Source of the DNA: Macrostomum lignano
Lineage: Eukaryota
Assembly (NCBI GenBank): GCA_002269645.1
Contig: NIVC01002987.1
Coordinates: 13,686-77,685 of the forward strand
Reading direction: 5' to 3'
DNA length: 64,000 nt
A model generated the notes under the pieces. That model did not search any database and was not told the DNA's origin. It saw only the letters and a program-made list of their open reading frames with translations. Within the stretch, counting starts at the first letter, position 1. Each line of letters starts with the position of its first letter. Of this stretch, positions 1 through 64,000 are shown one piece after another. Both the position numbers and the translations under genes were made by a program.

Positions 1-170
1 TTTCTACGCGCTACTCATGCTACTTCGCTTAAATTTTGGTAGTCAGTAGTATAGTAGAAATGCCTGTAGGCTTAATTTGTGAATGTTCGTCGCTTTTTTT
101 CTCGCAAGTTTCTCTCGCTTTTATGTTGATTATTCGGCAAAATTGTGAAGCTTTTTTATTTTTATTAAAC

Positions 171-600
171 CACAGAAACTAAAATAGCTAGATGGGGCAC
201 TCAGGGATATATACTTGGTACATCAGCTTTCTACTCTCAGTTCAGTAGCAAAGAAGAATGCTTAAGCTATTTTATAAAAAGACAGCTGAAATGACTTTGA
301 TAAGTTTAGAAGCCCAAGCTTGCAGGCGTAAACAGCTTGCTAATTGGTTCAGCAATAATGTACATTAGCCAGTCCACTGAAATGTACATGGCAGCTTTAG
401 GCTGGAATTCCGAGAAAGGCAATAAAAATTGGGGCGGGGCGGGGGGTAGTGTGGAAAGGCGCGGTTGGAGGGTTTAAGCTGTGGGTAAGAGCCAATAAAA
501 TAAGCCTTGACTTTAAAAATACATTAAAATGCTTCTGTTTAACTACTTACTACTGAACTGAAAGTAGCTGGCATGCAAATTTGCTGAGTGGGCCATCTAG
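171..600 (+). mobile_element. MITE-like element, ~430 bp family, copy 1
   Basis: Imperfect terminal inverted repeats (ctagatggggcactcag at 187-203; ctgagtgggccatctag at 584-600). The body is the reverse complement of copies at 2301-2731 and 3733-4162. Confidence 0.8.
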
Positions 601-1100
601 TTTTCATTGTGTGTTAAACCGGCAAACCGCTTGTTAATTTCATCAGTTTTCTTTGTATTCACTAAATATATAACTACTAACTAGTAATATGTAATGATTG
701 TTGTCAGACAGTTGCAGGTCACAGTCACCATATCCTTTTAGCACTATTAATTATTGTCATGTACTAATATTTGTCAATATTATTATACAATTTGACAAAT
801 TCGGTTATAAATAATTGATGATTGATTGAATTTCATCAGTAGAGCTATATATACAAATATTATGCAATTATACAATTCGGTCAGTAGTTCTTAGACTTAT
901 GTTTTGAGTTATCGCTGTCTAAAGAGATTAGTGGCATTGCGTATTTGTAGAAATTTTGTCTTTGTCAGTGTAACCCCGGTAGTCTCTGTACACATTTACT
1001 AACCTCAGCGTATCTCCGTGCGTCTAGTTTATTGATATTTGCTTGCTGCTATGCCAAGTTTTAATTGATATCTCATATTGCAAGGGGGAGGGGTCGATGA

Positions 1101-1877
1101 TACACCTTTTGCGTTCTATTTCGATTAAACTGCATTCAATTTCGGCAAACTGGCTTTCATTTTCGGCATCAGCTACGGCCGCACATCCAAACTGCATTTG
1201 AAATTTCGGCAAACTGTATTCAATTTCGGCAGGCTGCATTCAGTTTCGGCAAACTGCTTAGATTGGCGCTGTCGAAATTGAGTGCAGTTTGCCGAAATTG
1301 AATGCAGTTTGCCGAAATTGAATACAGTTTGCCGAAATTGAGTGCAGTTTGCCGAAATTGAATACAGTTTGCCGAAATTGAATACAGTTTGCCGAAATTG
1401 AGTGCAGTTTGCCGAAATTGAATGCAGTTTGCCGAAATTGAGTGCAGTTTGCCGAAATTGAATGCAGTTTGCCGAAATTGAATGCAGTTTGCCGAAACTG
1501 AATACAGTTTGCCGAAATTGAGTGCAGTTTGCCGAAATTGAGTGCAGTTTGCCGAAATTGAATGCAGTTTGCCGAAATTGAGTGCAGTTTGCCGAAATTG
1601 AGTGCAGTTTGCCGAAATTGAATACAGTTTGCCGAAATTGAGTGCAGTTTGCCGAAATTGAATACAGTTTGCCGAAATTGAGTGCAGTTTGCCGAAATTG
1701 AATACAGTTTGCCGAAATTGAGTGCAGTTTGCCGAAATTGAATGCAGTTTGCCGAAATTGAATGCAGTTTGCCGAAATTGAATACAGTTTGCCGAAATTG
1801 AATACAGTTTGCCGAAATTGAATGCAGTTTGCCGAAATTGAATGCAGTTTAATCGAAATAGAACGCAAAAAGGTGTA
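1101..1877. mobile_element. Foldback/MITE-like element with expanded 20-bp subterminal repeat
   Basis: Inverted ends (TAcaccttttgcgttctatttcgattaaactgc ... gcagtttaatcgaaatagaacgcaaaaaggtgTA) bounded by TA. A few gcagtttgccgaaattgaat units are inverted on the left and about 30 run in tandem on the right. Confidence 0.8.
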
Positions 1878-2300
1878 GCAGAATGCGATATTGCTGCTAT
1901 TTGTCAGGCATTCCTAAAAGCACACACACACATACACACACAACTGTCTGAGGTATTCATTTTTAAGGGCACGTTCTATCATCCTCTGGTACTCAAAATA
2001 CTACAATTACAAAGAATTAAGAAAAGTTCTTAATTATTATTTCTTATTATTGTTGTCGTTATTGTCTAAGAAAAAAAATACAAAAATATACATCGAGCGC
2101 GTTCCTGCTGCGCGCTAGCAGTAAGATATTCTACAATACTTATTTGCTTGCATTCGTCCGTTTCTGTTGGTTATTCCTTCTCCAAAAGACAAACATCTGT
2201 AGATTTTATCTGTAGACATTTATACACAAGTTTCGCTGTGAAAAAGCGACAGCAAGTCTGTCCCTGGCTTAATCCGACCCGGAAGATGCTGGCCACAGAC

Positions 2301-2731
2301 CACAGATACGAGAATAACCAGATAGGCCACTCAGCACATTTGCATGCAACTACTTTCAGTTCAGTAGTAAGTTAAACTTAAGCATTTTTAAAGCCAAGGC
2401 TCATTTTATTAGCTCTTACCCTCTAGCTAAACCCTCCAACCGCGCCTTTTCACACTACCCCCCGCCCCACCCCAATTTTTATTGCCTTTCTCTGAATTCC
2501 AGCCTAAAGCTGCCATGTACATTTCAGTGGACTGGCTAATGTACATTATTGCTGAACCAATTAGCAAGCTGTTTACGCCTGCAAGCTTGGACTTCTAAAC
2601 TTATCAAAGTCGTTTCAGCTGTCTTTTTATAAAATAGCTTATGTATTCTTCTTTGCTACTGAACTGAAAGTAGAAAGCTGTTTTACTAATTGTATGCCTG
2701 AGTGGCCTATCTAGTTATTCTAGTATCTGTA
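2301..2731 (-). mobile_element. MITE-like element, copy 2
   Basis: ~34-bp TIRs (cacagatacgagaataaccagataggccactcag ... ctgagtggcctatctagttattctagtatctgta); near-identical body to copies 1 and 3. Confidence 0.8.
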
Positions 2732-2978
2732 CCAGAGACAAAAAGCTCCCAGCTAATTAAAACCCTGACAAAACCCTGCATGTCTGACAATAAGAAAGGC
2801 AGGCCGTTGTACACCCTGTGTGAGCGTGTGCGTATCTGTGAGTTCTCAGGGATCAGCCTTGGGCGGAAAATAGCCTATCAGTACTATGTAAATGACAATT
2901 TCCCATAAATTTGATCAATTTATGCATTGCACATCCTTAAATATCTACTCTCTCGCGTAGAAAAGTAGTGTATAAAGC

Positions 2979-3548
2979 ATGTCGACTGCAGAATTTGCTC
3001 CAGGCCGCGGTCAGGCCGTGAATGGGCCGCACGGGCCCGGCTGCTGTGCCGACTATCTGGACGGCATGCTGGCCACGGACCCTGTCAGCCGGTACTACAC
3101 CCGCTACGAGACCGCCGATGGTCACGTGACAGTGCTGGTCCACTCCAACCGGCTGCTGGTGCTCTGCCTGGGACTGAAGCACCCGGTTGTGACGGCCGGG
3201 CCAGCAGGCCTAACAGCAGTCGATTTCGGCCAGCGCGCCGATTCTCGGGTCAGCGGTAAACGGAAACGTGGCGGCCAGTTTCTGCGGCAGGGCGGGCAGG
3301 TGTGCGAGCTCCGGTTGTCCGGCTCGGCGCATCAGCCAGTCCGCTGTCCGGTTAGCGGCAAACTGATCGAAGTCAATCCGCGATTGGCTGCTGAGCCTAG
3401 CCTGGCTGTGACTGAGCCAGTCGGCCAGGGCTACCTATGCATCCTGGCGCCTTCGCTGTCCGATTGGCCTAAACTACTGGAGCCGCTGGTTCGCTGCTCG
3501 CCAGCTGCAGCAGAGCAATCAGTGACAGCTGAAGTCGTGGACAGCTGA
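2979..3548 (+). CDS. ABITRAM: Abitram (FAM206A/Simiate) homologue, single exon, 189 aa
   Basis: Family motifs recognised: VLVHSNRLLVLCLGLKHP, VSGKRKRGGQFL, VRCPVSGKLIEVNPRL (glycine-cleavage-H-like fold). Confidence 0.85.
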   Translation: MSTAEFAPGRGQAVNGPHGPGCCADYLDGMLATDPVSRYYTRYETADGHVTVLVHSNRLLVLCLGLKHPVVTAGPAGLTAVDFGQRADSRVSGKRKRGGQFLRQGGQVCELRLSGSAHQPVRCPVSGKLIEVNPRLAAEPSLAVTEPVGQGYLCILAPSLSDWPKLLEPLVRCSPAAAEQSVTAEVVDS

Positions 3549-3732
3549 AGCAGAAGGGCGCTGCACTCACAAATCCTGCGGTTTTCGCTGCGAAATGCAC
3601 TTGCGAGATGGGAGTTTTCAGTTTTTTCAGCCTGGCCTAACTGAATTCTCAATATCTCACCGAACTTCCGAATGGCAAATGAAGTGCTCATGCATGTTGT
3701 AGAGAAGAAGGCGCAGTAAAAAAATTCTGGTT

Positions 3733-4162
3733 GGATTACTAGAATAACCAGACGGGCCACTCAGCACATTTGCGTGCAAACTACTTTCAGTTCAGTAGTA
3801 AGTTAAACGGAAGCATTTTAATGTATTTTTTAAGCCAGGGCTTATTTTATTGGCTCTTACCCCCCAGATTAAACCGTCCAACCGCGCCTTTCCACACTAC
3901 CCCCGCCCCATCCCAATTTTTGCCTTTCTCGGAATTCCAGCCTAAAGCTGCCATGTACATTTCAGTGGACTGGCTAATGTACATTATTGCTGAACCAATT
4001 AGCAAGTTGTTTACGCCTGCAAGCTTGGGCTTCTAAACTTATCGGAGTCGTTTCAGCTGTCTTTATTTTTTATAAAATAGCTTATGTATTCTTCTTTGCT
4101 ACTGAACTGAAAGTAGAAAGCTGTTTTAATAAGTAGCTAATCTAGTTATTTTAGTATCTGTG
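3733..4162 (-). mobile_element. MITE-like element, copy 3
   Basis: Same orientation and sequence as copy 2; right TIR partly eroded. Confidence 0.75.
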
Positions 4163-4343
4163 GGTTGGATATGTTCGTTCTACCGTTAAATAAATATATA
4201 AATATATATTTACTGTAGTCTGTATATAACTTAATAGTCTTATAACAACTAATCATTGAGAACAAGCAATCAACACAATATTATTTAAAACAACACGAAA
4301 ATCTGTGCGCATATTGGAGCAATTCAACTTCTTCATCAGCATA

Positions 4344-5616
4344 TTATTCGTCAGTTAGCAGCATTTCAACCACTTTACATTCGTCAGCTGTCATCGTGCG
4401 CAGCAGCGAGATGCTCGGGCTCAGCAGCACTTTGCTGATGTAAGCCACCTGCACAGCCAATAGGAACAGCAGCACTAGGCCCAGCACGCCAATAACTGAC
4501 AGGCAGGAGGCGATTGACAGGCAGAACACTAGACTAGTGTAGCTGACCTTGGCGGATACGTCAAAGCTATGCTTGTCGTATTCAAACGCGTACCATTCGT
4601 CCACAATGCGTAGCGTGTCGCCTAGGATGGCCAGCGCTAGGAATAGCGCTCCTAGGCAGGCGCACTTCGGCACCGAGTTGCTCTTTGGTCGCTCTGTCTT
4701 GGCTGGCTTTCTGTTGCAGGAAATGATTGAATATTGACCAGTTGCATAGTCAGAATCAATCAATCGATATCAAAAATTCACCAGGTTACAAGCATCGCAC
4801 TCTCAGACACTCACCAGTGCTGACATGCACTCTCAGACACTCACCAGTGCTGGCATGGCACTGTCAGACACTCACCAGTGCTGGCATGACACTGTCAGAC
4901 ACTCACCAGTGCTGGCATGACACTGTCAGACACTCACCAGTGCTGGCATGGCACCATCAGACACTCACCAGTGCTGGTATGGCACCGTCAGACACTCACC
5001 AGTGCTGACATGGCACTGTCAGACACTCACCAGTGCTGACATGGCACTGTCAGATACTCACCAGTGCTGGTATGGCACCGTCAGGCTCTCACCAGTGCTG
5101 ACATGGCACTGTCAGACTCTCACCAGTGCTGACATGGCACTGTCAGACTCTCACCAGTGCTGACATGGCACTGTCAGACTCTCACCAGTGCTGACATGGC
5201 ACTGTCAGACACTCACCAGTGCTGGCATGGCACCATCAGACACTCACCAGTGCTGGCATGGCACCATCAGACACTCACCAGCACCATCAGACACTCACCA
5301 GCACTATCAGACATTCCCCATTTCCGTCTCACTCATTGGTTTGGCCCTGTTGGGCTTCGCCGACCGCTTCGGACCGAGTGCCGCAGTTCTCGGCCAGGTC
5401 CTTCCCCTGGCTGCTGTCGGCTGTGGCAGTCGTGTGGCGCATCAGATTGGAAATCCGTCTGCGGCTGTGCGCCTTTCTGGCCGGCTTCGCTTCGGAGGCG
5501 GCGTCGCCGGGTGCCAGCGACTTCAACGGGCCAACGCTGGCCAGGGTGAGTCGCTCTTCGGTGAAGCTCTCGGTTGAGCTCTCCGTTGAACTGTGGGTTT
5601 CATCTAGTGGGTTCAT
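4344..5616 (-). CDS. Orphan two-exon membrane protein, ~216 aa
   Basis: Exon 5616-5333 (AAT GA|gtgaga) joins exon 4710-4344 (tttcctgcaacag|A) in frame. Disordered N-terminus followed by 2-3 hydrophobic segments. No family recognised. Confidence 0.55.
4790..5310. repeat. Intronic minisatellite, ~33-bp unit
   Basis: Repeats of ctcaccagtgctg(g/a)catggcactgtcagaca. Confidence 0.9.
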
Positions 5617-8600
5617 TCCAGCGGACTAATGGGTCTCTTCTAATAACTGCCGGGCGTTCACAACAAACAATGTGATTTCGAGTATTGTATACAAGTACCT
5701 AGGCTTTAAGGGCGGTAATGAGAAATCAAGAGGGCTCCGTAGCCTTTATTATCCGCCTTCAAAGCCTAGCTAGGTGCCATAGACTAAGCGACAGCTGTTT
5801 ATATTTGCTTTAATTTATTCGAGCCAAGGAGTTCTATAATTAGCATCCTGGAGTGAAAACATACTGGATCTATAATGCCATTAGAAAATCATGCAAGGCT
5901 TTGAGCAAAAATTCAATCTGCGTCCCTCGGTATACATTTAGGTCAATTCATAAGATTCACCTGAATCTAAATCTAATTAAATGATACAATACGTTGATAC
6001 GTTCTGTTTTGCAGTGTATATACAAGACTCGTTCCATACTAAGAAAACAAGATGTGAAGAACAATAGCAGACAGCCAAAGAAACAGAAAATATTTACACA
6101 CACGGAAATTCAGAGGCAGCACTAAATTCTGTTGACAAAAACAATAGACATATTTAACTAATAGATGTCAGTTCTAGTATAGTCACTACTTTTAGTAAGA
6201 AATTATAAACTTTAAACGACTCTAACTGTATTGGAGGAGCTTTTATTCGCGCTCGGCGATAATCTTTAGAAGTCCGTAACGCGGTGATTTTCATCAATCG
6301 CTGCCTCGCAGCAGACAAGTAGAAATTGCAGCTCAAACCGTTGCTGCAACAAGAGTCTCGATTCTAATGCAACCAATAGCGACGTTGGATGAGTCCTGAA
6401 AGTCTGCTCGCACATTCGGCACAGACGACGCAGCTCTTCTGACGGATATGATCACAAAGGCCACCCTTCGATGACCAGCAGGGCTGCCCGACATGTCTGA
6501 CAACTCGGTCGGTCGGGCAACTACAGCTGACGAGCGATGCAGTGCAGTAATTTAGTGCCATTCTCCGATGTCAATCTGTCGAGATACTAGCTGCCTCGCG
6601 AAATGCCAAGTAGTCAACTAAGAAAGATCGGCTTTGCGCGCTTATCCAAATAGGACCGCATCTGCAGCAGCCCTTCTGTTTAGAAGATCTGATGAAAACA
6701 GATGAAGAGTGCTTCTATGTAAATCTATAACAACTAGAGTCCCAGCAGGTCCAGGTGCTCACCTCGAATTGAAATTATCGGAATAGTGTGCATGTCCACG
6801 ACACGAATAAACTCAGAAGTTGCATCAGCAACTGGCCGCTCTAGCGATCTGAGAAATTCTATTGCATTAACTATTGACAAGCTAATTAAGTCTCTGCTGC
6901 TATAGCTAACACGCATTTTGAGCCGCTTCCGTTGGTGAACATGTGCATGCTTGTCGGTAATTAGTCAATTCGCAATGCGTAGCGACTCAGATTCCTGCAC
7001 AGCATGCAGCTGTTCTATGTACATGTACATGTATCGCCATTCAATTCGCTGTGTCGACTTTCACAAGCACGCCGTAACAACTCAGGCAGTTGCGCACAAG
7101 CTTGACAAGATGGCAAGAGCAGAATCCCCCACTGTCCTTAAAAAAGGAAAGGGCAAGCGCGAGGGCAAACCTCGGCGGGAAAACTTCCCGCACGCAATTC
7201 TCATCTATCCTCAACTAAGCTGACATGCCCTTAGCTGTCAGAATTGCAGGCATTTAATGCACTTATGCACTAGGTTCCAGCTGTTTCGCAATATGTATTG
7301 ACTACCAATGCCGAACACGAGTATGATGCACACTGGCATGTTGAGCCTCGCTACTCCCGACAGTTGGCGAGCCAGATTGGAGGGATAGTCAGCCCTCTCC
7401 CTCTCTCCCTACCCTCTCCCCTACCTCTAGCTCCCCTTGCCCGATCTCCCCTAACAATTCCCTTCCCTCCTAATCTTTCTCCCCTTACTTCTCTCCCCTT
7501 CCCTGTCTCATCTACATGTGAGCATTAGAGGGAGATGTAGCTAAAGTTGAAAATAGACCACGCAATACGAGCGTATATTGGTAAAATTGTCTAAAAGCAA
7601 ATTAATGTTTTATACAAAAAATACAAGATTAGCTGAAAACTGTTTTGGTTGATATTAACATTTTCGACCCGGCCTTTGCTAGCCAAAATGTAATCGTCGA
7701 TGGTAATCGTGTAATTTCAGGCCGCCCAATAGTAGTCCGATGGTACAATATCAAGATCGATGATGCCATAGACTGACTGAAGGTCGTAACATCGAGTGAA
7801 CAATGTCCAAAGTATTTACACTAGTATGTATACACTTCGAGAGTACATGATACACGCACCGTGCATAATTGCAGTGTTTTTAAATACATGCAATGAATAC
7901 ATTTCACCGTGCATGAATTCGGCTGCACAAACAGACACTTTTACATAAATTTTCATTCTTTTGTACATGTATATCCGCAGTCGCATATGGAGTTGATGGC
8001 TAGTTGATAGGTACAAAATGACCCTAACCTTTCGTTTCGATTTTTTCACTCAAATATAATTTTCATTCGATTAAATGCATTTCTATATTAATTGAATTGT
8101 CTATTAATCCGTAAATCCAGCTTGTTAAAAGCAACAATTAACTGGCTATTCTCCTGTCTGAAGTGGACAAGGCACTCTCATAATGCATCTGTCTGTTTTT
8201 TTTTCACTTTCACTGGCCCATTTAGTGAAAGCAGGCAATTAGCGCAGTAGCCATAAGTGGGCAAATCGGCCCTCACGGGGGGTGGGGCGGAGCCGACTGC
8301 ATGCCTTTGAAAGTTTCTCAGTTACCCAGTGTTACCGTCCCAGCTCCCTCGCCATGCAGAACTTGTGCAAACAAACAACTCAATAAGCTATACTAAACCC
8401 TGCGTAATGCAGTCTGCAGCATAAATACATATGTGGCAGAATTGCGTTGCCATTGCCATACTTAAACTACTTATACATGCATAGCCGTGCAGTACACGAT
8501 GTTTCCGCGTCTTCAAAATATTGGATGAGCGCGTGGGAACACGCACGCGGACTCAACCAGCCGCTCCGCCCCTCCCGCCGTTGGCAGCGAAAGTTTTAAA

Positions 8601-9732
8601 TGTTTTCTCTAGCAAGCTTGCATTGTAGACTACAGGATTGGCGGCGTGAGAACTCGCTGTTGAAATAATTCTGATGATGGGGGTTGGAGTCTGCATAGAC
8701 GCGAGTTTAGCAAAGGCGAGTGCATGAGAGCACGCTAAAAGGTCGTAGTGTCATATATTGGGTAAACCATTATCAAAAACATTTACCTTAATGGTTTAGG
8801 AGGCCGAAACGCGTCAAGTTAGTGGGAAGAGCATGAAAAGCTCAGTGCTAAAACGCGTCCCACGGTCCCGCCACGAATTTAGTGTGCGGCCACTCAGTTA
8901 GGGCGGATTGTGTACTATGTTTTCTTGGAAAATTTTAGGAGGCAGGTTTTTTATACGGAGGTAGGAGCTGTGTTCATTTGTACAGCACAAAAATTGTTAT
9001 TGCTTTTGATAGAAGGGAATCCCAGTGTTAATCGTTTGATATATCTTGCCTTTCTTATATAGCTCTATTGATATTTATAAAGCTTTTTGTTTGGAAATTA
9101 AAATTTGGATTCTGGATGTTAATTTTATATCGTCTCATTGGTTTTAGGAATTTATGAGTGCGTGCCGGCCTACAGCGCTTATTAAAGCCTTAGTTTTGTA
9201 GCGAAATCTAGCCTTCGGTGCCACTGGAGGTTTCCTGTTGCTACTAATGGCAATTGCGCAAGCAACGCAATTCTGATGCGCGTGTCAATTTAAATATTGT
9301 TTGCTCTCTGGAAATTTGTCAGGATTCTGCGTTTGCCTGGCACAAATAAACGAGACTCGTAATGCTGGCATAGCCGGATTAACAAGTTAATTGTTAATTA
9401 ATCTCATTAGTTAATAACAACTGTTATAATTAATATGTTTATTGCATATCAAAGTTGAAGATGTATAAATGAGGAAGCACACACACACGATAGTGAAAAA
9501 AAACTTAAAATGTAGAGTTGGAGAACGAGAGCCTGCGCACTCAACTCTAACAAATAACAAGCCGTAAAAAATTAAATACGAGCTCAAGTGGACAGTTGCT
9601 AAGAAAAAGAAGACAATTAAATATTAAGTGAAGCTTGTGAATTGTTAACAGCAAATTTAACAAATATTCCTTATCAATAACGGTTGCGATAGATATACAG
9701 CCGCATAAGCTTAATTCCTTTCCTTAATTTGA

Positions 9733-10863
9733 TCAGAACTTGATTGACACGTCTTTCTGGCGTTGCATTTCAGCCGACTCCACTGCAGCCGGTAGTCCGT
9801 GGTTCGAGCCCCCCTCCCGTTCGGAAGCCTCGCCGTCGAGCAGGCCGGTCCTGGCCAGCTCCAGGGCGGAGCAGCGGGGAAAGCCGGGCACGGTCACCGT
9901 GTCGTGGAAGCCCTCGTAGTCGATGACGCATTCGCCTGTGTCCGTTGGCAAGATGCTGAGGTCCTCGAAGCGGTGTCCCCAGCGGATCTCCGTTGGCAGG
10001 TAGCTGGTCCGGGCCTCCGTGGTGGCGCCCGTCGAGATCACGACGCCGTTCATGAAGACCAGCAGCTCAAAGTCGGCCGAGTAGAGGTCCTTGGCGGACA
10101 TGTTCCAAAATGGCGAGCCGCTGTCAATTCTGTGCTGGACAACTACCGGCCAGCCGAGGAAGAGGCGGGCATCGCCGCCGTCCAGGCCCATGTTGATGAC
10201 CTGCTGCTCCAGTAAGAGCGTCTCGCCTTCAGCGGTGAGTCGCCGCTTCACCAGGACGCCGCGCACGCTGCAGTCGATGAGGTGAGAATGGCGAGCGTCG
10301 CCAACGCGGCAGAGCAGCACGAGATGCCCGTCGCGGCTGCAGATTGCCGCATTTTTGCTGAACAGCAGCGTGCCTGTCCGGTTCTTCGACTTCGTCAGCT
10401 TGGCCAGCACCGCGCCAGTCATCAGCGTCGTGATGATGAGGTTGCCGTAGGACTGCAGCGTCACCAGCAGCACCGCAATCGGGCACTTGTCCGACGGCGA
10501 CCGCGACCCGTAGCCGATGGTGATCTGCGTCTCCATGGAGAACAGCAGCGTGGCCAGGAAGGAGTTCACGTTGAGTAGGCAGGGCTCGAACCCCGGCGGC
10601 GGGGTGGTCAGGTAGTCTCCATGGCCGTAGCTGAGCGCCCACCAGAAGAAGGTGAAGAGCAGCCAGCAGCTGAAGAAGGCGGAGAAGAACACGGCTAGGC
10701 AGTAGCGCCACTTCATGTCCACCAGGGTGGTGAAGATGTCGCCAAAGTAGCGGCGCTTCCGCTTCCGCACGTTGCTATGGACGACGTTGCACTTGCCGTT
10801 CTTCATCACCAGCCTGTCGTAGCCTCGCATGCGCATGATGGCGAACTGCGACTCGCGGCGCAT
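9733..10863 (-). CDS. Inward-rectifier potassium channel (Kir/KCNJ family), 376 aa
   Basis: GKCNVVH N-terminus, FTTLVDMKWR, selectivity filter ETQITIGYG, conserved pore cysteines, LLFSKNAAI, ARTSYLPTEIRWGHRF. The frame stays open a little upstream, so a short N-terminal extension is possible. Confidence 0.95.
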   Translation of the reverse strand: MRRESQFAIMRMRGYDRLVMKNGKCNVVHSNVRKRKRRYFGDIFTTLVDMKWRYCLAVFFSAFFSCWLLFTFFWWALSYGHGDYLTTPPPGFEPCLLNVNSFLATLLFSMETQITIGYGSRSPSDKCPIAVLLVTLQSYGNLIITTLMTGAVLAKLTKSKNRTGTLLFSKNAAICSRDGHLVLLCRVGDARHSHLIDCSVRGVLVKRRLTAEGETLLLEQQVINMGLDGGDARLFLGWPVVVQHRIDSGSPFWNMSAKDLYSADFELLVFMNGVVISTGATTEARTSYLPTEIRWGHRFEDLSILPTDTGECVIDYEGFHDTVTVPGFPRCSALELARTGLLDGEASEREGGSNHGLPAAVESAEMQRQKDVSIKF

Positions 10864-11033
10864 GATGGCGGACTGGCCAAGATTGATTGATGGACGCTGA
10901 ATTGAGGGGTCCCAGGACAGGTCGCTTGGAGGCTGGGGCTCGAATTATTGTCACCATTAAGTAACCGAGGGAGCGGAAAACCAGTTTTTTCTAAGAAATG
11001 AACTGGCTTGAAGCGGTTGGCTGATGGTTACTG

Positions 11034-11038
<5 letters not shown>

Positions 11039-11083
<45 letters not shown>
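11039..11083. repeat. (CT)n microsatellite
   Basis: Run of about 22 CT dinucleotides. Confidence 0.95.
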
Positions 11084-11087
<4 letters not shown>

Positions 11088-11592
11088 AGCTGTCTTAGTT
11101 TGAGTAGTTTCCATTAGTAGCGACATTCAATGTCAGTTCCATCGAAGCGGAGATTAGTTAGATATTTTATATGTTCTTCTCACGTAAAGCTGGCCTCGAA
11201 TTGAACAGATCGAGTTGAAATTCTATTGTATAACATGTTTCTTAGATTTACAAAAAAGATATTTGATAAATGCAATAAATTTCGGCTTAAAAATTGCATA
11301 CCAAAAAGCAACTATTGTAGAAAAAACGGTTAAAAAGTGACTTTAAAAATCGAAGCTAAGCAGGTAACAAATGCGCGAGATGCTACTATATACCCCAGCA
11401 GTAACGTGTAACGAATGGGTAATGAGGAAAGTACGACGGGAGCTCCTCGCTAAGAAAGCTAAAAATAGCAATAAGAATGCAGCCAATAACAGCTGGGCTC
11501 AGGAGAATCAGCGCTAACCAAACTGTGCAATAAAAAGAGCAACCAGAGAAGATGAACTGATCATAGGATAAGACAGCTTAGAGAGATTAGCG

Positions 11593-14500
11593 ATGCCAAG
11601 ACCAATAGCAGTCTCAGCAAAAACACCCGAAATCCTGCCGTCGTCGGTTCATTCGCTAGCGTTGGCCATCTCGTTGCCGACGCTGGGCCTGGTGGCGCTG
11701 TGCGCTCTGGGCTGCGTCTGCTGCTGGCGGAGGAAGCGCAAGACCCGAGCTCGCCTGTTTGACCGGCTGGGCGAGGAGGCCAAGAGTGCAAGAACGACAG
11801 TCAGGTGACTTTTGCTGGTGGAGTGGGTAGACTGATACAGGGACATTGCTAGTGGTTTGATTAACGGTACCTAAAACAAGGTGGAAGGCTCTACTGAAGG
11901 AGGACACTTAAGCGTTTACAGATATATGGATAGATAGACAGATAGATAGACAGACAGATAGATAGACCGATAGATAGACCGCTAATCCAGACCGAACCCT
12001 CAAACCGCAATGCAGGAAACTGACTCATAAGGCAAACCGAGCGGGCAGGCGGCTGGCCGCACCGAAGGCAGCGTCAGCTCCGAAGCTGATGCGGATGGTC
12101 TCAACAGTGCTGCAGCAGCTGCCGTCTGAGCAGCGCAGGCAGAAGTCTAAGCAGCATCGATCAGCGCGGAGGCCTTCATACATGTGCTGGCAGGATGCGG
12201 AGCGGAGGAAGGATGAGCAGAAAGCGCCAGAGCAGCTGCCACATACAGACAGCTGGGTGAAGCGATCTGCGACGAGCGATGCTATTGAAGGCAAGAATGC
12301 AAGGCTGCAGTGTAAAGTATAGCTAGCTGCAGTCTGCTGCAGGACTTGGATTCACAAAAATACTTAAAATCATCTGATTCCGATAGACCGAAAAATTCGA
12401 CTTAAATAAGGATCCGACCACGCTTTGAAAAGGAAACGAATTATATTAGACTCCAATGACTGTTAGACAAGTATTTGCTCAAGACTACAAAGCCAGCTAA
12501 AAATAGATTTACCAGTAATGAATAAGATAGGGTTGAGACTACAATGAATAGAGCGTGCCAGGCTATACCTCAGGCGCAGAGAGCAGAGAGCTAGGGCGCA
12601 GAGAGCTAGGCGGAGGGTTTACAACTGGCCAAATCCAAGATGTGCTCACTTTTCCCGGATTTATATCCCTCAAATGCTGCATCATCTCAGGTTTTTTGCT
12701 TCTCAAACTTGCCAGCAAGGTACGCTTGTCAGCGTAGACCACTGTAGTTTGGGTTGGTCAAGATTTCTCTCTCAGAGACTTTCCCAGTCATTGGGGTGTG
12801 TTTCCAGACTCTCCCAGTCATTGGGGTGTGTTTCCAGACTCTCCCAGTCATTGGGGTGTGTTTCCAGACTCTCCCAGTCATTGGAGTGTGTTTCCAGACT
12901 CTCCCAGTCATTGGAGTGTGTTTCCAGACTCTCCCAGTCATTGGAGTGTGTTTCCAGACTCTCCCAGTCATTGGGTGTGTTTCCAGACTCTCCCAGTCAT
13001 TGGGGTGTGTTTCCAGACTCTCCCAGTCATTGGAGTGTGTTTCCAGACTCTCCCAGTCATTGGAGTGTGTTTCCAGACTCTCCCAGTCATTGGAGTGTGT
13101 TTCCAGACTCTCCCAGTCATTGGGTGTGTTTCCAGACTCTCCCAGTCATTGGAGTGTGTTTCCAGACTCTCCCAGTCATTGGAGTGTGTTTCCAGACTCT
13201 CCCAGTCATTGGGGTGTGTTTCCAGACTCTCCCTGCATTCATTGGTGTAGTTCCAGACTCTCCCTGCATTCATTGGTGTAGTTCCAGACTCTCCCTGCAT
13301 TCATTGGTGTAGTTCCAGACTCTCCCTGCATTCATTGGTGTAGTGCCAGACTCTCCCTGCATTCATTGGTGTAGTTCCAGACTCTCCCTGCATTCATTGG
13401 TGTAGTGCCAGACTCTCCCTGCATTCATTGGTGTAGTGCCAGACTCTCCCTGCATTCATTGGTGTAGTGCCAGACTCTCCCTGCATTCATTGGTGTAGTT
13501 CCAGACTCTCCCTGCATTCATTGGTGTAGTGCCAGACTCTCCCTGCATTCATTGGTGTAGTGCCAGACTCTCCCTGCATTCATTGGTGTAGTTCCAGACT
13601 CTCCCTGCATTCATTGGTGTAGTTCCAGACTCTCCCTGCATTCATTGGTGTAGTGCCAGACTCTCCCTGCATTCATTGGTGTAGTTCCAGACTCTCCCTG
13701 CATTCATTGGTGTAGTTCCAGACTCTCCCTGCATTCATTGGTGTAGTTCCAGACTCTCCCTGCATTCATTGGTGTAGTTCCAGACTCTCCCTGCATTCAT
13801 TGGTGTAGTTCCAGACTCTCCCTGCATTCATTGGTGTAGTGCCAGGCTCTCCCTGCATTCATTGGTGTAGTTCCAGACTCTCCCTGCATTCATTGGTGTA
13901 GTGCCAGGCTCTCCCTGCATTCATTGGTGTAGTTCCAGACTCTCCCTGCATTCATTGGTGTAGTTCCAGACTCTCCCTGCATTCATTGGTGTAGTTCCAG
14001 ACTCTCCCAGTCATTGGGGTGTTGCCAAACTTTCCCAGTCATTGGTGTATTACCAGACTCTTCCAGTCATTGGGGTGTTGCCAAACTTTCCCAGTCATTG
14101 GTGTATTACCAGACTCTTCCAGTCATTGGGTTGTGTTTCCAGACTCTCCCAGTCATTGGGGTGTATTACCAGACTCTCCCAGTCATTGGGGTGTGTTTCC
14201 AGACTCTCCCAGTCATTGGGGTGTTTCCAGACTCTCCCAGTCATTGGGGTGTATTACCAGACTCTCCCAGTCATTGGGTTATGTTTCCAGACTCTCCCAG
14301 TCATTGGGGTGTTTCCAGACTCTCCCAGTCATTGGGGTGTATTACCAGACTCTCCCAGTCATTGGGTTATGTTTCCAGACTCTCCCAGTCATTGGGGTGT
14401 TTCCAGACTCTCCCAGTCATTGGGGTGTTTCCAGACTCTCCCAGTCATTGGGGTGTATTACCAGACTCTCCCAGTCATTGGGTTATGTTTCCAGACTCTC

Positions 14501-15333
14501 CCAGTCATTGGGGTGTATTACCAGACTCTCCCAGTCATTGGGGTGTGTTTCCAGACTCTCCCAGTCATTGGTGTATTACCAGACTCTCCCAGTCATTGGG
14601 TTGTGTTTCCAGACTCTCCCAGTCATTGGGTTGTTGCCACTCACTCCCCATCCCAGTCATAGTGATATGACCGTCCGCCCCTACTCTTTGCTCCCTTCCC
14701 ACAGGCACGGATGCGGGCCTAGGCCAAATCCAGCTGGGCATACGGTACGACAGACGGCACCGGTTCCTGACTGTGGCGCTGCTGCAAGCGGCAAATCTGC
14801 AGCTGCCTCCAAACCAAAAGCCGCCGCAGCAGGTTCAAGCGCTGTTGCAGATCCTACCGCCGCAAGGTAGCCGCCACCAAGAGTTCAACGACACCTTCCA
14901 GACTCCGCCAGCTGAGTTCAATTCAGGTCAACCCAACTGGCGATACGCGTTCAAATTTGTGCAGTTCCCGGGCCTGCTAGCCAGCTGGCAGCTGCGGGTG
15001 GCGGTGCGGCTGGCAGCGGAAGATCAGGAAGACGGGACGCCGCGCTCACTTGTCCAGCAGCCGGCGCACCTCGGCGAGACTTGGCTCGATTTGGCAAAGT
15101 TTTCGCGACTGTCAGAGTCGTCATCAACTTCAACGCAAAACTCGTCGTCATCTTCGGCGACGGCGCCCGTCGAATCGCCGGCAAAGTGCGCAGACGATGG
15201 AGAGAAGCAGCGGCGACGGCAGCGACGGCAGCGGCGGCAGCGGAAGCTGCAACAGCAAGATGAAGCAGCAACTCTGGAGCAGGTGTTCTGGCAGCACCTG
15301 GAGCCTAGCAGGAGCTGCTGCGGTGGATTCTGA
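11593..15333 (+). CDS. Synaptotagmin-like gene: N-terminal TM helix, linker, one divergent C2 domain
   Basis: Exon 11593-11804 encodes a TM helix followed by CVCCWRRKRK, with donor ag|gtgact and an in-frame acceptor at 12015. A phase-1 donor at 12720 matches the acceptor at 14704. The last exon 14705-15333 encodes LGQIQLGIRYDRRHRFLTVALLQAANL...HLGETWLDL...VFWQHLEP (C2 fold). Linker exons are unresolved, and joining the TM exon to the C2 exon is inferred. Confidence 0.55.
12770..14640. repeat. Compound intronic minisatellite of three related 28-31-bp units
   Basis: cccagtcattggggtgtgtttccagactct, then ccctgcattcattggtgtagttccagactct, then variants of the first unit; shared core ttccagactctccc. 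Confidence 0.95.
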
Positions 15334-15812
15334 CACTAAACAGCTCAAGGTGTCAAGGTGGACTGATCGGTGGACTGAAGAGTACAGTTCCTTTAAAAAT
15401 TTCCCAGAACGCGCCATCCTGAGAAACGTGTGACCTTCATTTCTTAGACAGGCTTTAAAGTACAAATTGTGTATCCAGTTAGCTGCATCACACTGAAATG
15501 CAGTTTACAATACACCTAATCCAATAACAGGTAACTTTTAAACTCAAGAAACTTGGAGAATTGAAACGCAGGAAAGTTCTTCATTGGTGCATTATAGCAG
15601 AGAAATTATTTAGCTGCAGTTCAAAGTAACACCGAGAGTGCATTTCTTGAGTGGACAACTCAAGTAAAGCTCAATGCAAAAATGCAATCAAACCATAGAA
15701 ACAAAGGACTTAGTGAGTTATAAAAACCACAAAGCCGTGATTAAAATGCTTCATATTAGTCATAAAACCGTTGTAGTCTAGCAGGGGAATTTGCTCTGCC
15801 AAATTATTAAGT

Positions 15813-18800
15813 TCACGAATTTTTGGCTACGACTAAGTGCAGACTGCGCAGCATCTTCACTAGTTTGAAATCGTCATCGCTGAGCTGCGATGTGTCCACC
15901 TTGGCAACAGATGAGTTGTCCTTAGCAACTGGCGAGGCCTTAGCAACCGACGAGTCCTTAGCAACCGAAGAGTCCTTAGCAACCGACGAGTTTGTCTTAG
16001 CAATAGGCTTCTTTTCTTCAGTAGCTAACGTATTCTCCTTAGCAACCAACGAATTCTCCTGAGCTGGTCCCGTAGCAACCGGTGCCTCAATAACACTGGA
16101 ATTTTTATCTGGCGCTGGCAACTCGGCCCATACGCTGTCGTTCATAGGAGCGCATTCCAGAAACCGGGTCACTCGCTTCTTAGCATCCCCCTGCACAGCC
16201 GATTCGGGCCTGTACAGCCAGTAGAAACGGCACTGCAAGCTGGCCGACAGCTTGCGCACCGACGACAGGCAGCGGTGGAACTCGAAGAAGCCCAGGTCGT
16301 CGGGCGAGGGCGCAGACGGCGCCAGCAGCAGGTCAATCGGCAGGGCGGCACCGAGACGGTCGTCTGCCAGCAGTTCTACATCACCGAGATTGACAACTTG
16401 GCTGTCGTTGTTGATAGACGCTGTTGATTTTGCCGACAGACTAGAGGCCATCAGCAAAGTGGAGGTGAGCCCAGCTGCCTGCAGCAGCTTTAAGCTGAGC
16501 CCCTGCTGGTCGAACAGCACCAGGACGCGCAGCGGGCGAGTTGGGCTAGATTCGCGATCGAGCTGAGGTCTGAGGGGGTGTGGGTACACGGTGTGGCTGA
16601 GGCTTAAGCCCGTCGGTAACCAGTGGTCCGAACTGAAGTATCTGAGTTTGTCAACACTGATGGGGAATATTCCCACCTGAGGGATCAATACATCTACACG
16701 GATGGGAAAAATTCCCACCTGAGGGATCAATACATCTACACGGATGGGAAAAATTCCCACCTGAGGGATCAAGACATCTACACGGATGGGAAAAATTCCC
16801 ACCTGAGGGATCAAGACATCTACACGGATGGGAAAAATTCCCACCTGAGGGATCAATATATCAAGACTGATGGGGAATATTCCCACCTGAGGGATCAAGA
16901 CGTCAAGACTGATGGTGAATATTCCCACCTGAGGGATCAAGACGTCAAGACTGATGGTGAATATTCCCACCTGAGGGATCAAGACGTCAAGACTGATGGT
17001 GAATATTCCCACCTGAGGGATCAAGACGTCAAGACTGATGGTGAATATTCCCACCTGAGGGATCAATACATCTACACGGATGGGAAAAATTCCCACCTGA
17101 GGGATCAATATGTCAAGACTGATGGGGAATATTCCCACCTGAGGGATCAGTGTATCAACACGGATGGTGAATATTCCCACCTGAGGGATCAATATTTCAA
17201 GACTGATGGGGAATATTCCCACCTGAGGGATCAATATGTCAATACTGATGGGGAATATTCCCACCTGAGGAATCAATATCAACACGGATGGGAAATATTC
17301 CCACCTGAGAGATCAGTGTGTCAGGACTGATGGGGAACATTCCCACCTGAGGAATCAATACGTCAATACTAAATAGGATTGGGGGGATCATAACTGAATG
17401 ACGTCAGTAGCCTGGCCTGTCAGGACGCAGGCAATAACAAAACTGTTACTAAACACAGTGCAAAACAAATCTGATCTGTCCTTACCGACCAGCGGGTCGC
17501 AGCAGGCCCATCGGAGCGGACATGCACAGACAGCAAATCCAGTCAGTAGCGTCAGGCTCCAAGTAGGTGGCCAGGGCCCAGGCGGCCGGGCCGACAAGAA
17601 GGGTGAGACAGGCCTGCGGGAACACGGATACGGCTGATGACAGTCATCGGGATGTGGACAAGATCAGATAGGATGCAGACAAGATCAGAGAGGATGCGGA
17701 CAGGATCAGAGCGGATGCAGACAAGATCAGAGAGGATGCAGACAAGATCAGAGAGGATGCAGACAAGATCAGAGAGGATGCAGACAAGATCAGAGAGGAT
17801 GCAGACAAGATCAGAGAGGATGCGGACAAGATCAGAGAGGATGCGGACAAGATCAGATAATGTAGGCAAGATCTGAGAGGATGCGGACAAGATCAGAGAG
17901 GATGCAGACAAGATCAGAGAGGATGCGGACAGGATCAGAGTGGATGCGGACAAGATCAGAGAGGATGCGGACAGGATCAGAGTGGATGCGGACAAGATCA
18001 GAGAGGATGCGGACAAGATCAGAGAGGATGCGGACAAGATCAGAGAGGATGCAGACAAGATCAGATAGGATACGGACAAGATCAGAGTGGATGCGGACAA
18101 GATCAGAGAGGATGCGGACAGGATCAGAGTGGATGCGGACAAGATCAGAGAGGATACGGACAAGATCAGAGCGGATGCGGACAAGATCAGAGCGGATGCG
18201 GACAAGATCAGAGAGGATGCGGACAAGATCAGAGAGGATGCGGACAAGATCAGATAATGTAGGCAAGATCTGAGAGGATGCGGACAAGATCAGAGAGGAT
18301 GCAGACAAGATCAGAGAGGATGCGGACAGGATCAGAGTGGATGCGGACAGGATCAGAGAGGATGCGGACAGGATCAGAGTGGATGCGGACAGGATCAGAG
18401 TGGATGCGGACAGGATCAGAGTGGATGCGGACAAGATCAGAGAGGATGCGGACAAGGTCAGAGAGGATGCGGACAAGATCAGATAATGTAGGCAAGATCT
18501 GAGAGGATGCGGACAAGATCAGAGAGGATGCGGACAAGATCTGAGAGGATGCGGACAAGATCAGAGAGGATGCAGACAAGATCAGAGAGGATGCGGACAA
18601 GATCAGAGAGGATGCGGACAGGATCAGAGAGGATGCGGACAGGATCAGAGCGGATGCGGACAGGATCAGAGAGGATGCAGACAAGATCAGAGAGGATGCA
18701 GACAAGATCAGAGAGGATGCAGACAAGATCAGAGAGGATGCGGACAAGATCAGAGAGGATGCGGACAAGATCAGAGAGGATGCGGACAAGATCAGAGAGG

Positions 18801-20723
18801 ATGCGGACAAGATCAGAGGATTGCGGATGAAGCCATGAAGCCGGTAATACCTGGCAGAACAGTCGTTTGCAGCCTGTGCAAGTGGCCGCCTGCACGCCGC
18901 AGCGCATCGCGCACACAGAGCAGGCGCGGGCGCCCACGCCGATGACGGCAGCGGCAAGGGCGTCATTGACCCGGCGGCTGCAGGGCTGACACAGCTGGCC
19001 AGCGAATACGGGATGCTGGATAGCCGGGTCGCTGGCCGCCGAGCCGCCGCAGGCCAGACAGTAGTCAGGCTCGTTGATCCGGCTGCGCCTGTAGTTCCGC
19101 ATCAGCTGGTCTGTGATAGGACGCGAACCCGGTACCTCCAGGCAATCGTTATCGTGGCTACCGCCGCTGCTACTGCCACTGGGACCTCCGCTTCTGTCTT
19201 CTCCCTCTCTCTTCTCCTTTGTTCCGACAGCTTGGTTAGGCTTTTTGCAGCCCCGTCCCACTGTTGAAGCGGCGGTCGCGCTCTGCTCAAAGTCGGAGTC
19301 GCTGTCGACCGCGGCGGCGGCTGATGTGACTGGACGACTCTGTGCAGCTGGGATGAGATGGTGCATCGAAGCATTTCATTGCGCAGTGCGTGGCGTTACC
19401 TTCAAGACCACAGCATCAAACAGGACCCAGGGTCTTGCGCTATGGACAACCAAGGCAGAAGGACGCTGCACTGAAGCCAGCAGGTGTCCGAGCTGCGCTC
19501 ACAAGTTTATCAAGCTGTTTTTTTTAACTGCTGCCGGAGACCGGCAAGCAAGCAAAGTTGCGGCGAAATTGCAGCTGCTCCTGTCTCTGCAGTGTTTTGT
19601 CTGGACGGATTTGTCTTTGGTAAAAACCTGCTTAGTTTTATGTATGTAAAAAACCAAATCTCTGCAGTCGTTTAGAAAAGCTCTCCAATGATTTTTTAAA
19701 CTTTTTTCTCTTGAAAAAACTTGTGAGCGCACCTCGGAGAAAACACCTGCTGGCTTCATCTGCAATTCGGAAGTCCAGCAGGTGAGGTATTGGGAATTCA
19801 GTGCAGAAAAACTGAAAACTTCTTATCTCGCCAATGCATTCATATTCATACATGCGCAACTGCTGGCCAACCTGGCCGATCCGGCCACCGTAAATTGTGG
19901 TGGACCAGGTGGACCAAGTCGCATTTTTAATAAAAAAAGTAAGTCGTATGGCCAGTGTAAATCAGGGGGGGGTTGCGCATGTATGTTTATATAGATTTCT
20001 TTTTTATTATTTAATATTATTGATGGGTGTTAAAATTCTTTTCTTGTTTTAGAAGTAGACCATATCTGTAGACGAACATGGATTTCTTAAGACAGCAGCT
20101 AAACACTGACCAGGCGCGCCGCTTCTAACGTAGGAACGCCGGTGCCGCTCGCGCATGCTGTCCAGGCAGCGCTCGGCCCACTCGGACAGCCGACAACCGT
20201 CGCCGCCGTTCAACAGCGCCTGCTGGCCGGCCTCCAGCTCGGCTAGCGACTCTCGTAGCCGGCCAAGCGCAACCCGGCTGGTCAGGGAGCCGCGCGCCAA
20301 CAGCTCGTCTAGCAGGCGGACTAGGCCGCGTTGCTGCATCGAGCCGCTAGCGGGGGCGCCAGCACCAGCCGCAGGCAGATGGACCAGGGCTTTCTGGCTG
20401 CTCAGTGGCAGCAGGGATTTCTGAGCAACTTCGGACACTTTGCCTTCGGCTAGCCAAAGCAGCCAGCGCCAGCCTGGCCGAGCCGGGCGAAGGTGGCAGC
20501 GCCAGCCGGACACAACCATGCCGGGATAATGGCGCGCACCCCATGGCGCCCAGGCCAGAGCGCCGAAGTCTTCAACTAGCTCGCCCGACTGGGGGGCCAG
20601 CATGTTGTCAGCGGAGCTGACGGCGTTGCCCGATTCGTTGTCGGATGCGGATGAAGAGTCAGACGACTCATTGTAGTTGTTGCTGACAGGCCTGGGTCGC
20701 TTGGTTGCGCCGCGGGAGGGCAT
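15813..20723 (-). CDS. DNMT3-family protein: PWWP + ADD + catalytically degenerate methyltransferase-like domain, ~688 aa
   Basis: Exons 20723-20111, 19347-18851, 17613-17486 and 16641-15813 have GT/AG boundaries with matching phases (1, 0, 2) and total 2067 nt in one ORF. PWWP: WAPWGARHYPG, RWLLWLAEGK. ADD: CLACG..HPVFAGQLCQPC..CSVC..CTGCKRLFCQACLTLLVGP..WICCLC..GLLR. MTase-like: PLRVLVLFD, GDV, IDLLL, FFEFHRCL, FYWLY, VTRFLE. Confidence 0.9.
16645..17350. repeat. Intronic minisatellite, 42-bp unit
   Basis: gatcaagacgtcaagactgatggtgaatattcccacctgagg repeats filling intron 3 of the DNMT3-like gene. Confidence 0.95.
17655..18830. repeat. Intronic minisatellite, 21-bp unit
   Basis: gatcagagaggatgcggacaa repeats filling intron 2 of the DNMT3-like gene. 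Confidence 0.95.
19470..19762. mobile_element. MITE-like element, ~290 bp, in intron 1 of the DNMT3-like gene
   Basis: ~55-bp imperfect inverted ends (tgaagccagcaggtgtccgagctgcgctcacaagttt vs aaacttgtgagcgcacctcggagaaaacacctgctggcttca). Confidence 0.65.
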
Positions 20724-20934
20724 CGCTCAGCTCTGTTGGCAGCAAAGCGGTCATGTAGAATAAAAGAATATGCTGCCCATACAGACTTCCAGACTTTCTC
20801 AGTGTCAGCTGGCTATATTTTTGATAATGCTCAAATATATTTTCTTATATATTGCTTATAATATTTTTTTGCTATTGGACAATAAGAATCATATTTTGGG
20901 CTTAAAGATATTACTGCAGTCTAACATCTAGGGG

Positions 20935-21090
20935 TTGTAGCCTAGTGTTTAGAGGGTCAGATTCACAACTAAAAGGCTAGGGTTCCATTCTCAACCCACT
21001 TAGAACAATTTGTGACCTTGAGAAAGACTTACTTAACTCTGCATTGCTTCAGTTCACCCAGTTGTAAAATGGATATGAATTAGCAGGGGT
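20935..21090 (+). mobile_element. Decayed tRNA-derived SINE with CORE-like segment
   Basis: A-box-like tagcctagtgtttag and B-box-like gggttccattctc. These are followed by tgtgaccttgagaaagacttacttaactctgcattgcttcagttcacccagttgtaaaatgg, which resembles the MIR/CORE-SINE core. Confidence 0.55.
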
Positions 21091-22431
21091 AATTGAGGGG
21101 GTATGTGTGTGGCAACCCCCTAGTTGTCAGACTTATAATTTATAACCAAAATATTTCAGTAATCAGTTAAAATAAAAAATATTAATTTATATCTTGCTTG
21201 TTGCATTTGTACTTTCTTATTATATAGCCCCTATAGCTTGGCTAATTTACTTTATTTTATCTTCTTTACACTATTTGCTAGGCCTATATAGTCCTAAATA
21301 ACATACTTATTATTATTAAAATCAATCGAAAAAGATAATGGTTAGATATATAACTATATTAAGGCTCTATGGCCTTAATAAGATACAATCTATATTAAAA
21401 AATGAATTTAAACAAAGTAAAAATTACTTAGTAAGCATTCTCAAAATCCACTTTAAAAACAGTGATCTCCCAGGCCTAACTTTTAAAGCATTTAGAAATA
21501 TATTATAAAAGTTATAAATGGGCTAAAAGTTAGCAATGGTCTAAAAGTTCTAGTCCAACTAGAGCTATTTGATTCTATTTATTGTTGATTTATTTCTATG
21601 TATATTATTTTGATGAACGAGGAGAATGAGGTAGGTGTGCAAATTTTATAATCAAAGCATTGAGCTAAGAATGTTACTATTGACTCTTGACTCATTTTTA
21701 CAAAAATAAAAGAATTTAGAAAACTAGGGCTACAAAAAATAATTATGATATATAATTATAATAGTTTATAAAAATATTCCAAAATGTAATATATGTTTAC
21801 CTATCAGTTTATCAATCTATCACCCTTTTGACTATTGCCTTTTTGACTATCATCCTATTGATTAGTATCTATCTATACTCATACCTAGCTAGTCCCGAGT
21901 CTATTTTGGTATTCTATATAAAAGTTCAAGTTATAAATATGTACCTATTGCTTTATAACTAAAATGGCTATTATTAAAAATGCAATGTTACCAAAGTAGA
22001 AAGTACTAAAGTGGCTATTACAAAAGTTGATTATTATTACCATTTAAGTTCTATAGCCTATTGTTATATGCAACATATTGGGCTTATTAATATTATAATG
22101 CCAAATTTAATATAGTTGTTATTGTGAGGAGTAAAAGTTAAGGCTTATAATTTATATTATATGCATTGAAACAAAAATAGGCCTATTGTATCAATGTAGG
22201 CCTAGTAATAAAAAAGCAAAATTTTTATGCTATAAGACACACACAGACAGTCAACAGAAAGACAGACAGAGTTTTCATTTTTATAGGTAGGCCTAGAGAT
22301 AGCAGTCTATAGGCATAGGCCCAAATTATTATATCACTTTTTAACTTCTATGCAAAAGTAGAAACACTGCTTAAGATGACAAGGGTGCTTATTAGGATTT
22401 TAAATTTGTTGTCTTATGCCTTATGTTTGGG

Positions 22432-23203
22432 GGTTACACCAAATTTGTCAACATCTAATTCATCAACAGACCTAAAATTTAAAAAGAAATTGAATTTGTC
22501 AACAGTTAAAACAAACTGAGCAAATTTGTCAACAACAAGACAGACTTACTAAAAAGCTTATTTCTTAACACAAAAACTATAAATTTATATAGGCCTAATT
22601 TGATGAGCAAAATATTGCAAAGACGTTAACAAGACTTCATGAGTACACACTCTAAATGCTATTGTGTATACACAACTCAAATCTAACAAATTGGGCAATC
22701 AATGCTATATAGGTCCTACATAATACTACATTCTACTTAGTTGAGTATCCAGATGCAATTATATCAAGAGCTAGTTTATTTGGTGTTTTTATTCTACATA
22801 TGATTTATTATGGTCATTTTATTTTTAATTCAATTTTTATTCTAAGTTTGTTTATCTCCTTAACCATTAACAAAGGTTTTGTTTGAGTATGACTTTAGAT
22901 TTCAAAATGTGTGCAAAAATAGTTCTAGCAAATTTATTGCAATTCAGCAGATTTAAAATCTGCAGGCTGTAGGCCCTAGTAGGTTTTAAAAAATATAGGC
23001 CTATATCAAATAAAACCATTTGCTTTGTTATCTTATATGTATCTTCTCAATAGGCTTTTGTATTTCAATTTTTAGCATAGGGCCTGGGCCTATAGTAAAA
23101 ATATACTAGGCCTAGCTGGTTAATAGTGTATCATCAGGTAACCAAATTTGTCAACAATGCTTGCTGACGAATTAGATTAGATGTTGACAAATTTGGTGGC
23201 ACC
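22432..23203. mobile_element. Non-autonomous DNA transposon remnant, ~770 bp
   Basis: Perfect 22-bp inverted match caccaaatttgtcaacatctaa (22437-22458 vs 23177-23198), plus internal aaatttgtcaaca copies. Confidence 0.6.
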
Positions 23204-26200
23204 TATGGTTGATTAGGCCTAGAAGACCTAAAAAAGGAAAAGGCAGTGTCAACATCAACTTAGAGTACAGTCTAGGTTTAATAATCTGTCTGGGTTTACC
23301 CACATAGCCTATGTTCTAAAGTCTACTACTAGTTAGTAATGTACAGCACTAGCAATATAATTATTAATGGTATTCTCTTATGCTGCATCCTATGTTGCTC
23401 GGCAGAGCTGGTAGACGGAGGACCGGCTTCCGGGTTGGTTGGAAAATTCAAAGATTGAAACTTTGAAAGATGAAGAAACGTCTATGAAGGCTAGCCTCTT
23501 ATAGCTGGAATGGACGTGTGCCCGGAGTCGTCGGCTCACGGCTCAATGTTTTAAATACGCGCCATCTTTTAAGTCTTTTTTAAGACGAGATTTATTTATA
23601 GCTTAAGAAGGGTGCCAAATTTGTCGTAAAAATATTCTGCTTTGAAGATGAGGAAGAGCAGACATCATAAGTAGATAAGTGTCAGTATTTTCCCTTTTTA
23701 TAGTGGAAGTAGTCATATAGTCGCACGAATTTAAAGCCTTTATATTTTCGGTACATTAATTTAAAAATTCCTGTAGATCTGGATATTAACAGTTAACACG
23801 AATACACGATATCACGATTGAGTTAGGTGCCTTTCGTGCCTAGCATTACATTAATTTATGTTGAATTGAATAGCTCAAATCTCAAAAAGATTTGGGCAGT
23901 CAGAACTCAGAACCAATATTATAATCATTCGTCTCTTATTAATATTTATTTTAGGGCCCTAGTTAAACTTGTGCATTAACTTTGTAAAAAAATTTGAAGG
24001 CAAATAAAGTTAAGCAAAGCATGCATACTTTGGAATTTAAAATTTGAAATAATTAATGAAAAAAAGTAGATTCTGAAATTTTAAATTGCTATTCACTAAC
24101 TAGATCAGAGATTCTAATGTACACGTTATACAATATTTGGTTAATTATAGGGTGTCACTGTGCATCATGTATCTGACTCATCTGGAAAAAAATAGATTGA
24201 TTAAAACACTTTTAAACAAGTTAAACATATGCAGGTATGCATGTGTTTTGTTATTCTTTTTTAAAGTTTGCTTGCACATTATTTTAGAGCATATTAATTA
24301 ATATATACTATTCTCACTTATTACCAAAGTGGCTGTTACCAAAATGGCTATTACCAAAATAGACTGTTACCTTGTTAGTAATATGCTTAATGCTAAGGGC
24401 CTATGTATAAAATTGGGATAAATATATAAAAAGGTATTTATTTTGTGCTAGGTTAAGCCCCTTACCTGCTCTATATAGGCCTAGTAGATAAATATCCATA
24501 GGTCAGGCTACAATATAATTTAAAGCCAAAGGGAATGATTATAATATAATATAATTCTATTATAGCAACTATTTCCCTAATTACTACTAATAGAAAATGA
24601 ATGAAATATATCACCTACAGCCCTATGTAGAAAGCTTAGTCCAGACTAGCTAGTCTGCACTTGGGTTGGGTAGTTTAGTCTATAGTCAATAGTCTAGCTA
24701 CCCTAGTTCTGTCTATAGTAGACCAGTCTAACTTTGTATTTCTGTATATCAAATCCAAGTCCAGACTAGCTTTTCAAGACCAGACTATCCTAGACAGAGC
24801 TTTTTGTATATGGCTCCTAGGCTTATTATTAATATTATCCATTTAGTCATTTAGGTTAGAGCTGTGGCCATCTTGGTATCTAGCCATCTTGGTCATGCAC
24901 TACCTGTTTTTGGCATAAAATAATTTGTCCTCCTTGCAACTTTTGCCTTTTGCTTTGGGTTTCTCTGATAGTAACTGGCCATTTTGCCTCTAAACAATTT
25001 TTGCCATGGGTTTTTTCCCCAGACCATCTTGCTTAAATAGACTTTTTTGTCCCTATCCAGGCCAATTCAGTTATTGACCAGTTTGGCCAAAGTGGCAATA
25101 AATGCTAATAGTGATATATTCTTTATTAGATTTAGAAATTTCATCGATTTTTATTCTTGTTCTTGCATCTTTTTTAGAGAATCAATCAAAAATTGACATC
25201 AAAAAGGCAATAAGTCTAAAAGGGCCATAACCATAACAATTACATATATTAGACTTGTATTTATTAAAATGAATAATAGGCCCAATTAAAATGTATTAGA
25301 CTTCTACTATTATTCTACATGGATATATATTGATACTAAGGCAGGCATTATTTTAAATAGCTATCAAAAATTTATGCTGCTTAGAAATAAGAACAAACTT
25401 TATTTGAGTATATTTTTTATTATATCTTTCAATGCCTTTCAATGTCAATGTCATTTAACAACTATTTTATTTTAGTAGCTTTATGCATTCATCTTAGACA
25501 AATATAACATGAAACAAGTCATATTTGCCTTCCTATATTCATGTCTAAAAAGTTGCAAAAATTATTAACAATATGTAGCAAGTACTAAGAGTAAGAGATT
25601 AGACTCAGACTAGCAATCTAATGTCCCCTTTAGGATGCCCAATAAGCAAAGAACAAAAATATTCATGCAAATTCATTAAAAAGCACATTTTCTTAAGAAC
25701 CAATTCTTTTTTCAGTTTTATAAATCACATTATTTGTGTAAACTTCTCATAGGCAAAGACGTTTATGTTTGTTATAATTTTTTTTCTAAAAAATAACGAA
25801 AGGACAACAAAATAAAGCCTTCACAAAGATAACAAGCATTCCCCTTATATAGAAAGCATCTCCTAGACTGCAAACATCCTTCTAAATAGCATGCATCTCT
25901 AGATGGCAAGCATCCCCCAATAATAAGTATCCCACAATGGCAAACATCCCTTAGATAGCAAGCATAGTAAGCACCCCCCATATAGCAAGTATCATCAGAA
26001 AAATAGTATATTTCCATCATTGGAAGTCTTAGTAATTATTTTTGTTAGTTTTTTTTTGTTGAAGAATAACTATTAGCTTATAAATTAACAGCTTTATAAA
26101 AATCTCTTATATGAATCCTATTTTAGTTACTTTTAGTTGCTTAATGTAGTTAATTGTTCCAGTATGTGATGGCTCGGCACTTCACTGCATGCCAACTACT

Positions 26201-26302
26201 GCGCATACGCAGAGCCGGTAGACCTGCCCTGTTTTCCTGGTCTGGTCCGCCAGATACTTACCCATCCAGCCAGTGCCTGCCAATCCCCTATCTCGCTTTA
26301 CA

Positions 26303-29300
26303 ATGAGCATCCTGTGCCCATGCGCAGCCTCCAGCAGTGGTGCCTCATCTGGCGCCGAGGCCAAGTACTCGGTCGGCCGGGGCAACAAGCTGTCAGCCGA
26401 GCAGGTCAGTCGTCAAATCGATCGACAGTTGAAAGCCGACCGGGAGCTTCGACGCCACGAACGCCGCATCCTGTTGCTAGGCACTGCAGCTAGCGGTAAA
26501 AGTACATTTCTGAGATCGATGCGTATTATACACGAGGATCGATTCTCTGAGCAGGAGCTGCTCAGCTTCAAGTCAGTTATCTATTGCAATATTTGGCGCG
26601 GCCTGATGAAATTGCTGTACGTTAAAAAACGGCTTGGCATTCGCTGGGAGAATAATAAAACTGGCGTACCGGCTGTTAAAGCGCTGCTGGCTCTGGAGAA
26701 GGAAATTGGCCACTCGGCGCTCATGGCCTGCGGCCTGCGCGAGGATCAGTTCCTCAGGGCAGCGCCTTTTATTCAGGTATTTCTGTTTGCATGCTCTCCT
26801 GTGATTATTATCCATTAGGTCATTAGGGTTTTGTTAGCTTTCCCATGATGATTGTCCATTAGGCCATTAGCATTTTTCTTGCTTTAATTCCCATGATGAT
26901 TATCCATTAGGTCATTAGCGGTTTTCTTGCTTTAATTCCTATGGTGATTATCCATTAGGTCATTGAGGTTTTCTTTCTTTAATTCCCATGATGGTTATTC
27001 ATTAGGTCATTAGCGGTTTCTTGCTTTCCCATGATGATTATCCATTAGGTCATTAGCAGTTTTCTTGCTTTAATTCCCATGATGGTTATTCATTAGGTCA
27101 TTAGCGGTTTTCTTGCTTTCCCATGATGATTATCCATTAGGTCATTAGCGGTTTTCTTGCTTTCCCATGATGATTATCCATTAGGTCATTAGCGGTTTTC
27201 TTGCTTTCCCATGATGATTAACCATTAGGTCATTAGCGGTTTTCTTGCTTTAATCCCTATGGTGATTATCCATTAGGTCATTAGCGGTTTTCTTGCTTTC
27301 CCATGATGATTAACCATTAGATCATTAGCGGCTTTCTTGCTTTAATTCCCATGATGATTAACCATTAGGTCATTAGCGGTTTTCTTGCTTTAATTCCCAT
27401 GATGATTAACCATTAGGTCGTTAGCGGTTTTCTTGCTTTAATTCCAATGATGATTATCCATTAGGTCATTAGCGGTTTTCTTGCTTTCCCATGATGATTA
27501 TCCATTAGGTCATTAGCGGTTTTCTTGCTTTCCCATGATGATTATCTATTAGGTCATTAGCGGTTTTCTTGCTTTCCCATGATGATTAACCATTAGGTCA
27601 TTAGCAGTTTTCTTGCTTTAATTCCCATGATGATTATGCATTAGGTCATTAGCGGTTTTCTTGCTTTCCCAAGAGGACTATCTATTTAGTCATAGGGTTT
27701 CGACTACTAAAATATGATTTGTCATTACCTGGGTTGGGAGGGCCAGTGTCCTATAGCTGTTTGTGAATTCCAATCCGATTGCCACATGTACAGGAAACTT
27801 TTACTAATGAAATGTTATTGGGAAACTGGCTGCTATCTGACAAGCGGCGCACTAATCGCTTTCCGTATTTGATAGGAATGAGTCAATCAGGCCAGCAGCA
27901 GTCAGTGTCTTATGGGCAAGCATTAGCCAGAATATTTCTGCGCAGCGTTACACTTGGGGATGGGGTGCAAGGGCGAATGGCCATCCTGCTTTCCCCTCTT
28001 TCTCTCTCCCCCCTCTCTCCCACAGAAACTTTCCTGCATTTCTGGTCGGTCGGTCGTACTTCAATTTTCAAACTTTTCCGGAGCTCCCTCTTGTTTTTCC
28101 TATTCGAATGATCCGCATATCAGGCTTGGCTTGGCATATCATTACAGATTCAAATAGGCGTATGTATCTATACAGGCCATGCTGGTCTGTCCGCAGTGGC
28201 TTTGCATTCTCCCTCTTCCCACTGCTTCCCCCATTTCACCTCTGCTGGGCTTGCTACCGACAGGCCCATCTACGTCTAGTGTAGCCCTGTTGTGTTGTAT
28301 TTAATGGCGGATTCTTGTCGCGCCCCCTGACTTGGCTGCTGTAGATAATAGCTTTGCCTTTTGCTATTTTTTTGTCTGCAAATGCAGTGTGTAGTAGTCC
28401 ATATATACTACTGACAGTACTGTTATTTATGCTTTTCAATGAGCAGAATGAGTTTCGTAAGATTTTAATTTTGTGTTGTCTCTCAAATGTGTGTGTCAGC
28501 TGGCTACTGTGTTGTCTGTCAAATGTGTGTCAGCTGGCTACTGTGTTGTCTGTCAAATGTGTCAGCTGGCTACTGTGTTGTCTGTCAAATGTGTGTCAGT
28601 TGGCTACTGTGTTGTCTGTCAAATGTGTGTCAGCTGGCTACTGTGTTGTCTGTCAAATGTGTGTCAGTTGGCTACTGTGTTGTCTGTCAAATGTGTCAGC
28701 TGGCTACTGTGCCATCTCTGCATCTTCGCATGATTGAACATTGCCATGAGCTGGGAAGCTTATCACACCACACGCACAGGTTTGAATAGAATTAAAATGC
28801 TGTTTTTCACCTGCCCAGGTGCTCTGGTGCGACGCCGGAGTTCGTGAAGCATTCGAGCGCCGGCACAGCGTACCCGGCGACGAGGAGTTCAAAGATGTCG
28901 GAGAGAATCTGGATTACTATTTGAATAGGCTCAAATCTATCTCGGTTGTTAACTACAGGCCAACTGACGCGCACATATTGCATAGCAGGCGGTTTACTGA
29001 CTCGGTAAGGCAGTTTGTCTGGCTGCGATCTGCGAACTCTTTGCTGCCTACTTGCAGTAGTTTTCAAGTGATTACTGAGAGTCAGCCCCAAGCCCTACTG
29101 AGAGTCAGCCCCAAGCCCTACTGAGAGTCAGCCCCAAACCCTACTGAGAGTCAGCCGCAAACCCACTGAGAGTCAGCCGCAAACCCTACTGAGAGTCAGC
29201 CGCAAACCCTACTGAGAGTCGGCCGCAAACCTACTGAGAGTCAGCCGCAAGCCCTACTGAGAGTCAGCCCCAAACCCTACTGAGAGTCAGCCCCAAACCC

Positions 29301-30098
29301 TACTGAGAGTCAGCCGCAAACCTACTGAGAGTCAGCCGCAAGCCCTACTGAGAGTCAGCCCCAAACCCTACTGAGAGTCAGCCCCAAACCTACTGAGAGT
29401 CAGCCCCAAACCCTACTGAGAGTCAGCCCCAAGCCCTACTGAGAGTCAGCCCCAAACCCTACTGAGAGTCAGCCGCAAACCCTACTGAGAGTCAGCCCCA
29501 AACCCTACTGAGAGTCAGCCGCAAACTCCACCCGCAGGTATTCGAAAAGTGCCTGCTATACGAGGGCGTGCCCCTGCGCATTATCGACATTGGCGGGCAC
29601 ACTAACGAGCGCCGGAAATGGTCGAAAACGTTGCGCATATTCCAGGGCGAGCTGCAGTCGGTTATCTACATAATCGCCTGTTCAACATTCAACGAAACCT
29701 ACACCAAAGCCAGCGGCGAGCTCATCAACAAGCTCGACGAGAGTTTCCTCTGTCTGCGCCACCTTCTAGACGTGAAATCGGAGCTGTTCACCCGCGACAT
29801 GAACCTGATCGTGTTCTTCAACAAAGACGACCTGTTCTCTTACAAGATCGCCAGCCTTCGTGTCGATTATTCAAAGTTCGATTCGACCTTTCCAGCTGAT
29901 CGATTCGATCCGTTGGATCTCGGCCAGGTGCGCGAGCATCTGATCAGACGCCTGACCACTGTTGTGCCGCCTAATCGGCAGTTGCGCAGGTACACTCACT
30001 TCACCACCTCGATTGATCTCAGCAATGTCAGACGGGTGTTCCGCGACATCCGGGACACTGTTATGCTCAACTTTCTCAGAGAGGCCCTGCCGGCTTAG
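26303..30098 (+). CDS. Divergent heterotrimeric G-protein alpha subunit, closest in style to G12/13, ~406 aa
   Basis: Exons 26303-26776, 28819-29004 and 29538-30098, all phase 0 with canonical GT/AG. Motifs ILLLGTAASGKSTFLRSMRIIH, LWCDAGVREAFERR, DIGGHTNERRKW, FFNKDD, HFTTSID; N-terminal Cys pair MSILCPC. Confidence 0.92.
26810..27670. repeat. Intronic minisatellite, ~40-44-bp unit
   Basis: ttcccatgatgattatccattaggtcattagcggttttcttgct repeats. Confidence 0.95.
28495..28710. repeat. Intronic minisatellite, ~30-bp unit
   Basis: gtcagctggctactgtgttgtctgtcaaatgt repeats. Confidence 0.9.
29073..29525. repeat. Intronic minisatellite, 22-23-bp unit
   Basis: ctactgagagtcagccccaaacc repeats running up to the acceptor at 29537. 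Confidence 0.95.
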
Positions 30099-30221
30099 GT
30101 AGCGCCTTCTATTCGATTCATTCATTCCCGGCTACAGATAATATATAACTAGATTGCTCACTTCAAAATTTTACTCCTGCACTTACTCTTAGGCCCAGAT
30201 GTAAGAGGGGGAAAGGGAGGG

Positions 30222-30412
30222 ATGGGGAGCTAGGAGAGGGAGGGGAGCTAGGAGAGGGAGGGGAGCTAGGAGAGGGAGGGGAGCTAGGAGAGGGAGGGGA
30301 GCTAGGAGAGAAGGGGAGCTAGGAGAGAGAGGGGAGCTAGGAGAGAAGGGGAGCTAGGAGAGGGAGGGGAGCTAGAAGAGGGAGTAGAGCTAGGAGAGGG
30401 AGGGGAGCTAGG
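30222..30412. repeat. Purine-rich minisatellite, 19-bp unit
   Basis: ggagagggaggggagctag repeats. Confidence 0.9.
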
Positions 30413-31664
30413 ATAAATAAATTCAGGAGACTGACACAGGAGGCGCTAAAAGATCATTACCCGATCTACTAGCAAATGAAATAAGATTTTTTAAATAGCA
30501 CTCAGATGCGAACAGACAATCTGACGTGGTATAAGAGCACTGTAATATTGTTCTTGTAGATATCATTAAACGAAGGCACTGCTAGTTTATTATCGCAAAA
30601 ACTCTGCCTGGATAAGATGGCAACTTGATGCTAGTAAACACCTTTAGAAACCTTTAGAACCTATGTACATATGCATTAGTTTATTTACTTCCAATTAAAT
30701 TTTACGCGCTGATGAGAATTAATCTTTGCACATGCAAATTATACTACTGTCATTATAGTAGCCAAACGTATAGATACGAGAGTGACAGATCAAGTTATAT
30801 ATTGTGTTCCCGGCTGGATGTTTTAGGCATAGCAGAAATGCGTTTATTGATGAAAAGTCGCTTACTATTAATTAGTAGCTTTAACTGAATCCTTCCAAAA
30901 CGGGTTGCTATAGAAAAACAGCAATTTTATCATCGCTGCTTTCAAATGATTCATTTTATGAAATTATGAAGGTGAGGAAGTCGAGTTCAATGTCTTTTAG
31001 CCTACTAAGGTACCTAGTAGTATCTTTCGACTGCCTTAAATATTTAATCGTTTGTACGGGAGTCACAAACCATAGCTTCTGAGCATGAGCATTACAACAG
31101 CTGTTTAATGCCACTATCCTTATACTAATCAATACGAGAGCTGTCAGCTGTTGTGAATCAATAAATTATTTTATTTTGAGCAGGCTAACAATCCCTGGAT
31201 TTGTGATGCAATAAGATTTCTTACTCTAATGCTATTTTGTTATTTCCTATTCGATGGAGTACAGTTTTTGATTCACAAGATCATTCAGTTTGTAGTGGAC
31301 AATAAACTATATGTTATATATGTATGCTTATTATCGTATAGATAATAATACAGACTTTATCTATTACTGAGCCATTGAGTCCGAGTATTTGTCTTAACAC
31401 TTCCCCTTGGTGCTTCTTATAGATGTATATATATGTATGCATACTGCTGCCCTGTATTTGCATAGTTTGTTGAGCTAGTTTGTTCAATTCTATACTCTTA
31501 TTAGTAGCAGTTTGTCTGATTGTACAATCTTTTTATTTCGAGTCAGTTTGGCCTTGGTCTTTTCTACTCCTATACATATTTATAATTTGTACAATAAGGC
31601 GACCATATGCGCTCTACAGCCTTGTATATTGTATTTAAATTTGCTTTTCATGGCCTTATTTAGG

Positions 31665-32150
31665 TTTAGAGACGCCATCCAAGGTGTGGAAACCACTCGC
31701 TCAGCCAGATTTAGAGACGCCATCCAAGGTGTGGAAACCACTCACTCAGCCAGATTTAGAGACGCCATCCAAGGTGTGGAAACCACTCACTCAGCCAGGT
31801 TTAGAGATGCCATCCAAGGTGTGGAAACCACTCACTCAGCCAGATTTAGAGACGCCATCCAAGGTGTGGAAACCACTCACTCAGCCAGGTTTAGAGATGC
31901 CATCCAAGGTGTGGAAACCACTCACTCAGCCAGGTTTAGAGACGCCATCCAAGGTGTGGAAACCACTCACTCAGCCAGGTTTAGAGACGCCATCCAAGGT
32001 GTGGAAACCACTCACTCAGCCAGATTTAGAGATGCCATCCAAGGTGTGGAAACCACTCACTCAGCCAGATTTAGAGATGCCATCCAAGGTGTGGAAACCA
32101 CTCACTCAGCCAGGTTTAGAGACGCCATCCAAGGTGTGGAAGCCACTCTC
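31665..32150. repeat. Tandem repeat, 48-bp unit
   Basis: tttagagacgccatccaaggtgtggaaaccactcactcagccag(a/g) repeated about 10 times. Confidence 0.95.
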
Positions 32151-32959
32151 TGTTCAGCCGGCTTATGAGCTGTTTGTTAAAATCAACCTGCACAATTATT
32201 AAGCGTACCGGTATTTGAGTTGTTATGAGGTCGAGAGATGCATTATTGTAATTGTGATTTATATATTCTTCCAACTATATGTAATATTAGTTGTGAATAT
32301 TGGTATACAATATATTTTACTGATTCAGTAGACCCAAGAAAGCATTCGATTGTGTATGAAATCGCTGCGCATATCTTATCAGAGTTGACTTGGGCCAACA
32401 CAGGGCAGGCATTTGATGTGTGCTAAGCAACAATTTGAAACGAAATTTTCTACGATTTCAGTGTTTTGTTTGTCCCCAATGTACATAGGAGCGTTGCCGC
32501 TTTTTTGCTATTTAATTATTGTTTGCTAATTCGAATTATTTTATTTAATTCTTCCTATTTTATTGGCCTTGTGCCAGGTTGATTCAGTAATAATATACGC
32601 GAGTAAGTTGATGCTTCGCTGCGTTGTCTATTAAACACAAAATACATGTAGTAATTCTTTTTTAACCTTTTCTTTTAAGCTGGTTCAATCTGTAGAGCAG
32701 GGGTTCCCGACGGAGGCAGGGCAGCTCCGTCTCACTCTTGTGCCTACCTTCATTTGGGGCTTTTGTGCACACAAAGTTGGCCGCCGGGTTGCCGTGCGAT
32801 TCACCCACAAATCACACAGTGTACATGCCTGACGCCTGTGCCGCTGTACACCCTTTGTGAGCCTGCGTACAGTATTGGCACGCTTTTGTGTTCACTGCTC
32901 AGGAGCCTTACTCCGCTGCAGGAGGCTCCGTCGACGTCCATTTCGCTAACCCCTAGCGA

Positions 32960-33310
32960 CCTGCTAGTGTTGCGGTGTCGCGCAGGGAGCTCCGGTGGTG
33001 TCGGTGTATAGCGGTCGCCGGCCCAGTAGCTGGCAGACATTCTCGGGCCCGAAAACGACTGAGAGATCTAGCATCCTGTCCCGAGTAAATGCGGGACATT
33101 CGCAGATGTAGTGCTCCGCATTCTCAACACCAGAGAGGCAGAATTTAGCATTCCTCATTGGAGAGTGCTCAGGAGTCGACTGGATGGGCAGAATTGCCTC
33201 ATCACTGGTTTTGGTGACTCTACCTATGTGCCTCAAGATATTTGTTGCAGCCTTGTCCGCTCGGATGTAATGACGCAACTTAACCTGGCTACGCATCTAG
33301 ACTTGAACAA
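32960..33310 (-). mobile_element. Degenerate non-LTR retrotransposon 3' fragment
   Basis: Translation ..KFCLSGVENAEHYICECPAFTRDR resembles the C-terminal CCHC zinc knuckle of LINE ORF2. Confidence 0.5.
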
Positions 33311-33692
33311 TGAACTGCATGTACCGACAATGAAGAAATTATCAAAAAATGTTATGTTCACACGGGCGCATATCATTTAGTATATTATAAAATATAAAAT
33401 GTACAATAAAAAAGATTGCTGTAAATCTTTCTCAATCAATAATAAGACTGTTAAAAATACGCACTTATCAGTTATATAACATGTTTAATACAATATGCTA
33501 CTGAAAGTAGCACGCTACAATACGAGTATTGTGGAAAACAAAGCAAGCGGCGCGCAATGATTACTCGTAGTTGATAAGCATAACTTAGCAGTGAATGACT
33601 TTTGACTGGCAAAATACAATTTGAGTTGCTTTCATAACCGGTAAGAACAGTACTTTGGCGGCTTGACAGCGTGTACATGACGAATGCTATGG

Positions 33693-33814
33693 CAGGGGTC
33701 GGCAAAATTTTTAACACACAAACCCAGAGCAGTCCGGATTGCTATTGTGAAGTTTCAAAGGACTCAAAAGCCGGATAGAGAGGCTTTTGCGGGCAAAGAG
33801 TTTGCCTACCCCTG
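33693..33814. mobile_element. Small hAT-like MITE, 122 bp
   Basis: TIRs caggggtcggcaaa ... tttgcctacccctg; no clear 8-bp target-site duplication. Confidence 0.55.
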
Positions 33815-33939
33815 AAGTAAGGCATTTTATTATTTTCTATTTAACAAATGCTTTTATAACCAACAGATACCGACATCTATACTACTAACTAAGTTAGTAG
33901 TGATGAACTGAACGCCTTTCAGGCTTTCAGCGGCTACAA

Positions 33940-36900
33940 TCAAGAAGTGTTTTCCTCGCGTTCTATAATCTCCATTAGATCGTCCCACAGTTCTTCTTCA
34001 GACGGTGCTGCTGCTACTGCTGCCGGTGGGAATGGCTCCTGTGTGAAAAAATCTTCCTCGAATGTTCGAGTTCTCCGAGCGTCCTTGCTTAGCAGCTCCG
34101 GACATTCCAATATCCCGACTGAGGAGGCGGCGCCAGCTGACATTGGCTGCACCAGAAACTGCTCTGGCTGCTGAGGATGAAGCTCGGGTTCTGCCGCAGT
34201 TGCAGCCCCACTATCAAAGATGTTGGGTCTTGAGTACACCTGCTGCTGCTGCTGATGGACCAGATTGATGGCCGGAGGTTGCACGCTTGGCCCCAGCCCA
34301 GCCTGAGGCTGGAGAACCGGCTGCCATTGGACCAGGTTGATAGCCGGGGGCTTCACGAGCTGAACAACCGGCTGCGTCTGCTGCCCAGATACGCCACTGG
34401 CGCCGGCTTGCTTGCGACGCGGTTCTGTAATTATTAATTATTTATTAATTACAGTTACAGGAGGGGGCCGTAGCCTTGTAGTATAGCGCGGCGCTCTAAT
34501 GTACCAGCGGCCCAGGCTCGATTCCAAGTTCAGTCGCATTAATTTAGGGAATCTCGGCTTGGCTCTGCTCGTGCAATTAACGCCCTTGAGGCCAACCCCC
34601 AAGGCACAGTGAAGTGTACATGCCTAACGATAAATAAAGTTAGGGCCGCTGTGGACTCCTGTGTGAGTGAGGATGGCGGAGGCCCAGTGTGAGAATGGCG
34701 GAGGCCCAGTGTGAGGATGGCGGAGGCCCAGTGTGAGGATGGCGGAGGCCCAGTGTAAGGATGGCAGAGGCCCAGTGTGAGGATGGCGGAGGCCCAGTGT
34801 AAGGATGGCAGAGGCCCAGTGTGAGGATGGCAGAGACCCAGTGTGAGGATGGCGGAGGCCCAGTGTAAGGATAGGCCCAGTGTGAGGATAGGCCCAGTGT
34901 GAGGATAGGCCCAGTGTGAGGATAGGCCCAGTGTGAGGATAGCAGAGTCTCAGTGTGAGGATGGCAGAGTCTCAGTGTGAGGATGGCGGAGGCCCAGTGT
35001 GACGATGGCGGAGGCCCAGTGTGAGGATGGCGGAGGCCCAGTGTAAGGATGGCAGAGTCTCAGTGTGAGGATGGCGGAGGCCCAGTGTGAGAATGGCGGA
35101 GGCCCAGTGTAAGGATGGCAGAGTCTCAGTGTAAGGATGGCGGAGGCCCAGTGTGAGGATGGCGGAGGCCCAGTGTGAGGATGGCGGAGGCCCAGTGTGA
35201 GGATGGCGAAAGCCCAGTGTGAGTACGGCGGAGGCTCAGTGTGAGTATGGCGGAGGCTCAGTGTGAGGATGGCGGAGGCTCAGTGTGAGGATGGCGGAGG
35301 CTCAGTGTGAGGATGGCGGAGGGCCAGTGTGAGGATGGCGGAGGCCCAGTGTGAGGATGACGGAGGCCCAGTGTGAGGATGGCGGAGGCCCAGTGTGAGG
35401 ATGACGGAGGCCCAGTGTGAGGATGACGGAGGCCCAGTGTGAGGATGGCGAAAGCCCAGTGTGAGTACGGCGGAGGCTCAGTGTGAGTATGGCGGAGGCT
35501 CAGTGTGAGGATGGCGGAGGCTCAGTGTGAGGATGGCGGAGGCTCAGTGTGAGGATGGCGGAGGGCCAGTGTGAGGATGGCGGAGGCCCAGTGTGAGGAT
35601 GACGGAGGCCCAGTGTGAGGATGGCGGAGGCCCAGTGTGAGGATGACGGAGGCCCAGTGTGAGGATGGCGGAGGCCCAGTGTGAGGATGCCGGAGGCCCA
35701 GTGTGAGGATGGCGGAGGCTCAGTGTGAGGATGGCGAAGGCCCAGTGTGAGGATGGCGCAGGCTCAGTGTGAGGATGGCGGAGGCCCAGTGTGAGGATGG
35801 CGGAGGCCCAGTGTGAGGATCTGAGAAAGTTTCCGAACAAACTGAGACATAGAGAAAGGGTTGGAATCAGGTTTCTCTTGTTTTCCTGCTAACACACGGA
35901 AGAGTTACCGCGATGCTCGAATGCAGAGGACGAGCTCGCACGGGGCAGACTGAGTTGAATTGGATTCTGCTGGCTATCGCAGCTGCCGCAGCCCCATCTG
36001 AAGCGGATTGGCTCGCTTTCTGCTGCTGGCTCACTTTGAGTTTCCATGGCAACAAAGAATCGGCAAGAGAAGCAATCCAAATTGCGGCTCTCAATGATGT
36101 CAATCAGTTCAGCCGGGATGCAACTTCCAACAGGTTCAATCTCCAGCAGGTGCTGAAATGATAAATATTGTACTCATTAACGATACGAGCTAAATAAAGC
36201 AACAGACATGCCAGACTGAAGAGAAGCTGTAAAAACTCGAACTCTCACCCCAGTGTGCCGTTTCACCGGGCAGTCAAACAGTCTGAAGTCGTCAATTTGA
36301 CAGGTGACCTTCAAATTTTTGCCGCCTAAAATATCGATTTTTATTTAATAGCGTTACTAATCTATAAAAAATTTATAGCGAAACTTTGTACTGCTCACCG
36401 CTTATCGCATCTCTCAGCAGGATGGCCAGATGGGTACTTCCAAATTTAGTACAGCAGGGCTCCGCCACAGCGGTCAGAATTTTCTCCACTGACACTCTCG
36501 GTGCTGAATTGGGGCGGGATTGGATGTGAGTGACAATGTGATTGCATGTGAGTGACAATGTGATTGCATGTGAGTGACAATGTGATTGCATGTGAGTGAC
36601 AATGTGATTGCATGTGAGTGACAATGTGATTGTATGTGAGTGACAATGTGATTGCATGTGAGTGACAATGTGATTGCATGTGAGTGACAATGTGATTGGA
36701 TGTGAGTGACAATGTGATTGGATGTGAGTGACAATGTGATTGGATGTGAGTGACAATGTGATTGCATGTGAGTGACAATGTGATTGGATGTGAGTGACAA
36801 AGTGATTGGATGTGAGTGACAAAGTGATTGGATGTGAGTGACAAAGTGATTGGATGTGAGTGACAAAGTGATTGGATGTGAGTGGCAAAGTGATTGGATG

Positions 36901-39433
36901 TGAGTGACAATGTGATTGCATGTGAGTGACAATGTGATTGCATGTGAGTGACAATGTGATTGCATGTGAGTGACAAAGTGATTGGATGTGAGTGACAAAG
37001 TGATTGGATGTGAGTGACAAAGTGATTGCATGTGAGTGACAAAGTGATTGCATGTGAGTGACAAAGTGATTGGATGAGTTACAATGATTGCATGTGAGTG
37101 ACAATGTGATTGGATGTGAGTGACAATGTGATTGGATGTGAGTGACAATGTGATTGGATGTGAGTGACAATGTGATTGGATGTGAGTGACAATGTGATTG
37201 GATGTGAGTGACAATGTGATTGGATGTGAGAGACAATGTGATTGGATGTGAGTGACAATGATTGGATGTGAGTGACAATGCTTGGATGTGAGTGACAATG
37301 CTTGGATGTGAGTGACAATGCTTGGATGTGAGTGACAATGATTGGATGTGAGTGACAATGTGATTGGATGTGAGCGAAAATGTGATTGGATGCGAGCGAT
37401 AATGGGATTGGATGCAAGTGACAATGATTGGACGAGTAAAGCGAAGTGATTAGACGAGCGACAAAGTGATTGACGAATGGCATAAAGTGATTAGACGAGT
37501 GACATAAAGTGATTAGACGAGTGACATAAAGTGATTAGATGAGTGACATAAAGTGATTAGACGAGTGACATGAAGTGATTAGACGAGTGACATGAAGTGA
37601 TTAGACGAGTGACATGAAGTGATTAGACGAGTGACATGAAGTGATTAGACGAGTGACATGAAGTGATTAGACGAGTGACAAAGTGACAGCCGCTTACAAA
37701 CGGACTGGGAGGCGGCGGCGCCGTGGGCCGGTCCGACGCCCTGGAATTCCGTTGTCGATGCCTCAGTGCGGTTATCTACCTCGGGTAGGTAGAAATTGAT
37801 TCGAAGTTTTTTTACTGTTTTTGCCGAAAAATTTACGCCGGGATCTGAAATTCAAAAATAAAAACTCGTGCTTCTTAAAACACAGGAGAAACGAGCAAAG
37901 GAAATTCACCTGACATACCTGCAATATTTATATTGAAGTTTTCAAGAGTCGCCTTTTTACTAGCCATCGCCTCTCTCCACTTACTCTGCTGACAGGACCG
38001 CACCATCACGCGATCCAGACTGCAACGGGATATGACAGTGAAAAATAAAAATGTCTGTCTGATCTAATCCTCTTAACACCAATCCAGATCCTCCTCCTCC
38101 CCACTAATCCATATCCCCCTCCCCACTAATCCAGATCCCCCTCCCCACTAATCCATATCCCCCTCCCCACCAATCCAGATCCCCTCCCCACCAATCCAGA
38201 TCCCCCTCCCCATCAATCCAGATCCCCCTCCCCATCAATCCAGACCCCCTTTCCCTCCAATCCAGACCCCCTTCCCCACCAATCCATACCCCCTTCCCCA
38301 TCAATCCAGATCCCCCTCCCCACCAATCCGGATCCTCCTCCCCACCAATCCAGATTCTCCTCCCCACCAATCCAGATCCTCCTCCCCACCAATCCAGATC
38401 CTCCTCCCCACCAATCCAGATCCCCCTCCCCACCAATCCAGATCCCCTTTCCCTCCAATCCAGATCCCCTTTCCCTCCAATCCAGATCCCCTTCCCCACC
38501 AATCCAGATCCCCCCTCCCCATCAATCCAGATCCCCGTCCTCACCAATCCAGACCCCCCTCCCCATCAATCCAGATCCCCTTCCTCACCAATCCAGATCC
38601 CTCCCCATCAATCCAGACCCCCCTCCCCATCAATCCAGATCCCCTTCCTTACCAATCCAGATCCCTCCCCATCAATCCAGATCCCCTTCCCCACCAATCC
38701 AGCTCCCCTTCCCCACCAATCCAGATCCCCCCTCCCCACCAATCCAGCTCCCCTTCCCCACCAATCCAGATCCCCTTCCCCACCAATCCAGATCCCCCTC
38801 CCCATCAATCCATATCCCCCTCCCCATCAATCCAGATTCCCTTCCCCATCAATCCAGATCCCACTCCCAACCAATCCAGATCCCCCTCCCCATTAATCCA
38901 GATCCCCTTCCCCACCAATCCAGATCCCCCTCCCCACCAATCCAGACCCCCCTCCCCATCAATCCGGATCCCCTTTCTCACCAATCCAGATCCCCCTCCC
39001 CATCAATCCAGATCCCCTTCCTCACCAATCCAGACCCCCTTTCCCTCCAATCCAGATCTCATTCCTCGACCATTTAGATGCCACAGCCAGCTTACAGCTT
39101 TTAAACAAGCCAAGTGATTCATGCTCACCGGACCAGCGCTTTCTCTTCGCCAGCAGGAATAGTAACAACCTTCTTGAATATGCCATCAGTGCAGCTGTTG
39201 CCATCCAATTGATACGGGTGATTCTCGCCATCTACACTAACCAAAACAGCTATAACTGTGCACTGAAGTAAGCTTGATGGACCTGCGACCTCGCCTAATT
39301 TTCGCCGAACAGCCAATGTCACGCACTGACCTTCCAATTGGCCTCGCAAGTACAGAGTCTCATTTAAATTTCGAGTGCGGGCATTGCCAAGTGGACAAGT
39401 GGGTGCAGGCTGCACTTCAATGCGCATATACAT
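33940..39433 (-). CDS. Highly divergent Rel-homology-domain transcription factor (Rel/NF-kB-like), ~466 aa
   Basis: Exons 39433-39129, 38019-37919, 37844-37698, 36503-36385, 36152-35909 and 34424-33940 have consistent phases (2, 1, 1, 0, 1) and total 1401 nt. Motifs: MRIEVQP, ARTRNLNE (cf. RelA MRFRYKCE), VLVSVDGENHPYQLDGNSCTDGIF (cf. [26 protein letters not shown]), FYLPE, IPT end SEPIRFRW (cf. SEPMEFQY), basic PRRK, Q/P-rich acidic tail. The exon 4 donor is weak, so that junction is uncertain. Confidence 0.75.
34463..34665 (+). mobile_element. tRNA-derived SINE, copy 1
   Basis: B-box ggctcgattcc; ~200 bp closely matching 54163-54375. Confidence 0.75.
34665..35820. repeat. Intronic minisatellite, ~22-bp unit
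   Basis: gtgtgaggatggcggaggccca repeats in Rel-like intron 5. Confidence 0.95.
36520..37680. repeat. Intronic minisatellite, ~22-bp unit
   Basis: gatgtgagtgacaatgtgattg repeats in Rel-like intron 3, grading into gacgagtgacatgaagtgatta. Confidence 0.95.
38080..39055. repeat. Intronic C-rich minisatellite, ~22-bp unit
   Basis: ccaccaatccagatccccctcc repeats in Rel-like intron 1. Confidence 0.95.
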
Positions 39434-40669
39434 TTATGTAGGTAGCATGCAGTCAATAGAAATTTTTTTTAAAGTCCATTGGTTAAAATATTATTTTCAA
39501 TGCTAAAATTGATATACATTGAATATGCCATAATGTAAAATTACTTCTATATTTATATAGCCTAGGCCTATGGTTGTCATCAATAACATTTATAATCATC
39601 TATGTGCAACCTCCTCAATTTAGTTTTAAAACGTGACTTATTTATTTGGTCTATCTGCAACTTGGTAGTTGGTTCTAATAATGGTATAGTTGTGACTTTC
39701 TTTTGCTTTCTTTCTCTTTTGTTGGTTTTACCATTTATTGTTTTATTTTCTTCCTTGCTTCTTTTTTCCTGCTTACATTGATCATTTATTGTTCTCTTTA
39801 CTTATTATTATTATTATTGTACTTATTTTTATTATTGATCTACTCTAGAAAGGGTTTCTTATACAAAAAATGATGGCATATTTACTATGACATACTTAAA
39901 ATGATTTTTAAATAAAACATTGGCATGCAGAGTTGGAATGCACAAAAAATGGCACCAAGTTCAAGTTTGGCATAAATGGATATATCTAAATTTTGATTAA
40001 GTAAAACCTTTTTATAGAGTTTTGCTGTAGCAGTGGATATGGCTATAGGAAGTTATTACAGATATGGTTATAGGAACACATATTTCCTATATCTAGTTCT
40101 TGTATTTAGTAATACCACTCAACTGAGACTTAAGACAATTGAAGCTGTTGATTTAATAGGGGTAAAGATGAATGAATGTTCAAAGTGAGGGAACTTTTAA
40201 GTCCTTGGAATTTAGGACTCAAGCATCAACATAGATTTTCAATGCCATGTCCACATTGTGGTTGAGTGATAGGGGCTAAAGTTAAGATAATTTTGTCACT
40301 TTCAAAGGCGACCTAAGACCCTACATGGATTTGGGGGCTTAAGCAATAGAGAGTTTTGATGCCATGTGCACATTCTAGTTGGGTGGTGGAGACTAAAGTT
40401 AATATAAATATTTTCAATTTCAAGGGGAACTCTTAAGTTCCTAGAATTAAAGACTAGGATTGGGTTAGGGTAGTAAGGGCTAAATTTAGGATGAATTTTT
40501 TCATTTTTAGTATGAAATGTCAATGTCAAGGCTTATGGGGGGATTGCTAAGATATAAAGGCTGAGGTCAGAAGCTACATATAGTTTATTCAAAAAAATTT
40601 TACATTCTTTGTTGGCTGGCTCCTAACAGGGAATGCTGATAAAAGAAGCAAGTCAAAAATAAAAGATAA

Positions 40670-41270
40670 GTCATGTCAAACATAAAAGAAGCATCATGTC
40701 AAACATAAATAAGCATCATGTCAAACATAAAGAAGCATCATGTCAAACATAAAGAAGCATCATGTCAAACATAAAGAAGCATCATGTCAAACATAAATAA
40801 GCATCATGTCAAACATAAAAAAGAATCATGTCAAACATAAAGAAGCATCATGTCAAACATAAATAAGCATCATGTCAAACATAAAAAAGAATCATGTCAA
40901 ACATAAAGAAGCATCATGTCAAACATAAATAAGCATCATGTCAAACATAAAGAAGCATCATGTCAAACATAAAGAAGCATCATGTCAAACATAAAGAAGC
41001 ATCATGTCAAACATAAATAAGCATCATGTCAAACATAAAGAAGCATCATGTCAAACATAAAGAAGCATCATGTCAAACATAAAGAAGCATCATGTCAAAC
41101 ATAAAGAAGCATCATGTCAAACATAAAGAAGCATCATGTCAAACATAAAGAAGCATCATGTCAAACATAAAGAAGCATCATGTCAAACATAAAGAAGCAT
41201 CATGTCAAACATAAAGAAGCATCATGTCAAACATAAAGAAGTATCATGTCAAATGTAAAGAAGCATCATG
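40670..41270. repeat. Minisatellite, 22-bp unit
   Basis: catgtcaaacataaagaagcat repeats, CpG-free, inside the AT-rich block. Confidence 0.95.
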
Positions 41271-44200
41271 AGCATGTCAAACATAAAAGATGCACCATGT
41301 AAAACTGTGACTCTTGGGGAGACTTACTAAAATGTCAAGGTTTATGGGGGAAAATTGCTAAAAAGTCAAGGCTCTAGGATAAGGGTTAAGGTTGGGGTTA
41401 GGGTTAAGATTAGGGCTAGGTTCAGCTTTTAAGGTTGGAGTTGGGACCAAGGATGATATATAACAACTGGATTATTAAACTACTCTATCTAAAAGGGTTG
41501 AATATGCCTAAACCCTTGCTTCTTCCTCATTGGCTGCTATTTTTATCTCTTTTGCTATATTGACCTAAATATAAACATATTGCCTGGTTTGAAAATTAGC
41601 TAGGACAGGAGGGCTTGTAGGCCATGGTAGGTGGATAGATAAATCTAGGATGTATTTGAAAGTTACTTATATACTTGTATTATCCTAAGTGTATATTAAA
41701 CCCCTAGCCAATGAGTATGAAAGAGAGGATTTGTAGGTCAAAAATTAAGCATGCTTTAATGCCAGTCTGACAATCCAATTGTTATATATTATCCTTGGTT
41801 ATGACTAGATTAGGGTTAAGATTAGGGTTAGGTTTAGGACTAGGATTTTAGGGTTAGATTAGTTGAAATTGCTTAGAGTTCAAGGCTCACAGGGGGATTG
41901 TTAAGATGTGAAGGCTTTAAATGCAATTTATTAAAAGATTGTATTTTATTTTTTGTTGGCTCCCCAACAAAGATGCAAATTGCTATTCTATCTGCTAAAA
42001 CTCATCAATCTTTCTATTTAATCTAATATAGTATTCATTGTTAAACTAAATATAATTTTAAAGAAAATAATTAAACATGCAAAAGTAAAAAAGTGCCTAT
42101 TATCCTCCCTATAGGAAAAATTTGTAAAACTGTGGACAGTGTCTAGTGCACTTTCAAAAATTTTCTAAAGTGCAGTGCATACACAGGTGTGCAACGCCTA
42201 CGCACGCTGCCCTTTCCTATTGGCTGCTGCTCTAGCAAATAAATATACATGGAAAAGGGTCTAATACCTTTGTGGAAGGGGCCTATACACTTGTTATTTC
42301 TCATATAATGCTTAGAGATGTTCCAAAATTTCAATTTTGATTTTCCAAAATTTGGAATTTCAATTTTGAAATAATTCGGAAGTCAAAATTTTGGAAGAGT
42401 GTAAGAGTGACTAAAAATAAACTAATTTGTGCTACATTTACATGTATTTTGTTTTGCATAAGCAGTAAATCAAGAGTAAAAAAGTGAGTTTTTGTCATAG
42501 TAAACTTTGTTTTTCTGAATTTTGATTTTGGAAAATTTTAATTATGATTTTAAAAAGTTAGTGAATTTTGATTTTGAGAAAATGATTTCTAATAATCCTA
42601 AAGCACAATAAAATAATTTGACTATTTTTCTAAAGTGCACATCTGCAAGTTTTCAACATTTATTCCAATAGGGATAATCCTTATAATTAATTTTTTTCTA
42701 TTTTTATTAAGCCCACTTATTTTTAAACTATAATTTATATAAGGGCCTAACTTAAAACTCAAGTTAAAGTCAAAATACCTGGTAGATCTAGGTCTATTAG
42801 ATATTGTCATTCCTTTCAACTTTATATTCTATTTGTTTCTTCTATTTTAATTCATTTAGCTTCCCTTTAATAGTTCTATAGATTTTGATAAAGCAGTGCT
42901 TATCTTTATAGTATCATATGAATAATTTCTATCTTATTCCTGCATTATTGTGAGAATAATTTTCTGCTTAATCTACATGGCATATGGACAAGATAGCAAT
43001 CCTATTGATCTATATAATATGCTATAAGAATAATTTCTGTCTTAGGCCTATCCATATGGCATACTAATATAATAAGATGGTTGATTTTCCTACAAATATT
43101 ATAGGGAATAATTAATGTCTTATCCTTATGGCACAATGACAAAAAAGCCTAGTCTACCTTATCTTTCTATAGATATATTATAGGCCTATAGAATAATTTA
43201 GTTTGTTACTTAGTTGTTAGGAGTTAGACCTAGGCCTATGGTCTAATTGCAATATAATAATATAACTTTGCTTGAAGATTTGTTTTATAGAAATAAAAAT
43301 TAAAAATAATAAATAATAAAGCAAAGGTATATATAGAAGATAAGACAGCTATATTGTTAGTATGTCATGTGGATAAAAAGAAAATTATTCTCAAAGTATA
43401 TATAGATCAAACAATAGGATGGGCTAGCTATCTTGCCAATGTGCCATATAGATAAGCAAAAAATTATCCCCACAGTACTATAAGAGTAAGACAAATTATT
43501 CTTATGGTACCGTGGGGATAAACACTACCTTTTGATAAATCCATGCCATTTATTAATCATTACTCAATTTAACTATCAGAATAAATAATTATGCCAATTG
43601 CTAATGTTTTAGGGCTACAGCATTTCTGTCTAAATCATTTTGAGTCATAGGGGCCAAGTCTCATGATGACATGATTGAGTTGGGAGCTTGTATCAGAAAT
43701 CAAAAACTTATTAATTTATGTTGCACTAAAGATTAAAATTTAAATTATAAACTTATTGTGTTGAGCCAGCCAAACTAGGCTAGACACATAGCATAGGCCT
43801 AGGCCTATCTGTGCCTGAGGCTGGATACCGAGTTCTGTTTTTATATCAACTGAGTCCTAAGCCACACTACAATGTTACATTGCCAACATTACTAATAATG
43901 CCCTTTACTGCCTAAGGCATGCAATGATATTGGTAATGTCCTTACAAATAAAATAATTAACGTATACAAAAAGTTATAGTAACTGAATTGTCACTAATAA
44001 TATAATAACAGTTTTAATGATATCCATAACCAATACCATCATACTATATTCTATAAGAAGATGTTTTATCACTTATATTATCAGCCCGGTCACGATCGCG
44101 GCTGAGGCAAGATCGCACTGCGAAGGAGCACACCTGCTGCTTCGTAGAAAAAAATAGATTTAAACTTTGCGATGAGTTGTCAAAATGTTTAACAAATATA

Positions 44201-44539
44201 TTTTATAAGAAAGTCTAAAAAAGCTCGAATAAATGTCGTATACACGCTTTTTATTTTTCCATTTTTGTGTTTAATTTAGAATATCTTACTAATTATACTA
44301 AACGGAAGTCGGAAGGCTACTCTCGCTTTTTATGTTACCACTGGACTGTACTATAGTACAATAATAATACATTATTGCATTATTATCTACTATAATCAAT
44401 AAATAAATTTACTTTCGGTATCTTTCTGTAAACATATGTTAAACATATCATTTTACCAAGGGCTAGGACCGCACAGCAGTATGTACTATAGCAACAACAA
44501 CAACAACAGAGAATACGCAGTTAGCGTCACAGGGCGCGC

Positions 44540-45420
44540 TTCAAGGCCAGGTCGCGAATAAACGCCACGCCGCCGGCCGAATCCGGGGCGCCGGCGTCAG
44601 CCAGCAGGCAGTCGACACGAAACGCCGAGTGCGCGCCTGCCCTGCCATAGATTGGCCCAGCAACTGGGGATCTGGGAGGCTGGTGGCCCAGCAACTGAGG
44701 ATCTGGGAGGCTGGTGGCCCAGCAACTGAGGATCTGGGGAGGCCAGGGTGGCCTGCAGCGTTAGCAGCAGCACCTCCTGCACCGGCTCTGGGCAGTACGA
44801 CTCAGCGCGGATGATGTGGCCTGCCAGCTGGATCGTCACCGACGGCGCAACAGGTCGCTTGGACGGACCAGGCCGGCGCGGCGATACAAAGCCGCGTTGC
44901 ATGTGGTCACTCGCTCGTAGACGATCTTGAAGGCGGCGCGCAGCAGGCCAGCGTGCGCCGCGTCAACTTGTTGCTCGAGTGACTCCGTCAGCGTCCAGGT
45001 CTCGGCGTTGTACAACAGGACGGTCTCGATCACCGCCTGGAACAGCGCCGCCCTCTGGCGGTCGGATAAGGCCTCGGACTGCAGGACTGCCCTCGCAGAA
45101 AGAAAGGCAGCCCAGGCAAGCCCGCAGCGACGCCGCAAATCCTCGCGGACGCCGGGAACCAGACCGCCGAGGTAGACGAACTGCTGACAACGTGGAAGCT
45201 CTGTCACCTGTCCATCAGCGCCTCGGCACAAAATCGATGTCGTCCGGCACGCAGAGCACAACAGTCCTTCTGCGTGTTGACCACCAGGCCGACACTCGCC
45301 GCAAAAGCAACTAGCTTGTCCAGTTGTCGCTGGGCGCCCTCGACAGGAGGACAGCAGGGCGAGTTCATCGGCGTAGCCAAGCACGCTGAGACGCCTCTCC
45401 GGTTGACGTCCAACCGGAGA
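44540..45420 (-). mobile_element. 5'-truncated, frameshifted RTE-clade LINE (reverse transcriptase C-terminal part)
   Basis: YADELALL (cf. YADD), QRQLDKL..SVGLVVNTQK, FVYLG, AWAAF, LFQAVIETVLLYNAETWTLT in shifting frames. Confidence 0.85.
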
Positions 45421-46757
45421 TACTACAGCAGATCTTTGCATTACATGTATAACACATTAATATACCAAAGGACCACTGTATATATCCTGGTCCTTGATTA
45501 AAACCTCATTAAAAATATTGGCTGCGCTATGCATTGCGTGATCCTCTTATTACTTTGAATAAACGGTACAAACAGCAGTACCGTATACTGAGATTTTCGA
45601 TTAAACTAAAGACATATTTGGGCTTATGAAAATTAAACTCAGTACACACAGACTCTATATAATAAAACATAAAGTGGGGTGAAAATGCAATCAATTGTTC
45701 GAATCGTATATTGCTTTCAAATTTAGAAAACGGAACCCAATGTTTAAATCCTATAAAGAGTCTGCATGGCCCATTGCCAACAACAATATGCTATAATTTC
45801 TGACTGAGAAACTCGACTGAGAGCTGGTTATGCAAAATTATGCAAGTTAATGGAACGCCTGCAGAGACACGCTTGTCTTAGAATATCTGAGAAAGATACG
45901 AGTACTAAAACTATAGACTATTGCAAAGAACAATTGATGCATTGTCATCAGAAGAGCACTTTGCTAAGATTCTTCGCCATCAGTAATAAGTAGTTTTGTA
46001 TGAGAAAACTTCGTACGCACGCACCCAAGTTCAAGCGAACTATTTGATATAACAGAGCAGCTAGGCTATGAAAAGTTTGCTCTTGCTCTCAACTAGGGGA
46101 GCGTACTTGCGAATCTCGGCGACAGGCACTTTCATGCAATGCCTCTTTGGTAACCCCCAATACGCCCTCCTCAGGGGGCCTGCTCAAGTATAGTCCGTTG
46201 GTTTCTTAGACTCAGATATTACTTACTCACCGCCCGCTATCTGCTGTGCATGGCCTGCCTAATGTACAGCGAATGAAGGTTGGTGAGAAATTCTGGATAT
46301 TTCTGTACAGCCCCAGCCTGTACTCCGGCCCTCTCTACCCCTCTGTTGTGTGGCCGGTTGCCTAGAGCAAGGGCGACCCCCCCCTCCCAACGCATTCCAT
46401 TCAAGCTCTAGCTTATTAATTGAGATGCTCCCCACAAACTCCGCTTACTCACTGCGCATCCCTACTCCTTCCTAACCATTCCTCCTTTTCTATCCCTTGT
46501 GTCAAAATCAGTTCCCTTTCCCCCATCTTCTCGATCTTGAGTCTCTCCTTCCAATTCCTCAATTATTAAGATAGAAAGCCTTTTTATATATATCAAGCAG
46601 AAGGCGACCGTGAGTGACTTTTTAATTCGTGACTGCAACCGAGATTTTATAATTTAACAGAAAGAAACGTTCGCAAAGAAACCACAACAGAAACGGACAT
46701 CAAAACTAAAAGCAATCGCGGTATCCGAATTCGCTTGCGCGTCTCAGCAGTCTCAGC

Positions 46758-48107
46758 ATGCCGTACTACAACTGGGTCTACTTTGTCCAGCTGGCAATCG
46801 TTGCTGGCGTGATGGTCATTCTGTTCCTGCTGGTTTTTTCCCACACAATGGCCATCATTTTCGCAAGATCCCACTTCTACAAGAAGGTAGCTTTCGAGCC
46901 GGCTGCTGTCGAGGCCGGCCTGCCCGGCGTGTCCATCATCAAGCCGCTGGTTGGCATAGACAAGAATGTGTACAGCAACCTGGAGACCTACTTCAGGCTG
47001 GACTATCCCCGTTACGAGCTGCTGTTCTGCCTGGAGAGCGCGGACGATGCCGTCACTATGGTGGTGGACACACTGATGCAAAAGTACCCCAAAGTAGACA
47101 CCCGGGTATTTACGTCACCTGTGCGTCACAACGTCAATCCCAAGATCAACAACATGATGCAGGGCTACTCGGCAGCAAAGTACGACCTCGTGATGGTCTC
47201 AGACAGCGGCGTTAAAATGCGACCAGAGGCGCTGATGGACATGGTTTGGTGCATGTCGCAAAAGGATATCGGAATTGTCCACCAGATGCCATTCATTGAG
47301 CAGCGACCTGGCTTTCGCAACTTGGCCCATTCCACGCATTTTGGCTGCACGCATGCCAAGTTTTACATTAGCGCCCACTGTCTGGGGATCAACTGCTGCA
47401 CAGGAATGTCCTGCCTGCTGCGCAAGCCCGTCATCGACAAGAAGCCGGGCGGTCTCGCCTACTTCGGCCGCTACCTAGCCGAGGATTTCTTCGTGGCGCA
47501 GCACTTCATTGAAAACGGTTACAAGATGACGCTGTCGCACTATCCCGCGCTGCAGGACGGCAGTGGAGAAGTTAGAGGTCTGCGTAGGCGTCTGATACGC
47601 TGGCTGCAGCTGCGCGTCGCAATGGTGCCACAGCTGGTGAGTAAATGCGGCGCTCAATGACAGCTAATAACCATCCAGTTTTAGTGTATTGGGATTTCAA
47701 AAGTTTACGCAAGTTCCCTAATAAATACTGCTCTCCAGGTGGTACTCGAGATGCTTGCCGAGTGCCTCGTGTCCGGCGCCATGGGTGCCTGGGCGTTCGC
47801 TTTCCTGCTTCCGAGCCTGGTCAATCCAATTGTGTACTTTCTAACCCACTGCCTGATCTGGTTGCTGGCCGACTATACCCTGCTGTGCAGCTGCCTGGAC
47901 CCGGCCGAGCCGCTCATGTTCAGCCGGCTGGCGTTCATGTTCACGTGGCTATTCTGGATCGGAACCCAGCCGATCACGGTGGTTCGATCGCTCTTCCACT
48001 CAGAGATTGTCTGGCGGGACAAGCGCTTCCGGCTGCAGTGGGGCGGCAACACGGTGGAGCTGCCAGGCCTGCCTGTCAACCTCAGCGCTGCCAAGCAGGC
48101 AGTTTGA
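46758..48107 (+). CDS. UGCG: Ceramide glucosyltransferase (glucosylceramide synthase), 415 aa
   Basis: Exons 46758-47636 and 47739-48107 (gtgagt...ctctccag, phase 0). N-terminal TM, GVSIIKPLVGID.NVYSNLETYF, NPKINNMMQGY, SDSG, LAEDFF, RRLIRWLQLR, VWRDKRFRL. Confidence 0.95.
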
Positions 48108-50762
48108 CAGCGTCTGCATGCGTGCGCGGTAGATGATGATAATTACAAGCCAACCTGTCTGCTAGATGACTACGTCGCACAGCTGACGAGGTCCCAGTTT
48201 TACCCACACTTGATGAGATGCGTCCACTTAAATAATAAATTTTATCAGCTGTGCATTTTACCCTTGAACTACGCATGTAGCTGTCTCTCTGAACCAAAAG
48301 AACAGCCCCAGCCTGTGTGTGGTTCATTTAAAAATATTGCGTATTAATTTTAGTCTGTAGAATCTTCCCTACTTAGATTTTAGGCAATGCGCGTTTCATA
48401 AGCCACATCCGAACGCTGAGTTTCAGATTTTACTGGATCTAAAACGAGAATGTTGCACAGATGCGAATTATGAAACGTGCATACCCAGTCCCGATAAACC
48501 CGGCTTTTAACATTGATTTTTTAACTGATTTCTTCTAGACATTTTCTCAACCACCTGTCACTCACTGTCTGTCAGCTTTGACTGCTTTCAGCTCTGCTTC
48601 TAATGTGCCGTACCTCCTTAATAACTAATCTCCTGCCTACCTATTCAATAATGATTCGATTCATTTTGCGTGCTAAACTTTGAGTTCCCGCACCTGCTAG
48701 CTAGTACGAGTATAATATAACATTCGAAGGCGTGATTGAATATCACCAGCAATCCCTGTAGTTCCAAAAAGCTACACTGATTTTTAATAAAACCTTTCTT
48801 ACTGTTTGCGAGCATGAGTCAATGCTAAGGTATAACTCGATATTTTTGTCTCTGTAATTTATTTATGTTTTGCCTGGCCAAACAAATTTTCGATTAGTAT
48901 ACAAATTACGAGCTAAAACAAATGAAATGTCCGGGCCGTTGCTAAACCAGCAAGAGACAGAGTGATTTGCCTGAGAGCAGTTATAAGAGAGCTAATTCAA
49001 GCTTGTTGTTTGTCTCTGTTTCCAGGCAAAGCCCCGACAACGCGAACTCTTAATTAAGCTCTGACTACTCAACCAGATGGCCTAAACCGCGAGGCCACTC
49101 GTTCAATAAACTTGTCTCATTTTGTCCGACGTCAGACGCGTGGCTAAGATAGAAAGAGATCAGGCGCAAAACAATGGTGCTGCAATAGCGTAGATTACAG
49201 ACCGTTGCCGAGAAAGGCATTGTGGTCTATTTATTATACGCGTAAATTGTATCAGCTCAGGCCGTCGCCCCTATGGCCCCTTGCTCACTTGAGCCACGCC
49301 CTATCTTCGTGACGGGCGGGAGGTGGGCTGCCTGGGTCAAGCTCAATGCAGCGAATGCGGAGAAGAGAGAGAACAGAGTGAGAGCAGAGTTGAAACTGGA
49401 TGAGTAGGTTGGGTAGGCAATAGCACTGCTACAGGGCATCCTGCAGGCCTATAAATTGCTGAGCACAATGCAAATGATACAGACAGAATGATGCTGTTGT
49501 CATTGGCCAATAACGCACCTCTCCGTCCCTCATCAGTACTCACACGGACTGCAGGCCGCGAGTGTACAGCATGAGAACAGATGGAGACTGAAGGATAGGA
49601 TAAAAAACGTCTGCCGGTGAACCATGGCAACAAGGGAAAGAGGGTGAGAGAGAATTCAGCAAGCCAGCGAGCGGTAGACAATGTTATAACCTTTAAGGCA
49701 ATGGAACAAAACAGCAGAACAGCAGCGAATTGAAATAATGAATTCTGAGACAACCAGCAATTTTATGTGTAATTTGTTCATTCAGGTTTCATTACAACAC
49801 AAAATTAAGTGCAAATTTGCTAATATATTTTAAAGTACAAAGCTGTTTGCAAAAATATGTTCTCCAGCAGGTCAATGATGGCTCATGCATCGAAGTTGTT
49901 ACTGATTGTGACAGACACCAATATCGCGTGTTCCAAACCATGGTTTCACGGCAACAATCGAAAAGTACACAAAAAGCTGTGATTGCTTTTCTTACTAGCC
50001 GTACACTTTTCCAGGTATAGCGATATTACCATGTACCTGTCAAACACGTACACTGACAACTAAAGTACATTTAAAAGTACGCTACACTCGCAAAATCGTG
50101 CAAATTTAGGAATGTTTTAGTTTCTAAAAACAAAGTTTAAATATGCCACCTGAACTCAGAATTGCAAACAAAGGAAGTGTGCAGTGCGTTGTGCATTGCT
50201 CACAAGTTTATCAAACTTGTTTCAACAGGCTGATTTTCAATTGGAGTTCGGATAGTCCTTGAGTGACATATTGGGGATTCAGTGCTGACAACACTGAAAA
50301 CTTCCCATCTCGCCAAAATCTGCACGATTCGAGAGTACAGCGTTCTTCTGCTTTAAGTTATCCATGCTCAAGCGATCACTCCTTGTAGCAGAAAAGAATA
50401 TATATTTGAACCGATAAAAACTTCAGTTTACATTGGATGGTTTTTTTCAAATTGCCTAATGATAAATGACGATTTAAGCAAGCAGGAAAAAATTCATCTC
50501 ATGCTAATGAATATTGGTAACATTTTTTGACCATTCGACCATCAAAGATTATCTTCGAACCCAATGCATGCGGATTTTTTTACTTTTGTTTCAGCCATTT
50601 CTGCCGCTGCCAGAAAAGAAGTTCATCTGAAAGAGTGAAAAAACACAATGATGGGTTCTACTATCAGTAGCATGAAGTAGAGAACAACATTTTTATAATT
50701 GCCAACGAAACTTACTACCTGCGTATTAGCTGGAGAAGCAATAAAGTAAGCTCTGGTGAGAT

Positions 50763-50998
50763 TCACCCAATGGAGAGTGAGACTCCTTCGATTGAGAGTG
50801 AGACTCCTTCGATTGAGAGTGAGACTCCTTCGATTAAGAGTGAGACTCCTTCGATTAAGAGTGAGACTCTTTCGATGGAGAGTGAGACTCCTTCTTTTGA
50901 GAGTGAGACTCCTTCGATTAAGAGTGAGACTCCTCCGATAGAGAGTGAGACTCCTCCGATGGAGAGTGAGACTCCTCCGATGGAGAGTGAGACTCTCC
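50763..50998. repeat. Minisatellite, 21-bp unit
   Basis: gagagtgagactccttcgatt repeats. Confidence 0.9.
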
Positions 50999-51489
50999 TA
51001 ACTAACTAACTAACGGAGAGCAAGACTCAGACTCAGAAGAGATATGATACGAGTCTTAGCCAACTGATTTCTCTGCTTTGTGTTGACTGATAATGACATG
51101 TACAATCTTAAGAAAGTAATAGGAGATCATAATAATAATTCTGTTATATGCTTACCACGGTGTCGCTGAGGGCATTGAAACTGGATCGCCTTGAGGAGCC
51201 CGAGTCACCGGCAGCCCGATCCTGCAGCAGTTCAGTCATGTAGGGGTTGTTGTTGCTATTCTCAGACTTCAAGAGAACACTGCTGACTCCGCTTGAGCAC
51301 AGAATCCAGTTTGCCGGACTCAATAGATAGTTTTGGATGGACATGAATGTCATTTTACTAAGTGTAAGTCTCCAAGTGGAGCGCCTTAGTCTACAGGGGG
51401 TGTTATAGGGCATGGGGATACCCTGGTACCAAAATCTAGCCGATATGTAATATCAATGAGGCACCATCACAAACCCAAAAAACCACAAC

Positions 51490-53470
51490 TCCGAAAGTAC
51501 TTCACATCATAAACCCGAAATATCCCAAACCCGAAATACCACAAACCCGAAATACCACAAACCCGAAATATCACAAACCCGAAATATCCCAAACCCGAAA
51601 TATCACACACCCGAAATATCCCAAACCCGAAATATCACAAACTCGAAATATCACAAACCCGAAATATCACAAACCAAAAGTATCACAAACCCGAAATATT
51701 ACAAACCCGAAATACCACAAACCCGAAATATCACAAACCCGAAATACCACAAACCCGAAATACCACAAACCCGAAATATCACAAACCCGAAATATCAGAA
51801 ACCCGAAATATCCCAAACCCGAAATATCACACACCCGAAATATCCCAAACCCGAAATATCACAAACTCGAAATATCACAAACCCGAAATATCACAAACCA
51901 AAAGTATCACAAACCCGAAATATCACAAACCCGAAATATCACAAACCCGAAATATCACAAGCCAGAAGTATCACAAACCCGAAATATCCCAAACCCGAAA
52001 TATCACACACCCGAAATATCACAAACTCGAAATATCACAAACCCGAAATATCACAAACCAAAAGTATCACAAACCCGAAATATCACAAACCCGAAATATC
52101 ACAAACCCGAAATATCACAAACACGAAATACCACAAACCCGAAATACCACAAACCCGAAATATCACAAACCCGAAATTTCACAAACCCGAAATATCCCAA
52201 ACCCGAAATATCACACACCCGAAATATCCCAAACCCGAAATATCACAAACTCGAAATATCACAAACCCGAAATATCACAAACCAAAAGTATCACAAACCC
52301 GAAATACCACAAACCCGAAATATCACAAACCCGAAATATCACAAACCCGAAATATCCCAAACCCGAAATATCACACACCCGAAATATCCCAAACCCGAAA
52401 TATCACAAACTCGAAATATCACAAACCCGAAATATCACAAACCAAAAGTATCACAAACCCGAAATATCACAAACCCGAAATATCACAAACCCGAAATATC
52501 ACAAGCCAGAAGTATCACAAACCCGAAATATCCCAAACCCGAAATATCACACACCCGAAATATCACAAACTCGAAATATCACAAACCCGAAATATCACAA
52601 ACCAAAAGTATCACAAACCCGAAATATCACAAACCCGAAATATCACAAACCCGAAATATCACAAACCCGAAATACCACAAACCCGAAATACCACAAACCC
52701 GAAATATCACAAACCCGAAATTTCACAAACCCGAAATATCCCAAACCCGAAATATCACACACCCGAAATATCCCAAACCCGAAATATCACAAACTCGAAA
52801 TATCACAAACCCGAAATATCACAAACCAAAAGTATCACAAACCCGAAATATCACAAACCCGAAATATCACAAACCCGAAATATCACAAGCCAGAAGTATC
52901 ACAAACCCGAAATATCCCAAACCCGAAATATCACACACCCGAAATATCACAAACCCGAAATATCACAAACCCGAAATACCACAAACCCGAAATACCACAA
53001 ACCCGAAATATCACAAACCCGAAATTTCACAAACCCGAAATATCCCAAACCCGAAATATCACAAACCCGAAATTTCACAAACCCGAAATATCCCAAACCC
53101 GAAATATCCCAAACCCGAAATATCACACACCCGAAATATCCCAAACCCGAAATATCACAAACCCGAAATATCACAAACCAAAAGTATCACAAACCCGAAA
53201 TATCACAAACCCGAAATATCACAAACCCGAAATATCACAAGCCAGAAGTATCACAAACCCGAAATATCCCAAACCCGAAATATCACACACCCGAAATATC
53301 ACAAACCCGAAATATCACAAACCCGAAATATCACAAGCCTGAAATATCACAAACCCGAAATATCACAAACCCGAAATATCACAAACCCGAAATACCACAA
53401 ACCCGAAATATCACAAGCCTGAAATATCACAAACCCGAAATATCACAAACCCGAAATACCACAAACCCCA
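51490..53470. repeat. 16-bp satellite array with higher-order pattern
   Basis: aaacccgaaatatcac repeated over about 2 kb with recurring variant blocks. Confidence 0.95.
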
Positions 53471-54162
53471 AAAGTTCTAGCAACGTCCAACGGTACTTTT
53501 TGTTTTCGGAGTTGTGATATTTCGGGTTTTTATGCCCCCCCCCCGTATCAATCCACATAACCTTCTAGCTTCAGAAACATTCGTGTTTTTATAAAAAACC
53601 CCATCATATCAGAAACTACGCTCTCATTAGGCTTCAATGGACCGCCCATTGACCGCCCCAAGCTATTCCCGTTCCAGCGGACGCACCGGCGTGAGGTTGC
53701 ACTTTGACGGTCTCCGGCTTGACAGCTTGGAGCCGGGCGGCGAGAAGAACTGATGACCTTCAGCTGTGGTGCCGCCTGCGGCAAGACTTCCGCCGCTACC
53801 GCTGCACCCGCTGCCGCTGTGAGCCCCGGCGAATGATGAAGCTACTGAGGAGCTGCCAGCTGCCGATTGCGGAGACGTGTTGACGCTGTGCCGCCTTGGC
53901 TGCACCGCCGTCGGCAGGGAAAGCGTGAAGCTGCGGTTGGCGTCTTCCTGGAAATGTTGCCATTTTGAGATACGTTTGTAAAAAATGCTCACGTGTCTTA
54001 TTGACAATACTAGTCAAAAATAACATTGAAAGTGGTGTAGGTTAAATATCCCGGGAAAAATAATACACGTAGATAAACGCAGTTTAAACAGTTATGTTAG
54101 GAGCAGAGCTAGTATTAAATTAACGAAATACTGATAATATGGTCCAATCTGCATTGGAACTG

Positions 54163-54375
54163 TGCCAGGGTGGTTTAGCGCGGCGCTCTGACGTGCCAGC
54201 GGCCCAGGCTCGATTCCAAGTGCAGTCGCATTAATTTTTTGAGGCTAAATTGGAATCTTGGCTTGGCTCTGCTCGTGCAATTAACGGCCTTGAGGGCCAA
54301 CCATCAAGGCACAGTAAAGTGTACATGCCTAACGATAAATAAAGTTAGGGCCGCTGTACACTCCTGTGTGAGTGT
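54163..54375 (+). mobile_element. tRNA-derived SINE, copy 2
   Basis: tggtttagcgcgg...ggctcgattcc boxes; matches 34463-34665. Confidence 0.75.
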
Positions 54376-55611
54376 GTGCCTGTGCGTATGACTGCGTACG
54401 TATCCGCGCGCTTGTGTGCCTGCTCAGGGGAGTCGGCGGAATGGGCAGTAATGCCTCTCGCCGGTTGTGTGACAATGTCGCTTAAAGTGCGCCAAGGTGC
54501 ACACAGCCCAGTAATTGAAAATCTGGCTTTCAAGACATTTTCCAAGACAGTCAAAAAGTAAATGATGTACATGTATGTGTAGCAAATATAAAGAAGCAGC
54601 CAAATGTGTAAATTAATAAGCAGAGAAGCATCGTCTTATGGGAAGTTTAAGTCGCTTGGGATGCTTGGCTACTTGTAGAAACTCTCAGTCTGCTCATGAA
54701 TGACGCGCAAGATTCCCGACTTCGCGAGTTCGGCTGCGCCAGGCAGAACGGCTTCCGGTTTAATAGTTTGGCAAGACAGAAAAACGCCTTGGCTTAGAGA
54801 AGAACAGTAGAATGCACGGAGACACCGGGGAGATATGAAGCAGAGGATACTGATGGATTGAGCAGCCGACCACTTTGCCAATTGAATTTCTTCCGCTACT
54901 GAGGCGGCAGCAGCCGATCCAGGAAATTGCGACTTGGCGTGCGACACTGAGGAATCGGGCCTCATCAAATATAGCTTCATCGTCTGCTTGAGCTGGAATT
55001 GCTCCGCCAAAATGGCTGATAAATCCATAAAGCCGGTAGAGATTATTGGAAGAGCTTTTTACGGCATAAAAATCGCAATTGCGAAATGATGAAGCACTTT
55101 GGGAGTATGGATGCTGGTGTAACCGCCCTGTCCTTCTCAGCCCCCATCGTGAGGGAATAGGGTACATAAAACAAAATACGGCTAGATCGTGGGAAACTGA
55201 TGAATTCTCACTAGAAGATGCCTTCAGGAAAAATTCCTGGCTTGAATCTTTGCGTTTCGAGCAGCCCAGGGGCCCCTTACCTCATTGACAGCTGGTGCAA
55301 TTTTTCCTTTTAAACTTCGAATTGTAAGGCCACTTCAAAGAAATCATTAAAATATTGAGGTTTAAAGCCATGGGATTTTGGCAGCTAGCCGAAATGGGAC
55401 GAATTTGCAAATCCAGCAAGCAGTTCAAATATAAGTTAAGGAACGCAGAGGCTACAGGGATACTCGTAGATAGTCAATGGACACAGGACAAGATAAAAGA
55501 TTGCCTGACTGGTGAGACATCAGGCACAGAGCACATGAACTGGACAGACACACGACTGATACAACGTGGCTAGCAAAACATCAATTAAGCTTTTCAAAAT
55601 TCAAAAGCAAA

Positions 55612-58600
55612 TCAAACTGTAGACAGAGAGATTTGGATAAAGGGCAGAAGGTGCAGCAGCGGCGCTCGTACACTGCTGCTGTACAAGTGACGCCTCGCGG
55701 CAGACATCGACTCCCCGATTGGAGGATGGGGCGTCACGTCCAGACTCCGACTGCGCGGCTGATGCTGCTCAAAGTGATGCGTTATCATCAGCCTGGGCGG
55801 CTGCTGGCAGCGGTTCGGCCAGCGGTGCTGCTGCGGCTGCTGCGGCTGCTGCTGCTGTTGGTTCTGATGGTACTGGTGATGCTGGTGGAGATGTAGCAGC
55901 CTCTGTCGACCTCTGTTATCCTCAGGGAGTAGAATCTGAGCCGCTGCCTGCTCTGCATCAGCATCAGCCGATGTAGTGACAATGATGGGCACGGAGAGGG
56001 AGTGCTGCGGCGGTTGGTGCACCCGCAGACAGTCCGGATGGGTGCCGAGCAAGCCGCTTTTAATGCGGGATGCAGCGGAGGCTGCACTGTCGCCAGCAAC
56101 TGACGATGCGCTGGACTGACAGTTTTTTCGGGGTTGCGATTAAATCAAAACTGAGGTTTGCGAGAGTGCTCTGGTTTCAGTTTCTAGGGGATAAGGTACA
56201 TTTTTGTCTGCGCGTTTCAATCTGACATTCGGAAAATCTAATTCTAAAAAAGCACAACAAAACAAAAGCCTCCACCGCTTGAACTGTACGGATGGACTAG
56301 CTAGAGTGAATCAGCGCTCCATCTATTATGTTATTTAGTTCGATTTGCAAGTTAGGCTTCAGCAGCGTAACTTACTCGTAAGCATCAACGGAACTTAATG
56401 GATTAGGGCTGGGAAGAGTATACCGGGTATATGAGTATGTAGGCTGATACCTAATGGAATTAGGAACGCATCGTGCATGGGCATGGCTCAGTGAGTTGAC
56501 TGCAGCTCCTGTATGAATTTATGCACAGATAACAAAAAGTGCTTACTACCAATTGAAAACTATTCTACTAGTCACTAACTATAAGCTAGGGGCTTTATCT
56601 GCTGCAAATAGGAAGATCAAAGTTTGTCGCCACTCACTGCGGTACCGCTGGCACAAAATACGTCAGTTGCCGAGCCTTTCCGAGGACTGGCGCGCAGACT
56701 GAAGGACGGACTGCTTCCAGTTTTTCCCATCTTCACCACGGGGTCCTCGCCTGCAGGGGGAAGACGGTGTTTTACTTGAACTAAAGCTTGCCAAGATTAT
56801 GCGACATCTGTAGTTTCAAAACGCATTTTACATGAAAGAAACGGGATATTTTTCATCCGGGGCGGTGACAGTGCTGGCTTGCGGGGTTAAAAAATCCATC
56901 AAATGGAAACAAAACGGTGGAAATGATTTTACACGAATACAGAAAGATTTTAAAGAAAGTGCATCGAGGTTTAAAATTTATTGAATTTAATCGATTTATC
57001 ATCACTAATAGAAGGCGTCGTCACGTGACGCAAATGGGTAACCTAAGGTTTCATCCCCGAACGAGATGTTGCTACTGAATGCGAATGAGTCACCTCCGGC
57101 GGAGTGAGGTTGGTGTCAGGTGCATTTCATTTTTTAGATCCTTTACTGAGTAAAGTCTGCAAAGCTACAATATAACTGTCAAAATACAGTATCCGGTTTA
57201 AGCAATGGAACACTAAAAGTTCCACAATCCATAAATGGACTAAAGCTTGGTCTTAGAATTTTTATTCGTAAAGAACTTTTGTCTTTCATACCCTGAGCAG
57301 CTCTTTGCTTGCATAGCTAATTGGGTATGGGGCGGGCAACACTAGCTTTGCGGCTGTGGAGAATTCAATATCGACTTAGCAGTATAGACACGAGTGCTAA
57401 GCCATCCACTCTGCAACAGACCTTAGCCCTCTCAGCTTATTATCCTTGCCCCATCTACATCCGTTCTTCCCCCGACTGCACCTGGCTTCGGCTGAACTGC
57501 AACCATCTGGGAACGGAAAAAATTACTGGGCAACCACATGTTACGTCTTCTGCACACCTGAGAGCAATCGGCCTGACGTTCGTGCAAGCGAAACTTGACA
57601 GTCGGAGTCGGTGCAACTAAAGGCAACAAAGGAAACGCATCAACGAGAGAACAGGCTTGTTTTGTATACCTGCTATCGAGGCGATAGGTCAGAAGTTTTA
57701 TCGGATTTAGAAATTCGTGAAAGAAGCATGCGGCATGTGTTGTTAGAGAGTTTTTAATCTTGTTTCACTTTTCATAGAACCACTTATGAGAGCTTATGAT
57801 CTCATTTCCCAATGTGCGATGGTTCTGCAAAATTTCTCCTTAAGCTAAATGGAAGGATTAAAATAATTACGCGAAGCAGTTTGAAAGGAAGTAATGATGA
57901 AAATCTAGCTAACTACCATGGATGTATTAAGATTACTGAGGGATTAGGGAAGACTCAAAATGCTATTGCTTGAGTTGGCGGGTACCGAATCGTTATCCCA
58001 TTGGCTACGGCAGGGTGAAGAGATGCAGCCAAAACACGCAACCCGAGAATGCTCTGCACAATAAAAGCCCTAGCAATATCCCCCTGACATCCCTGCTGTT
58101 AGTCCAGTTCGTGAAATTCGAACTCGAACCGGCTGGGATTCAGAACTTCGTTTCCTTTTCCATAATCACTTCGAAGCCATAAGAAATTCAGCACGACAGC
58201 TGTAGCCAGCATGCGTAGGGCCGTAGCTTGCGTCGTAATATTGACCTGGATTCTATGCGAAGTCCGCTCAGCGGAGATGACGCAGAATCAGCACCTGACC
58301 GAGTCGAAAGGTGAGCTGGAAAAGGCAAAACGATTCTCTTCTCCCGGGACCTACGACTGGAAGAAGAAGAGGTTCTCGTCTCCCGGGACCTATGACTGGA
58401 AGAAGAAGAGATTCTCGTCTCCTGGGACCTATGACTGGAAGAAGAAGAGATTCTCGTCTCCTGGGACCTATGACTGGAAGAAGAAGAGGTTCTCGTCTCC
58501 TGGGACCTATGACTGGAAGAAGAAGAGGTTCTCGTCTCCTGGAACCTATGACTGGAAGAAGAAGAGGTTCTCGTCTCCCGGGACCTATGACTGGAAGAAG

Positions 58601-61600
58601 AAGAGGTTCTCGTCTCCTGGTACCTATGACTGGAAGAAGAAGAGGTTCTCGTCTCCTGGGACCTATGAATGGAAGAAGAAGAGGTTCTCGTCTCCTGGTA
58701 CCTATGACTGGAAGAAGAAGAGGTTCTCGTCTTCTGGAAGCCGTGGCTGAGAAAACAATCCAATATCGAACTATTTTGTCTGACAATAGCAGCAAAAAGG
58801 ACGTTTGTTGTTTCCACGAAAGCTTATCAGCATCCCTAATTACATTGCATCCTATGAGTACGACTCAGCTGACTAAAGCAAAGTTCGTTTCTGATGAATA
58901 AACGGCCTATTAAACTCGATTTCTATCTCGCTATCTCTTCTATTGATTTTCGAAGGAGATATTAAATAATTTGTTTATGCGAAGCCTACTGACGGCATGC
59001 AACGTCGTCTTTTTAAACTGAATTGCTCATCTGTCCACTAGTAGGCACTGGTTGAACTCGAGTTACCCGGCTATAGTGCTACCTGTACACTGTCTCTCTT
59101 TTCAACTGCTATTACCGGTGCTCGTGATCATAATTGGGGCCATATTCTAAATCCATCAGGGACAGGAAGGAGCTAACTGCATTGGCTCTCAAGCTGCAAG
59201 CGAAGAATAGCGCGCACAAGTGTCTTCAAGTGGCCGCCTATTGAACTGACCGGATAAACAAATAGGGCATCCAACTCCGATGTAGATGGCTAAAGAGACT
59301 ATTAAAGCAAAGCTATCCGGCATAAAAAAGTAAACAACGGCTTACAGTCGGCATAGGAAAAAAAATAGTGATGTGCAAGTCAGCTACCGAGTGCGAGCGA
59401 GCATGCAGTAGTCTAATACAGACTGCTTAGTAACCAGGAAAGGATGAAAAAAAACAAAATAAATCGTCATCTAGGCTGCGATTACTTGCGAGACGGTATG
59501 ACGAGACACACGGACCAAAGCATGCGACAGTGGATAGTATGAGCTAAATGGGGCTTGGCATGGGCCAATCCAGATATTGTTACTAATGCTAACTCAGTGA
59601 CCGAATTACCGACCAGTCATTTCTGTAATGTTTACGCTTTAAGTTCGTACCCCTATTTTTGTTGAGCATGTTCTCATACAATTAGTAGGCACACAGAAAA
59701 TCATTTCATTAGGACGAACTAAGAGCAGATTTCGGTGTCAGGGGAGCCCGTTGTAAGACACGAAAATCCCTCAAAGCTAATTCTTTGAGACATACGACCA
59801 CTCTGTGATAGAAAATCTGAGGCTAATTAGCACTGTAATGTGTAACACTATGGCCTTTAGAATTCCCCAAAAGTCTAAGTACTATTATTCCATATAGTGT
59901 TATAATGTTTTCCAACCTTAGCTTATCAAGTTTTTTTCAACACATCCCTTTCCCATCTTTCCTCATCCCAGAGACAAGCACCTGAGTCGCACAGGCGACT
60001 GGGACTCGGGTTCCCATGGCTGGGCCTTCGCATCACATTGTCCTCTGAAGTTTGCCGAGTCAGAGAGCTGCGCCTTCGCGAGTCTCGGTACCGCGATATC
60101 GCATTGGTTATATCGCCTGCCCTGCTCGCCTCCAACAGCTTGGAGATGGCCTCGATGCGCTTGCTTAGCGGAGCGGCCGACAGGTCTGCGAAAATTGGTT
60201 TGGCTCGCTTGGTTGCGAATTTTATTCGGTCTTGAACTGGCCGGACTTCTTGTGCAGGCCTTGGACGGCACATAATAGCTTGTTAGCTCTACTAAGGACT
60301 TGTCGCTTACTAAGGAAGTCATTCCAGCATGAATTTTTTCCAGCAAAGTCCTCAGACCCCTTCACTCGTCAAAGCTTTTAGTTTACTCCTTCAAATGTCA
60401 AATCTTTGTTAACAGCCACCTCACTCCCTAGCTCTCCCTAACCCCAAGCTCCCACAGCCACCTCACTCCCTAGCCCTCCCTAACCCCAAGCTCCTACAGC
60501 CACCTCACTCCCTAGCCCTCCCTAACCCCAAGCTCCTACAGCCACCTCACTCCCTAGCCCTCCCTAACCCCAAGCTCCTACAGCCACCTCACTCCCTAGC
60601 CCTCCCTAACCCCAAGCTCCTACAGCCACCTCACTCCCTAGCTCTCCCTAACCCCAAGCTCCGACAACCACTCCATCTTCCCTCGCAGTCCGAGTTGTTA
60701 CAAAATGTTTTCTACATCACTTGATTTCGATGATATAAAAACGCTTTCATCAATTTTACGTGATCATTCTCTTGTTTTTGCTCGGCCTTAGAACGAAATC
60801 TCAAAAGCACTCGTCGCAAAGAACTCTAGCAAAGTGTGGAACCATGCTCCACTCATCATGCCAACTAATGGCAGACAAAAAAAGCTTCTCCATTCGAAAA
60901 TGATAAAACGACGGCTTTGGAAGTCATAAATCACTGGATTTTTGCAGCAAGTCTCACTGGGTCCAATTCGTCACGGCCATCTTGGATGCTTGCATGAGAT
61001 CGGCTCAGCTGTCACAAGCATTTGGCTCACCTGTCAGCTAAAGCCTGCTTGGCATTGTAATTGGATAATTGGTCGGAACAAAGTGACTCCGGGAAATTTT
61101 TCAGCGCTGCTTAGCACATTGTCGGATCGGGGACAGACCGGGCTTTCGCACTTTTGATCCGGAGTGTCTGGATAAGCAAACATGCTGCAATCAATACACT
61201 ACAAATAAAATTGACTATAAATCTGGAAAGCAATCAGACTCAGGAGTGCTTATTTGCGAATTAATTATGGAATAAGTTCAACACATCGCCATCAAGCCTA
61301 TTGATCATAAAGAACTGGTTAGTTAATCATTCAATAGCCGTAGATAAGTGTTAGTCCGAACAGGCCCTAACCCTACCTGGATTGGAGTGCACACCGGTAG
61401 CTGTCTCGTTAAGCTTCTTAATCTGCTCCTTGCGCTGCAGACCGGAGGAGCTCCGCCTGCGATGCTGAAACTTGTCGTCATCGTCTACCATTAGCGTCAG
61501 TTCAGACTCGAAGCTCGGCTGCTGCATGGTGATGAGCGGCGGCCTGGTGTGGCTGCTGAAGAGTTTTCATTTTCGAACTAAATTCATTTCGTGCGCTTAC

Positions 61601-63615
61601 AAACTCTACTAAGCTCTATGTAGAAACTGAATCCAGGTAGACAACTTTCTGGACGCATTAAATCAGCCCATTCAATTGCCCACCAACGCTCCGCAAACGC
61701 CCAGAAAAATGATCTGGTGCGTCACTTTCGACGTCAAGGACACCGCAGTTCGACGTCTTATCGGAAAAAAGACCAGAGAGTGTTATTCGGTGCTGTGTTG
61801 ATATAAAATCAGATCTAACTGAGGTTAATCTTGCGAGTCAAGGGTGTGGAAAGAGCATCAGAAATATAAGCATAGCTAGTTGCAAAGGGCTTTGAATATT
61901 GCCTCAAATTAAGGCGACCATGCAGAAGCAAGCACACACGATTCACACACACGATGCACATTGCAGGCACTCGCTCACACAGGATGCACAGAATATGTGG
62001 CCGCATTCGGAATCGAACTCGGTGTATTTGGCTATTTAGAATGATTTTGTGATTGTAGAAAAGTACATTCATCGCGGTGCCACCCTGCTTTTTCAGCATC
62101 CTCACCGGAGTCCTCCATCGAGTCGCTTCCGTTGACCTCCGTCAGCTTCATTTGAGCGGACCGGGCCGTTCTCACAGACGCATCCACATCAAACTGAGCG
62201 TTTCCATGACAACGCGAAAGTCCTCGCGCCTCAGATTTGGATTGACAGTGTAGGGAATGAGGTGCGGCAGCACTTTAGTGGCAATCAGGCTGAAAGGTCA
62301 GGCCGAACTTCTTGTCGAAAGCATATGCTTGTAGATGTCTGCGAATATAACGATTGCTTCTGAATTGCCCTTGACTGAGCTGAACAAGTAAAAAATATCA
62401 CATTACTCACGAATAACTGCCATATAAATGTCGGTGTCCGTAAAGTTGATTTCCAGAAGGAACGGCAAATCTCCTCCAAAATGATCATCTTGTCCAGCCG
62501 ATCAATCAACTGATCTATGCAGGCCAGCGCGTTGATTTGCATCTGAAAAATCGAGAAAACGCACTTTTATCTATTATGAGTAGGCTAACTGTAACATGAC
62601 TGTCCGAATCTTTACTCACAGGCAGCAGGCTGGATCTGCGGCAGAAGACGCTTTCGCCTTTGGCAGAATTAGCCGCGCGCATCGTCTGCTCGTCGATGTG
62701 ATCTTGCAGTACAGCGAAGGAGTTCAGAGCCGCCTCCTGCGAGACGTGCGGGATAATGGTGTAAAATCTACTCTGTAACATTCGATGTTTAACGCGTCAC
62801 CCGTGCCTCACAAGTTCGTAAAGTTCCTATATATCTATCCAAATCTCAACCAGTCACCAGGTTCCCACCAACGCCGAGACTTACTTGTCCGGACGCGCTG
62901 TTGGACTCCAGCATCGCAAACACCAGAGGCAGCAGATCTTCTCTGATGTCCTCGTCTGAGAGTTTGTCAACCAGAACATCAATGTGCTCGACTATGACCA
63001 GACTGGTCTACAAGTTAATGGTACATAGCAAATGCCAATATTCAGAGAAGCAAAGGTAGGGCAAGAGGTTTCTTGCTATCTAATTCCTAAGATGGAGTTT
63101 AGAGCCCCGACTTTGGAAAATGGCTCGCAAAATGACTTGAAGAATCAATACTTGCAAAGGTTCAGATGTTCTGTTTAGAAACGAGTGAATTTTGAAAGAC
63201 CCTGAGATAATCCACTAGTGGCCTCGCCATTTAATCAACAAGATCAAGGATGAGGAAAATTCAATAAAATCTGCAACCATTCACTGATTTATGGGCAAAG
63301 CCTACTTATTGAAGGTAAAAATTAACGGTACCGTGCATACTTGAGCTACGCCAAAAATTTTGAAGGTGCCAAAACTGTTGAGCCTTCATGACCTACATTT
63401 GTTCAAGCAAACGCGCACACAGAATCAGGCCGCACCTGAGCAGTCTTGGGCCGGCGCAGCAGCTCCAGCAGCGGCTCGCACAGGTGAGCAGCAAACTCAG
63501 CCCGAGTGGCCTGCACAACCGCCTGGAACAGGCAGGGCAGCACGAAGTGGGTGAGCTCAGCCGCCTGGTGCAGGTTCTCAACCAGCAGTGGCACCACCCG
63601 CTTAAGCAGAATAGC
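55612..63615 (-). CDS. SCYL2: SCYL2/CVAK104-like pseudokinase gene: HEAT-repeat and C-terminal exons (partial; 5' part beyond window)
   Basis: Exons 63615-63436, 63007-62885, 62736-62620, 62542-62411 and 62338-62106 match SCYL2 HEAT text (AILLKRVVP..THFVLP, EDIREDLLPLVFAMLE, INALACIDQLIDRLDKMII, TKVLPHLIP). Low-complexity exons follow at 61555-61377, 61167-61031, 60259-59982, 56750-56638 and from 56115. Several 1-bp indels are present and the 3' end is uncertain. Confidence 0.75.
58211..58750 (+). CDS. Multi-copy neuropeptide precursor, 179 aa
   Basis: Signal peptide MRRAVACVVILTWILCEVRSA, then ten FSSPGTY(D/E)W units separated by KR/KKKR and a final FSSSGSRG. Differences between the ten units are almost all synonymous. 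Confidence 0.88.
   Translation: MRRAVACVVILTWILCEVRSAEMTQNQHLTESKGELEKAKRFSSPGTYDWKKKRFSSPGTYDWKKKRFSSPGTYDWKKKRFSSPGTYDWKKKRFSSPGTYDWKKKRFSSPGTYDWKKKRFSSPGTYDWKKKRFSSPGTYDWKKKRFSSPGTYEWKKKRFSSPGTYDWKKKRFSSSGSRG
60415..60660. repeat. Intronic minisatellite, ~41-bp unit
   Basis: cagccacctcactccctagccctccctaaccccaagctccta repeated about 6 times. Confidence 0.9.
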
Positions 63616-63709
63616 CTGCAAAGGTGAACGGAAGGTTGCAAAAAGTAATTGTTTGCATGAGGGCTGTGCACTACCATGGAGCGGGAGTCAGACGCGTTCA
63701 CCTTGGAGC

Positions 63710-64000
63710 TGCTCTGTTCTCAGAAGGGGGTTCAGTCCTGCTCTGTTCTCAGAAGGGGGTTCAGTCCTGCTCTGTTCTCAGAAGGGGGTTCAGTCCTGCT
63801 CTGTTCTCAGAAGGGGGTTCAGTCCTGCTCTGTTCTCAGAAGGGGTTCAGTCCTGCTCTGCTTCTCAGAAGGGGGTTCAGTCCTGCTCTGTCTCAGAAGG
63901 GGGTTCAGTCCTGCTCTGTCTCAGAAGGGGGTTCAGTCCTGCTCTGCTCTCAGAAGGGGTTCAGTCCTGCTCTGCTCTCAGAAGGGGGTTCAGTCCTGCT
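63710..64000. repeat. Minisatellite, ~28-29-bp unit, running off the window
   Basis: cctgctctgttctcagaagggggttcagt repeats. Confidence 0.9.

Follow-up and report, generated by a model that had tools for sequence, protein, structure and literature searches.

A probable DNMT3 pseudoenzyme with PWWP and ADD domains in the flatworm Macrostomum lignano

Introduction

Inactive relatives of de novo DNA methyltransferases are known from plants and animals. Arabidopsis DRM3 is a catalytically mutated paralogue of DRM2 without which the active de novo methyltransferase falls short of its full activity. In DNMT3B3, an inactive splice isoform that acts as an accessory subunit (PDB 6PA7 and 9E05), motifs I, IV and VI are still intact.

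DNMT3B3 occupies the outer tetramer positions through the FF interface and, though devoid of a TRD, still caps DNMT3A/B dimers via this interface (PMC10711551). Among invertebrates, Daphnia magna encodes DNMT3.1, a DNMT3 paralogue with a PWWP domain that has lost 5/6 methyltransferase (MTase) motifs and stands beside a motif-complete paralogue; an explicit parallel to DNMT3L has been drawn, and its knockout produces a phenotype (PMC8016896). The flatworm Macrostomum lignano has DNMT1, DNMT3 and low levels of 5mC (PMC11292947, PMC9246332). Here we describe a second, degenerate DNMT3 gene of this species, located in a stretch of 64,000 nucleotides of contig NIVC01002987.1 (the window, to which all coordinates refer).

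Results

An intact ORF of 4 exons occupies positions 20723-15813 of the minus strand (2067 nt, 688 aa), with the domain order PWWP-ADD-MTase. All predicted exon boundaries are canonical GT-AG and in frame, which, together with the matches to DNMT3A described below, bears out the gene structure proposed in the sequence-only reading that preceded this work. Exon 1 (20111-20723; aa 1-204, phase-1 donor CTG/gtcagt) codes for a basic Ser-rich N-terminus, the PWWP barrel and a helical bundle. It starts with the ATG at 20723, the same Met at which the annotation of P0001, from a second copy of the gene, begins; an AG lies 9 nt upstream of this ATG, and the transcript cluster carries the flag TRANSSPLICED. 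Exon 2 (18851-19347; aa 205-370; acceptor cccag/CTG, donor CAG/gtatta) contains a disordered linker, the GATA-like finger of the ADD and the first half of its PHD finger, completed in exon 3 (17486-17613; aa 371-413; acceptor ccgcag/GCC, donor TCG/gtaagg). The phase-2 intron that follows corresponds to the phase-2 intron RLY/YQ of the active paralogue. Exon 4 (15813-16641; aa 413-688 plus TGA; acceptor aactcag/ATA) encodes a degenerate MTase-like half-domain and a tail, and aligns with aa 509-708 of the active paralogue P0002 (E 4e-20). These exons all lie on the minus strand, as do the protein segments given below.

Two introns are filled largely by minisatellites (TRF). The one in intron 2 (17650-18818, 21 bp x 56) is open in several frames and produces spurious long ORFs, while that in intron 3 (16651-17370, 42 bp x 17) is open in the frame of exon 4 and so gives rise to a mechanical ORF of 490 aa (15813-17285). 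The C-terminal tail (15816-16124) consists of a low-complexity, predicted-disordered segment (aa 586-667; AlphaFold pLDDT <50 for aa 585-665) and a low-confidence helix (aa 668-688). It includes an 18-bp coding repeat (15918-15991, 4.1 copies by TRF) and has no similarity to the motif-X profile. A convergent neighbour gene begins ~400 bp past the stop. The sole public protein model of the gene is frame-shifted ahead of the degenerate domain.

Among solved structures, the best relative of the protein is DNMT3A (E 2.4e-25), matched in separate stretches for the PWWP (aa 53-115) and for ADD plus MTase (aa 284-579); the DNMT3L match reaches only E 4e-10. In Pfam, ADD_DNMT3 alone passes (28.5 bits, aa 288-332), with no PF00145 match even at E up to 10 and no PWWP match. 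The top Foldseek matches of the Rossmann core are DNMT3A2/3B3 and DNMT3A/3L. By domain order and best similarity to DNMT3A/B, the gene belongs to the DNMT3 family in the broad sense; it lacks what marks the catalytic domain of that family (PF00145; PC, ENV and RxR; FxG/E).

The genome also encodes an active DNMT3 (P0002/P0005; Mlig034009), with PF00145 and all motifs intact, which provides the candidate active partner that a role as inactive partner presupposes. In a neighbour-joining (NJ) tree, the degenerate gene is sister to this active DNMT3 with 93.5% bootstrap and does not group with vertebrate DNMT3L, which lies elsewhere. The two M. lignano proteins have 9 derived PWWP states in common, and an IRK paralogue adjoins both loci. 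These results show that DNMT3 was duplicated long ago in the flatworm lineage (pS 0.65-0.69 between the paralogues, with dS saturated) and uphold the earlier proposal of an origin independent of vertebrate DNMT3L. Orthology to the latter is ruled out by the position in the tree and by the presence of a PWWP. The label DNMT3L-like holds for the inactive MTase-like fold without TRD or motif IX and for the ADD, but not for family membership. Nor is DNMT3L an amniote innovation, as had been stated: it is described in the literature as therian (PMC6976628) and is annotated in sharks. A shark DNMT3-like protein (P0105) falls inside the vertebrate DNMT3A/B clade of our tree. No orthologue of the window gene was found in other species, and long-term conservation is therefore judged from the paralogue comparison only.

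Transcription, too, is documented. The gene belongs to cluster MligTCv3c-10395.0 (Mlig004102.g1-3), which is flagged TRANSSPLICED and classed as 'Neoblast, stringent', one of 357 such clusters (PMC5816591 Suppl. Table 2). Its expression rises from G1 to G2/M (logFC 2.0, FDR 1.6e-6) and falls 72 h after irradiation (logFC -1.94, FDR 8.7e-25), values that cover a cluster of three copies rather than the window locus alone (PMC5816591 Suppl. Table 2). The published transcript g3, at 1832 nt, is shorter than the 2067-nt CDS (PMC5816591 Suppl. Table 2). These data show that the gene's transcript cluster undergoes trans-splicing and is enriched in neoblasts, the proliferating somatic stem cells. Expression tables carry the gene as 'DNMT3A'.

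The MTase-like half is a truncated Rossmann core (16125-16547; aa 445-585) comprising beta1-beta6 and alphaA-alphaD, modelled by AlphaFold with pLDDT 80-93. In motif I (16503-16517) LFDG has become LFDQQ, in motif II (16437-16448) ASE has become ASS, in motif IV (16290-16331) GGSPC(S/N) has been replaced by APSAPS with a deletion of 8-14 residues, and in motif VI (16197-16223) ENV reads RPE. The RxR of motif VIII (16110-16136) is deleted, leaving W584..P588, and the disordered repeat tail stands where the TRD, motif IX and motif X would be expected, all three being absent. Every change previously claimed for motifs I, IV, VI and VIII and for the TRD/IX/X region was verified in the alignment. 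Conserved MTase residues have been lost 30 times in this gene versus 3 times in the active paralogue (chi2 22). The alignment thereby shows a protein that should be unable to bind SAM or to methylate cytosine in the normal way, because it has lost the motif I Gly, motif II Glu, PC, ENV, RxR, TRD and motifs IX and X; the loss of catalytic and cofactor residues agrees with the inactivity predicted earlier.

The gene could still encode an active methyltransferase if alternative exons or an unconventional chemistry supplied what is missing, but nothing beyond its DNMT3 superfamily membership and the persistence of motif III (GDV) and of some core residues would fit such an activity. We consider this exceedingly improbable: besides the missing catalytic Cys, ENV, RxR, TRD, motifs IX and X, and the lost Gly and Glu of motifs I and II, PF00145 goes unmatched even at that permissive E value, and a tblastn search of the whole 64 kb with the active paralogue as query revealed no exon that could supply the missing motifs, the convergent neighbour following closely on the stop. 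With no exon to restore PC or ENV, the reading as an inactive protein stands and that of an active methyltransferase is effectively refuted. The domain has only ~140 residues and lacks beta7 as well as the motif IX/X helices, which are partly present in DNMT3L; for this reason it may not fold independently. AlphaFold models the PWWP, the ADD and the half-Rossmann fold all with confidence.

The N-terminal domains have fared differently. For the PWWP (20379-20573; aa 51-115; pLDDT 90-96), matches to the PWWP structures of DNMT3A/3B have E values of 1e-5 to 4e-5. Within aa 66-98 the protein shares 29/33 residues with the active paralogue, and 15/27 codons differ synonymously (dN 0.08, dS >1.4 for the PWWP block). 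The domain is divergent, with SWWP changed to RHYP and Tyr for the cage residue W306, and that of the active paralogue is just as divergent. In the ADD, 11/12 zinc ligands remain and the conserved acidic loop is lacking. The ADD loop AVIGVGA (18929-18949) is the equivalent of human DNMT3A Y528-Q534 (DDD loop), aligning V with D529, I with D530 and G341 with D531, a column where the active paralogue and >=90% of 32 DNMT3s have Asp. Residues D529 and D531 have a role in H3K4me0 contact (PMC10393158). Judged from these substitutions, canonical recognition of H3K4me0 by this ADD is improbable, and the acidic residues by which the DNMT3L ADD reads unmethylated H3K4 appear as V/I/G. The claim that the protein keeps PWWP and ADD is correct insofar as both domains are present; the combination is not unprecedented (Daphnia DNMT3.1, DNMT3B3), and the ADD comes without D529/D531 equivalents.

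Interface residues were mapped onto the protein from PMC10711551. The first FF-interface helix, alphaC (16236-16292; GFFEFHRCL..., predicted helix aa 530-548), contains an FFEFHR identical to that of the active paralogue, and the second, alphaD (16146-16187; KKRVTRFLECAP), is predicted at aa 565-573. The interface phenylalanines F532 and F573 are retained. Conserved columns are kept in the interface helices (12/14) far more than at catalytic and cofactor positions (4/18; Fisher p ~0.001), in agreement with the proposed retention of the FF segments, FFEFHR and RFLEC. F532, F573 and the 12/14 columns would be only the sequence prerequisites for FF-interface binding to DNMT3. With PWWP and ADD, no folded TRD and an apparently intact FF interface, the predicted protein shows the set of features of the DNMT3B3 type (definition in PMC10711551).

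The same pattern of conservation bears on a different role, that of a methylation-independent chromatin reader or scaffold that works through PWWP and ADD, for example in transcriptional repression or the recruitment of other factors, without binding active DNMT3 and with the MTase half as a structural remnant. The constraint is strongest on the PWWP, the ADD scaffold is constrained as well (5 versus 4 changes, see below), the MTase half is much eroded and truncated, 5mC is low in M. lignano, and DNMT3 proteins are reported to have catalysis-independent roles, and Daphnia DNMT3.1 a broad transcriptional phenotype (PMC8016896). However, the residues kept in the MTase remnant cluster in the two FF helices, with FFEFHR unchanged, which would be unexpected if partner binding were irrelevant; this argument is not decisive because the same residues also serve the fold core. 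Overall, such a role seems rather unlikely.

We then weighed constraint against decay. Changes specific to the window gene versus those specific to P0002 number 1 versus 0 in the PWWP, 5 versus 4 in the ADD and 30 versus 3 in the MTase region; PWWP and ADD have thus changed no faster than those of the active paralogue. In the ORF, 3.1-3.5% of all point substitutions create stops, and under neutrality the probability of an open frame, counting substitutions only, is 0.04 at 0.05 substitutions per site and 0.0015 at 0.1. The second copy (L001/P0001, assembly Mlig_3_7) is 99% identical, has a 1-bp and a 2-bp deletion and an in-frame stop, and carries one 18-bp unit more in the tail repeat; all six intron boundaries (3 donors, 3 acceptors) are the same in both copies. 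Its frameshifts, if real, would show tolerance of copy loss, but they may have arisen as errors in long-read assembly, as indels are about equally frequent in the CDS and in non-coding DNA. The recent copies diverge by 0.39% in CDS versus 0.97% in non-coding sequence (p=0.02), and their CDS changes (5 synonymous, 3 nonsynonymous) show a nonsynonymous share under the neutral expectation (p=0.03).

These comparisons show purifying selection on the PWWP, the ADD zinc scaffold, the N-terminal half-Rossmann core and the two FF helices. A transcribed pseudogene in slow decay, with the open frame of the window copy as a leftover, would explain the loss of all catalytic motifs, the two frameshifts and stop of L001, the length-polymorphic repeat in the coding tail, the lack of an orthologue in other species and the absent Pfam MTase and PWWP matches. 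It is nonetheless improbable: synonymous sites are saturated relative to the parent, yet 688 codons remain open (P <=0.0015 at 0.1 neutral substitutions per site), decay is confined to certain domains rather than uniform, the six canonical boundaries are unaltered in L001, the recent differences are skewed as just described, expression is regulated and stem-cell specific, and the L001 indels may be assembly errors. With its open frame, preserved splice sites, domain-selective constraint and neoblast-enriched transcript cluster, the gene is not a dead pseudogene.

Discussion

The evidence is best read as pointing to a DNMT3 subunit without catalytic function, or to a chromatin adaptor, that would act in stem cells. 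We somewhat favour a protein-coding, catalytically dead paralogue of M. lignano DNMT3, a pseudoenzyme that would dock onto the active enzyme via the FF interface. Without an RD interface and a TRD, only the outer, non-catalytic tetramer position would be possible (dead-active-active-dead), as for DNMT3L and DNMT3B3. From there, it could bring its own PWWP-mediated chromatin targeting to the complex and may modulate, cap or stabilise the de novo methylation of neoblast DNA. The fuller proposal, that a convergent, PWWP-bearing dead subunit like DNMT3L/DNMT3B3 sets the place and strength of methylation by the single active DNMT3 in these cells, is put forward tentatively, as the less probable part of this reading.

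In reviews, M. lignano is credited simply with 'DNMT1 and DNMT3', and a pseudoenzyme alters this count of the methylation toolkit. The gene is a stem-cell-enriched chromatin factor in a regenerating animal amenable to transgenesis and RNAi. If the proposal is true, animals (vertebrates, crustaceans and flatworms) reached an inert outer subunit on the DNMT3 dimer at least 3 times, and a third independent animal case would support the notion that the architecture of DNMT3 oligomers favours subunits of this kind time and again. A dead flatworm DNMT3 brings no new principle; proteins of this kind are already known from mammals and Daphnia, and the novelty is moderate, since Daphnia DNMT3.1 and DNMT3B3 also keep a PWWP.

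Among known systems, DRM3 shares the evolutionary logic of an inactive paralogue beside an active enzyme; it comes from the DRM lineage of plants, in which the motifs are rearranged and UBA domains are present, and beyond the MTase superfamily has no sequence relationship to the flatworm gene. Daphnia DNMT3.1 retains motif VI, which the flatworm gene has lost, and is starvation-regulated rather than stem-cell-enriched; the active paralogue lacks a PWWP in Daphnia and has one in Macrostomum. In our tree, built from an alignment without the Daphnia sequence, the window gene pairs with the active DNMT3 of Macrostomum, which makes orthology to DNMT3.1 unlikely; the two genes are almost certainly independent events. 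Like the flatworm protein, DNMT3B3 has PWWP and ADD and no folded TRD, but it is a splice isoform of an active gene, whereas here a separate locus has lost its motifs by mutation, with no missing-motif exons in 64 kb. Mammalian DNMT3L is an inactive cofactor that joins DNMT3A/B at the FF interface and raises their activity. It has in common with the flatworm protein the succession of an ADD and an MTase-like domain in which motifs I, IV and VI are dead and TRD and motif IX are missing, both FF-interface phenylalanines, the lack of an RD interface, and expression in a stem/progenitor compartment. Unlike DNMT3L, the flatworm gene is a lineage-specific, non-orthologous DNMT3 duplicate, closer to DNMT3A (2e-25) than to DNMT3L (4e-10), whose product includes a PWWP, has no Asp pair in the ADD for H3K4me0 reading and carries a shorter MTase remnant ending in a disordered repeat tail. 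Taken together, the protein looks like an apparently independent counterpart of mammalian DNMT3L/DNMT3B3.

Structure and motifs of the DNMT3-like gene

Reading of positions 15000-21500, together with mechanically called ORFs, gave a gene of four coding blocks on the minus strand of the window (20723-20111, 19347-18851, 17613-17486 and 16641-15813; 2067 nt), which join in one frame through canonical GT-AG introns to encode 688 aa. Minisatellites fill nearly the whole of intron 2 (17650-18818, 56 copies of a 21-bp unit) and of intron 3 (16651-17370, 17 copies of a 42-bp unit), and because these arrays remain open in several frames they give rise to long spurious ORFs. The sole Pfam match of the protein was the DNMT3 ADD finger (PF17980, 28.5 bits); neither PF00145 nor PWWP was matched. 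Among solved-structure sequences the best match was DNMT3A (E 2.4e-25), in two stretches covering the PWWP (aa 53-115) and the ADD together with the N-terminal half of the methyltransferase (MTase) domain (aa 284-579), the match to DNMT3L being weaker (4e-10). An intact four-exon ORF with the DNMT3 domain order, as proposed in the sequence-only reading, is therefore confirmed.

The catalytic domain is extensively altered. LFDG of motif I is replaced by LFDQQ, ASE of motif II by ASS, GGSPC of motif IV by APSAPS followed by a deletion, and ENV of motif VI by RPE; motif VIII has lost its RxR to a deletion and retains W584..P588, and nothing similar to the TRD or to motifs IX and X was found in the protein. 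FFEFHR and RFLEC, in the partner-binding FF interface, are retained. Every motif statement made from the sequence alone, on the losses in I, IV, VI, VIII and TRD/IX/X as well as on the FF segments, holds. Hidden or alternative exons for PC, ENV, motifs VIII-X and the TRD were rejected, since a low-stringency tblastn with the active paralogue across all 64 kb recovered the four exons only. That the protein, with its recognizable N-terminal half of the MTase domain, is a still-active enzyme is thus poorly supported, and the proposed inactivity is supported by the changes in motifs I, II, IV and VI, the deleted RxR and the missing TRD/IX/X.

Predicted structure

An AlphaFold2 model built with a 32-sequence alignment comprises a PWWP barrel (aa 51-115, pLDDT 90-96), a helical bundle (aa 127-200) connected by a disordered linker to the ADD (aa 283-413, pLDDT about 80), a half-Rossmann core (aa 445-585, pLDDT 80-93) with beta1-beta6, alphaC (530-548) and alphaD (565-573), a disordered tail (aa 585-665) and a low-confidence terminal helix (aa 668-687). 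The top PDB matches of this model in Foldseek were the DNMT3A2/DNMT3B3 and DNMT3A/DNMT3L complexes. The terminal helix was considered as a leftover of the motif-X helix kept by DNMT3L and rejected, as a profile of 14 DNMT3 C-termini scored nothing on the real tail. This tail carries an 18-bp coding repeat of SSVAKD units (15918-15991, minus strand).

In the ADD, 11 of the 12 zinc ligands are present; at the position of human C549 stands Ala359, and Cys361 is close by. The acidic loop is gone, the equivalents of human D529/D530/D531 being V/I/G, and the D531 column holds Asp in at least 90% of aligned DNMT3s and also in the active M. lignano paralogue. As D529 and D531 are required for H3K4me0 binding and autoinhibition (PMC10393158), canonical H3K4me0 sensing by this ADD is unlikely, judging from its residues. 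In the PWWP cage of both Macrostomum paralogues W306 is replaced by Tyr and W330 is retained.

Relatives and a second copy of the gene

Among 5.8 billion clusters, the only close protein was BOX15_Mlig004102g2 of Macrostomum lignano (P0001), which across aa 1-361 matches the window protein at every residue but one. The next match, BOX15_Mlig034009g1 (P0002; 846 aa, 31% identity), has PF00145 and both ADD models and contains FDG, GGSPCSQLS, ENV, RRARLFWGNLPG and GRSWCLPLV; it is therefore an intact DNMT3, of which P0005 is a further copy, and a candidate active partner, as the earlier proposal presupposed, does exist. Orthologues from other species were found neither among the matches listed from word-indexed searches nor in an exhaustive phmmer search of 1.84 billion representatives, which, apart from P0001, returned DNMT3s of the usual kind with identities of 38% or less, from Lingula, Owenia, chelicerates, molluscs and vertebrates. 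A query with the ADD and dead domain alone returned P0001 as the sole protein among the matches listed. Because P0001 is frame-shifted upstream of it, the pseudo-MTase region is absent from any public protein.

P0001 maps to a locus on NIVC01000352.1 of assembly Mlig_3_7 (L001) that shares with the window the G-alpha gene, the DNMT3-like gene, a gene of no assigned family and an inward-rectifier K+ channel (IRK) gene. The 92-97% megablast identity between the two loci counts gaps and includes minisatellite arrays; in unique non-coding sequence only 0.97% of aligned bases differ, so the two are very recent copies, that is, homeologues, recent duplicates or alleles of the neopolyploid M. lignano. 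The L001 coding sequence has eight substitutions (five synonymous and three nonsynonymous) and lacks 1 bp at CDS position 1063 and 2 bp at 1298-1299. These deletions sum to 3 nt and jointly disrupt the frame over aa 355-433, adding an in-frame stop. The public P0001 model (438 aa; L001 11374-11869 and 13801-14645) is a frame-shifted mis-model, and public annotation thus misrepresents the gene. In the C-terminal tail (about 14450), L001 has one 18-bp repeat more than the window, a coding length polymorphism in the disordered tail.

Selective constraint

The L001 deletions may be either real decay of one copy or long-read assembly error; indel density between the copies, at 1.5 per kb in the CDS, is similar to the 2.2 per kb of unique non-coding DNA. 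A decaying pseudogene is poorly supported for the window gene, and a functional protein-coding gene is favoured on four counts: survival of the ORF, constraint that differs between domains, the pattern of retention inside the MTase remnant, and expression. Stops would be created by 3.1-3.5% of point substitutions in its CDS, and in simulations ignoring indels the probability of keeping the frame open was 0.04 after 0.05 neutral substitutions per site and fell to 0.0015 after 0.1, a level that the divergence of the gene from its parent far exceeds.

The dN/dS ratio against the active paralogue is unreliable because dS is saturated, and the analysis relied solely on contrasting the domains with one another. 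Counted over columns that outgroup DNMT3s conserve, changes specific to the window gene versus those specific to P0002 numbered 1 and 0 in the PWWP, 5 and 4 in the ADD, 30 and 3 in the MTase domain (chi2 22) and 15 and 3 in the tail. Within the PWWP, 29 of 33 residues at aa 66-98 are identical to those of the active paralogue (dN 0.08, dS >1.4). Recent gene conversion as the source of this block was rejected, as 15 of the 27 identical-residue codons differ synonymously. Conserved columns are kept at 12 of 14 positions in the two FF-interface helices versus 4 of 18 catalytic, cofactor and DNA-loop positions (p about 0.001). The recent copies also show constraint on the CDS: substitutions between L001 and the window amount to 0.39% in coding versus 0.97% in non-coding sequence (Fisher p=0.02), and the nonsynonymous share is 3 of 8 versus a neutral expectation of about 74% (p=0.03).

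Origin of the gene

In a neighbour-joining (NJ) tree built from 286 ADD+MTase columns of 32 DNMT3 proteins, the window gene and P0002 were sisters in 93.5% of bootstraps, with long-branch effects as a caveat, in agreement with the independent origin proposed earlier. The two share nine derived states at PWWP positions that are conserved elsewhere, and a phase-2 intron after the ADD; the window gene has three introns versus at least seven in the active paralogue. Synonymous sites between them are saturated (pS 0.65-0.69) and the duplication is therefore an old one, specific to this lineage and without relation to vertebrate DNMT3L.

IRK genes lie near both DNMT3 loci and are paralogues about 55% identical, in different orientation. 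Strict synteny was rejected: since orientation differs and the intervening genes lack similarity, a block duplication of DNMT3 and IRK is only suggestive. The IRK gene at the dead locus (9733-10863, minus strand) is a single intronless ORF with IRK and IRK_C, for which exact-protein look-up gave no record; its paralogue at the active locus (L002 29037-33738) is in at least three pieces and roughly 55% identical, so that introns are fewer in both dead-locus genes than in their active-locus paralogues.

The view of DNMT3L as an amniote innovation proved inexact: the literature places it in therians (PMC6976628), and sharks have proteins that NCBI annotates as DNMT3-like. P0105, P0147 and P0148, from Pristiophorus japonicus and Heptranchias perlo, are annotated as 'DNA (cytosine-5)-methyltransferase 3-like' and have degenerate motifs, so genes of the DNMT3L type may predate the therian origin that is usually given. 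In the NJ tree, a shark 'DNMT3-like' protein falls inside the vertebrate DNMT3A/B clade.

Expression in neoblasts

Transcription is documented by cluster MligTCv3c-10395.0, which combines Mlig004102.g1, g2 and g3 and is flagged TRANSSPLICED (Grudniewska et al. 2018, PMC5816591, Supplementary Table 2). The cluster is enriched in S/G2/M cells, whether from intact, gonad-less or juvenile animals (logFC about 1.5-2.0; FDR 1.6e-6 for intact animals), is depleted by irradiation (logFC -1.94 at 72 h, FDR 8.7e-25) and is one of 357 'Neoblast, stringent' clusters, outside the germline category (PMC5816591). The table gives it the name DNMT3A and leaves its Pfam field empty, and the main text of PMC5816591 does not mention it. 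The gene is absent from the Wudarski 2017 supplements and from the other literature searched.

Other features of the window

Minisatellite arrays with units of 18-45 bp occupy 1173-1868, 12674-14870, 16651-17370, 17650-18818, 31512-32202, 36373-37483, 38104-38547 and 58188-58901, and many of them remain open in two or three frames, producing long spurious ORFs. The last exon of a convergent neighbour lies at 14773-15333 (plus strand), with about 400 bp between its 3' end and that of the DNMT3-like gene; this neighbour is annotated as a 375-aa protein in L001, with no Pfam domain there, and has a weak sub-threshold SR-25 match in the window. The plus strand also carries G-protein alpha subunit exons (26273-26818 and 29568-30098), a family-21 glycosyltransferase (ceramide glucosyltransferase-like, 46758-47660) and a weak GCV_H-like ORF (2979-3548). 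An ORF on the minus strand (44836-45441) resembles a reverse-transcriptase fragment by eye and has no Pfam match.

Possible mechanism and comparison with known systems

Taken together, our results show a catalytically dead, selectively maintained and stem-cell-expressed DNMT3 paralogue beside an intact DNMT3, in a species for which DNMT1, DNMT3 and low 5mC are reported in the literature. In DNMT3 oligomers RD and FF interfaces alternate, and DNMT3L and the TRD-less DNMT3B3 take the outer places by way of the FF interface only (PMC10711551). Because the FF helices are kept and the RD interface and TRD are absent, the window protein, if bound to the active enzyme, would by analogy serve as an outer, non-catalytic subunit only, one that would contribute its own PWWP and whose effect may be stimulation, capping or inhibition. 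The main rival is a chromatin factor acting through PWWP and ADD independently of methylation.

By analogy, then, the protein would act like DNMT3L or DNMT3B3, yet it belongs to neither. From DNMT3L, of which it is no orthologue, it differs in having a PWWP and lacking the ADD Asp pair; unlike DNMT3B3, it is a separate gene and not a splice isoform. The interpretation offered in the sequence-only reading is supported in part, namely for inactivity, independent origin, a candidate partner and transcription. The novelty initially attributed to the protein was overstated, since DNMT3.1 of Daphnia magna provides an invertebrate precedent in which the PWWP is kept and five of six MTase motifs are absent; that protein has been compared to DNMT3L, and a CRISPR phenotype is reported for it (PMC8016896). 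The literature searched holds no description of such a dead DNMT3 in flatworms, and the M. lignano gene is an independently evolved, new instance of an already known kind of protein.

Follow-up and report, generated by a model that had tools for sequence, protein, structure and literature searches.

The window analysed here, a 64,000-nucleotide stretch of the Macrostomum lignano contig NIVC01002987.1, includes two divergent genes, DNMT3-like (minus strand) and G-alpha (plus strand), separated by an AT-rich spacer in which CpG dinucleotides are very rare (Table 1). The spacer consists of two CpG-stripped blocks (1a and 1b) on either side of an islet with normal CpG content, and a third block (block 2) lies farther along the window.

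Table 1. Features of the locus, in positions of the window
Feature	Positions	Strand	Evidence or remark
Methyltransferase-like exon of the DNMT3-like gene (approximate start)	15813..16650	-	Aligns to DNMT3C/3A/3B catalytic domains (8tci, E 2.9e-06)
ORF with ADD-domain exon of the DNMT3-like gene	18479..19366	-	Pfam PF17980 ADD_DNMT3, E 1.6e-07
First coding exon of the DNMT3-like gene (ORF range; ATG 20723)	20049..20723	-	Start identical to P0123 = BOX15_Mlig004102g2
CpG-stripped AT-rich block 1a (left half of intergenic spacer)	20760..23399		CpG depletion; also in paralogous locus L003
TIR-bounded element remnant in block 1a	22437..23198		23-nt perfect inverted repeat, 22437-22459 / 23176-23198; AAATTTGTCAACA sub-repeats
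TAGGCCTA in window, plain TA in L003	22590..22597		Clean 6-bp indel (alignment, indel list)
TAGGCCTA in window, plain TA in L003	23107..23114		Clean 6-bp indel
CpG-normal islet within spacer	23400..23939		22 CpG, o/e 1.17, GC 0.376
CpG-stripped AT-rich block 1b (right half of spacer)	23940..26170		CpG depletion
ORF with first coding exon of the G-alpha gene (ATG 26303)	26273..26818	+	Pfam PF00503, E 2.4e-19
ORF/exon, ATG abutting left edge of block 2	39125..39433	-	No Pfam match
CpG-stripped block 2	39434..44086		CpG depletion, composition as blocks 1a/1b
CpG-rich LINE fragment; 3' junction is right edge of block 2	44087..45441	-	RT-like motif by eye

The three blocks were nearly uniform in composition (GC 0.298-0.307, CpG o/e 0.079-0.085). 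Block 1a (GC 0.298, o/e 0.085) has 5 CpG against 44.6 expected (Poisson P 7e-14), at positions 21327, 21618, 21896, 22624 and 23168, and block 1b (GC 0.302, o/e 0.079) has 4 against 38.5 (P 2e-12), at 24124, 25145, 25760 and 25797. These are the counts, about 5 and about 4, that an earlier note had made by eye; its figure of about 24 for the first 1 kb of the window was close to the 21 that we counted. Block 2 matches both in composition (GC 0.307, 9 CpG, o/e 0.083, P 6e-25). Together the blocks cover 14.9% of the window, with only 18 of its 2358 CpG; CpG o/e was 0.76 outside them, about 0.8-1.0 in the four genes examined in the window and about 0.9 in the CpG-rich first coding exon of the DNMT3-like gene. 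CpG was the only dinucleotide depleted among those starting with C (o/e 0.08 for CG versus 1.55 for GC, with CA 1.20, TG 1.07, CC 1.21 and CT 1.12).

The spacer is sharply bounded, as had been described: the flanking CpG lie at 20748 and 26175, and GC drops from 0.55 to 0.34 over 200 bp. Block 1a begins 36 bp from the DNMT3-like start codon (about 35 bp in the earlier note), and block 1b ends 133 bp before that of the G-alpha gene. On the right of block 2, the region 44087-46700 has a CpG o/e of 1.00, and the ORF 44836-45441 of the LINE fragment, without a Pfam match, contains an RT-like motif by our reading by eye (GYADELALL). With its 540 bp and o/e of 1.17, the islet exceeds the minimum length and CpG o/e required of CpG islands (200 bp and 0.6), and falls short of the minimum GC (0.5); it may be a younger insert or a protected element.

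Within the blocks we found heterogeneous, mostly unique sequence, low-copy within the DNA compared, and no long repeats in common with the rest of the window. The spacer contains no ORF of at least 70 aa except one of low complexity (25772-26020), and the block gave no match to RNA families in Rfam. An inverted-repeat element and short decayed tandem units, both previously noticed, are present; the SINE announced with them could not be recovered, ARAGORN and Rfam finding nothing tRNA-like. Block 2 also includes a CpG-free array of 27 units of 22 bp (40671-41270) and degenerate TTAGGG-like runs.

In the DNMT3-like product, motif I reads FDQQGLS instead of FDGIATG, the PCN of motif IV is absent and the ENV of motif VI is replaced by RPE; without these three motifs it appears to be catalytically dead. 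The proximity of the block to this gene looks coincidental, as had been allowed for, because block 2, with the same composition, adjoins unrelated sequence and because the gene lacks catalytic motifs.

A second copy of the locus was found on the 621-kb contig NIVC01000352.1 (L003), with gene, block, islet, block and gene in the same order between the same two divergent genes. Both flanking genes are called there, that at the G-alpha position encoding 406 aa, with no gene called between them, and divergence from the window ranges from 0.4 to 11%. Another paralogous locus (L001, Mlig_3_7 contig NIVC01000372.1) stops about 460 bp before the block, and the sample of one 64-kb window and two paralogous loci includes only two copies that cover it. 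The Kir ORF of the window is 100% identical to an M. lignano protein. Divergence between the window and L003 changes in a step at about 22250, within the block and not at its boundary: over 1.5 kb of the block it amounts to only 0.6%, as in the flanking gene, and in the islet it is about 10%, as in the surrounding block. Positions 24000-25100 of the window are not homologous to L003, which has there other AT-rich DNA and a LINE fragment.

The palindrome TAGGCCTA occurs 15 times in the window, always in the blocks (15 versus 0, P 8.6e-09 per TA site): eight times in block 1a (21279, 22178, 22197, 22288, 22590, 22996, 23107, 23214), once in block 1b (24476) and six times in block 2 (39563, 43043, 43181, 43231, 43794, 43800). 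Two of these sites are a plain TA in L003, and the reverse was observed at about 23138, where only L003 has the palindrome, giving three clean differences (22590, 23107, ~23138) in which the empty site is a plain TA. No indel of the TAGGCC type separates the two copies of the islet.

On balance, we lean towards reading the spacer as a regional relic, methylated in the germline, that would have been losing its CpG by deamination of 5-methylcytosine. It would be an old non-coding spacer between the DNMT3-like and G-alpha genes, belonging with block 2 to a relic intergenic compartment constitutively CpG-methylated in the germline (neoblast-derived) lineage. There, 5-methylcytosine deamination would destroy CpG at about 20-30 times the rate of other C-to-T changes, and AT-biased neutral mutation would complete the drift towards a common equilibrium (GC about 0.30, CpG o/e about 0.08). 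Genes and promoters would lie outside the compartment and keep their CpG, as would tandem arrays, the 540-bp islet and young fragments of retrotransposons, and the edges would owe their sharp appearance to lying at gene starts and at the junctions of younger CpG-rich insertions. A separate process acting in the same compartment would insert 6 bp at TA, producing TAGGCCTA. From the sequence we infer both methylation as the cause and its presence today. The earlier note had proposed targeted germline methylation, possibly as a RIP-like defence; the first part is supported indirectly by the regional, CpG-specific loss and by an apparent instability of CpG within the block, which fit such methylation with 5-methylcytosine deamination, and the second part is not supported (see below). 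One point speaks against methylated heterochromatin, namely that the block extends to 36 bp from a start codon, which is unusual there.

The two copies suggest such an instability of CpG. In block stretches at least 3% diverged, none of the 8 alignable CpG is common to both, and 4 of the 8 face CA or TG; with only two copies over the block these substitutions cannot be polarised, and all 8 could be recent gains on a CpG-free ancestor. Among adjacent double differences, CA versus TG was the commonest, in small excess (6 cases versus 3 for the AC/GT control). Within the L003 block, a LINE RNase H fragment has a CpG o/e of 0.445, a TG/CA o/e of 1.29 and a (CA+TG)/(AC+GT) ratio of 1.89, versus 1.00, 1.02 and 1.20 for a LINE fragment of a different family that lies outside a block.

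Age alone might produce such blocks if they were the oldest neutral DNA, at a genome-wide mutational equilibrium and without any regional targeting, the rest being constrained or too young. The edges that match gene starts (20723, 26303, 39433) and the LINE junction (44087), the identical composition of all three blocks and the accumulation in them of TAGGCCTA sites and degenerate variants speak for it. We nevertheless hold this to be unlikely. Outside the blocks, CpG transitions between copies are only about 1.5-fold more frequent than non-CpG transitions (0.0147 versus 0.0091; 0.0087 versus 0.0057), and a toy equilibrium model with k = 1.5 leads to an o/e of 0.80-0.83, comparable with the rest of the window and not with 0.08; k of about 30 is needed to reach 0.07-0.08 at GC 0.29. 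Moreover, the islet has kept 13 CpG common to the window and L003 through about 10% divergence and the adjoining block none.

The blocks could also derive from repeat families or other DNA that were AT-rich and devoid of CpG at the outset, or CpG could be excluded from them for a reason other than methylation. The model predicts a TpG/CpA surplus (o/e 1.22-1.27; controls 1.00-1.17), which is indeed absent from blocks 1a (1.07) and 1b (1.08) and was seen only in block 2 (1.20), where the tandem array contributes; the 22-bp unit of this array is itself CpG-free, and the block-specific insertion of TAGGCCTA indicates a compartment with its own sequence dynamics. This explanation seems rather improbable to us, however, given that the blocks are heterogeneous and mostly unique with no long repeats in common, that the non-homologous block DNA of L003 has the same composition as the blocks of the window, and that the three units of a repeat of about 190 bp in L003 have CG, CA or TG at matching positions, the pattern of in-situ decay.

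A premeiotic RIP-like process, which would recognise duplicated DNA and flood it with C-to-T changes, should likewise yield AT-rich and sharply bounded blocks. The TpA/ApT ratio of 0.91-1.12 in the blocks, a CpG o/e of 0.08, deeper than the depletion of vertebrate genomes, and the compatibility of DNMT-catalysed deamination with the sequence alone are on its side. RIP is recognised by a high TpA/ApT together with a (CpA+TpG)/(ApC+GpT) below about 1.03 and a composite index above 0. In the three blocks the second ratio was 1.20, 1.38 and 1.51 and the composite index negative throughout (-0.08, -0.33, -0.60), TpA/ApT was equally high in CpG-normal controls (1.15-1.16), and only CpG is depleted. 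Nor are duplications the target: the blocks are low-copy within the DNA compared, and no long repeat links them to the rest of the window, whereas 312-nt inverted duplicates of 93% identity keep their CpG and differ by 13 transitions and 8 transversions, and tandem arrays of the window also keep theirs, one having a CpG o/e of 2.6. The block copies differ by 64 transitions and 29 transversions, in both directions and without a one-way C-to-T excess, and the divergence step falls inside the block, 1.5 kb of which is as similar as the flanking gene. Of the enzyme side of RIP, a cytosine methyltransferase of the RID/DIM-2 type, the analysis covered the neighbouring DNMT3-like gene, which lacks catalytic motifs. 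Classical RIP is already largely refuted, and we give a RIP-like defence very little credence. An artefact (a chimeric join, a contaminant such as DNA of food diatoms, or viral or other foreign DNA), which the abrupt change of composition and the end of L001 shortly before the block might suggest, has a negligible probability, since a block between the same two genes in a second copy means that the window block is no chimeric join, the whole arrangement recurring on a 621-kb contig with both genes called and with 0.4-11% divergence from the window, and the block contains neither RNA family matches nor ORFs of at least 70 aa beyond the low-complexity one.

Returning to germline methylation, several known systems offer comparisons. 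In mosaic invertebrate genomes (sea urchin, Ciona), CpG o/e is bimodal and, in the canonical pattern, depletion falls on transcription units (gene bodies). As in these genomes, sharp CpG-specific depleted domains lie here beside near-expected ones and are attributed to germline 5-methylcytosine deamination; unlike them, the depleted domain is a gene-free spacer, not a transcription unit (no gene is called in the L003 spacer, and there is no real ORF), and an o/e of 0.08 is much deeper. Fungal RIP (Neurospora, Leptosphaeria) leaves blocks that are equally AT-rich, sharply bounded and gene-poor, with decayed mobile-element debris, but the window lacks the CpA-to-TpA signature and the one-way flood of transitions, its indices are negative, only CpG is lost and its duplicates are untouched. 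The bulk genome of vertebrates combines global CpG depletion with CpG islands; the islet resembles these in keeping CpG over evolutionary time (13 shared) in a depleted background, whereas the depletion here is local (about 15% of the window) and the islet, at GC 0.376, has no known promoter. Some animals and basidiomycete fungi direct methylation to transposons or intergenic DNA, and here too it is non-genic DNA derived from transposons, rather than genes, that shows CpG decay; in contrast, CpG depletion spares the young retrotransposon fragments and tandem arrays that lie outside the blocks, and the compartment is defined by place or age, not by repeat identity.

Macrostomum lignano is the flatworm model reported to have retained DNMT1 and DNMT3, with a low global level of 5-methylcytosine (PMC11292947, PMC9246332, PMC10658182), the genomic pattern of which was stated as not known (PMC9246332). 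Considering the small share of the window and of its CpG that falls in the blocks, full methylation limited to them would read as low global 5-methylcytosine. We predict that almost all of it would lie on the residual CpG of AT-rich intergenic blocks and not on gene bodies, which existing data can test. The species would then depart from the canonical invertebrate gene-body pattern and offer a tractable animal (transgenesis, RNAi) for work on the boundaries of methylated domains. A bolder version, which we consider improbable, would be a heterochromatin-like compartment of relic intergenic DNA in a bilaterian animal, to which CpG methylation is confined, far more mutagenic than in vertebrates (about 30-fold) and possibly with enzyme-driven deamination, leaving no footprint on gene bodies and having its own 6-bp TAGGCC insertion at TA. 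If true, it would amount to a novel type of methylation architecture in animals, in which a mechanism other than RIP leads to a fungus-like outcome.

The simplest interpretation of the palindrome TAGGCCTA is a footprint left on excision by a cut-and-paste transposon that targets TA and ends in GGCC. Tc1/mariner elements leave excision footprints, those of Minos being 6 bp long, and TAGGCCTA is similarly a TA duplicated around 4 residual bases, with a net gain of 6 bp. Unlike in Tc1/mariner, no element with matching ends (TA-GGCC...GGCC-TA) was found in the window, L001 and L003 (about 108 kb), and to our knowledge restriction to CpG-poor blocks is not a property of these elements. The block-restricted insertions constitute a second, independent marker of the compartment and could be traces of heavy transposon traffic or of an unknown repair process.

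The CpG depletion of the AT-rich blocks is real and highly non-random. Counting reproduced the by-eye figures of the earlier note, with 5 CpG in 20761-23399 (block 1a) and 4 in 23940-26170 (block 1b); the first kilobase of the window holds 21. The sharp bounds that it described were also recovered, GC content falling from 0.55 to 0.34 inside one 200-bp step, and we defined the edges of the spacer by the flanking CpGs (the last on the left at 20748, the first on the right at 26175). CpG o/e is 0.76 for the rest of the window. Block 2 matches block 1 in composition. That the three blocks, although unrelated, have one and the same composition suggests that they share an equilibrium. Every sharp block edge is a gene start or a junction with younger CpG-rich DNA: the left edge of block 2 is the ATG of a minus-strand ORF (39433), and its right edge, at 44087, is the junction with the 3' end of a LINE fragment rich in CpG (o/e 1.00).

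Blocks, islet and neighbouring genes in the window
Feature	Start	Coordinates	Strand	Characteristics
Kir channel ORF		9733-10863	-	single exon, 376 aa (annotated products 394 and 405 aa); 100% identity to BOX15_Mlig033444g2
DNMT3-like gene	20723	15813-20723	-	ADD domain PF17980, E 1.6e-07; corresponds to P0123, the annotated protein BOX15_Mlig004102g2
Block 1a		20760-23399		GC 0.298; CpG o/e 0.085; CpG deficit, Poisson P 7e-14
Islet		23400-23939		between the halves of block 1; 540 bp, 22 CpG, o/e 1.17
Block 1b		23940-26170		GC 0.302; CpG o/e 0.079; CpG deficit, Poisson P 2e-12
G-alpha gene	26303	26303-30098	+	Pfam PF00503
Block 2		39434-44086		GC 0.307; CpG o/e 0.083; CpG deficit, P 6e-25

Block 1 is the spacer separating two divergent genes, DNMT3-like and G-alpha. 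In L003 (NIVC01000352.1, 621 kb), a paralogous copy of the locus, the Mlig_3_7 annotation leaves the interval separating the two genes without a gene call, and we found no real ORF in block 1. The SINE recognised there by eye could not be confirmed, as the block gave no tRNA or Rfam match. The islet, again by eye, contains the GCGCCATCTT (YY1-like) motif and CCAAATTTGTC transposon-like sub-repeats, and may be a candidate unannotated promoter or a younger insert. The G-alpha gene is itself divergent: its 176-aa C-terminal exon is recognised by Pfam (E 2.3e-24), and a search of 5.8 billion proteins returned no relative of this exon at E <= 1e-10.

From the sequence comparisons, we lean towards regionally confined germline methylation as the origin of the blocks. 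Relic intergenic DNA would have been methylated regionally in the germline, 5mC deamination would have stripped CpG from this spacer, and AT-biased drift, together with deamination, would have carried it to equilibrium. This methylation half of the earlier interpretation is the best available reading, if unproven. The methylome of Wasik et al. 2015 is reportedly the only one for the flatworm Macrostomum lignano, the source of the window. The species retains DNMT1 and DNMT3 and its 5mC is low (secondary sources PMC11292947, PMC10658182), and one review called the genomic 5mC pattern of free-living flatworms unknown (PMC9246332). Low global 5mC fits block-confined methylation because the blocks make up 14.9% of the window, yet hold 0.76% of its CpGs. 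The pattern is of a known kind, the CpG fossil of a methylated compartment; the M. lignano blocks are unusual relative to the familiar compartment in lying in spacer without genes and not in gene bodies, in the depth of the depletion and in their TAGGCCTA signature.

The rate of CpG decay outside the blocks bears on whether age alone could have produced them. In comparisons of the window with L003 and with a further copy, L001 (NIVC01000372.1), the CpG transition rate there was only about 1.5 times that of other C/G sites; we regard the two contigs, both from Mlig_3_7, as independent copies since each differs from the window. In a simple equilibrium model with context-dependent rates, run in small steps, this multiplier gave a CpG o/e of 0.80-0.83, in agreement with the rest of the window and not with the 0.07-0.08 of the blocks, for which a multiplier near 30 was needed at GC 0.29. 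Given about 30-fold needed and about 1.5-fold seen outside, the model indicates that something local would be required and that a genome-wide process plus age would not yield the blocks. Age alone is thus an unlikely explanation.

Comparison of block DNA between copies covered block 1, in the window and L003. Where the block copies diverge by 3% or more, 8 CpGs could be aligned, and of these none was common to both copies and 4 faced CA or TG, the two copies being unpolarised; the islet, at a divergence equal to that of the block (about 10%), has 13 CpG common to both. If one ancestral CpG decays in two lineages, on a different strand in each, CA is expected to face TG, and this was the most frequent adjacent double difference (6 vs 3 for the AC/GT control, small and unpolarised numbers). 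Within the block, L003 carries a LINE RNase H fragment absent from the window (4026-4995; PF00075, E 8.8e-07), with a CpG o/e of 0.445, a TG/CA o/e of 1.29 and a substrate index, (CpA+TpG)/(ApC+GpT), of 1.89, which looks like CpG decay in progress, in place. In L003, a repeat of about 190 bp with three units has CG, CA and TG at equivalent positions. The TpG/CpA surplus of 1.22-1.27 predicted by the model was not found in blocks 1a (1.07) and 1b (1.08); block 2 has 1.20. Clumping of G and C within the blocks (GG 1.40, CC 1.21, GC 1.55) lowers every mixed dinucleotide, but the missing surplus still counts against the model. That the blocks are inherently CpG-free DNA, the reading to be weighed against these traces of decay, appears quite improbable.

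The earlier note had also proposed a RIP-like defence, resembling fungal repeat-induced point mutation. This half of its interpretation was unsupported, the loss being restricted to CpG, the RIP index negative, duplicates spared and the changes two-way, and we consider such an origin very improbable. CpG alone is missing (o/e: CG 0.08, CA 1.20, TG 1.07, CC 1.21, CT 1.12, GC 1.55). The dinucleotide check gave a substrate index of 1.20-1.51 and a negative composite index in all three blocks, and TpA/ApT in the blocks was not above that of CpG-normal AT-rich controls. RIP targets duplicates, but self-BLAST of the window revealed no repeat common to blocks and non-block DNA, long ones included. 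Genuine duplicates, namely the 312-nt inverted arms (93% identity) and many tandem arrays, retain CpG, and the arms differ by 13 transitions and 8 transversions. The block copies in the window and L003 differ by 64 transitions and 29 transversions; the window has A/T against G/C in L003 at 36 positions and the reverse at 28, and there was therefore no one-way flood of transitions. A transition excess against L001 at 1270-1800, considered as hypermutation, was rejected, as it arises where two variants of a 20-bp tandem unit are aligned out of register.

Divergence between the window and L003 is a mosaic over 18750-28250: 0.4-1.2% in 18750-22250, 7-11% in 22250-24000, non-homologous sequence in 24000-25100 and about 1% again past 26000. 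The left 1.5 kb of block 1 diverges by about 1%, like the flanks; the step at 22250 falls within the block, and divergence in the islet equals that of the surrounding block. Rather than block-specific hypermutation, the mosaic resembles an exchange between deeply diverged haplotypes or homeologues, and it suggests recombination or gene conversion between these in the polyploid genome. L003 has the order G-alpha, AT-rich CpG-poor DNA, CpG-bearing islet, AT-rich CpG-poor DNA, DNMT3-like, so that a chimeric or contaminant join, the artefact that would have undone the contiguity of the window, is excluded for practical purposes. Position 1 of L001, a contig of assembly GCA_002269645.1, corresponds to about 20302 of the window; the contig thus stops within exon 1 of the DNMT3-like gene, about 460 bp away from the block. 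Assemblies may tend to break at such blocks.

The window contains 15 copies of the palindromic octamer TAGGCCTA, every one within the three blocks (21279-24483, 39563-43807), against about 0.1 expected from base composition. Among the 14 occurrences in L003 (5606-9445), 13 are in block DNA and the other, counted with the islet region in our partition, is in an L003-specific insert beside the islet; L001 has none. It tops all TA-NNNN-TA octamers in the blocks (per TA site vs the rest of the window, Fisher P 8.6e-09). Between copies, TAGGCCTA alternates with TA as clean 6-bp indels, window-only at 22590 and 23107 and L003-only at about 23138, and three more 6-7-bp indels contain ATAGGC, GGGCCT or GTAGGCC. 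Over 1.15 kb of block, about 22 short indels were counted and 6 belong to this class; the islet and flanks have none. By analogy, TAGGCCTA may be a transposon excision footprint of the Tc1-type form, a TA duplication plus four bases; Minos excision leaves 6-bp footprints. A self-reverse-complementary GGCC terminus would account for the motif being so uniform. We found no source element in 108 kb, and searching the literature for the octamer brought up nothing but primers and oligonucleotides. Telomerase healing was rejected as its origin: TTA would need a preceding T, which no more than about 2 of the 15 sites have (flanks read by eye). Degenerate interstitial TTAGGG-like telomere runs lie inside the blocks (40440-40490, 41380-41430, 41800-41870; L003 5973-6014), and in L003 (CCCTAA)x3.3 directly adjoins (CTAGGC)x2.7.

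The link between block 1 and the DNMT3-like gene is probably coincidental, as the earlier note had allowed, block 2 having unrelated neighbours. The protein has a DNMT3-type fold, and its methyltransferase-like domain aligns to DNMT3A/B/C (8tci, E 2.9e-06). Motif I reads FDQQGLS, motif IV lacks PCN, motif VI has RPE in place of ENV, and the protein seems to stop after motif VI. With motifs I, IV and VI replaced, it resembles an inactive DNMT3L-type cofactor, and the gene is probably a DNMT3L-like paralogue without catalytic activity. In the public gene model (P0123, 438 aa) the methyltransferase-like exon is missing.

Elsewhere in the window, we reconstructed a spliced ceramide glucosyltransferase of 415 aa. 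The CpG-free stretch 12795-14620 was discarded as a further block, being a 31-bp tandem array with a GC content of 50%, a different phenomenon. The window is very densely packed with minisatellite arrays, many of them intronic (51362-53300, 18000-18818, 26802-27700, 34667-39058, 12795-14620); they include units of 16 bp in more than 120 copies (CpG o/e 2.6), 21 bp in 39, 44-48 bp in 19 and 31 bp in 61 without any CpG, as well as four 22-bp arrays.

Follow-up and report, generated by a model that had tools for sequence, protein, structure and literature searches.

The minus-strand gene at 39433–33940 of the window (the whole 64,000-nucleotide stretch of Macrostomum lignano DNA that was analysed) raises the question of whether its product descends from the RHD family, and if so, to which branch of this family it is closest.

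Gene structure

The M. lignano locus contains an intact gene that codes for a protein. An open reading frame spans seven coding exons with GT donors and AG acceptors at all borders, and their in-frame joining yields a product of 487 residues. Translation starts at the ATG at 39433 (or 39427), with an in-frame TAA just 5′ of the ATG at 39433, and ends at the stop codon 33942–33940. The product is identical, residue for residue, to GenBank PAA54016.1, which is annotated with exactly the same structure under the locus tag BOX15_Mlig005807g1. The in-frame gene proposed by the initial annotation is thus confirmed, with seven coding exons instead of six. The description of the gene as cryptic or hidden is not retained, as the exact structure is in GenBank and UniProt had already given the product the automatic name "RHD domain-containing protein". 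Close database matches are all from M. lignano, so the genome is that of a flatworm, as had been supposed. Automatic gene models with skipped exons also exist, two of which lack exon 4 and are named "Arrestin_C domain-containing" by UniProt. A 68-nt split inside exon 1 was considered and rejected since the frame would be lost, whereas the unsplit exon is a single continuous open reading frame.

The product contains every peptide previously pointed out (MRIEVQP, HPYQLDGNSCTDG, SEPIRFRW, PRRK, EEELWDDLMEII) as well as the Q/P-rich tail. With the RHD assignment argued below, the N-terminal domain begins at residue 2. Coding exon 1 (39129–39433, minus strand like all features below; residues 1–101, ending in phase 2, with an exact match to PAA54016.1) encodes the first half of this domain, including YMRIEVQP, a candidate recognition loop and HPYQLDGNSCTDG. 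Exon 2 (37919–38019; 101 nt, 92 nt in RELA) encodes a Rel-type helical insert, and exon 3 (37698–37844; 147 nt, 132 nt in RELA) the end of the domain (VKKLRINF, the counterpart of AVRLCF) and a linker. The first strands of the IPT, or dimerisation, domain (FGSTHLAILL, the counterpart of LGGDEIFLL) are encoded by exon 4 (36399–36503), which has 105 nt as in RELA. The middle of the IPT domain is encoded by exon 5 (36249–36325; 77 nt) and the remainder by exon 6 (35909–36152; 244 nt), which contains HLLEIEP, SEPIRFRW (the counterpart of SEPMEFQY) and lineage-specific insertions. Exon 7 (33940–34424, including the stop codon) encodes a basic cluster, the Q/P-rich tail and an acidic-hydrophobic C-terminus. 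A Pfam search of the product detected no ankyrin repeat and no other Pfam domain.

Two further copies were found in the M. lignano genome, and the exon structure is the same at the three loci. The frame is open through all seven exons at the window locus and at one paralogous locus (L003). At the other (L001), it is open through exon 6 and shifted in exon 7, within a run of C that may be an assembly error. The splice sites of the six introns are canonical at all three loci.

Intron positions

Introns were mapped in mammalian RELA and in two NFAT5 genes, one from Capitella and one from a fish, and the proteins were aligned with MAFFT, blind to intron positions. Each of the six introns has a same-phase counterpart in an RHD gene, five matching mammalian RELA and one NFAT5. 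Intron 1 (38020–39128, phase 2) coincides in column and phase with introns of RELA (CIH-S-FQNLGI) and NFAT5 (DMT-A-VDCVGIL). Intron 2 (37845–37918, 74 nt, phase 1) has its counterpart at NPFQ-V-PIEE in RELA and is missing from both NFAT5 genes examined (Capitella, fish). Intron 3 (36504–37697, phase 1) corresponds to introns at IFDN-R-APN in RELA and PILC-T-QPAG in NFAT5. Intron 4 (36326–36398, 73 nt, phase 1) shares its column with the RELA intron at KVQK-E-DIEV, and NFAT5 of Capitella and fish has none at this position. Intron 5 (36153–36248, 96 nt, phase 0, RHTG|HLLEIE) has no counterpart in RELA and matches, in column and phase, the intron that NFAT5 has at FHQ|NHLIV (fish) and FQT|THLIC (Capitella). 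Intron 6 (34425–35908, phase 1) likely corresponds to the phase-1 intron found just after the RHD (LPDT-D-DRH in RELA, TPDS-A-DNS in NFAT5), the positions being 7–9 residues apart in the alignment.

In the E-INS-i alignment, five of the six introns are at most one residue from a same-phase RHD-family intron. Introns 1, 4 and 5 remain within two columns of one in all three MAFFT modes. By randomisation, the coincidence has a P value below 1e-5 (E-INS-i, tolerance 1) or of about 1e-4 (all modes, tolerance 5). The gene structure is the strongest evidence for a relationship with the RHD family.

The presence of minisatellites in the introns was borne out: 22-bp arrays occupy 38077–39058 in intron 1, 36518–37426 and 37425–37680, adjoining each other, in intron 3, and 34667–35820 in intron 6. 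Intron 6 also contains a SINE-like repeat (34478–34670).

Sequence and structure comparisons

Ordinary sequence evidence for an RHD is weak. Neither RHD_DNA_bind nor RHD_dimer of Pfam matches the product even at E ≤ 10, hhalign probabilities are below 3%, and phmmer found no match in the PDB. Among 1.84 billion representative proteins, phmmer retrieved the gene itself and nothing outside M. lignano. A Rel-only HMM aligned with residues 68–136 in a colinear register and scored 6.4 bits (E 2.7e-4 at Z=1), which one of 5000 shuffled sequences attained; this score is independent of the intron coincidence. An NFAT-only HMM did not match the product. The anchors HP..L.G..C.DG, (V/L)R(L/I)xF, HLLEIE/AIVF and SEP..F.[YW] occur in this order in nearly all MAFFT runs. 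The best-conserved Rel/NF-κB motif (PH-x-H-x-L-V-G-K-x-C-x-D-G) is HPYQLDGNSCTDG (residues 72–84, 39182–39220), which was found by hhalign and hmmsearch, fell in the same alignment column in every MAFFT mode tried, and is devoid of the four-residue "FYQ" insertion of NFAT.

Of the checks that had been suggested, Pfam was negative. The AlphaFold model computed without family sequences was poor (pLDDT 32), and Foldseek returned generic Ig/FN3 sandwiches only for it. When an RHD family alignment was supplied, residues 46–160 were modelled with pLDDT of 70–92, the helix 113–128 of the exon 2 insert reached 80–90, and Foldseek retrieved p65, c-Rel and p50 with E values between 4e-6 and 1e-3. Since the family relationship is put in with the alignment, these models do no more than test consistency. 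Even then, the pLDDT of the IPT domain is below 50, and the alignment of its first strands differs between MAFFT runs.

The product is most probably a descendant of the RHD family that has diverged beyond the reach of domain libraries and has the architecture of class II Rel proteins (RelA, c-Rel, Dorsal). The initial claim of an extremely divergent member of the family is supported.

Comparison with class II Rel proteins

Like vertebrate RelA and c-Rel and insect Dorsal and Dif, the protein has an RHD near its N-terminus with the HP-x-x-L-x-G-x-x-C-x-D-G motif and a helical insert as long as that of Rel proteins; its IPT domain ends with SEP..F.[YW], a basic cluster comes directly after the RHD, and the non-ankyrin tail has an acidic-hydrophobic end. 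This agrees with the Rel/Dorsal-like layout first proposed, including the Q/P-rich tail. With mammalian RELA, the gene shares five introns in position and phase and one exon of identical length (105 nt), whereas it has the additional phase-0 intron and lacks two N-terminal introns of RELA. The basic cluster PRRK (residues 328–331, 34411–34422) occupies the position of the Rel NLS (EEKRKR in RelA) in the E-INS-i alignment; with three basic residues only, it matches the classical NLS consensus weakly and is a putative NLS. By analogy with the acidic C-terminal TA1 of RelA, the acidic-hydrophobic motif EEELWDDLMEII (33964–33999) is a candidate transactivation element.

The differences from class II Rel proteins are considerable. 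The identity is about 20% in forced alignments, there is no Pfam match, and several loops, as well as the stretch that follows the last strand, contain insertions of 4–25 residues. The candidate DNA-recognition loop R-T-R-N-L-N-E (residues 19–25, 39359–39379) is paired by E-INS-i with R33-F-R35-Y36-K-C38-E39 of RelA, and L-R-G-Q-L-E-G (residues 29–35) is an alternative; the register is ambiguous because the pLDDT of the loop is below 50 in both AlphaFold models. The RFRYxCEG of Rel proteins is thus replaced by RTRNLNET or LRGQLEG. At most R-x-R-x-x-x-E is retained and the Tyr is lost; one register also lacks Cys/Gly, the other the first Arg. Few of the basic contacts with the DNA backbone are kept: in the E-INS-i alignment, the positions of the RelA contacts K122/K123, K218/K221 and R246 are not basic.

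We infer, and only infer, how such a protein would work: the second domain would have an IPT-type fold and mediate dimerisation, the loops of the N-terminal domain would bind DNA, the basic cluster would permit nuclear entry and the C-terminal motif would activate transcription; any immune role would stand on the same footing. As the recognition loop is altered and its Tyr lost, the DNA specificity, if any, probably differs from canonical κB sites.

The loss of this Tyr and of several basic contacts also suits an RHD descendant that is no longer an NF-κB-like DNA-binding activator, either a duplicate particular to the lineage that has taken on a new role (protein binding, dominant-negative partner) or a gene drifting to loss. 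This is rather unlikely. In its favour, searches detected orthologues only within M. lignano, some automatic gene models skip exons, the last exon is frameshifted in one of the three copies, and dN/dS relative to the paralogue is about 0.5–0.6, which is no demonstration of purifying selection because the changes are very few. The counts in the RHD part (4 synonymous, 8 non-synonymous) do not suffice to test for selection, and the frameshift in the C-run may not be real. Two loci are fully open, the third is open through exon 6, and splicing signals are canonical throughout. Moreover, the paralogue with 88% identity has the C-terminal DLMEIIEREENTS unchanged, whereas the surrounding tail varies (86% identity otherwise).

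Rel or NFAT

That the gene instead belongs, as a divergent member, to the NFAT/NFAT5 branch is improbable. It shares four intron positions and phases with NFAT5/TonEBP, one of them being that of the phase-0 intron ahead of the HL(I/L)-x-(V/I) strand, which is common to annelid and fish NFAT5 and not to RELA; HLLEIEP resembles NHLIVTVP, the start of NFAT5 is also RIEVQP-like, and the N-terminal RIEVQP is identical to the human NFAT1 sequence. However, the phase-0 intron may be ancestral for the whole family, and the phase-1 intron specific to NFAT5 (QENNA-D-DNSW) is missing here. The insert between GI and VRLxF, of 42 residues (RelA 39, NFAT5 25), carries a RELA-type phase-1 intron; intron 4 is likewise common to RELA only. 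The response of the Rel-only profile and the silence of the NFAT-only profile, the lack of the FYQ insertion after the conserved His and of an N-terminal regulatory region, and the existence of a separate, well-conserved NFAT5-like protein (P0238) in M. lignano also speak against it. An ordinary NFAT orthologue, named initially as one of the findings that would overturn the proposal, is thus not what was found.

The length of the helical insert, the lack of the FYQ insertion, the two Rel-only introns and the ankyrin-free product indicate a layout of the RelA/Dorsal type. Class I NF-κB proteins (p105/p100, Relish) share the RHD core motifs but differ by their ankyrin repeats, glycine-rich region and long p50-type insert, which are lacking in the product, the coding sequence stopping at 33940.

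A coincidental likeness to the RHD in an unrelated β-sandwich protein, for instance arrestin-like, would fit the silence of Pfam and hhalign, the generic sandwiches of the unbiased model and the UniProt name of the exon-4-skipped models, but is very improbable given the match of five of six introns in position and phase (P about 1e-4 or lower), the independent Rel-profile score, the colinearity of motifs over the whole domain and the lack of a Pfam Arrestin_C match to the product.

RHD proteins in flatworms

The initial premise that NF-κB is generally reported missing, stated for planarians and parasitic flatworms, is dated. Seven long-branch RHD factors have been described in Schmidtea mediterranea in a 2026 paper (PMC13563047), and an NF-κB-like gene with an RNAi phenotype in the planarian gut is cited in a 2018 review (PMC6043800). 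As with the Macrostomum protein, the Schmidtea factors have long branches, and their assignment to NF-κB and their canonical pathway partners are uncertain (PMC13563047). Searching the 1.84 billion representatives by phmmer with the Macrostomum protein gave no match outside M. lignano, so that any orthology would lie below sequence detection. Divergent planarian RHD genes being already published, the Macrostomum gene adds to a known set.

Gene structure and existing annotation

The RHD gene lies on the minus strand and consists of seven coding exons (39433–39129, 38019–37919, 37844–37698, 36503–36399, 36325–36249, 36152–35909 and 34424–33940, the last including the stop codon at 33940–33942). 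The six introns between them all start with GT and end with AG. The spliced product is 487 residues long, in frame throughout (485 residues if the second ATG is used), and a TAA is found in frame immediately 5′ of the first ATG. The initial annotation had joined six exons in frame; the frame is kept, with seven exons in place of six. All the peptides that it quoted are found in the spliced product, and the intronic minisatellites that it described are period-22 arrays filling introns 1, 3 and 6. An extra intron within exon 1 was considered and rejected. The sole GT..AG pair removes 68 nt, an excision that would break the frame, so that exon 1 is a single ORF.

The gene had been thought to be cryptic, hidden among its minisatellites, which is not the case. 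The GenBank entry PAA54016.1 (BOX15_Mlig005807g1, UniProt A0A267DXY1) is identical to the spliced product, the N-terminal residues MY included. The annotation thus already gives the exact gene structure, with ‘RHD domain-containing protein’ as the automatic UniProt name. A word-indexed homologue search among 5.8 billion clustered proteins returned only four close relatives, all from Macrostomum lignano, and PAA54016.1 belongs to one of their clusters. Two models that skip exon 4 are named ‘Arrestin_C domain-containing protein’ by UniProt, and the automatic names are thus in conflict (Arrestin_C for A0A1I8G4H4 and A0A1I8J951; RHD for A0A267DXY1 and others). Neither name is backed by Pfam at E ≤ 10, and the Arrestin_C identity of the two models was rejected for want of a Pfam match. 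The locus is a real, annotated gene whose product is a genuine, if extremely divergent, RHD protein of Rel type.

Copies and paralogues

Two more loci with identical exon structure are present in assembly GCA_002269645.1, Mlig005807g2 (L001) and Mlig020545g1 (L003, on NIVC01002988.1). The canonical splice sites of all six introns are kept at all three loci, and the reading frame is open throughout in two of the three copies, that of the window and Mlig020545g1. The flanking DNA of Mlig005807g2 is about 96% identical to the window. This copy is open through exon 6, after which a C-run in the last exon shifts the frame by one base (L001 14514–14845; window equivalent about 34340–34350). The shift could be a homopolymer assembly error or a real disabling mutation. 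Its GenBank product (PAA84984.1) has an unrelated sequence of 85 residues in place of the Q/P-rich tail.

The Mlig020545g1 protein is 88% identical to the window product. At the DNA level, comparison with window positions 33343–40033 gave 97.5–99.7% identity for the 600 bp upstream and for all exons and introns as far as exon 6; exon 7 is 86% identical and the downstream sequence cannot be aligned. This abrupt drop in identity suggests a gene conversion tract or a duplication breakpoint within the last intron or exon. The RHD part differs between these paralogues by 4 synonymous and 8 non-synonymous changes (omega about 0.6), which are too few to be informative. The last 13 residues (DLMEIIEREENTS) are the same in both, within a tail that is otherwise variable.

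Repeats and neighbouring genes

The RHD gene and the sequence immediately upstream of it contain five 22-bp minisatellite arrays (34667–35820, 36518–37426, 37425–37680, 38077–39058 and 40671–41270). They have their period in common and their consensus units are unrelated. At least 15 other arrays in the window have periods of 16–48 bp. The array-bearing introns vary in length over the three loci (1109/1088/1151, 1194/2007/1172 and 1484/475/967 nt), and the short introns are steady (74, 73–75 and 96 nt). Two copies of a dispersed repeat, each about 200 bp long and 87% identical to the other, occur at 34478–34670, inside intron 6, and at 54170–54374. The head of the repeat appears tRNA-like by eye, in the style of a SINE; neither a tRNA nor another RNA was detected in the intron 6 repeat with ARAGORN and Rfam. 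The extreme GC and AT skew at 51506–53472 is due to a 16-bp satellite with about 123 copies of the unit ATCACAAACCCGAAAT. Many long mechanical ‘ORFs’ are translations of tandem repeats and not genes (12795–14620, 16651–17370, 17650–18818 and 36373–37424).

The neighbours of the RHD gene are a G-alpha gene, a family-21 glycosyltransferase gene and an inward-rectifier K+ channel gene. The G-alpha exons (26273–30098, plus strand) are convergent with the RHD gene and also have intronic minisatellites. The glycosyltransferase, of the ceramide glucosyltransferase type, is encoded at 46758–47660 (plus strand), and the channel by a single exon at 9733–10863 (minus strand; IRK and IRK_C, E 1e-49 to 1e-56). 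An ORF with an ADD_DNMT3-like zinc finger (18479–19366, minus strand) and a weak GCV_H-like ORF (2979–3548, plus strand) were also found.

Profile and sequence searches

The Pfam check proposed with the initial annotation did not identify the domains. With hmmscan against Pfam-A, neither RHD_DNA_bind (PF00554) nor RHD_dimer (PF16179) was matched at E ≤ 10 by the window product or its four relatives. A phmmer search of the PDB gave no match to the product. When the database paralogue P0002 was used as the query against 1.84 billion representative proteins, the sole phmmer match was the gene itself. When a mixed RHD profile served as the query, the homologues obtained were nearly all vertebrate p65, and flatworm RHDs were not retrieved.

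Dedicated profiles gave a weak signal. With hhalign against a five-sequence RHD profile, only HPYQLDGNSCTDG, the HP..G..C.DG stretch, was aligned to its 14-residue counterpart (P 0.016, probability 3%), and local hhalign runs against Rel-only and NFAT-only alignments were not significant. An HMM built from 14 RHDs of the Rel/NF-κB class matched residues 68–136 over HMM positions 67–132 with 6.4 bits (E 2.7e-4 at Z=1), a weak and local match in colinear register. The score of the real protein was reached by 1 of 5000 shuffled sequences. Correction for the roughly four variants of the profile that were compared brings the significance to near 1e-3. The HMM built from 22 NFAT-class RHDs gave no match at any threshold, and nothing relevant was matched by an NFAT5-dominated HMM. 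On sequence grounds, the similarity of the protein to the Rel profile is suggestive, above chance but not decisive.

End-to-end alignment

Aligned with E-INS-i, the flatworm protein and the RHDs are colinear throughout. The N-terminal YMRIEVQP faces YVEIIEQP of RelA and LRIEVQP of NFAT1. It is followed by HPYQLDGNSCTDG facing the 14-residue RHD stretch, VKKLRINF facing NAVRLCF, FGSTHLAILL facing LGGDEIFLL, HLLEIEP facing VAIVFRTP of RelA and NHLIVTVP of NFAT5, SEPIRFRW facing SEPMEFQY, and EPRRKQ facing EEKRKR. The anchors HP, VRLxF, HLLEIE and SEP were recovered in almost every alignment; the first strands of the IPT domain and the recognition loop shift from run to run. Two registers were obtained for this loop. 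Pairing RTRNLNET with RFRYKCEG keeps two Arg and the Glu and loses the Tyr and Gly; in the alternative, LRGQLEG, a single Arg remains together with the Glu and the Gly, and the first Arg and the Tyr are lost. The Tyr of the RHD loop R-x-(R/H)-Y-x-x-E-G is thus missing in both. The residues aligned to RelA K122/K123, K218/K221 and R246, the DNA-backbone contacts of p65 structures, are not basic.

Structure prediction

Structures were predicted with AlphaFold using the paralogue P0003 as the first row of the alignment in both runs. With the four near-identical paralogues as input, the model was all-β with a mean pLDDT of 32, and Foldseek retrieved only generic Ig/FN3 sandwiches (E > 0.006). With a 24-row family alignment including p65, Dorsal and NFAT5 proteins, residues 46–160 were modelled at pLDDT 70–92, with a helix (113–128) within the insert. 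Foldseek then retrieved p65, c-Rel, p50, p52, RelB and NFAT chains, with E-values from 3.8e-6 (p65) to 1e-3. Since the fold is supplied by the family alignment, the argument is circular, and this model shows compatibility with an RHD rather than proof of it. The recognition loop and the IPT domain remained below pLDDT 50 even with the family alignment, in which the first IPT strands were misaligned by MAFFT.

Intron positions

The positions and phases of the introns were compared with those of one mammalian RELA, Capitella NFAT5 and one fish NFAT5, mapped from protein and genomic locus. The comparison used 18 sequences and three MAFFT modes, with the alignment blind to the introns. In the RHD of RELA, introns are found at TIK|ING (phase 0), CIH-S-FQNLGI (phase 2), and NPFQ-V-PIEE, IFDN-R-APN, KVQK-E-DIEV and LPDT-D-DRH (all phase 1). 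Those of the Macrostomum gene, from 1 to 6, are at ALV-R-LDRVMV (phase 2), NINIA-D-PGV, SQSV-S-PRV and DAIS-G-GKNLKV (phase 1), RHTG|HLLEIE (phase 0) and FEHR-E-PRRK (phase 1). The phase-0 intron has no RELA partner and coincides with the phase-0 intron of NFAT5 (FHQ|NHLIV in the fish, FQT|THLIC in Capitella). The exons between shared introns measure 101, 147 and 105 nt in Macrostomum, and 92, 132 and 105 nt in RELA.

Five of the six introns lie at most one residue from a RELA or NFAT5 intron of the same phase in the E-INS-i alignment, and within 5 residues in all modes. For introns 1, 4 and 5, a reference intron of the same phase lies no more than two columns away, whichever mode is used. The sixth is 7–9 residues away from a phase-1 intron 3′ of the RHD, in a region expanded by an insertion in the flatworm protein. 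Six introns placed at random match as often with P < 1e-5 (E-INS-i, tolerance 1) or about 1e-4 (all modes, tolerance 5). As the intron match is independent of residue similarity, it is taken as establishing homology with the RHD family, and the product is very probably a member by descent.

Rel or NFAT

The protein agrees with the RelA/c-Rel/Dorsal layout proposed at the outset: the RHD is N-terminal, and both ankyrin repeats and a glycine-rich region are absent. No Ank domain was found in the product with Pfam, and the tail is Q/P-rich. With neither ankyrin repeats nor a glycine-rich region, the protein falls outside the p105/Relish class, and its layout fits RelA, c-Rel and Dorsal. Its PRRK cluster and acidic-hydrophobic C-terminus, a putative NLS and a putative transactivation region, stand at the positions expected for a class II Rel protein.

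Placement in the NFAT branch would agree with the RIEVQP start and with the phase-0 intron, which among the reference genes is shared with NFAT5 only, although this intron may simply be ancestral. NFAT-type RHDs are characterised by an FYQ insertion, a short insert and a RAHYETEG/RARYLTEG loop. The Macrostomum protein lacks the four-residue FYQ insertion, and its segment from GI to VRLxF is 42 residues long, compared with 39 in RelA and 25 in NFAT5, and holds a RELA-type phase-1 intron. Intron 4 is common to RELA only. The RHD begins at residue 2, unlike in NFATs, where a regulatory region precedes it, and the profile match to Rel only, not NFAT, also points to Rel/NF-κB. The protein thus probably belongs to the Rel rather than the NFAT branch; that it functions like NF-κB is doubtful.

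The M. lignano protein P0238 (UniProt A0A1I8IZ70), encoded outside the window, is a conventional NFAT5-like fragment that carries VKPHGYYQACRVSGK and DCVGILKLRNADVE and, where the two match, shares about 50% of its residues with human NFAT5. The genome in which the Rel-type gene is so divergent thus has a well conserved NFAT5 branch, and this separate NFAT5-like protein also points to Rel/NF-κB for the divergent gene.

Discussion

The literature search yielded no paper that deals with the locus or with RHD genes of Macrostomum. In Schmidtea, seven RHD transcription factors with long branches and no clear NF-κB were described in 2026, together with a well conserved NFAT5, and RNAi of the RHD gene most similar to Drosophila Relish caused rapid lethality (PMC13563047). 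A 2018 review cites an NF-κB-like gene that is expressed in planarian intestinal phagocytes and has an RNAi phenotype (PMC6043800), and Platyhelminthes were without p50/p105 in a 2024 survey (PMC11432056). From this planarian literature, the idea that flatworms have kept divergent RHD genes is already in print. What is added here is a macrostomid example and an argument from gene structure. The impact is limited by the fact that the gene is annotated and automatically labelled as RHD and that divergent planarian RHDs are published.

Macrostomum stands near the base of the flatworm tree, and a Rel-type gene in this genus argues for divergence of the family over its early loss. Tentatively, the gene could be the macrostomid survivor of an ancestral bilaterian Rel gene, with ancestral introns (the union of those of RELA and NFAT5) and a sequence that has drifted past profile detection. 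In that case the Platyhelminthes did not lose Rel-class factors at their base, and mapping of intron positions could link the RHD genes that form long branches in planarians and parasitic flatworms to Rel, NF-κB or NFAT. Intron positions and phases can establish family membership, and hint at the subfamily, where profiles and structure prediction fail. The presence or absence of an NF-κB-type factor in flatworms bears on how their innate immunity, regeneration and host–parasite signalling are read.
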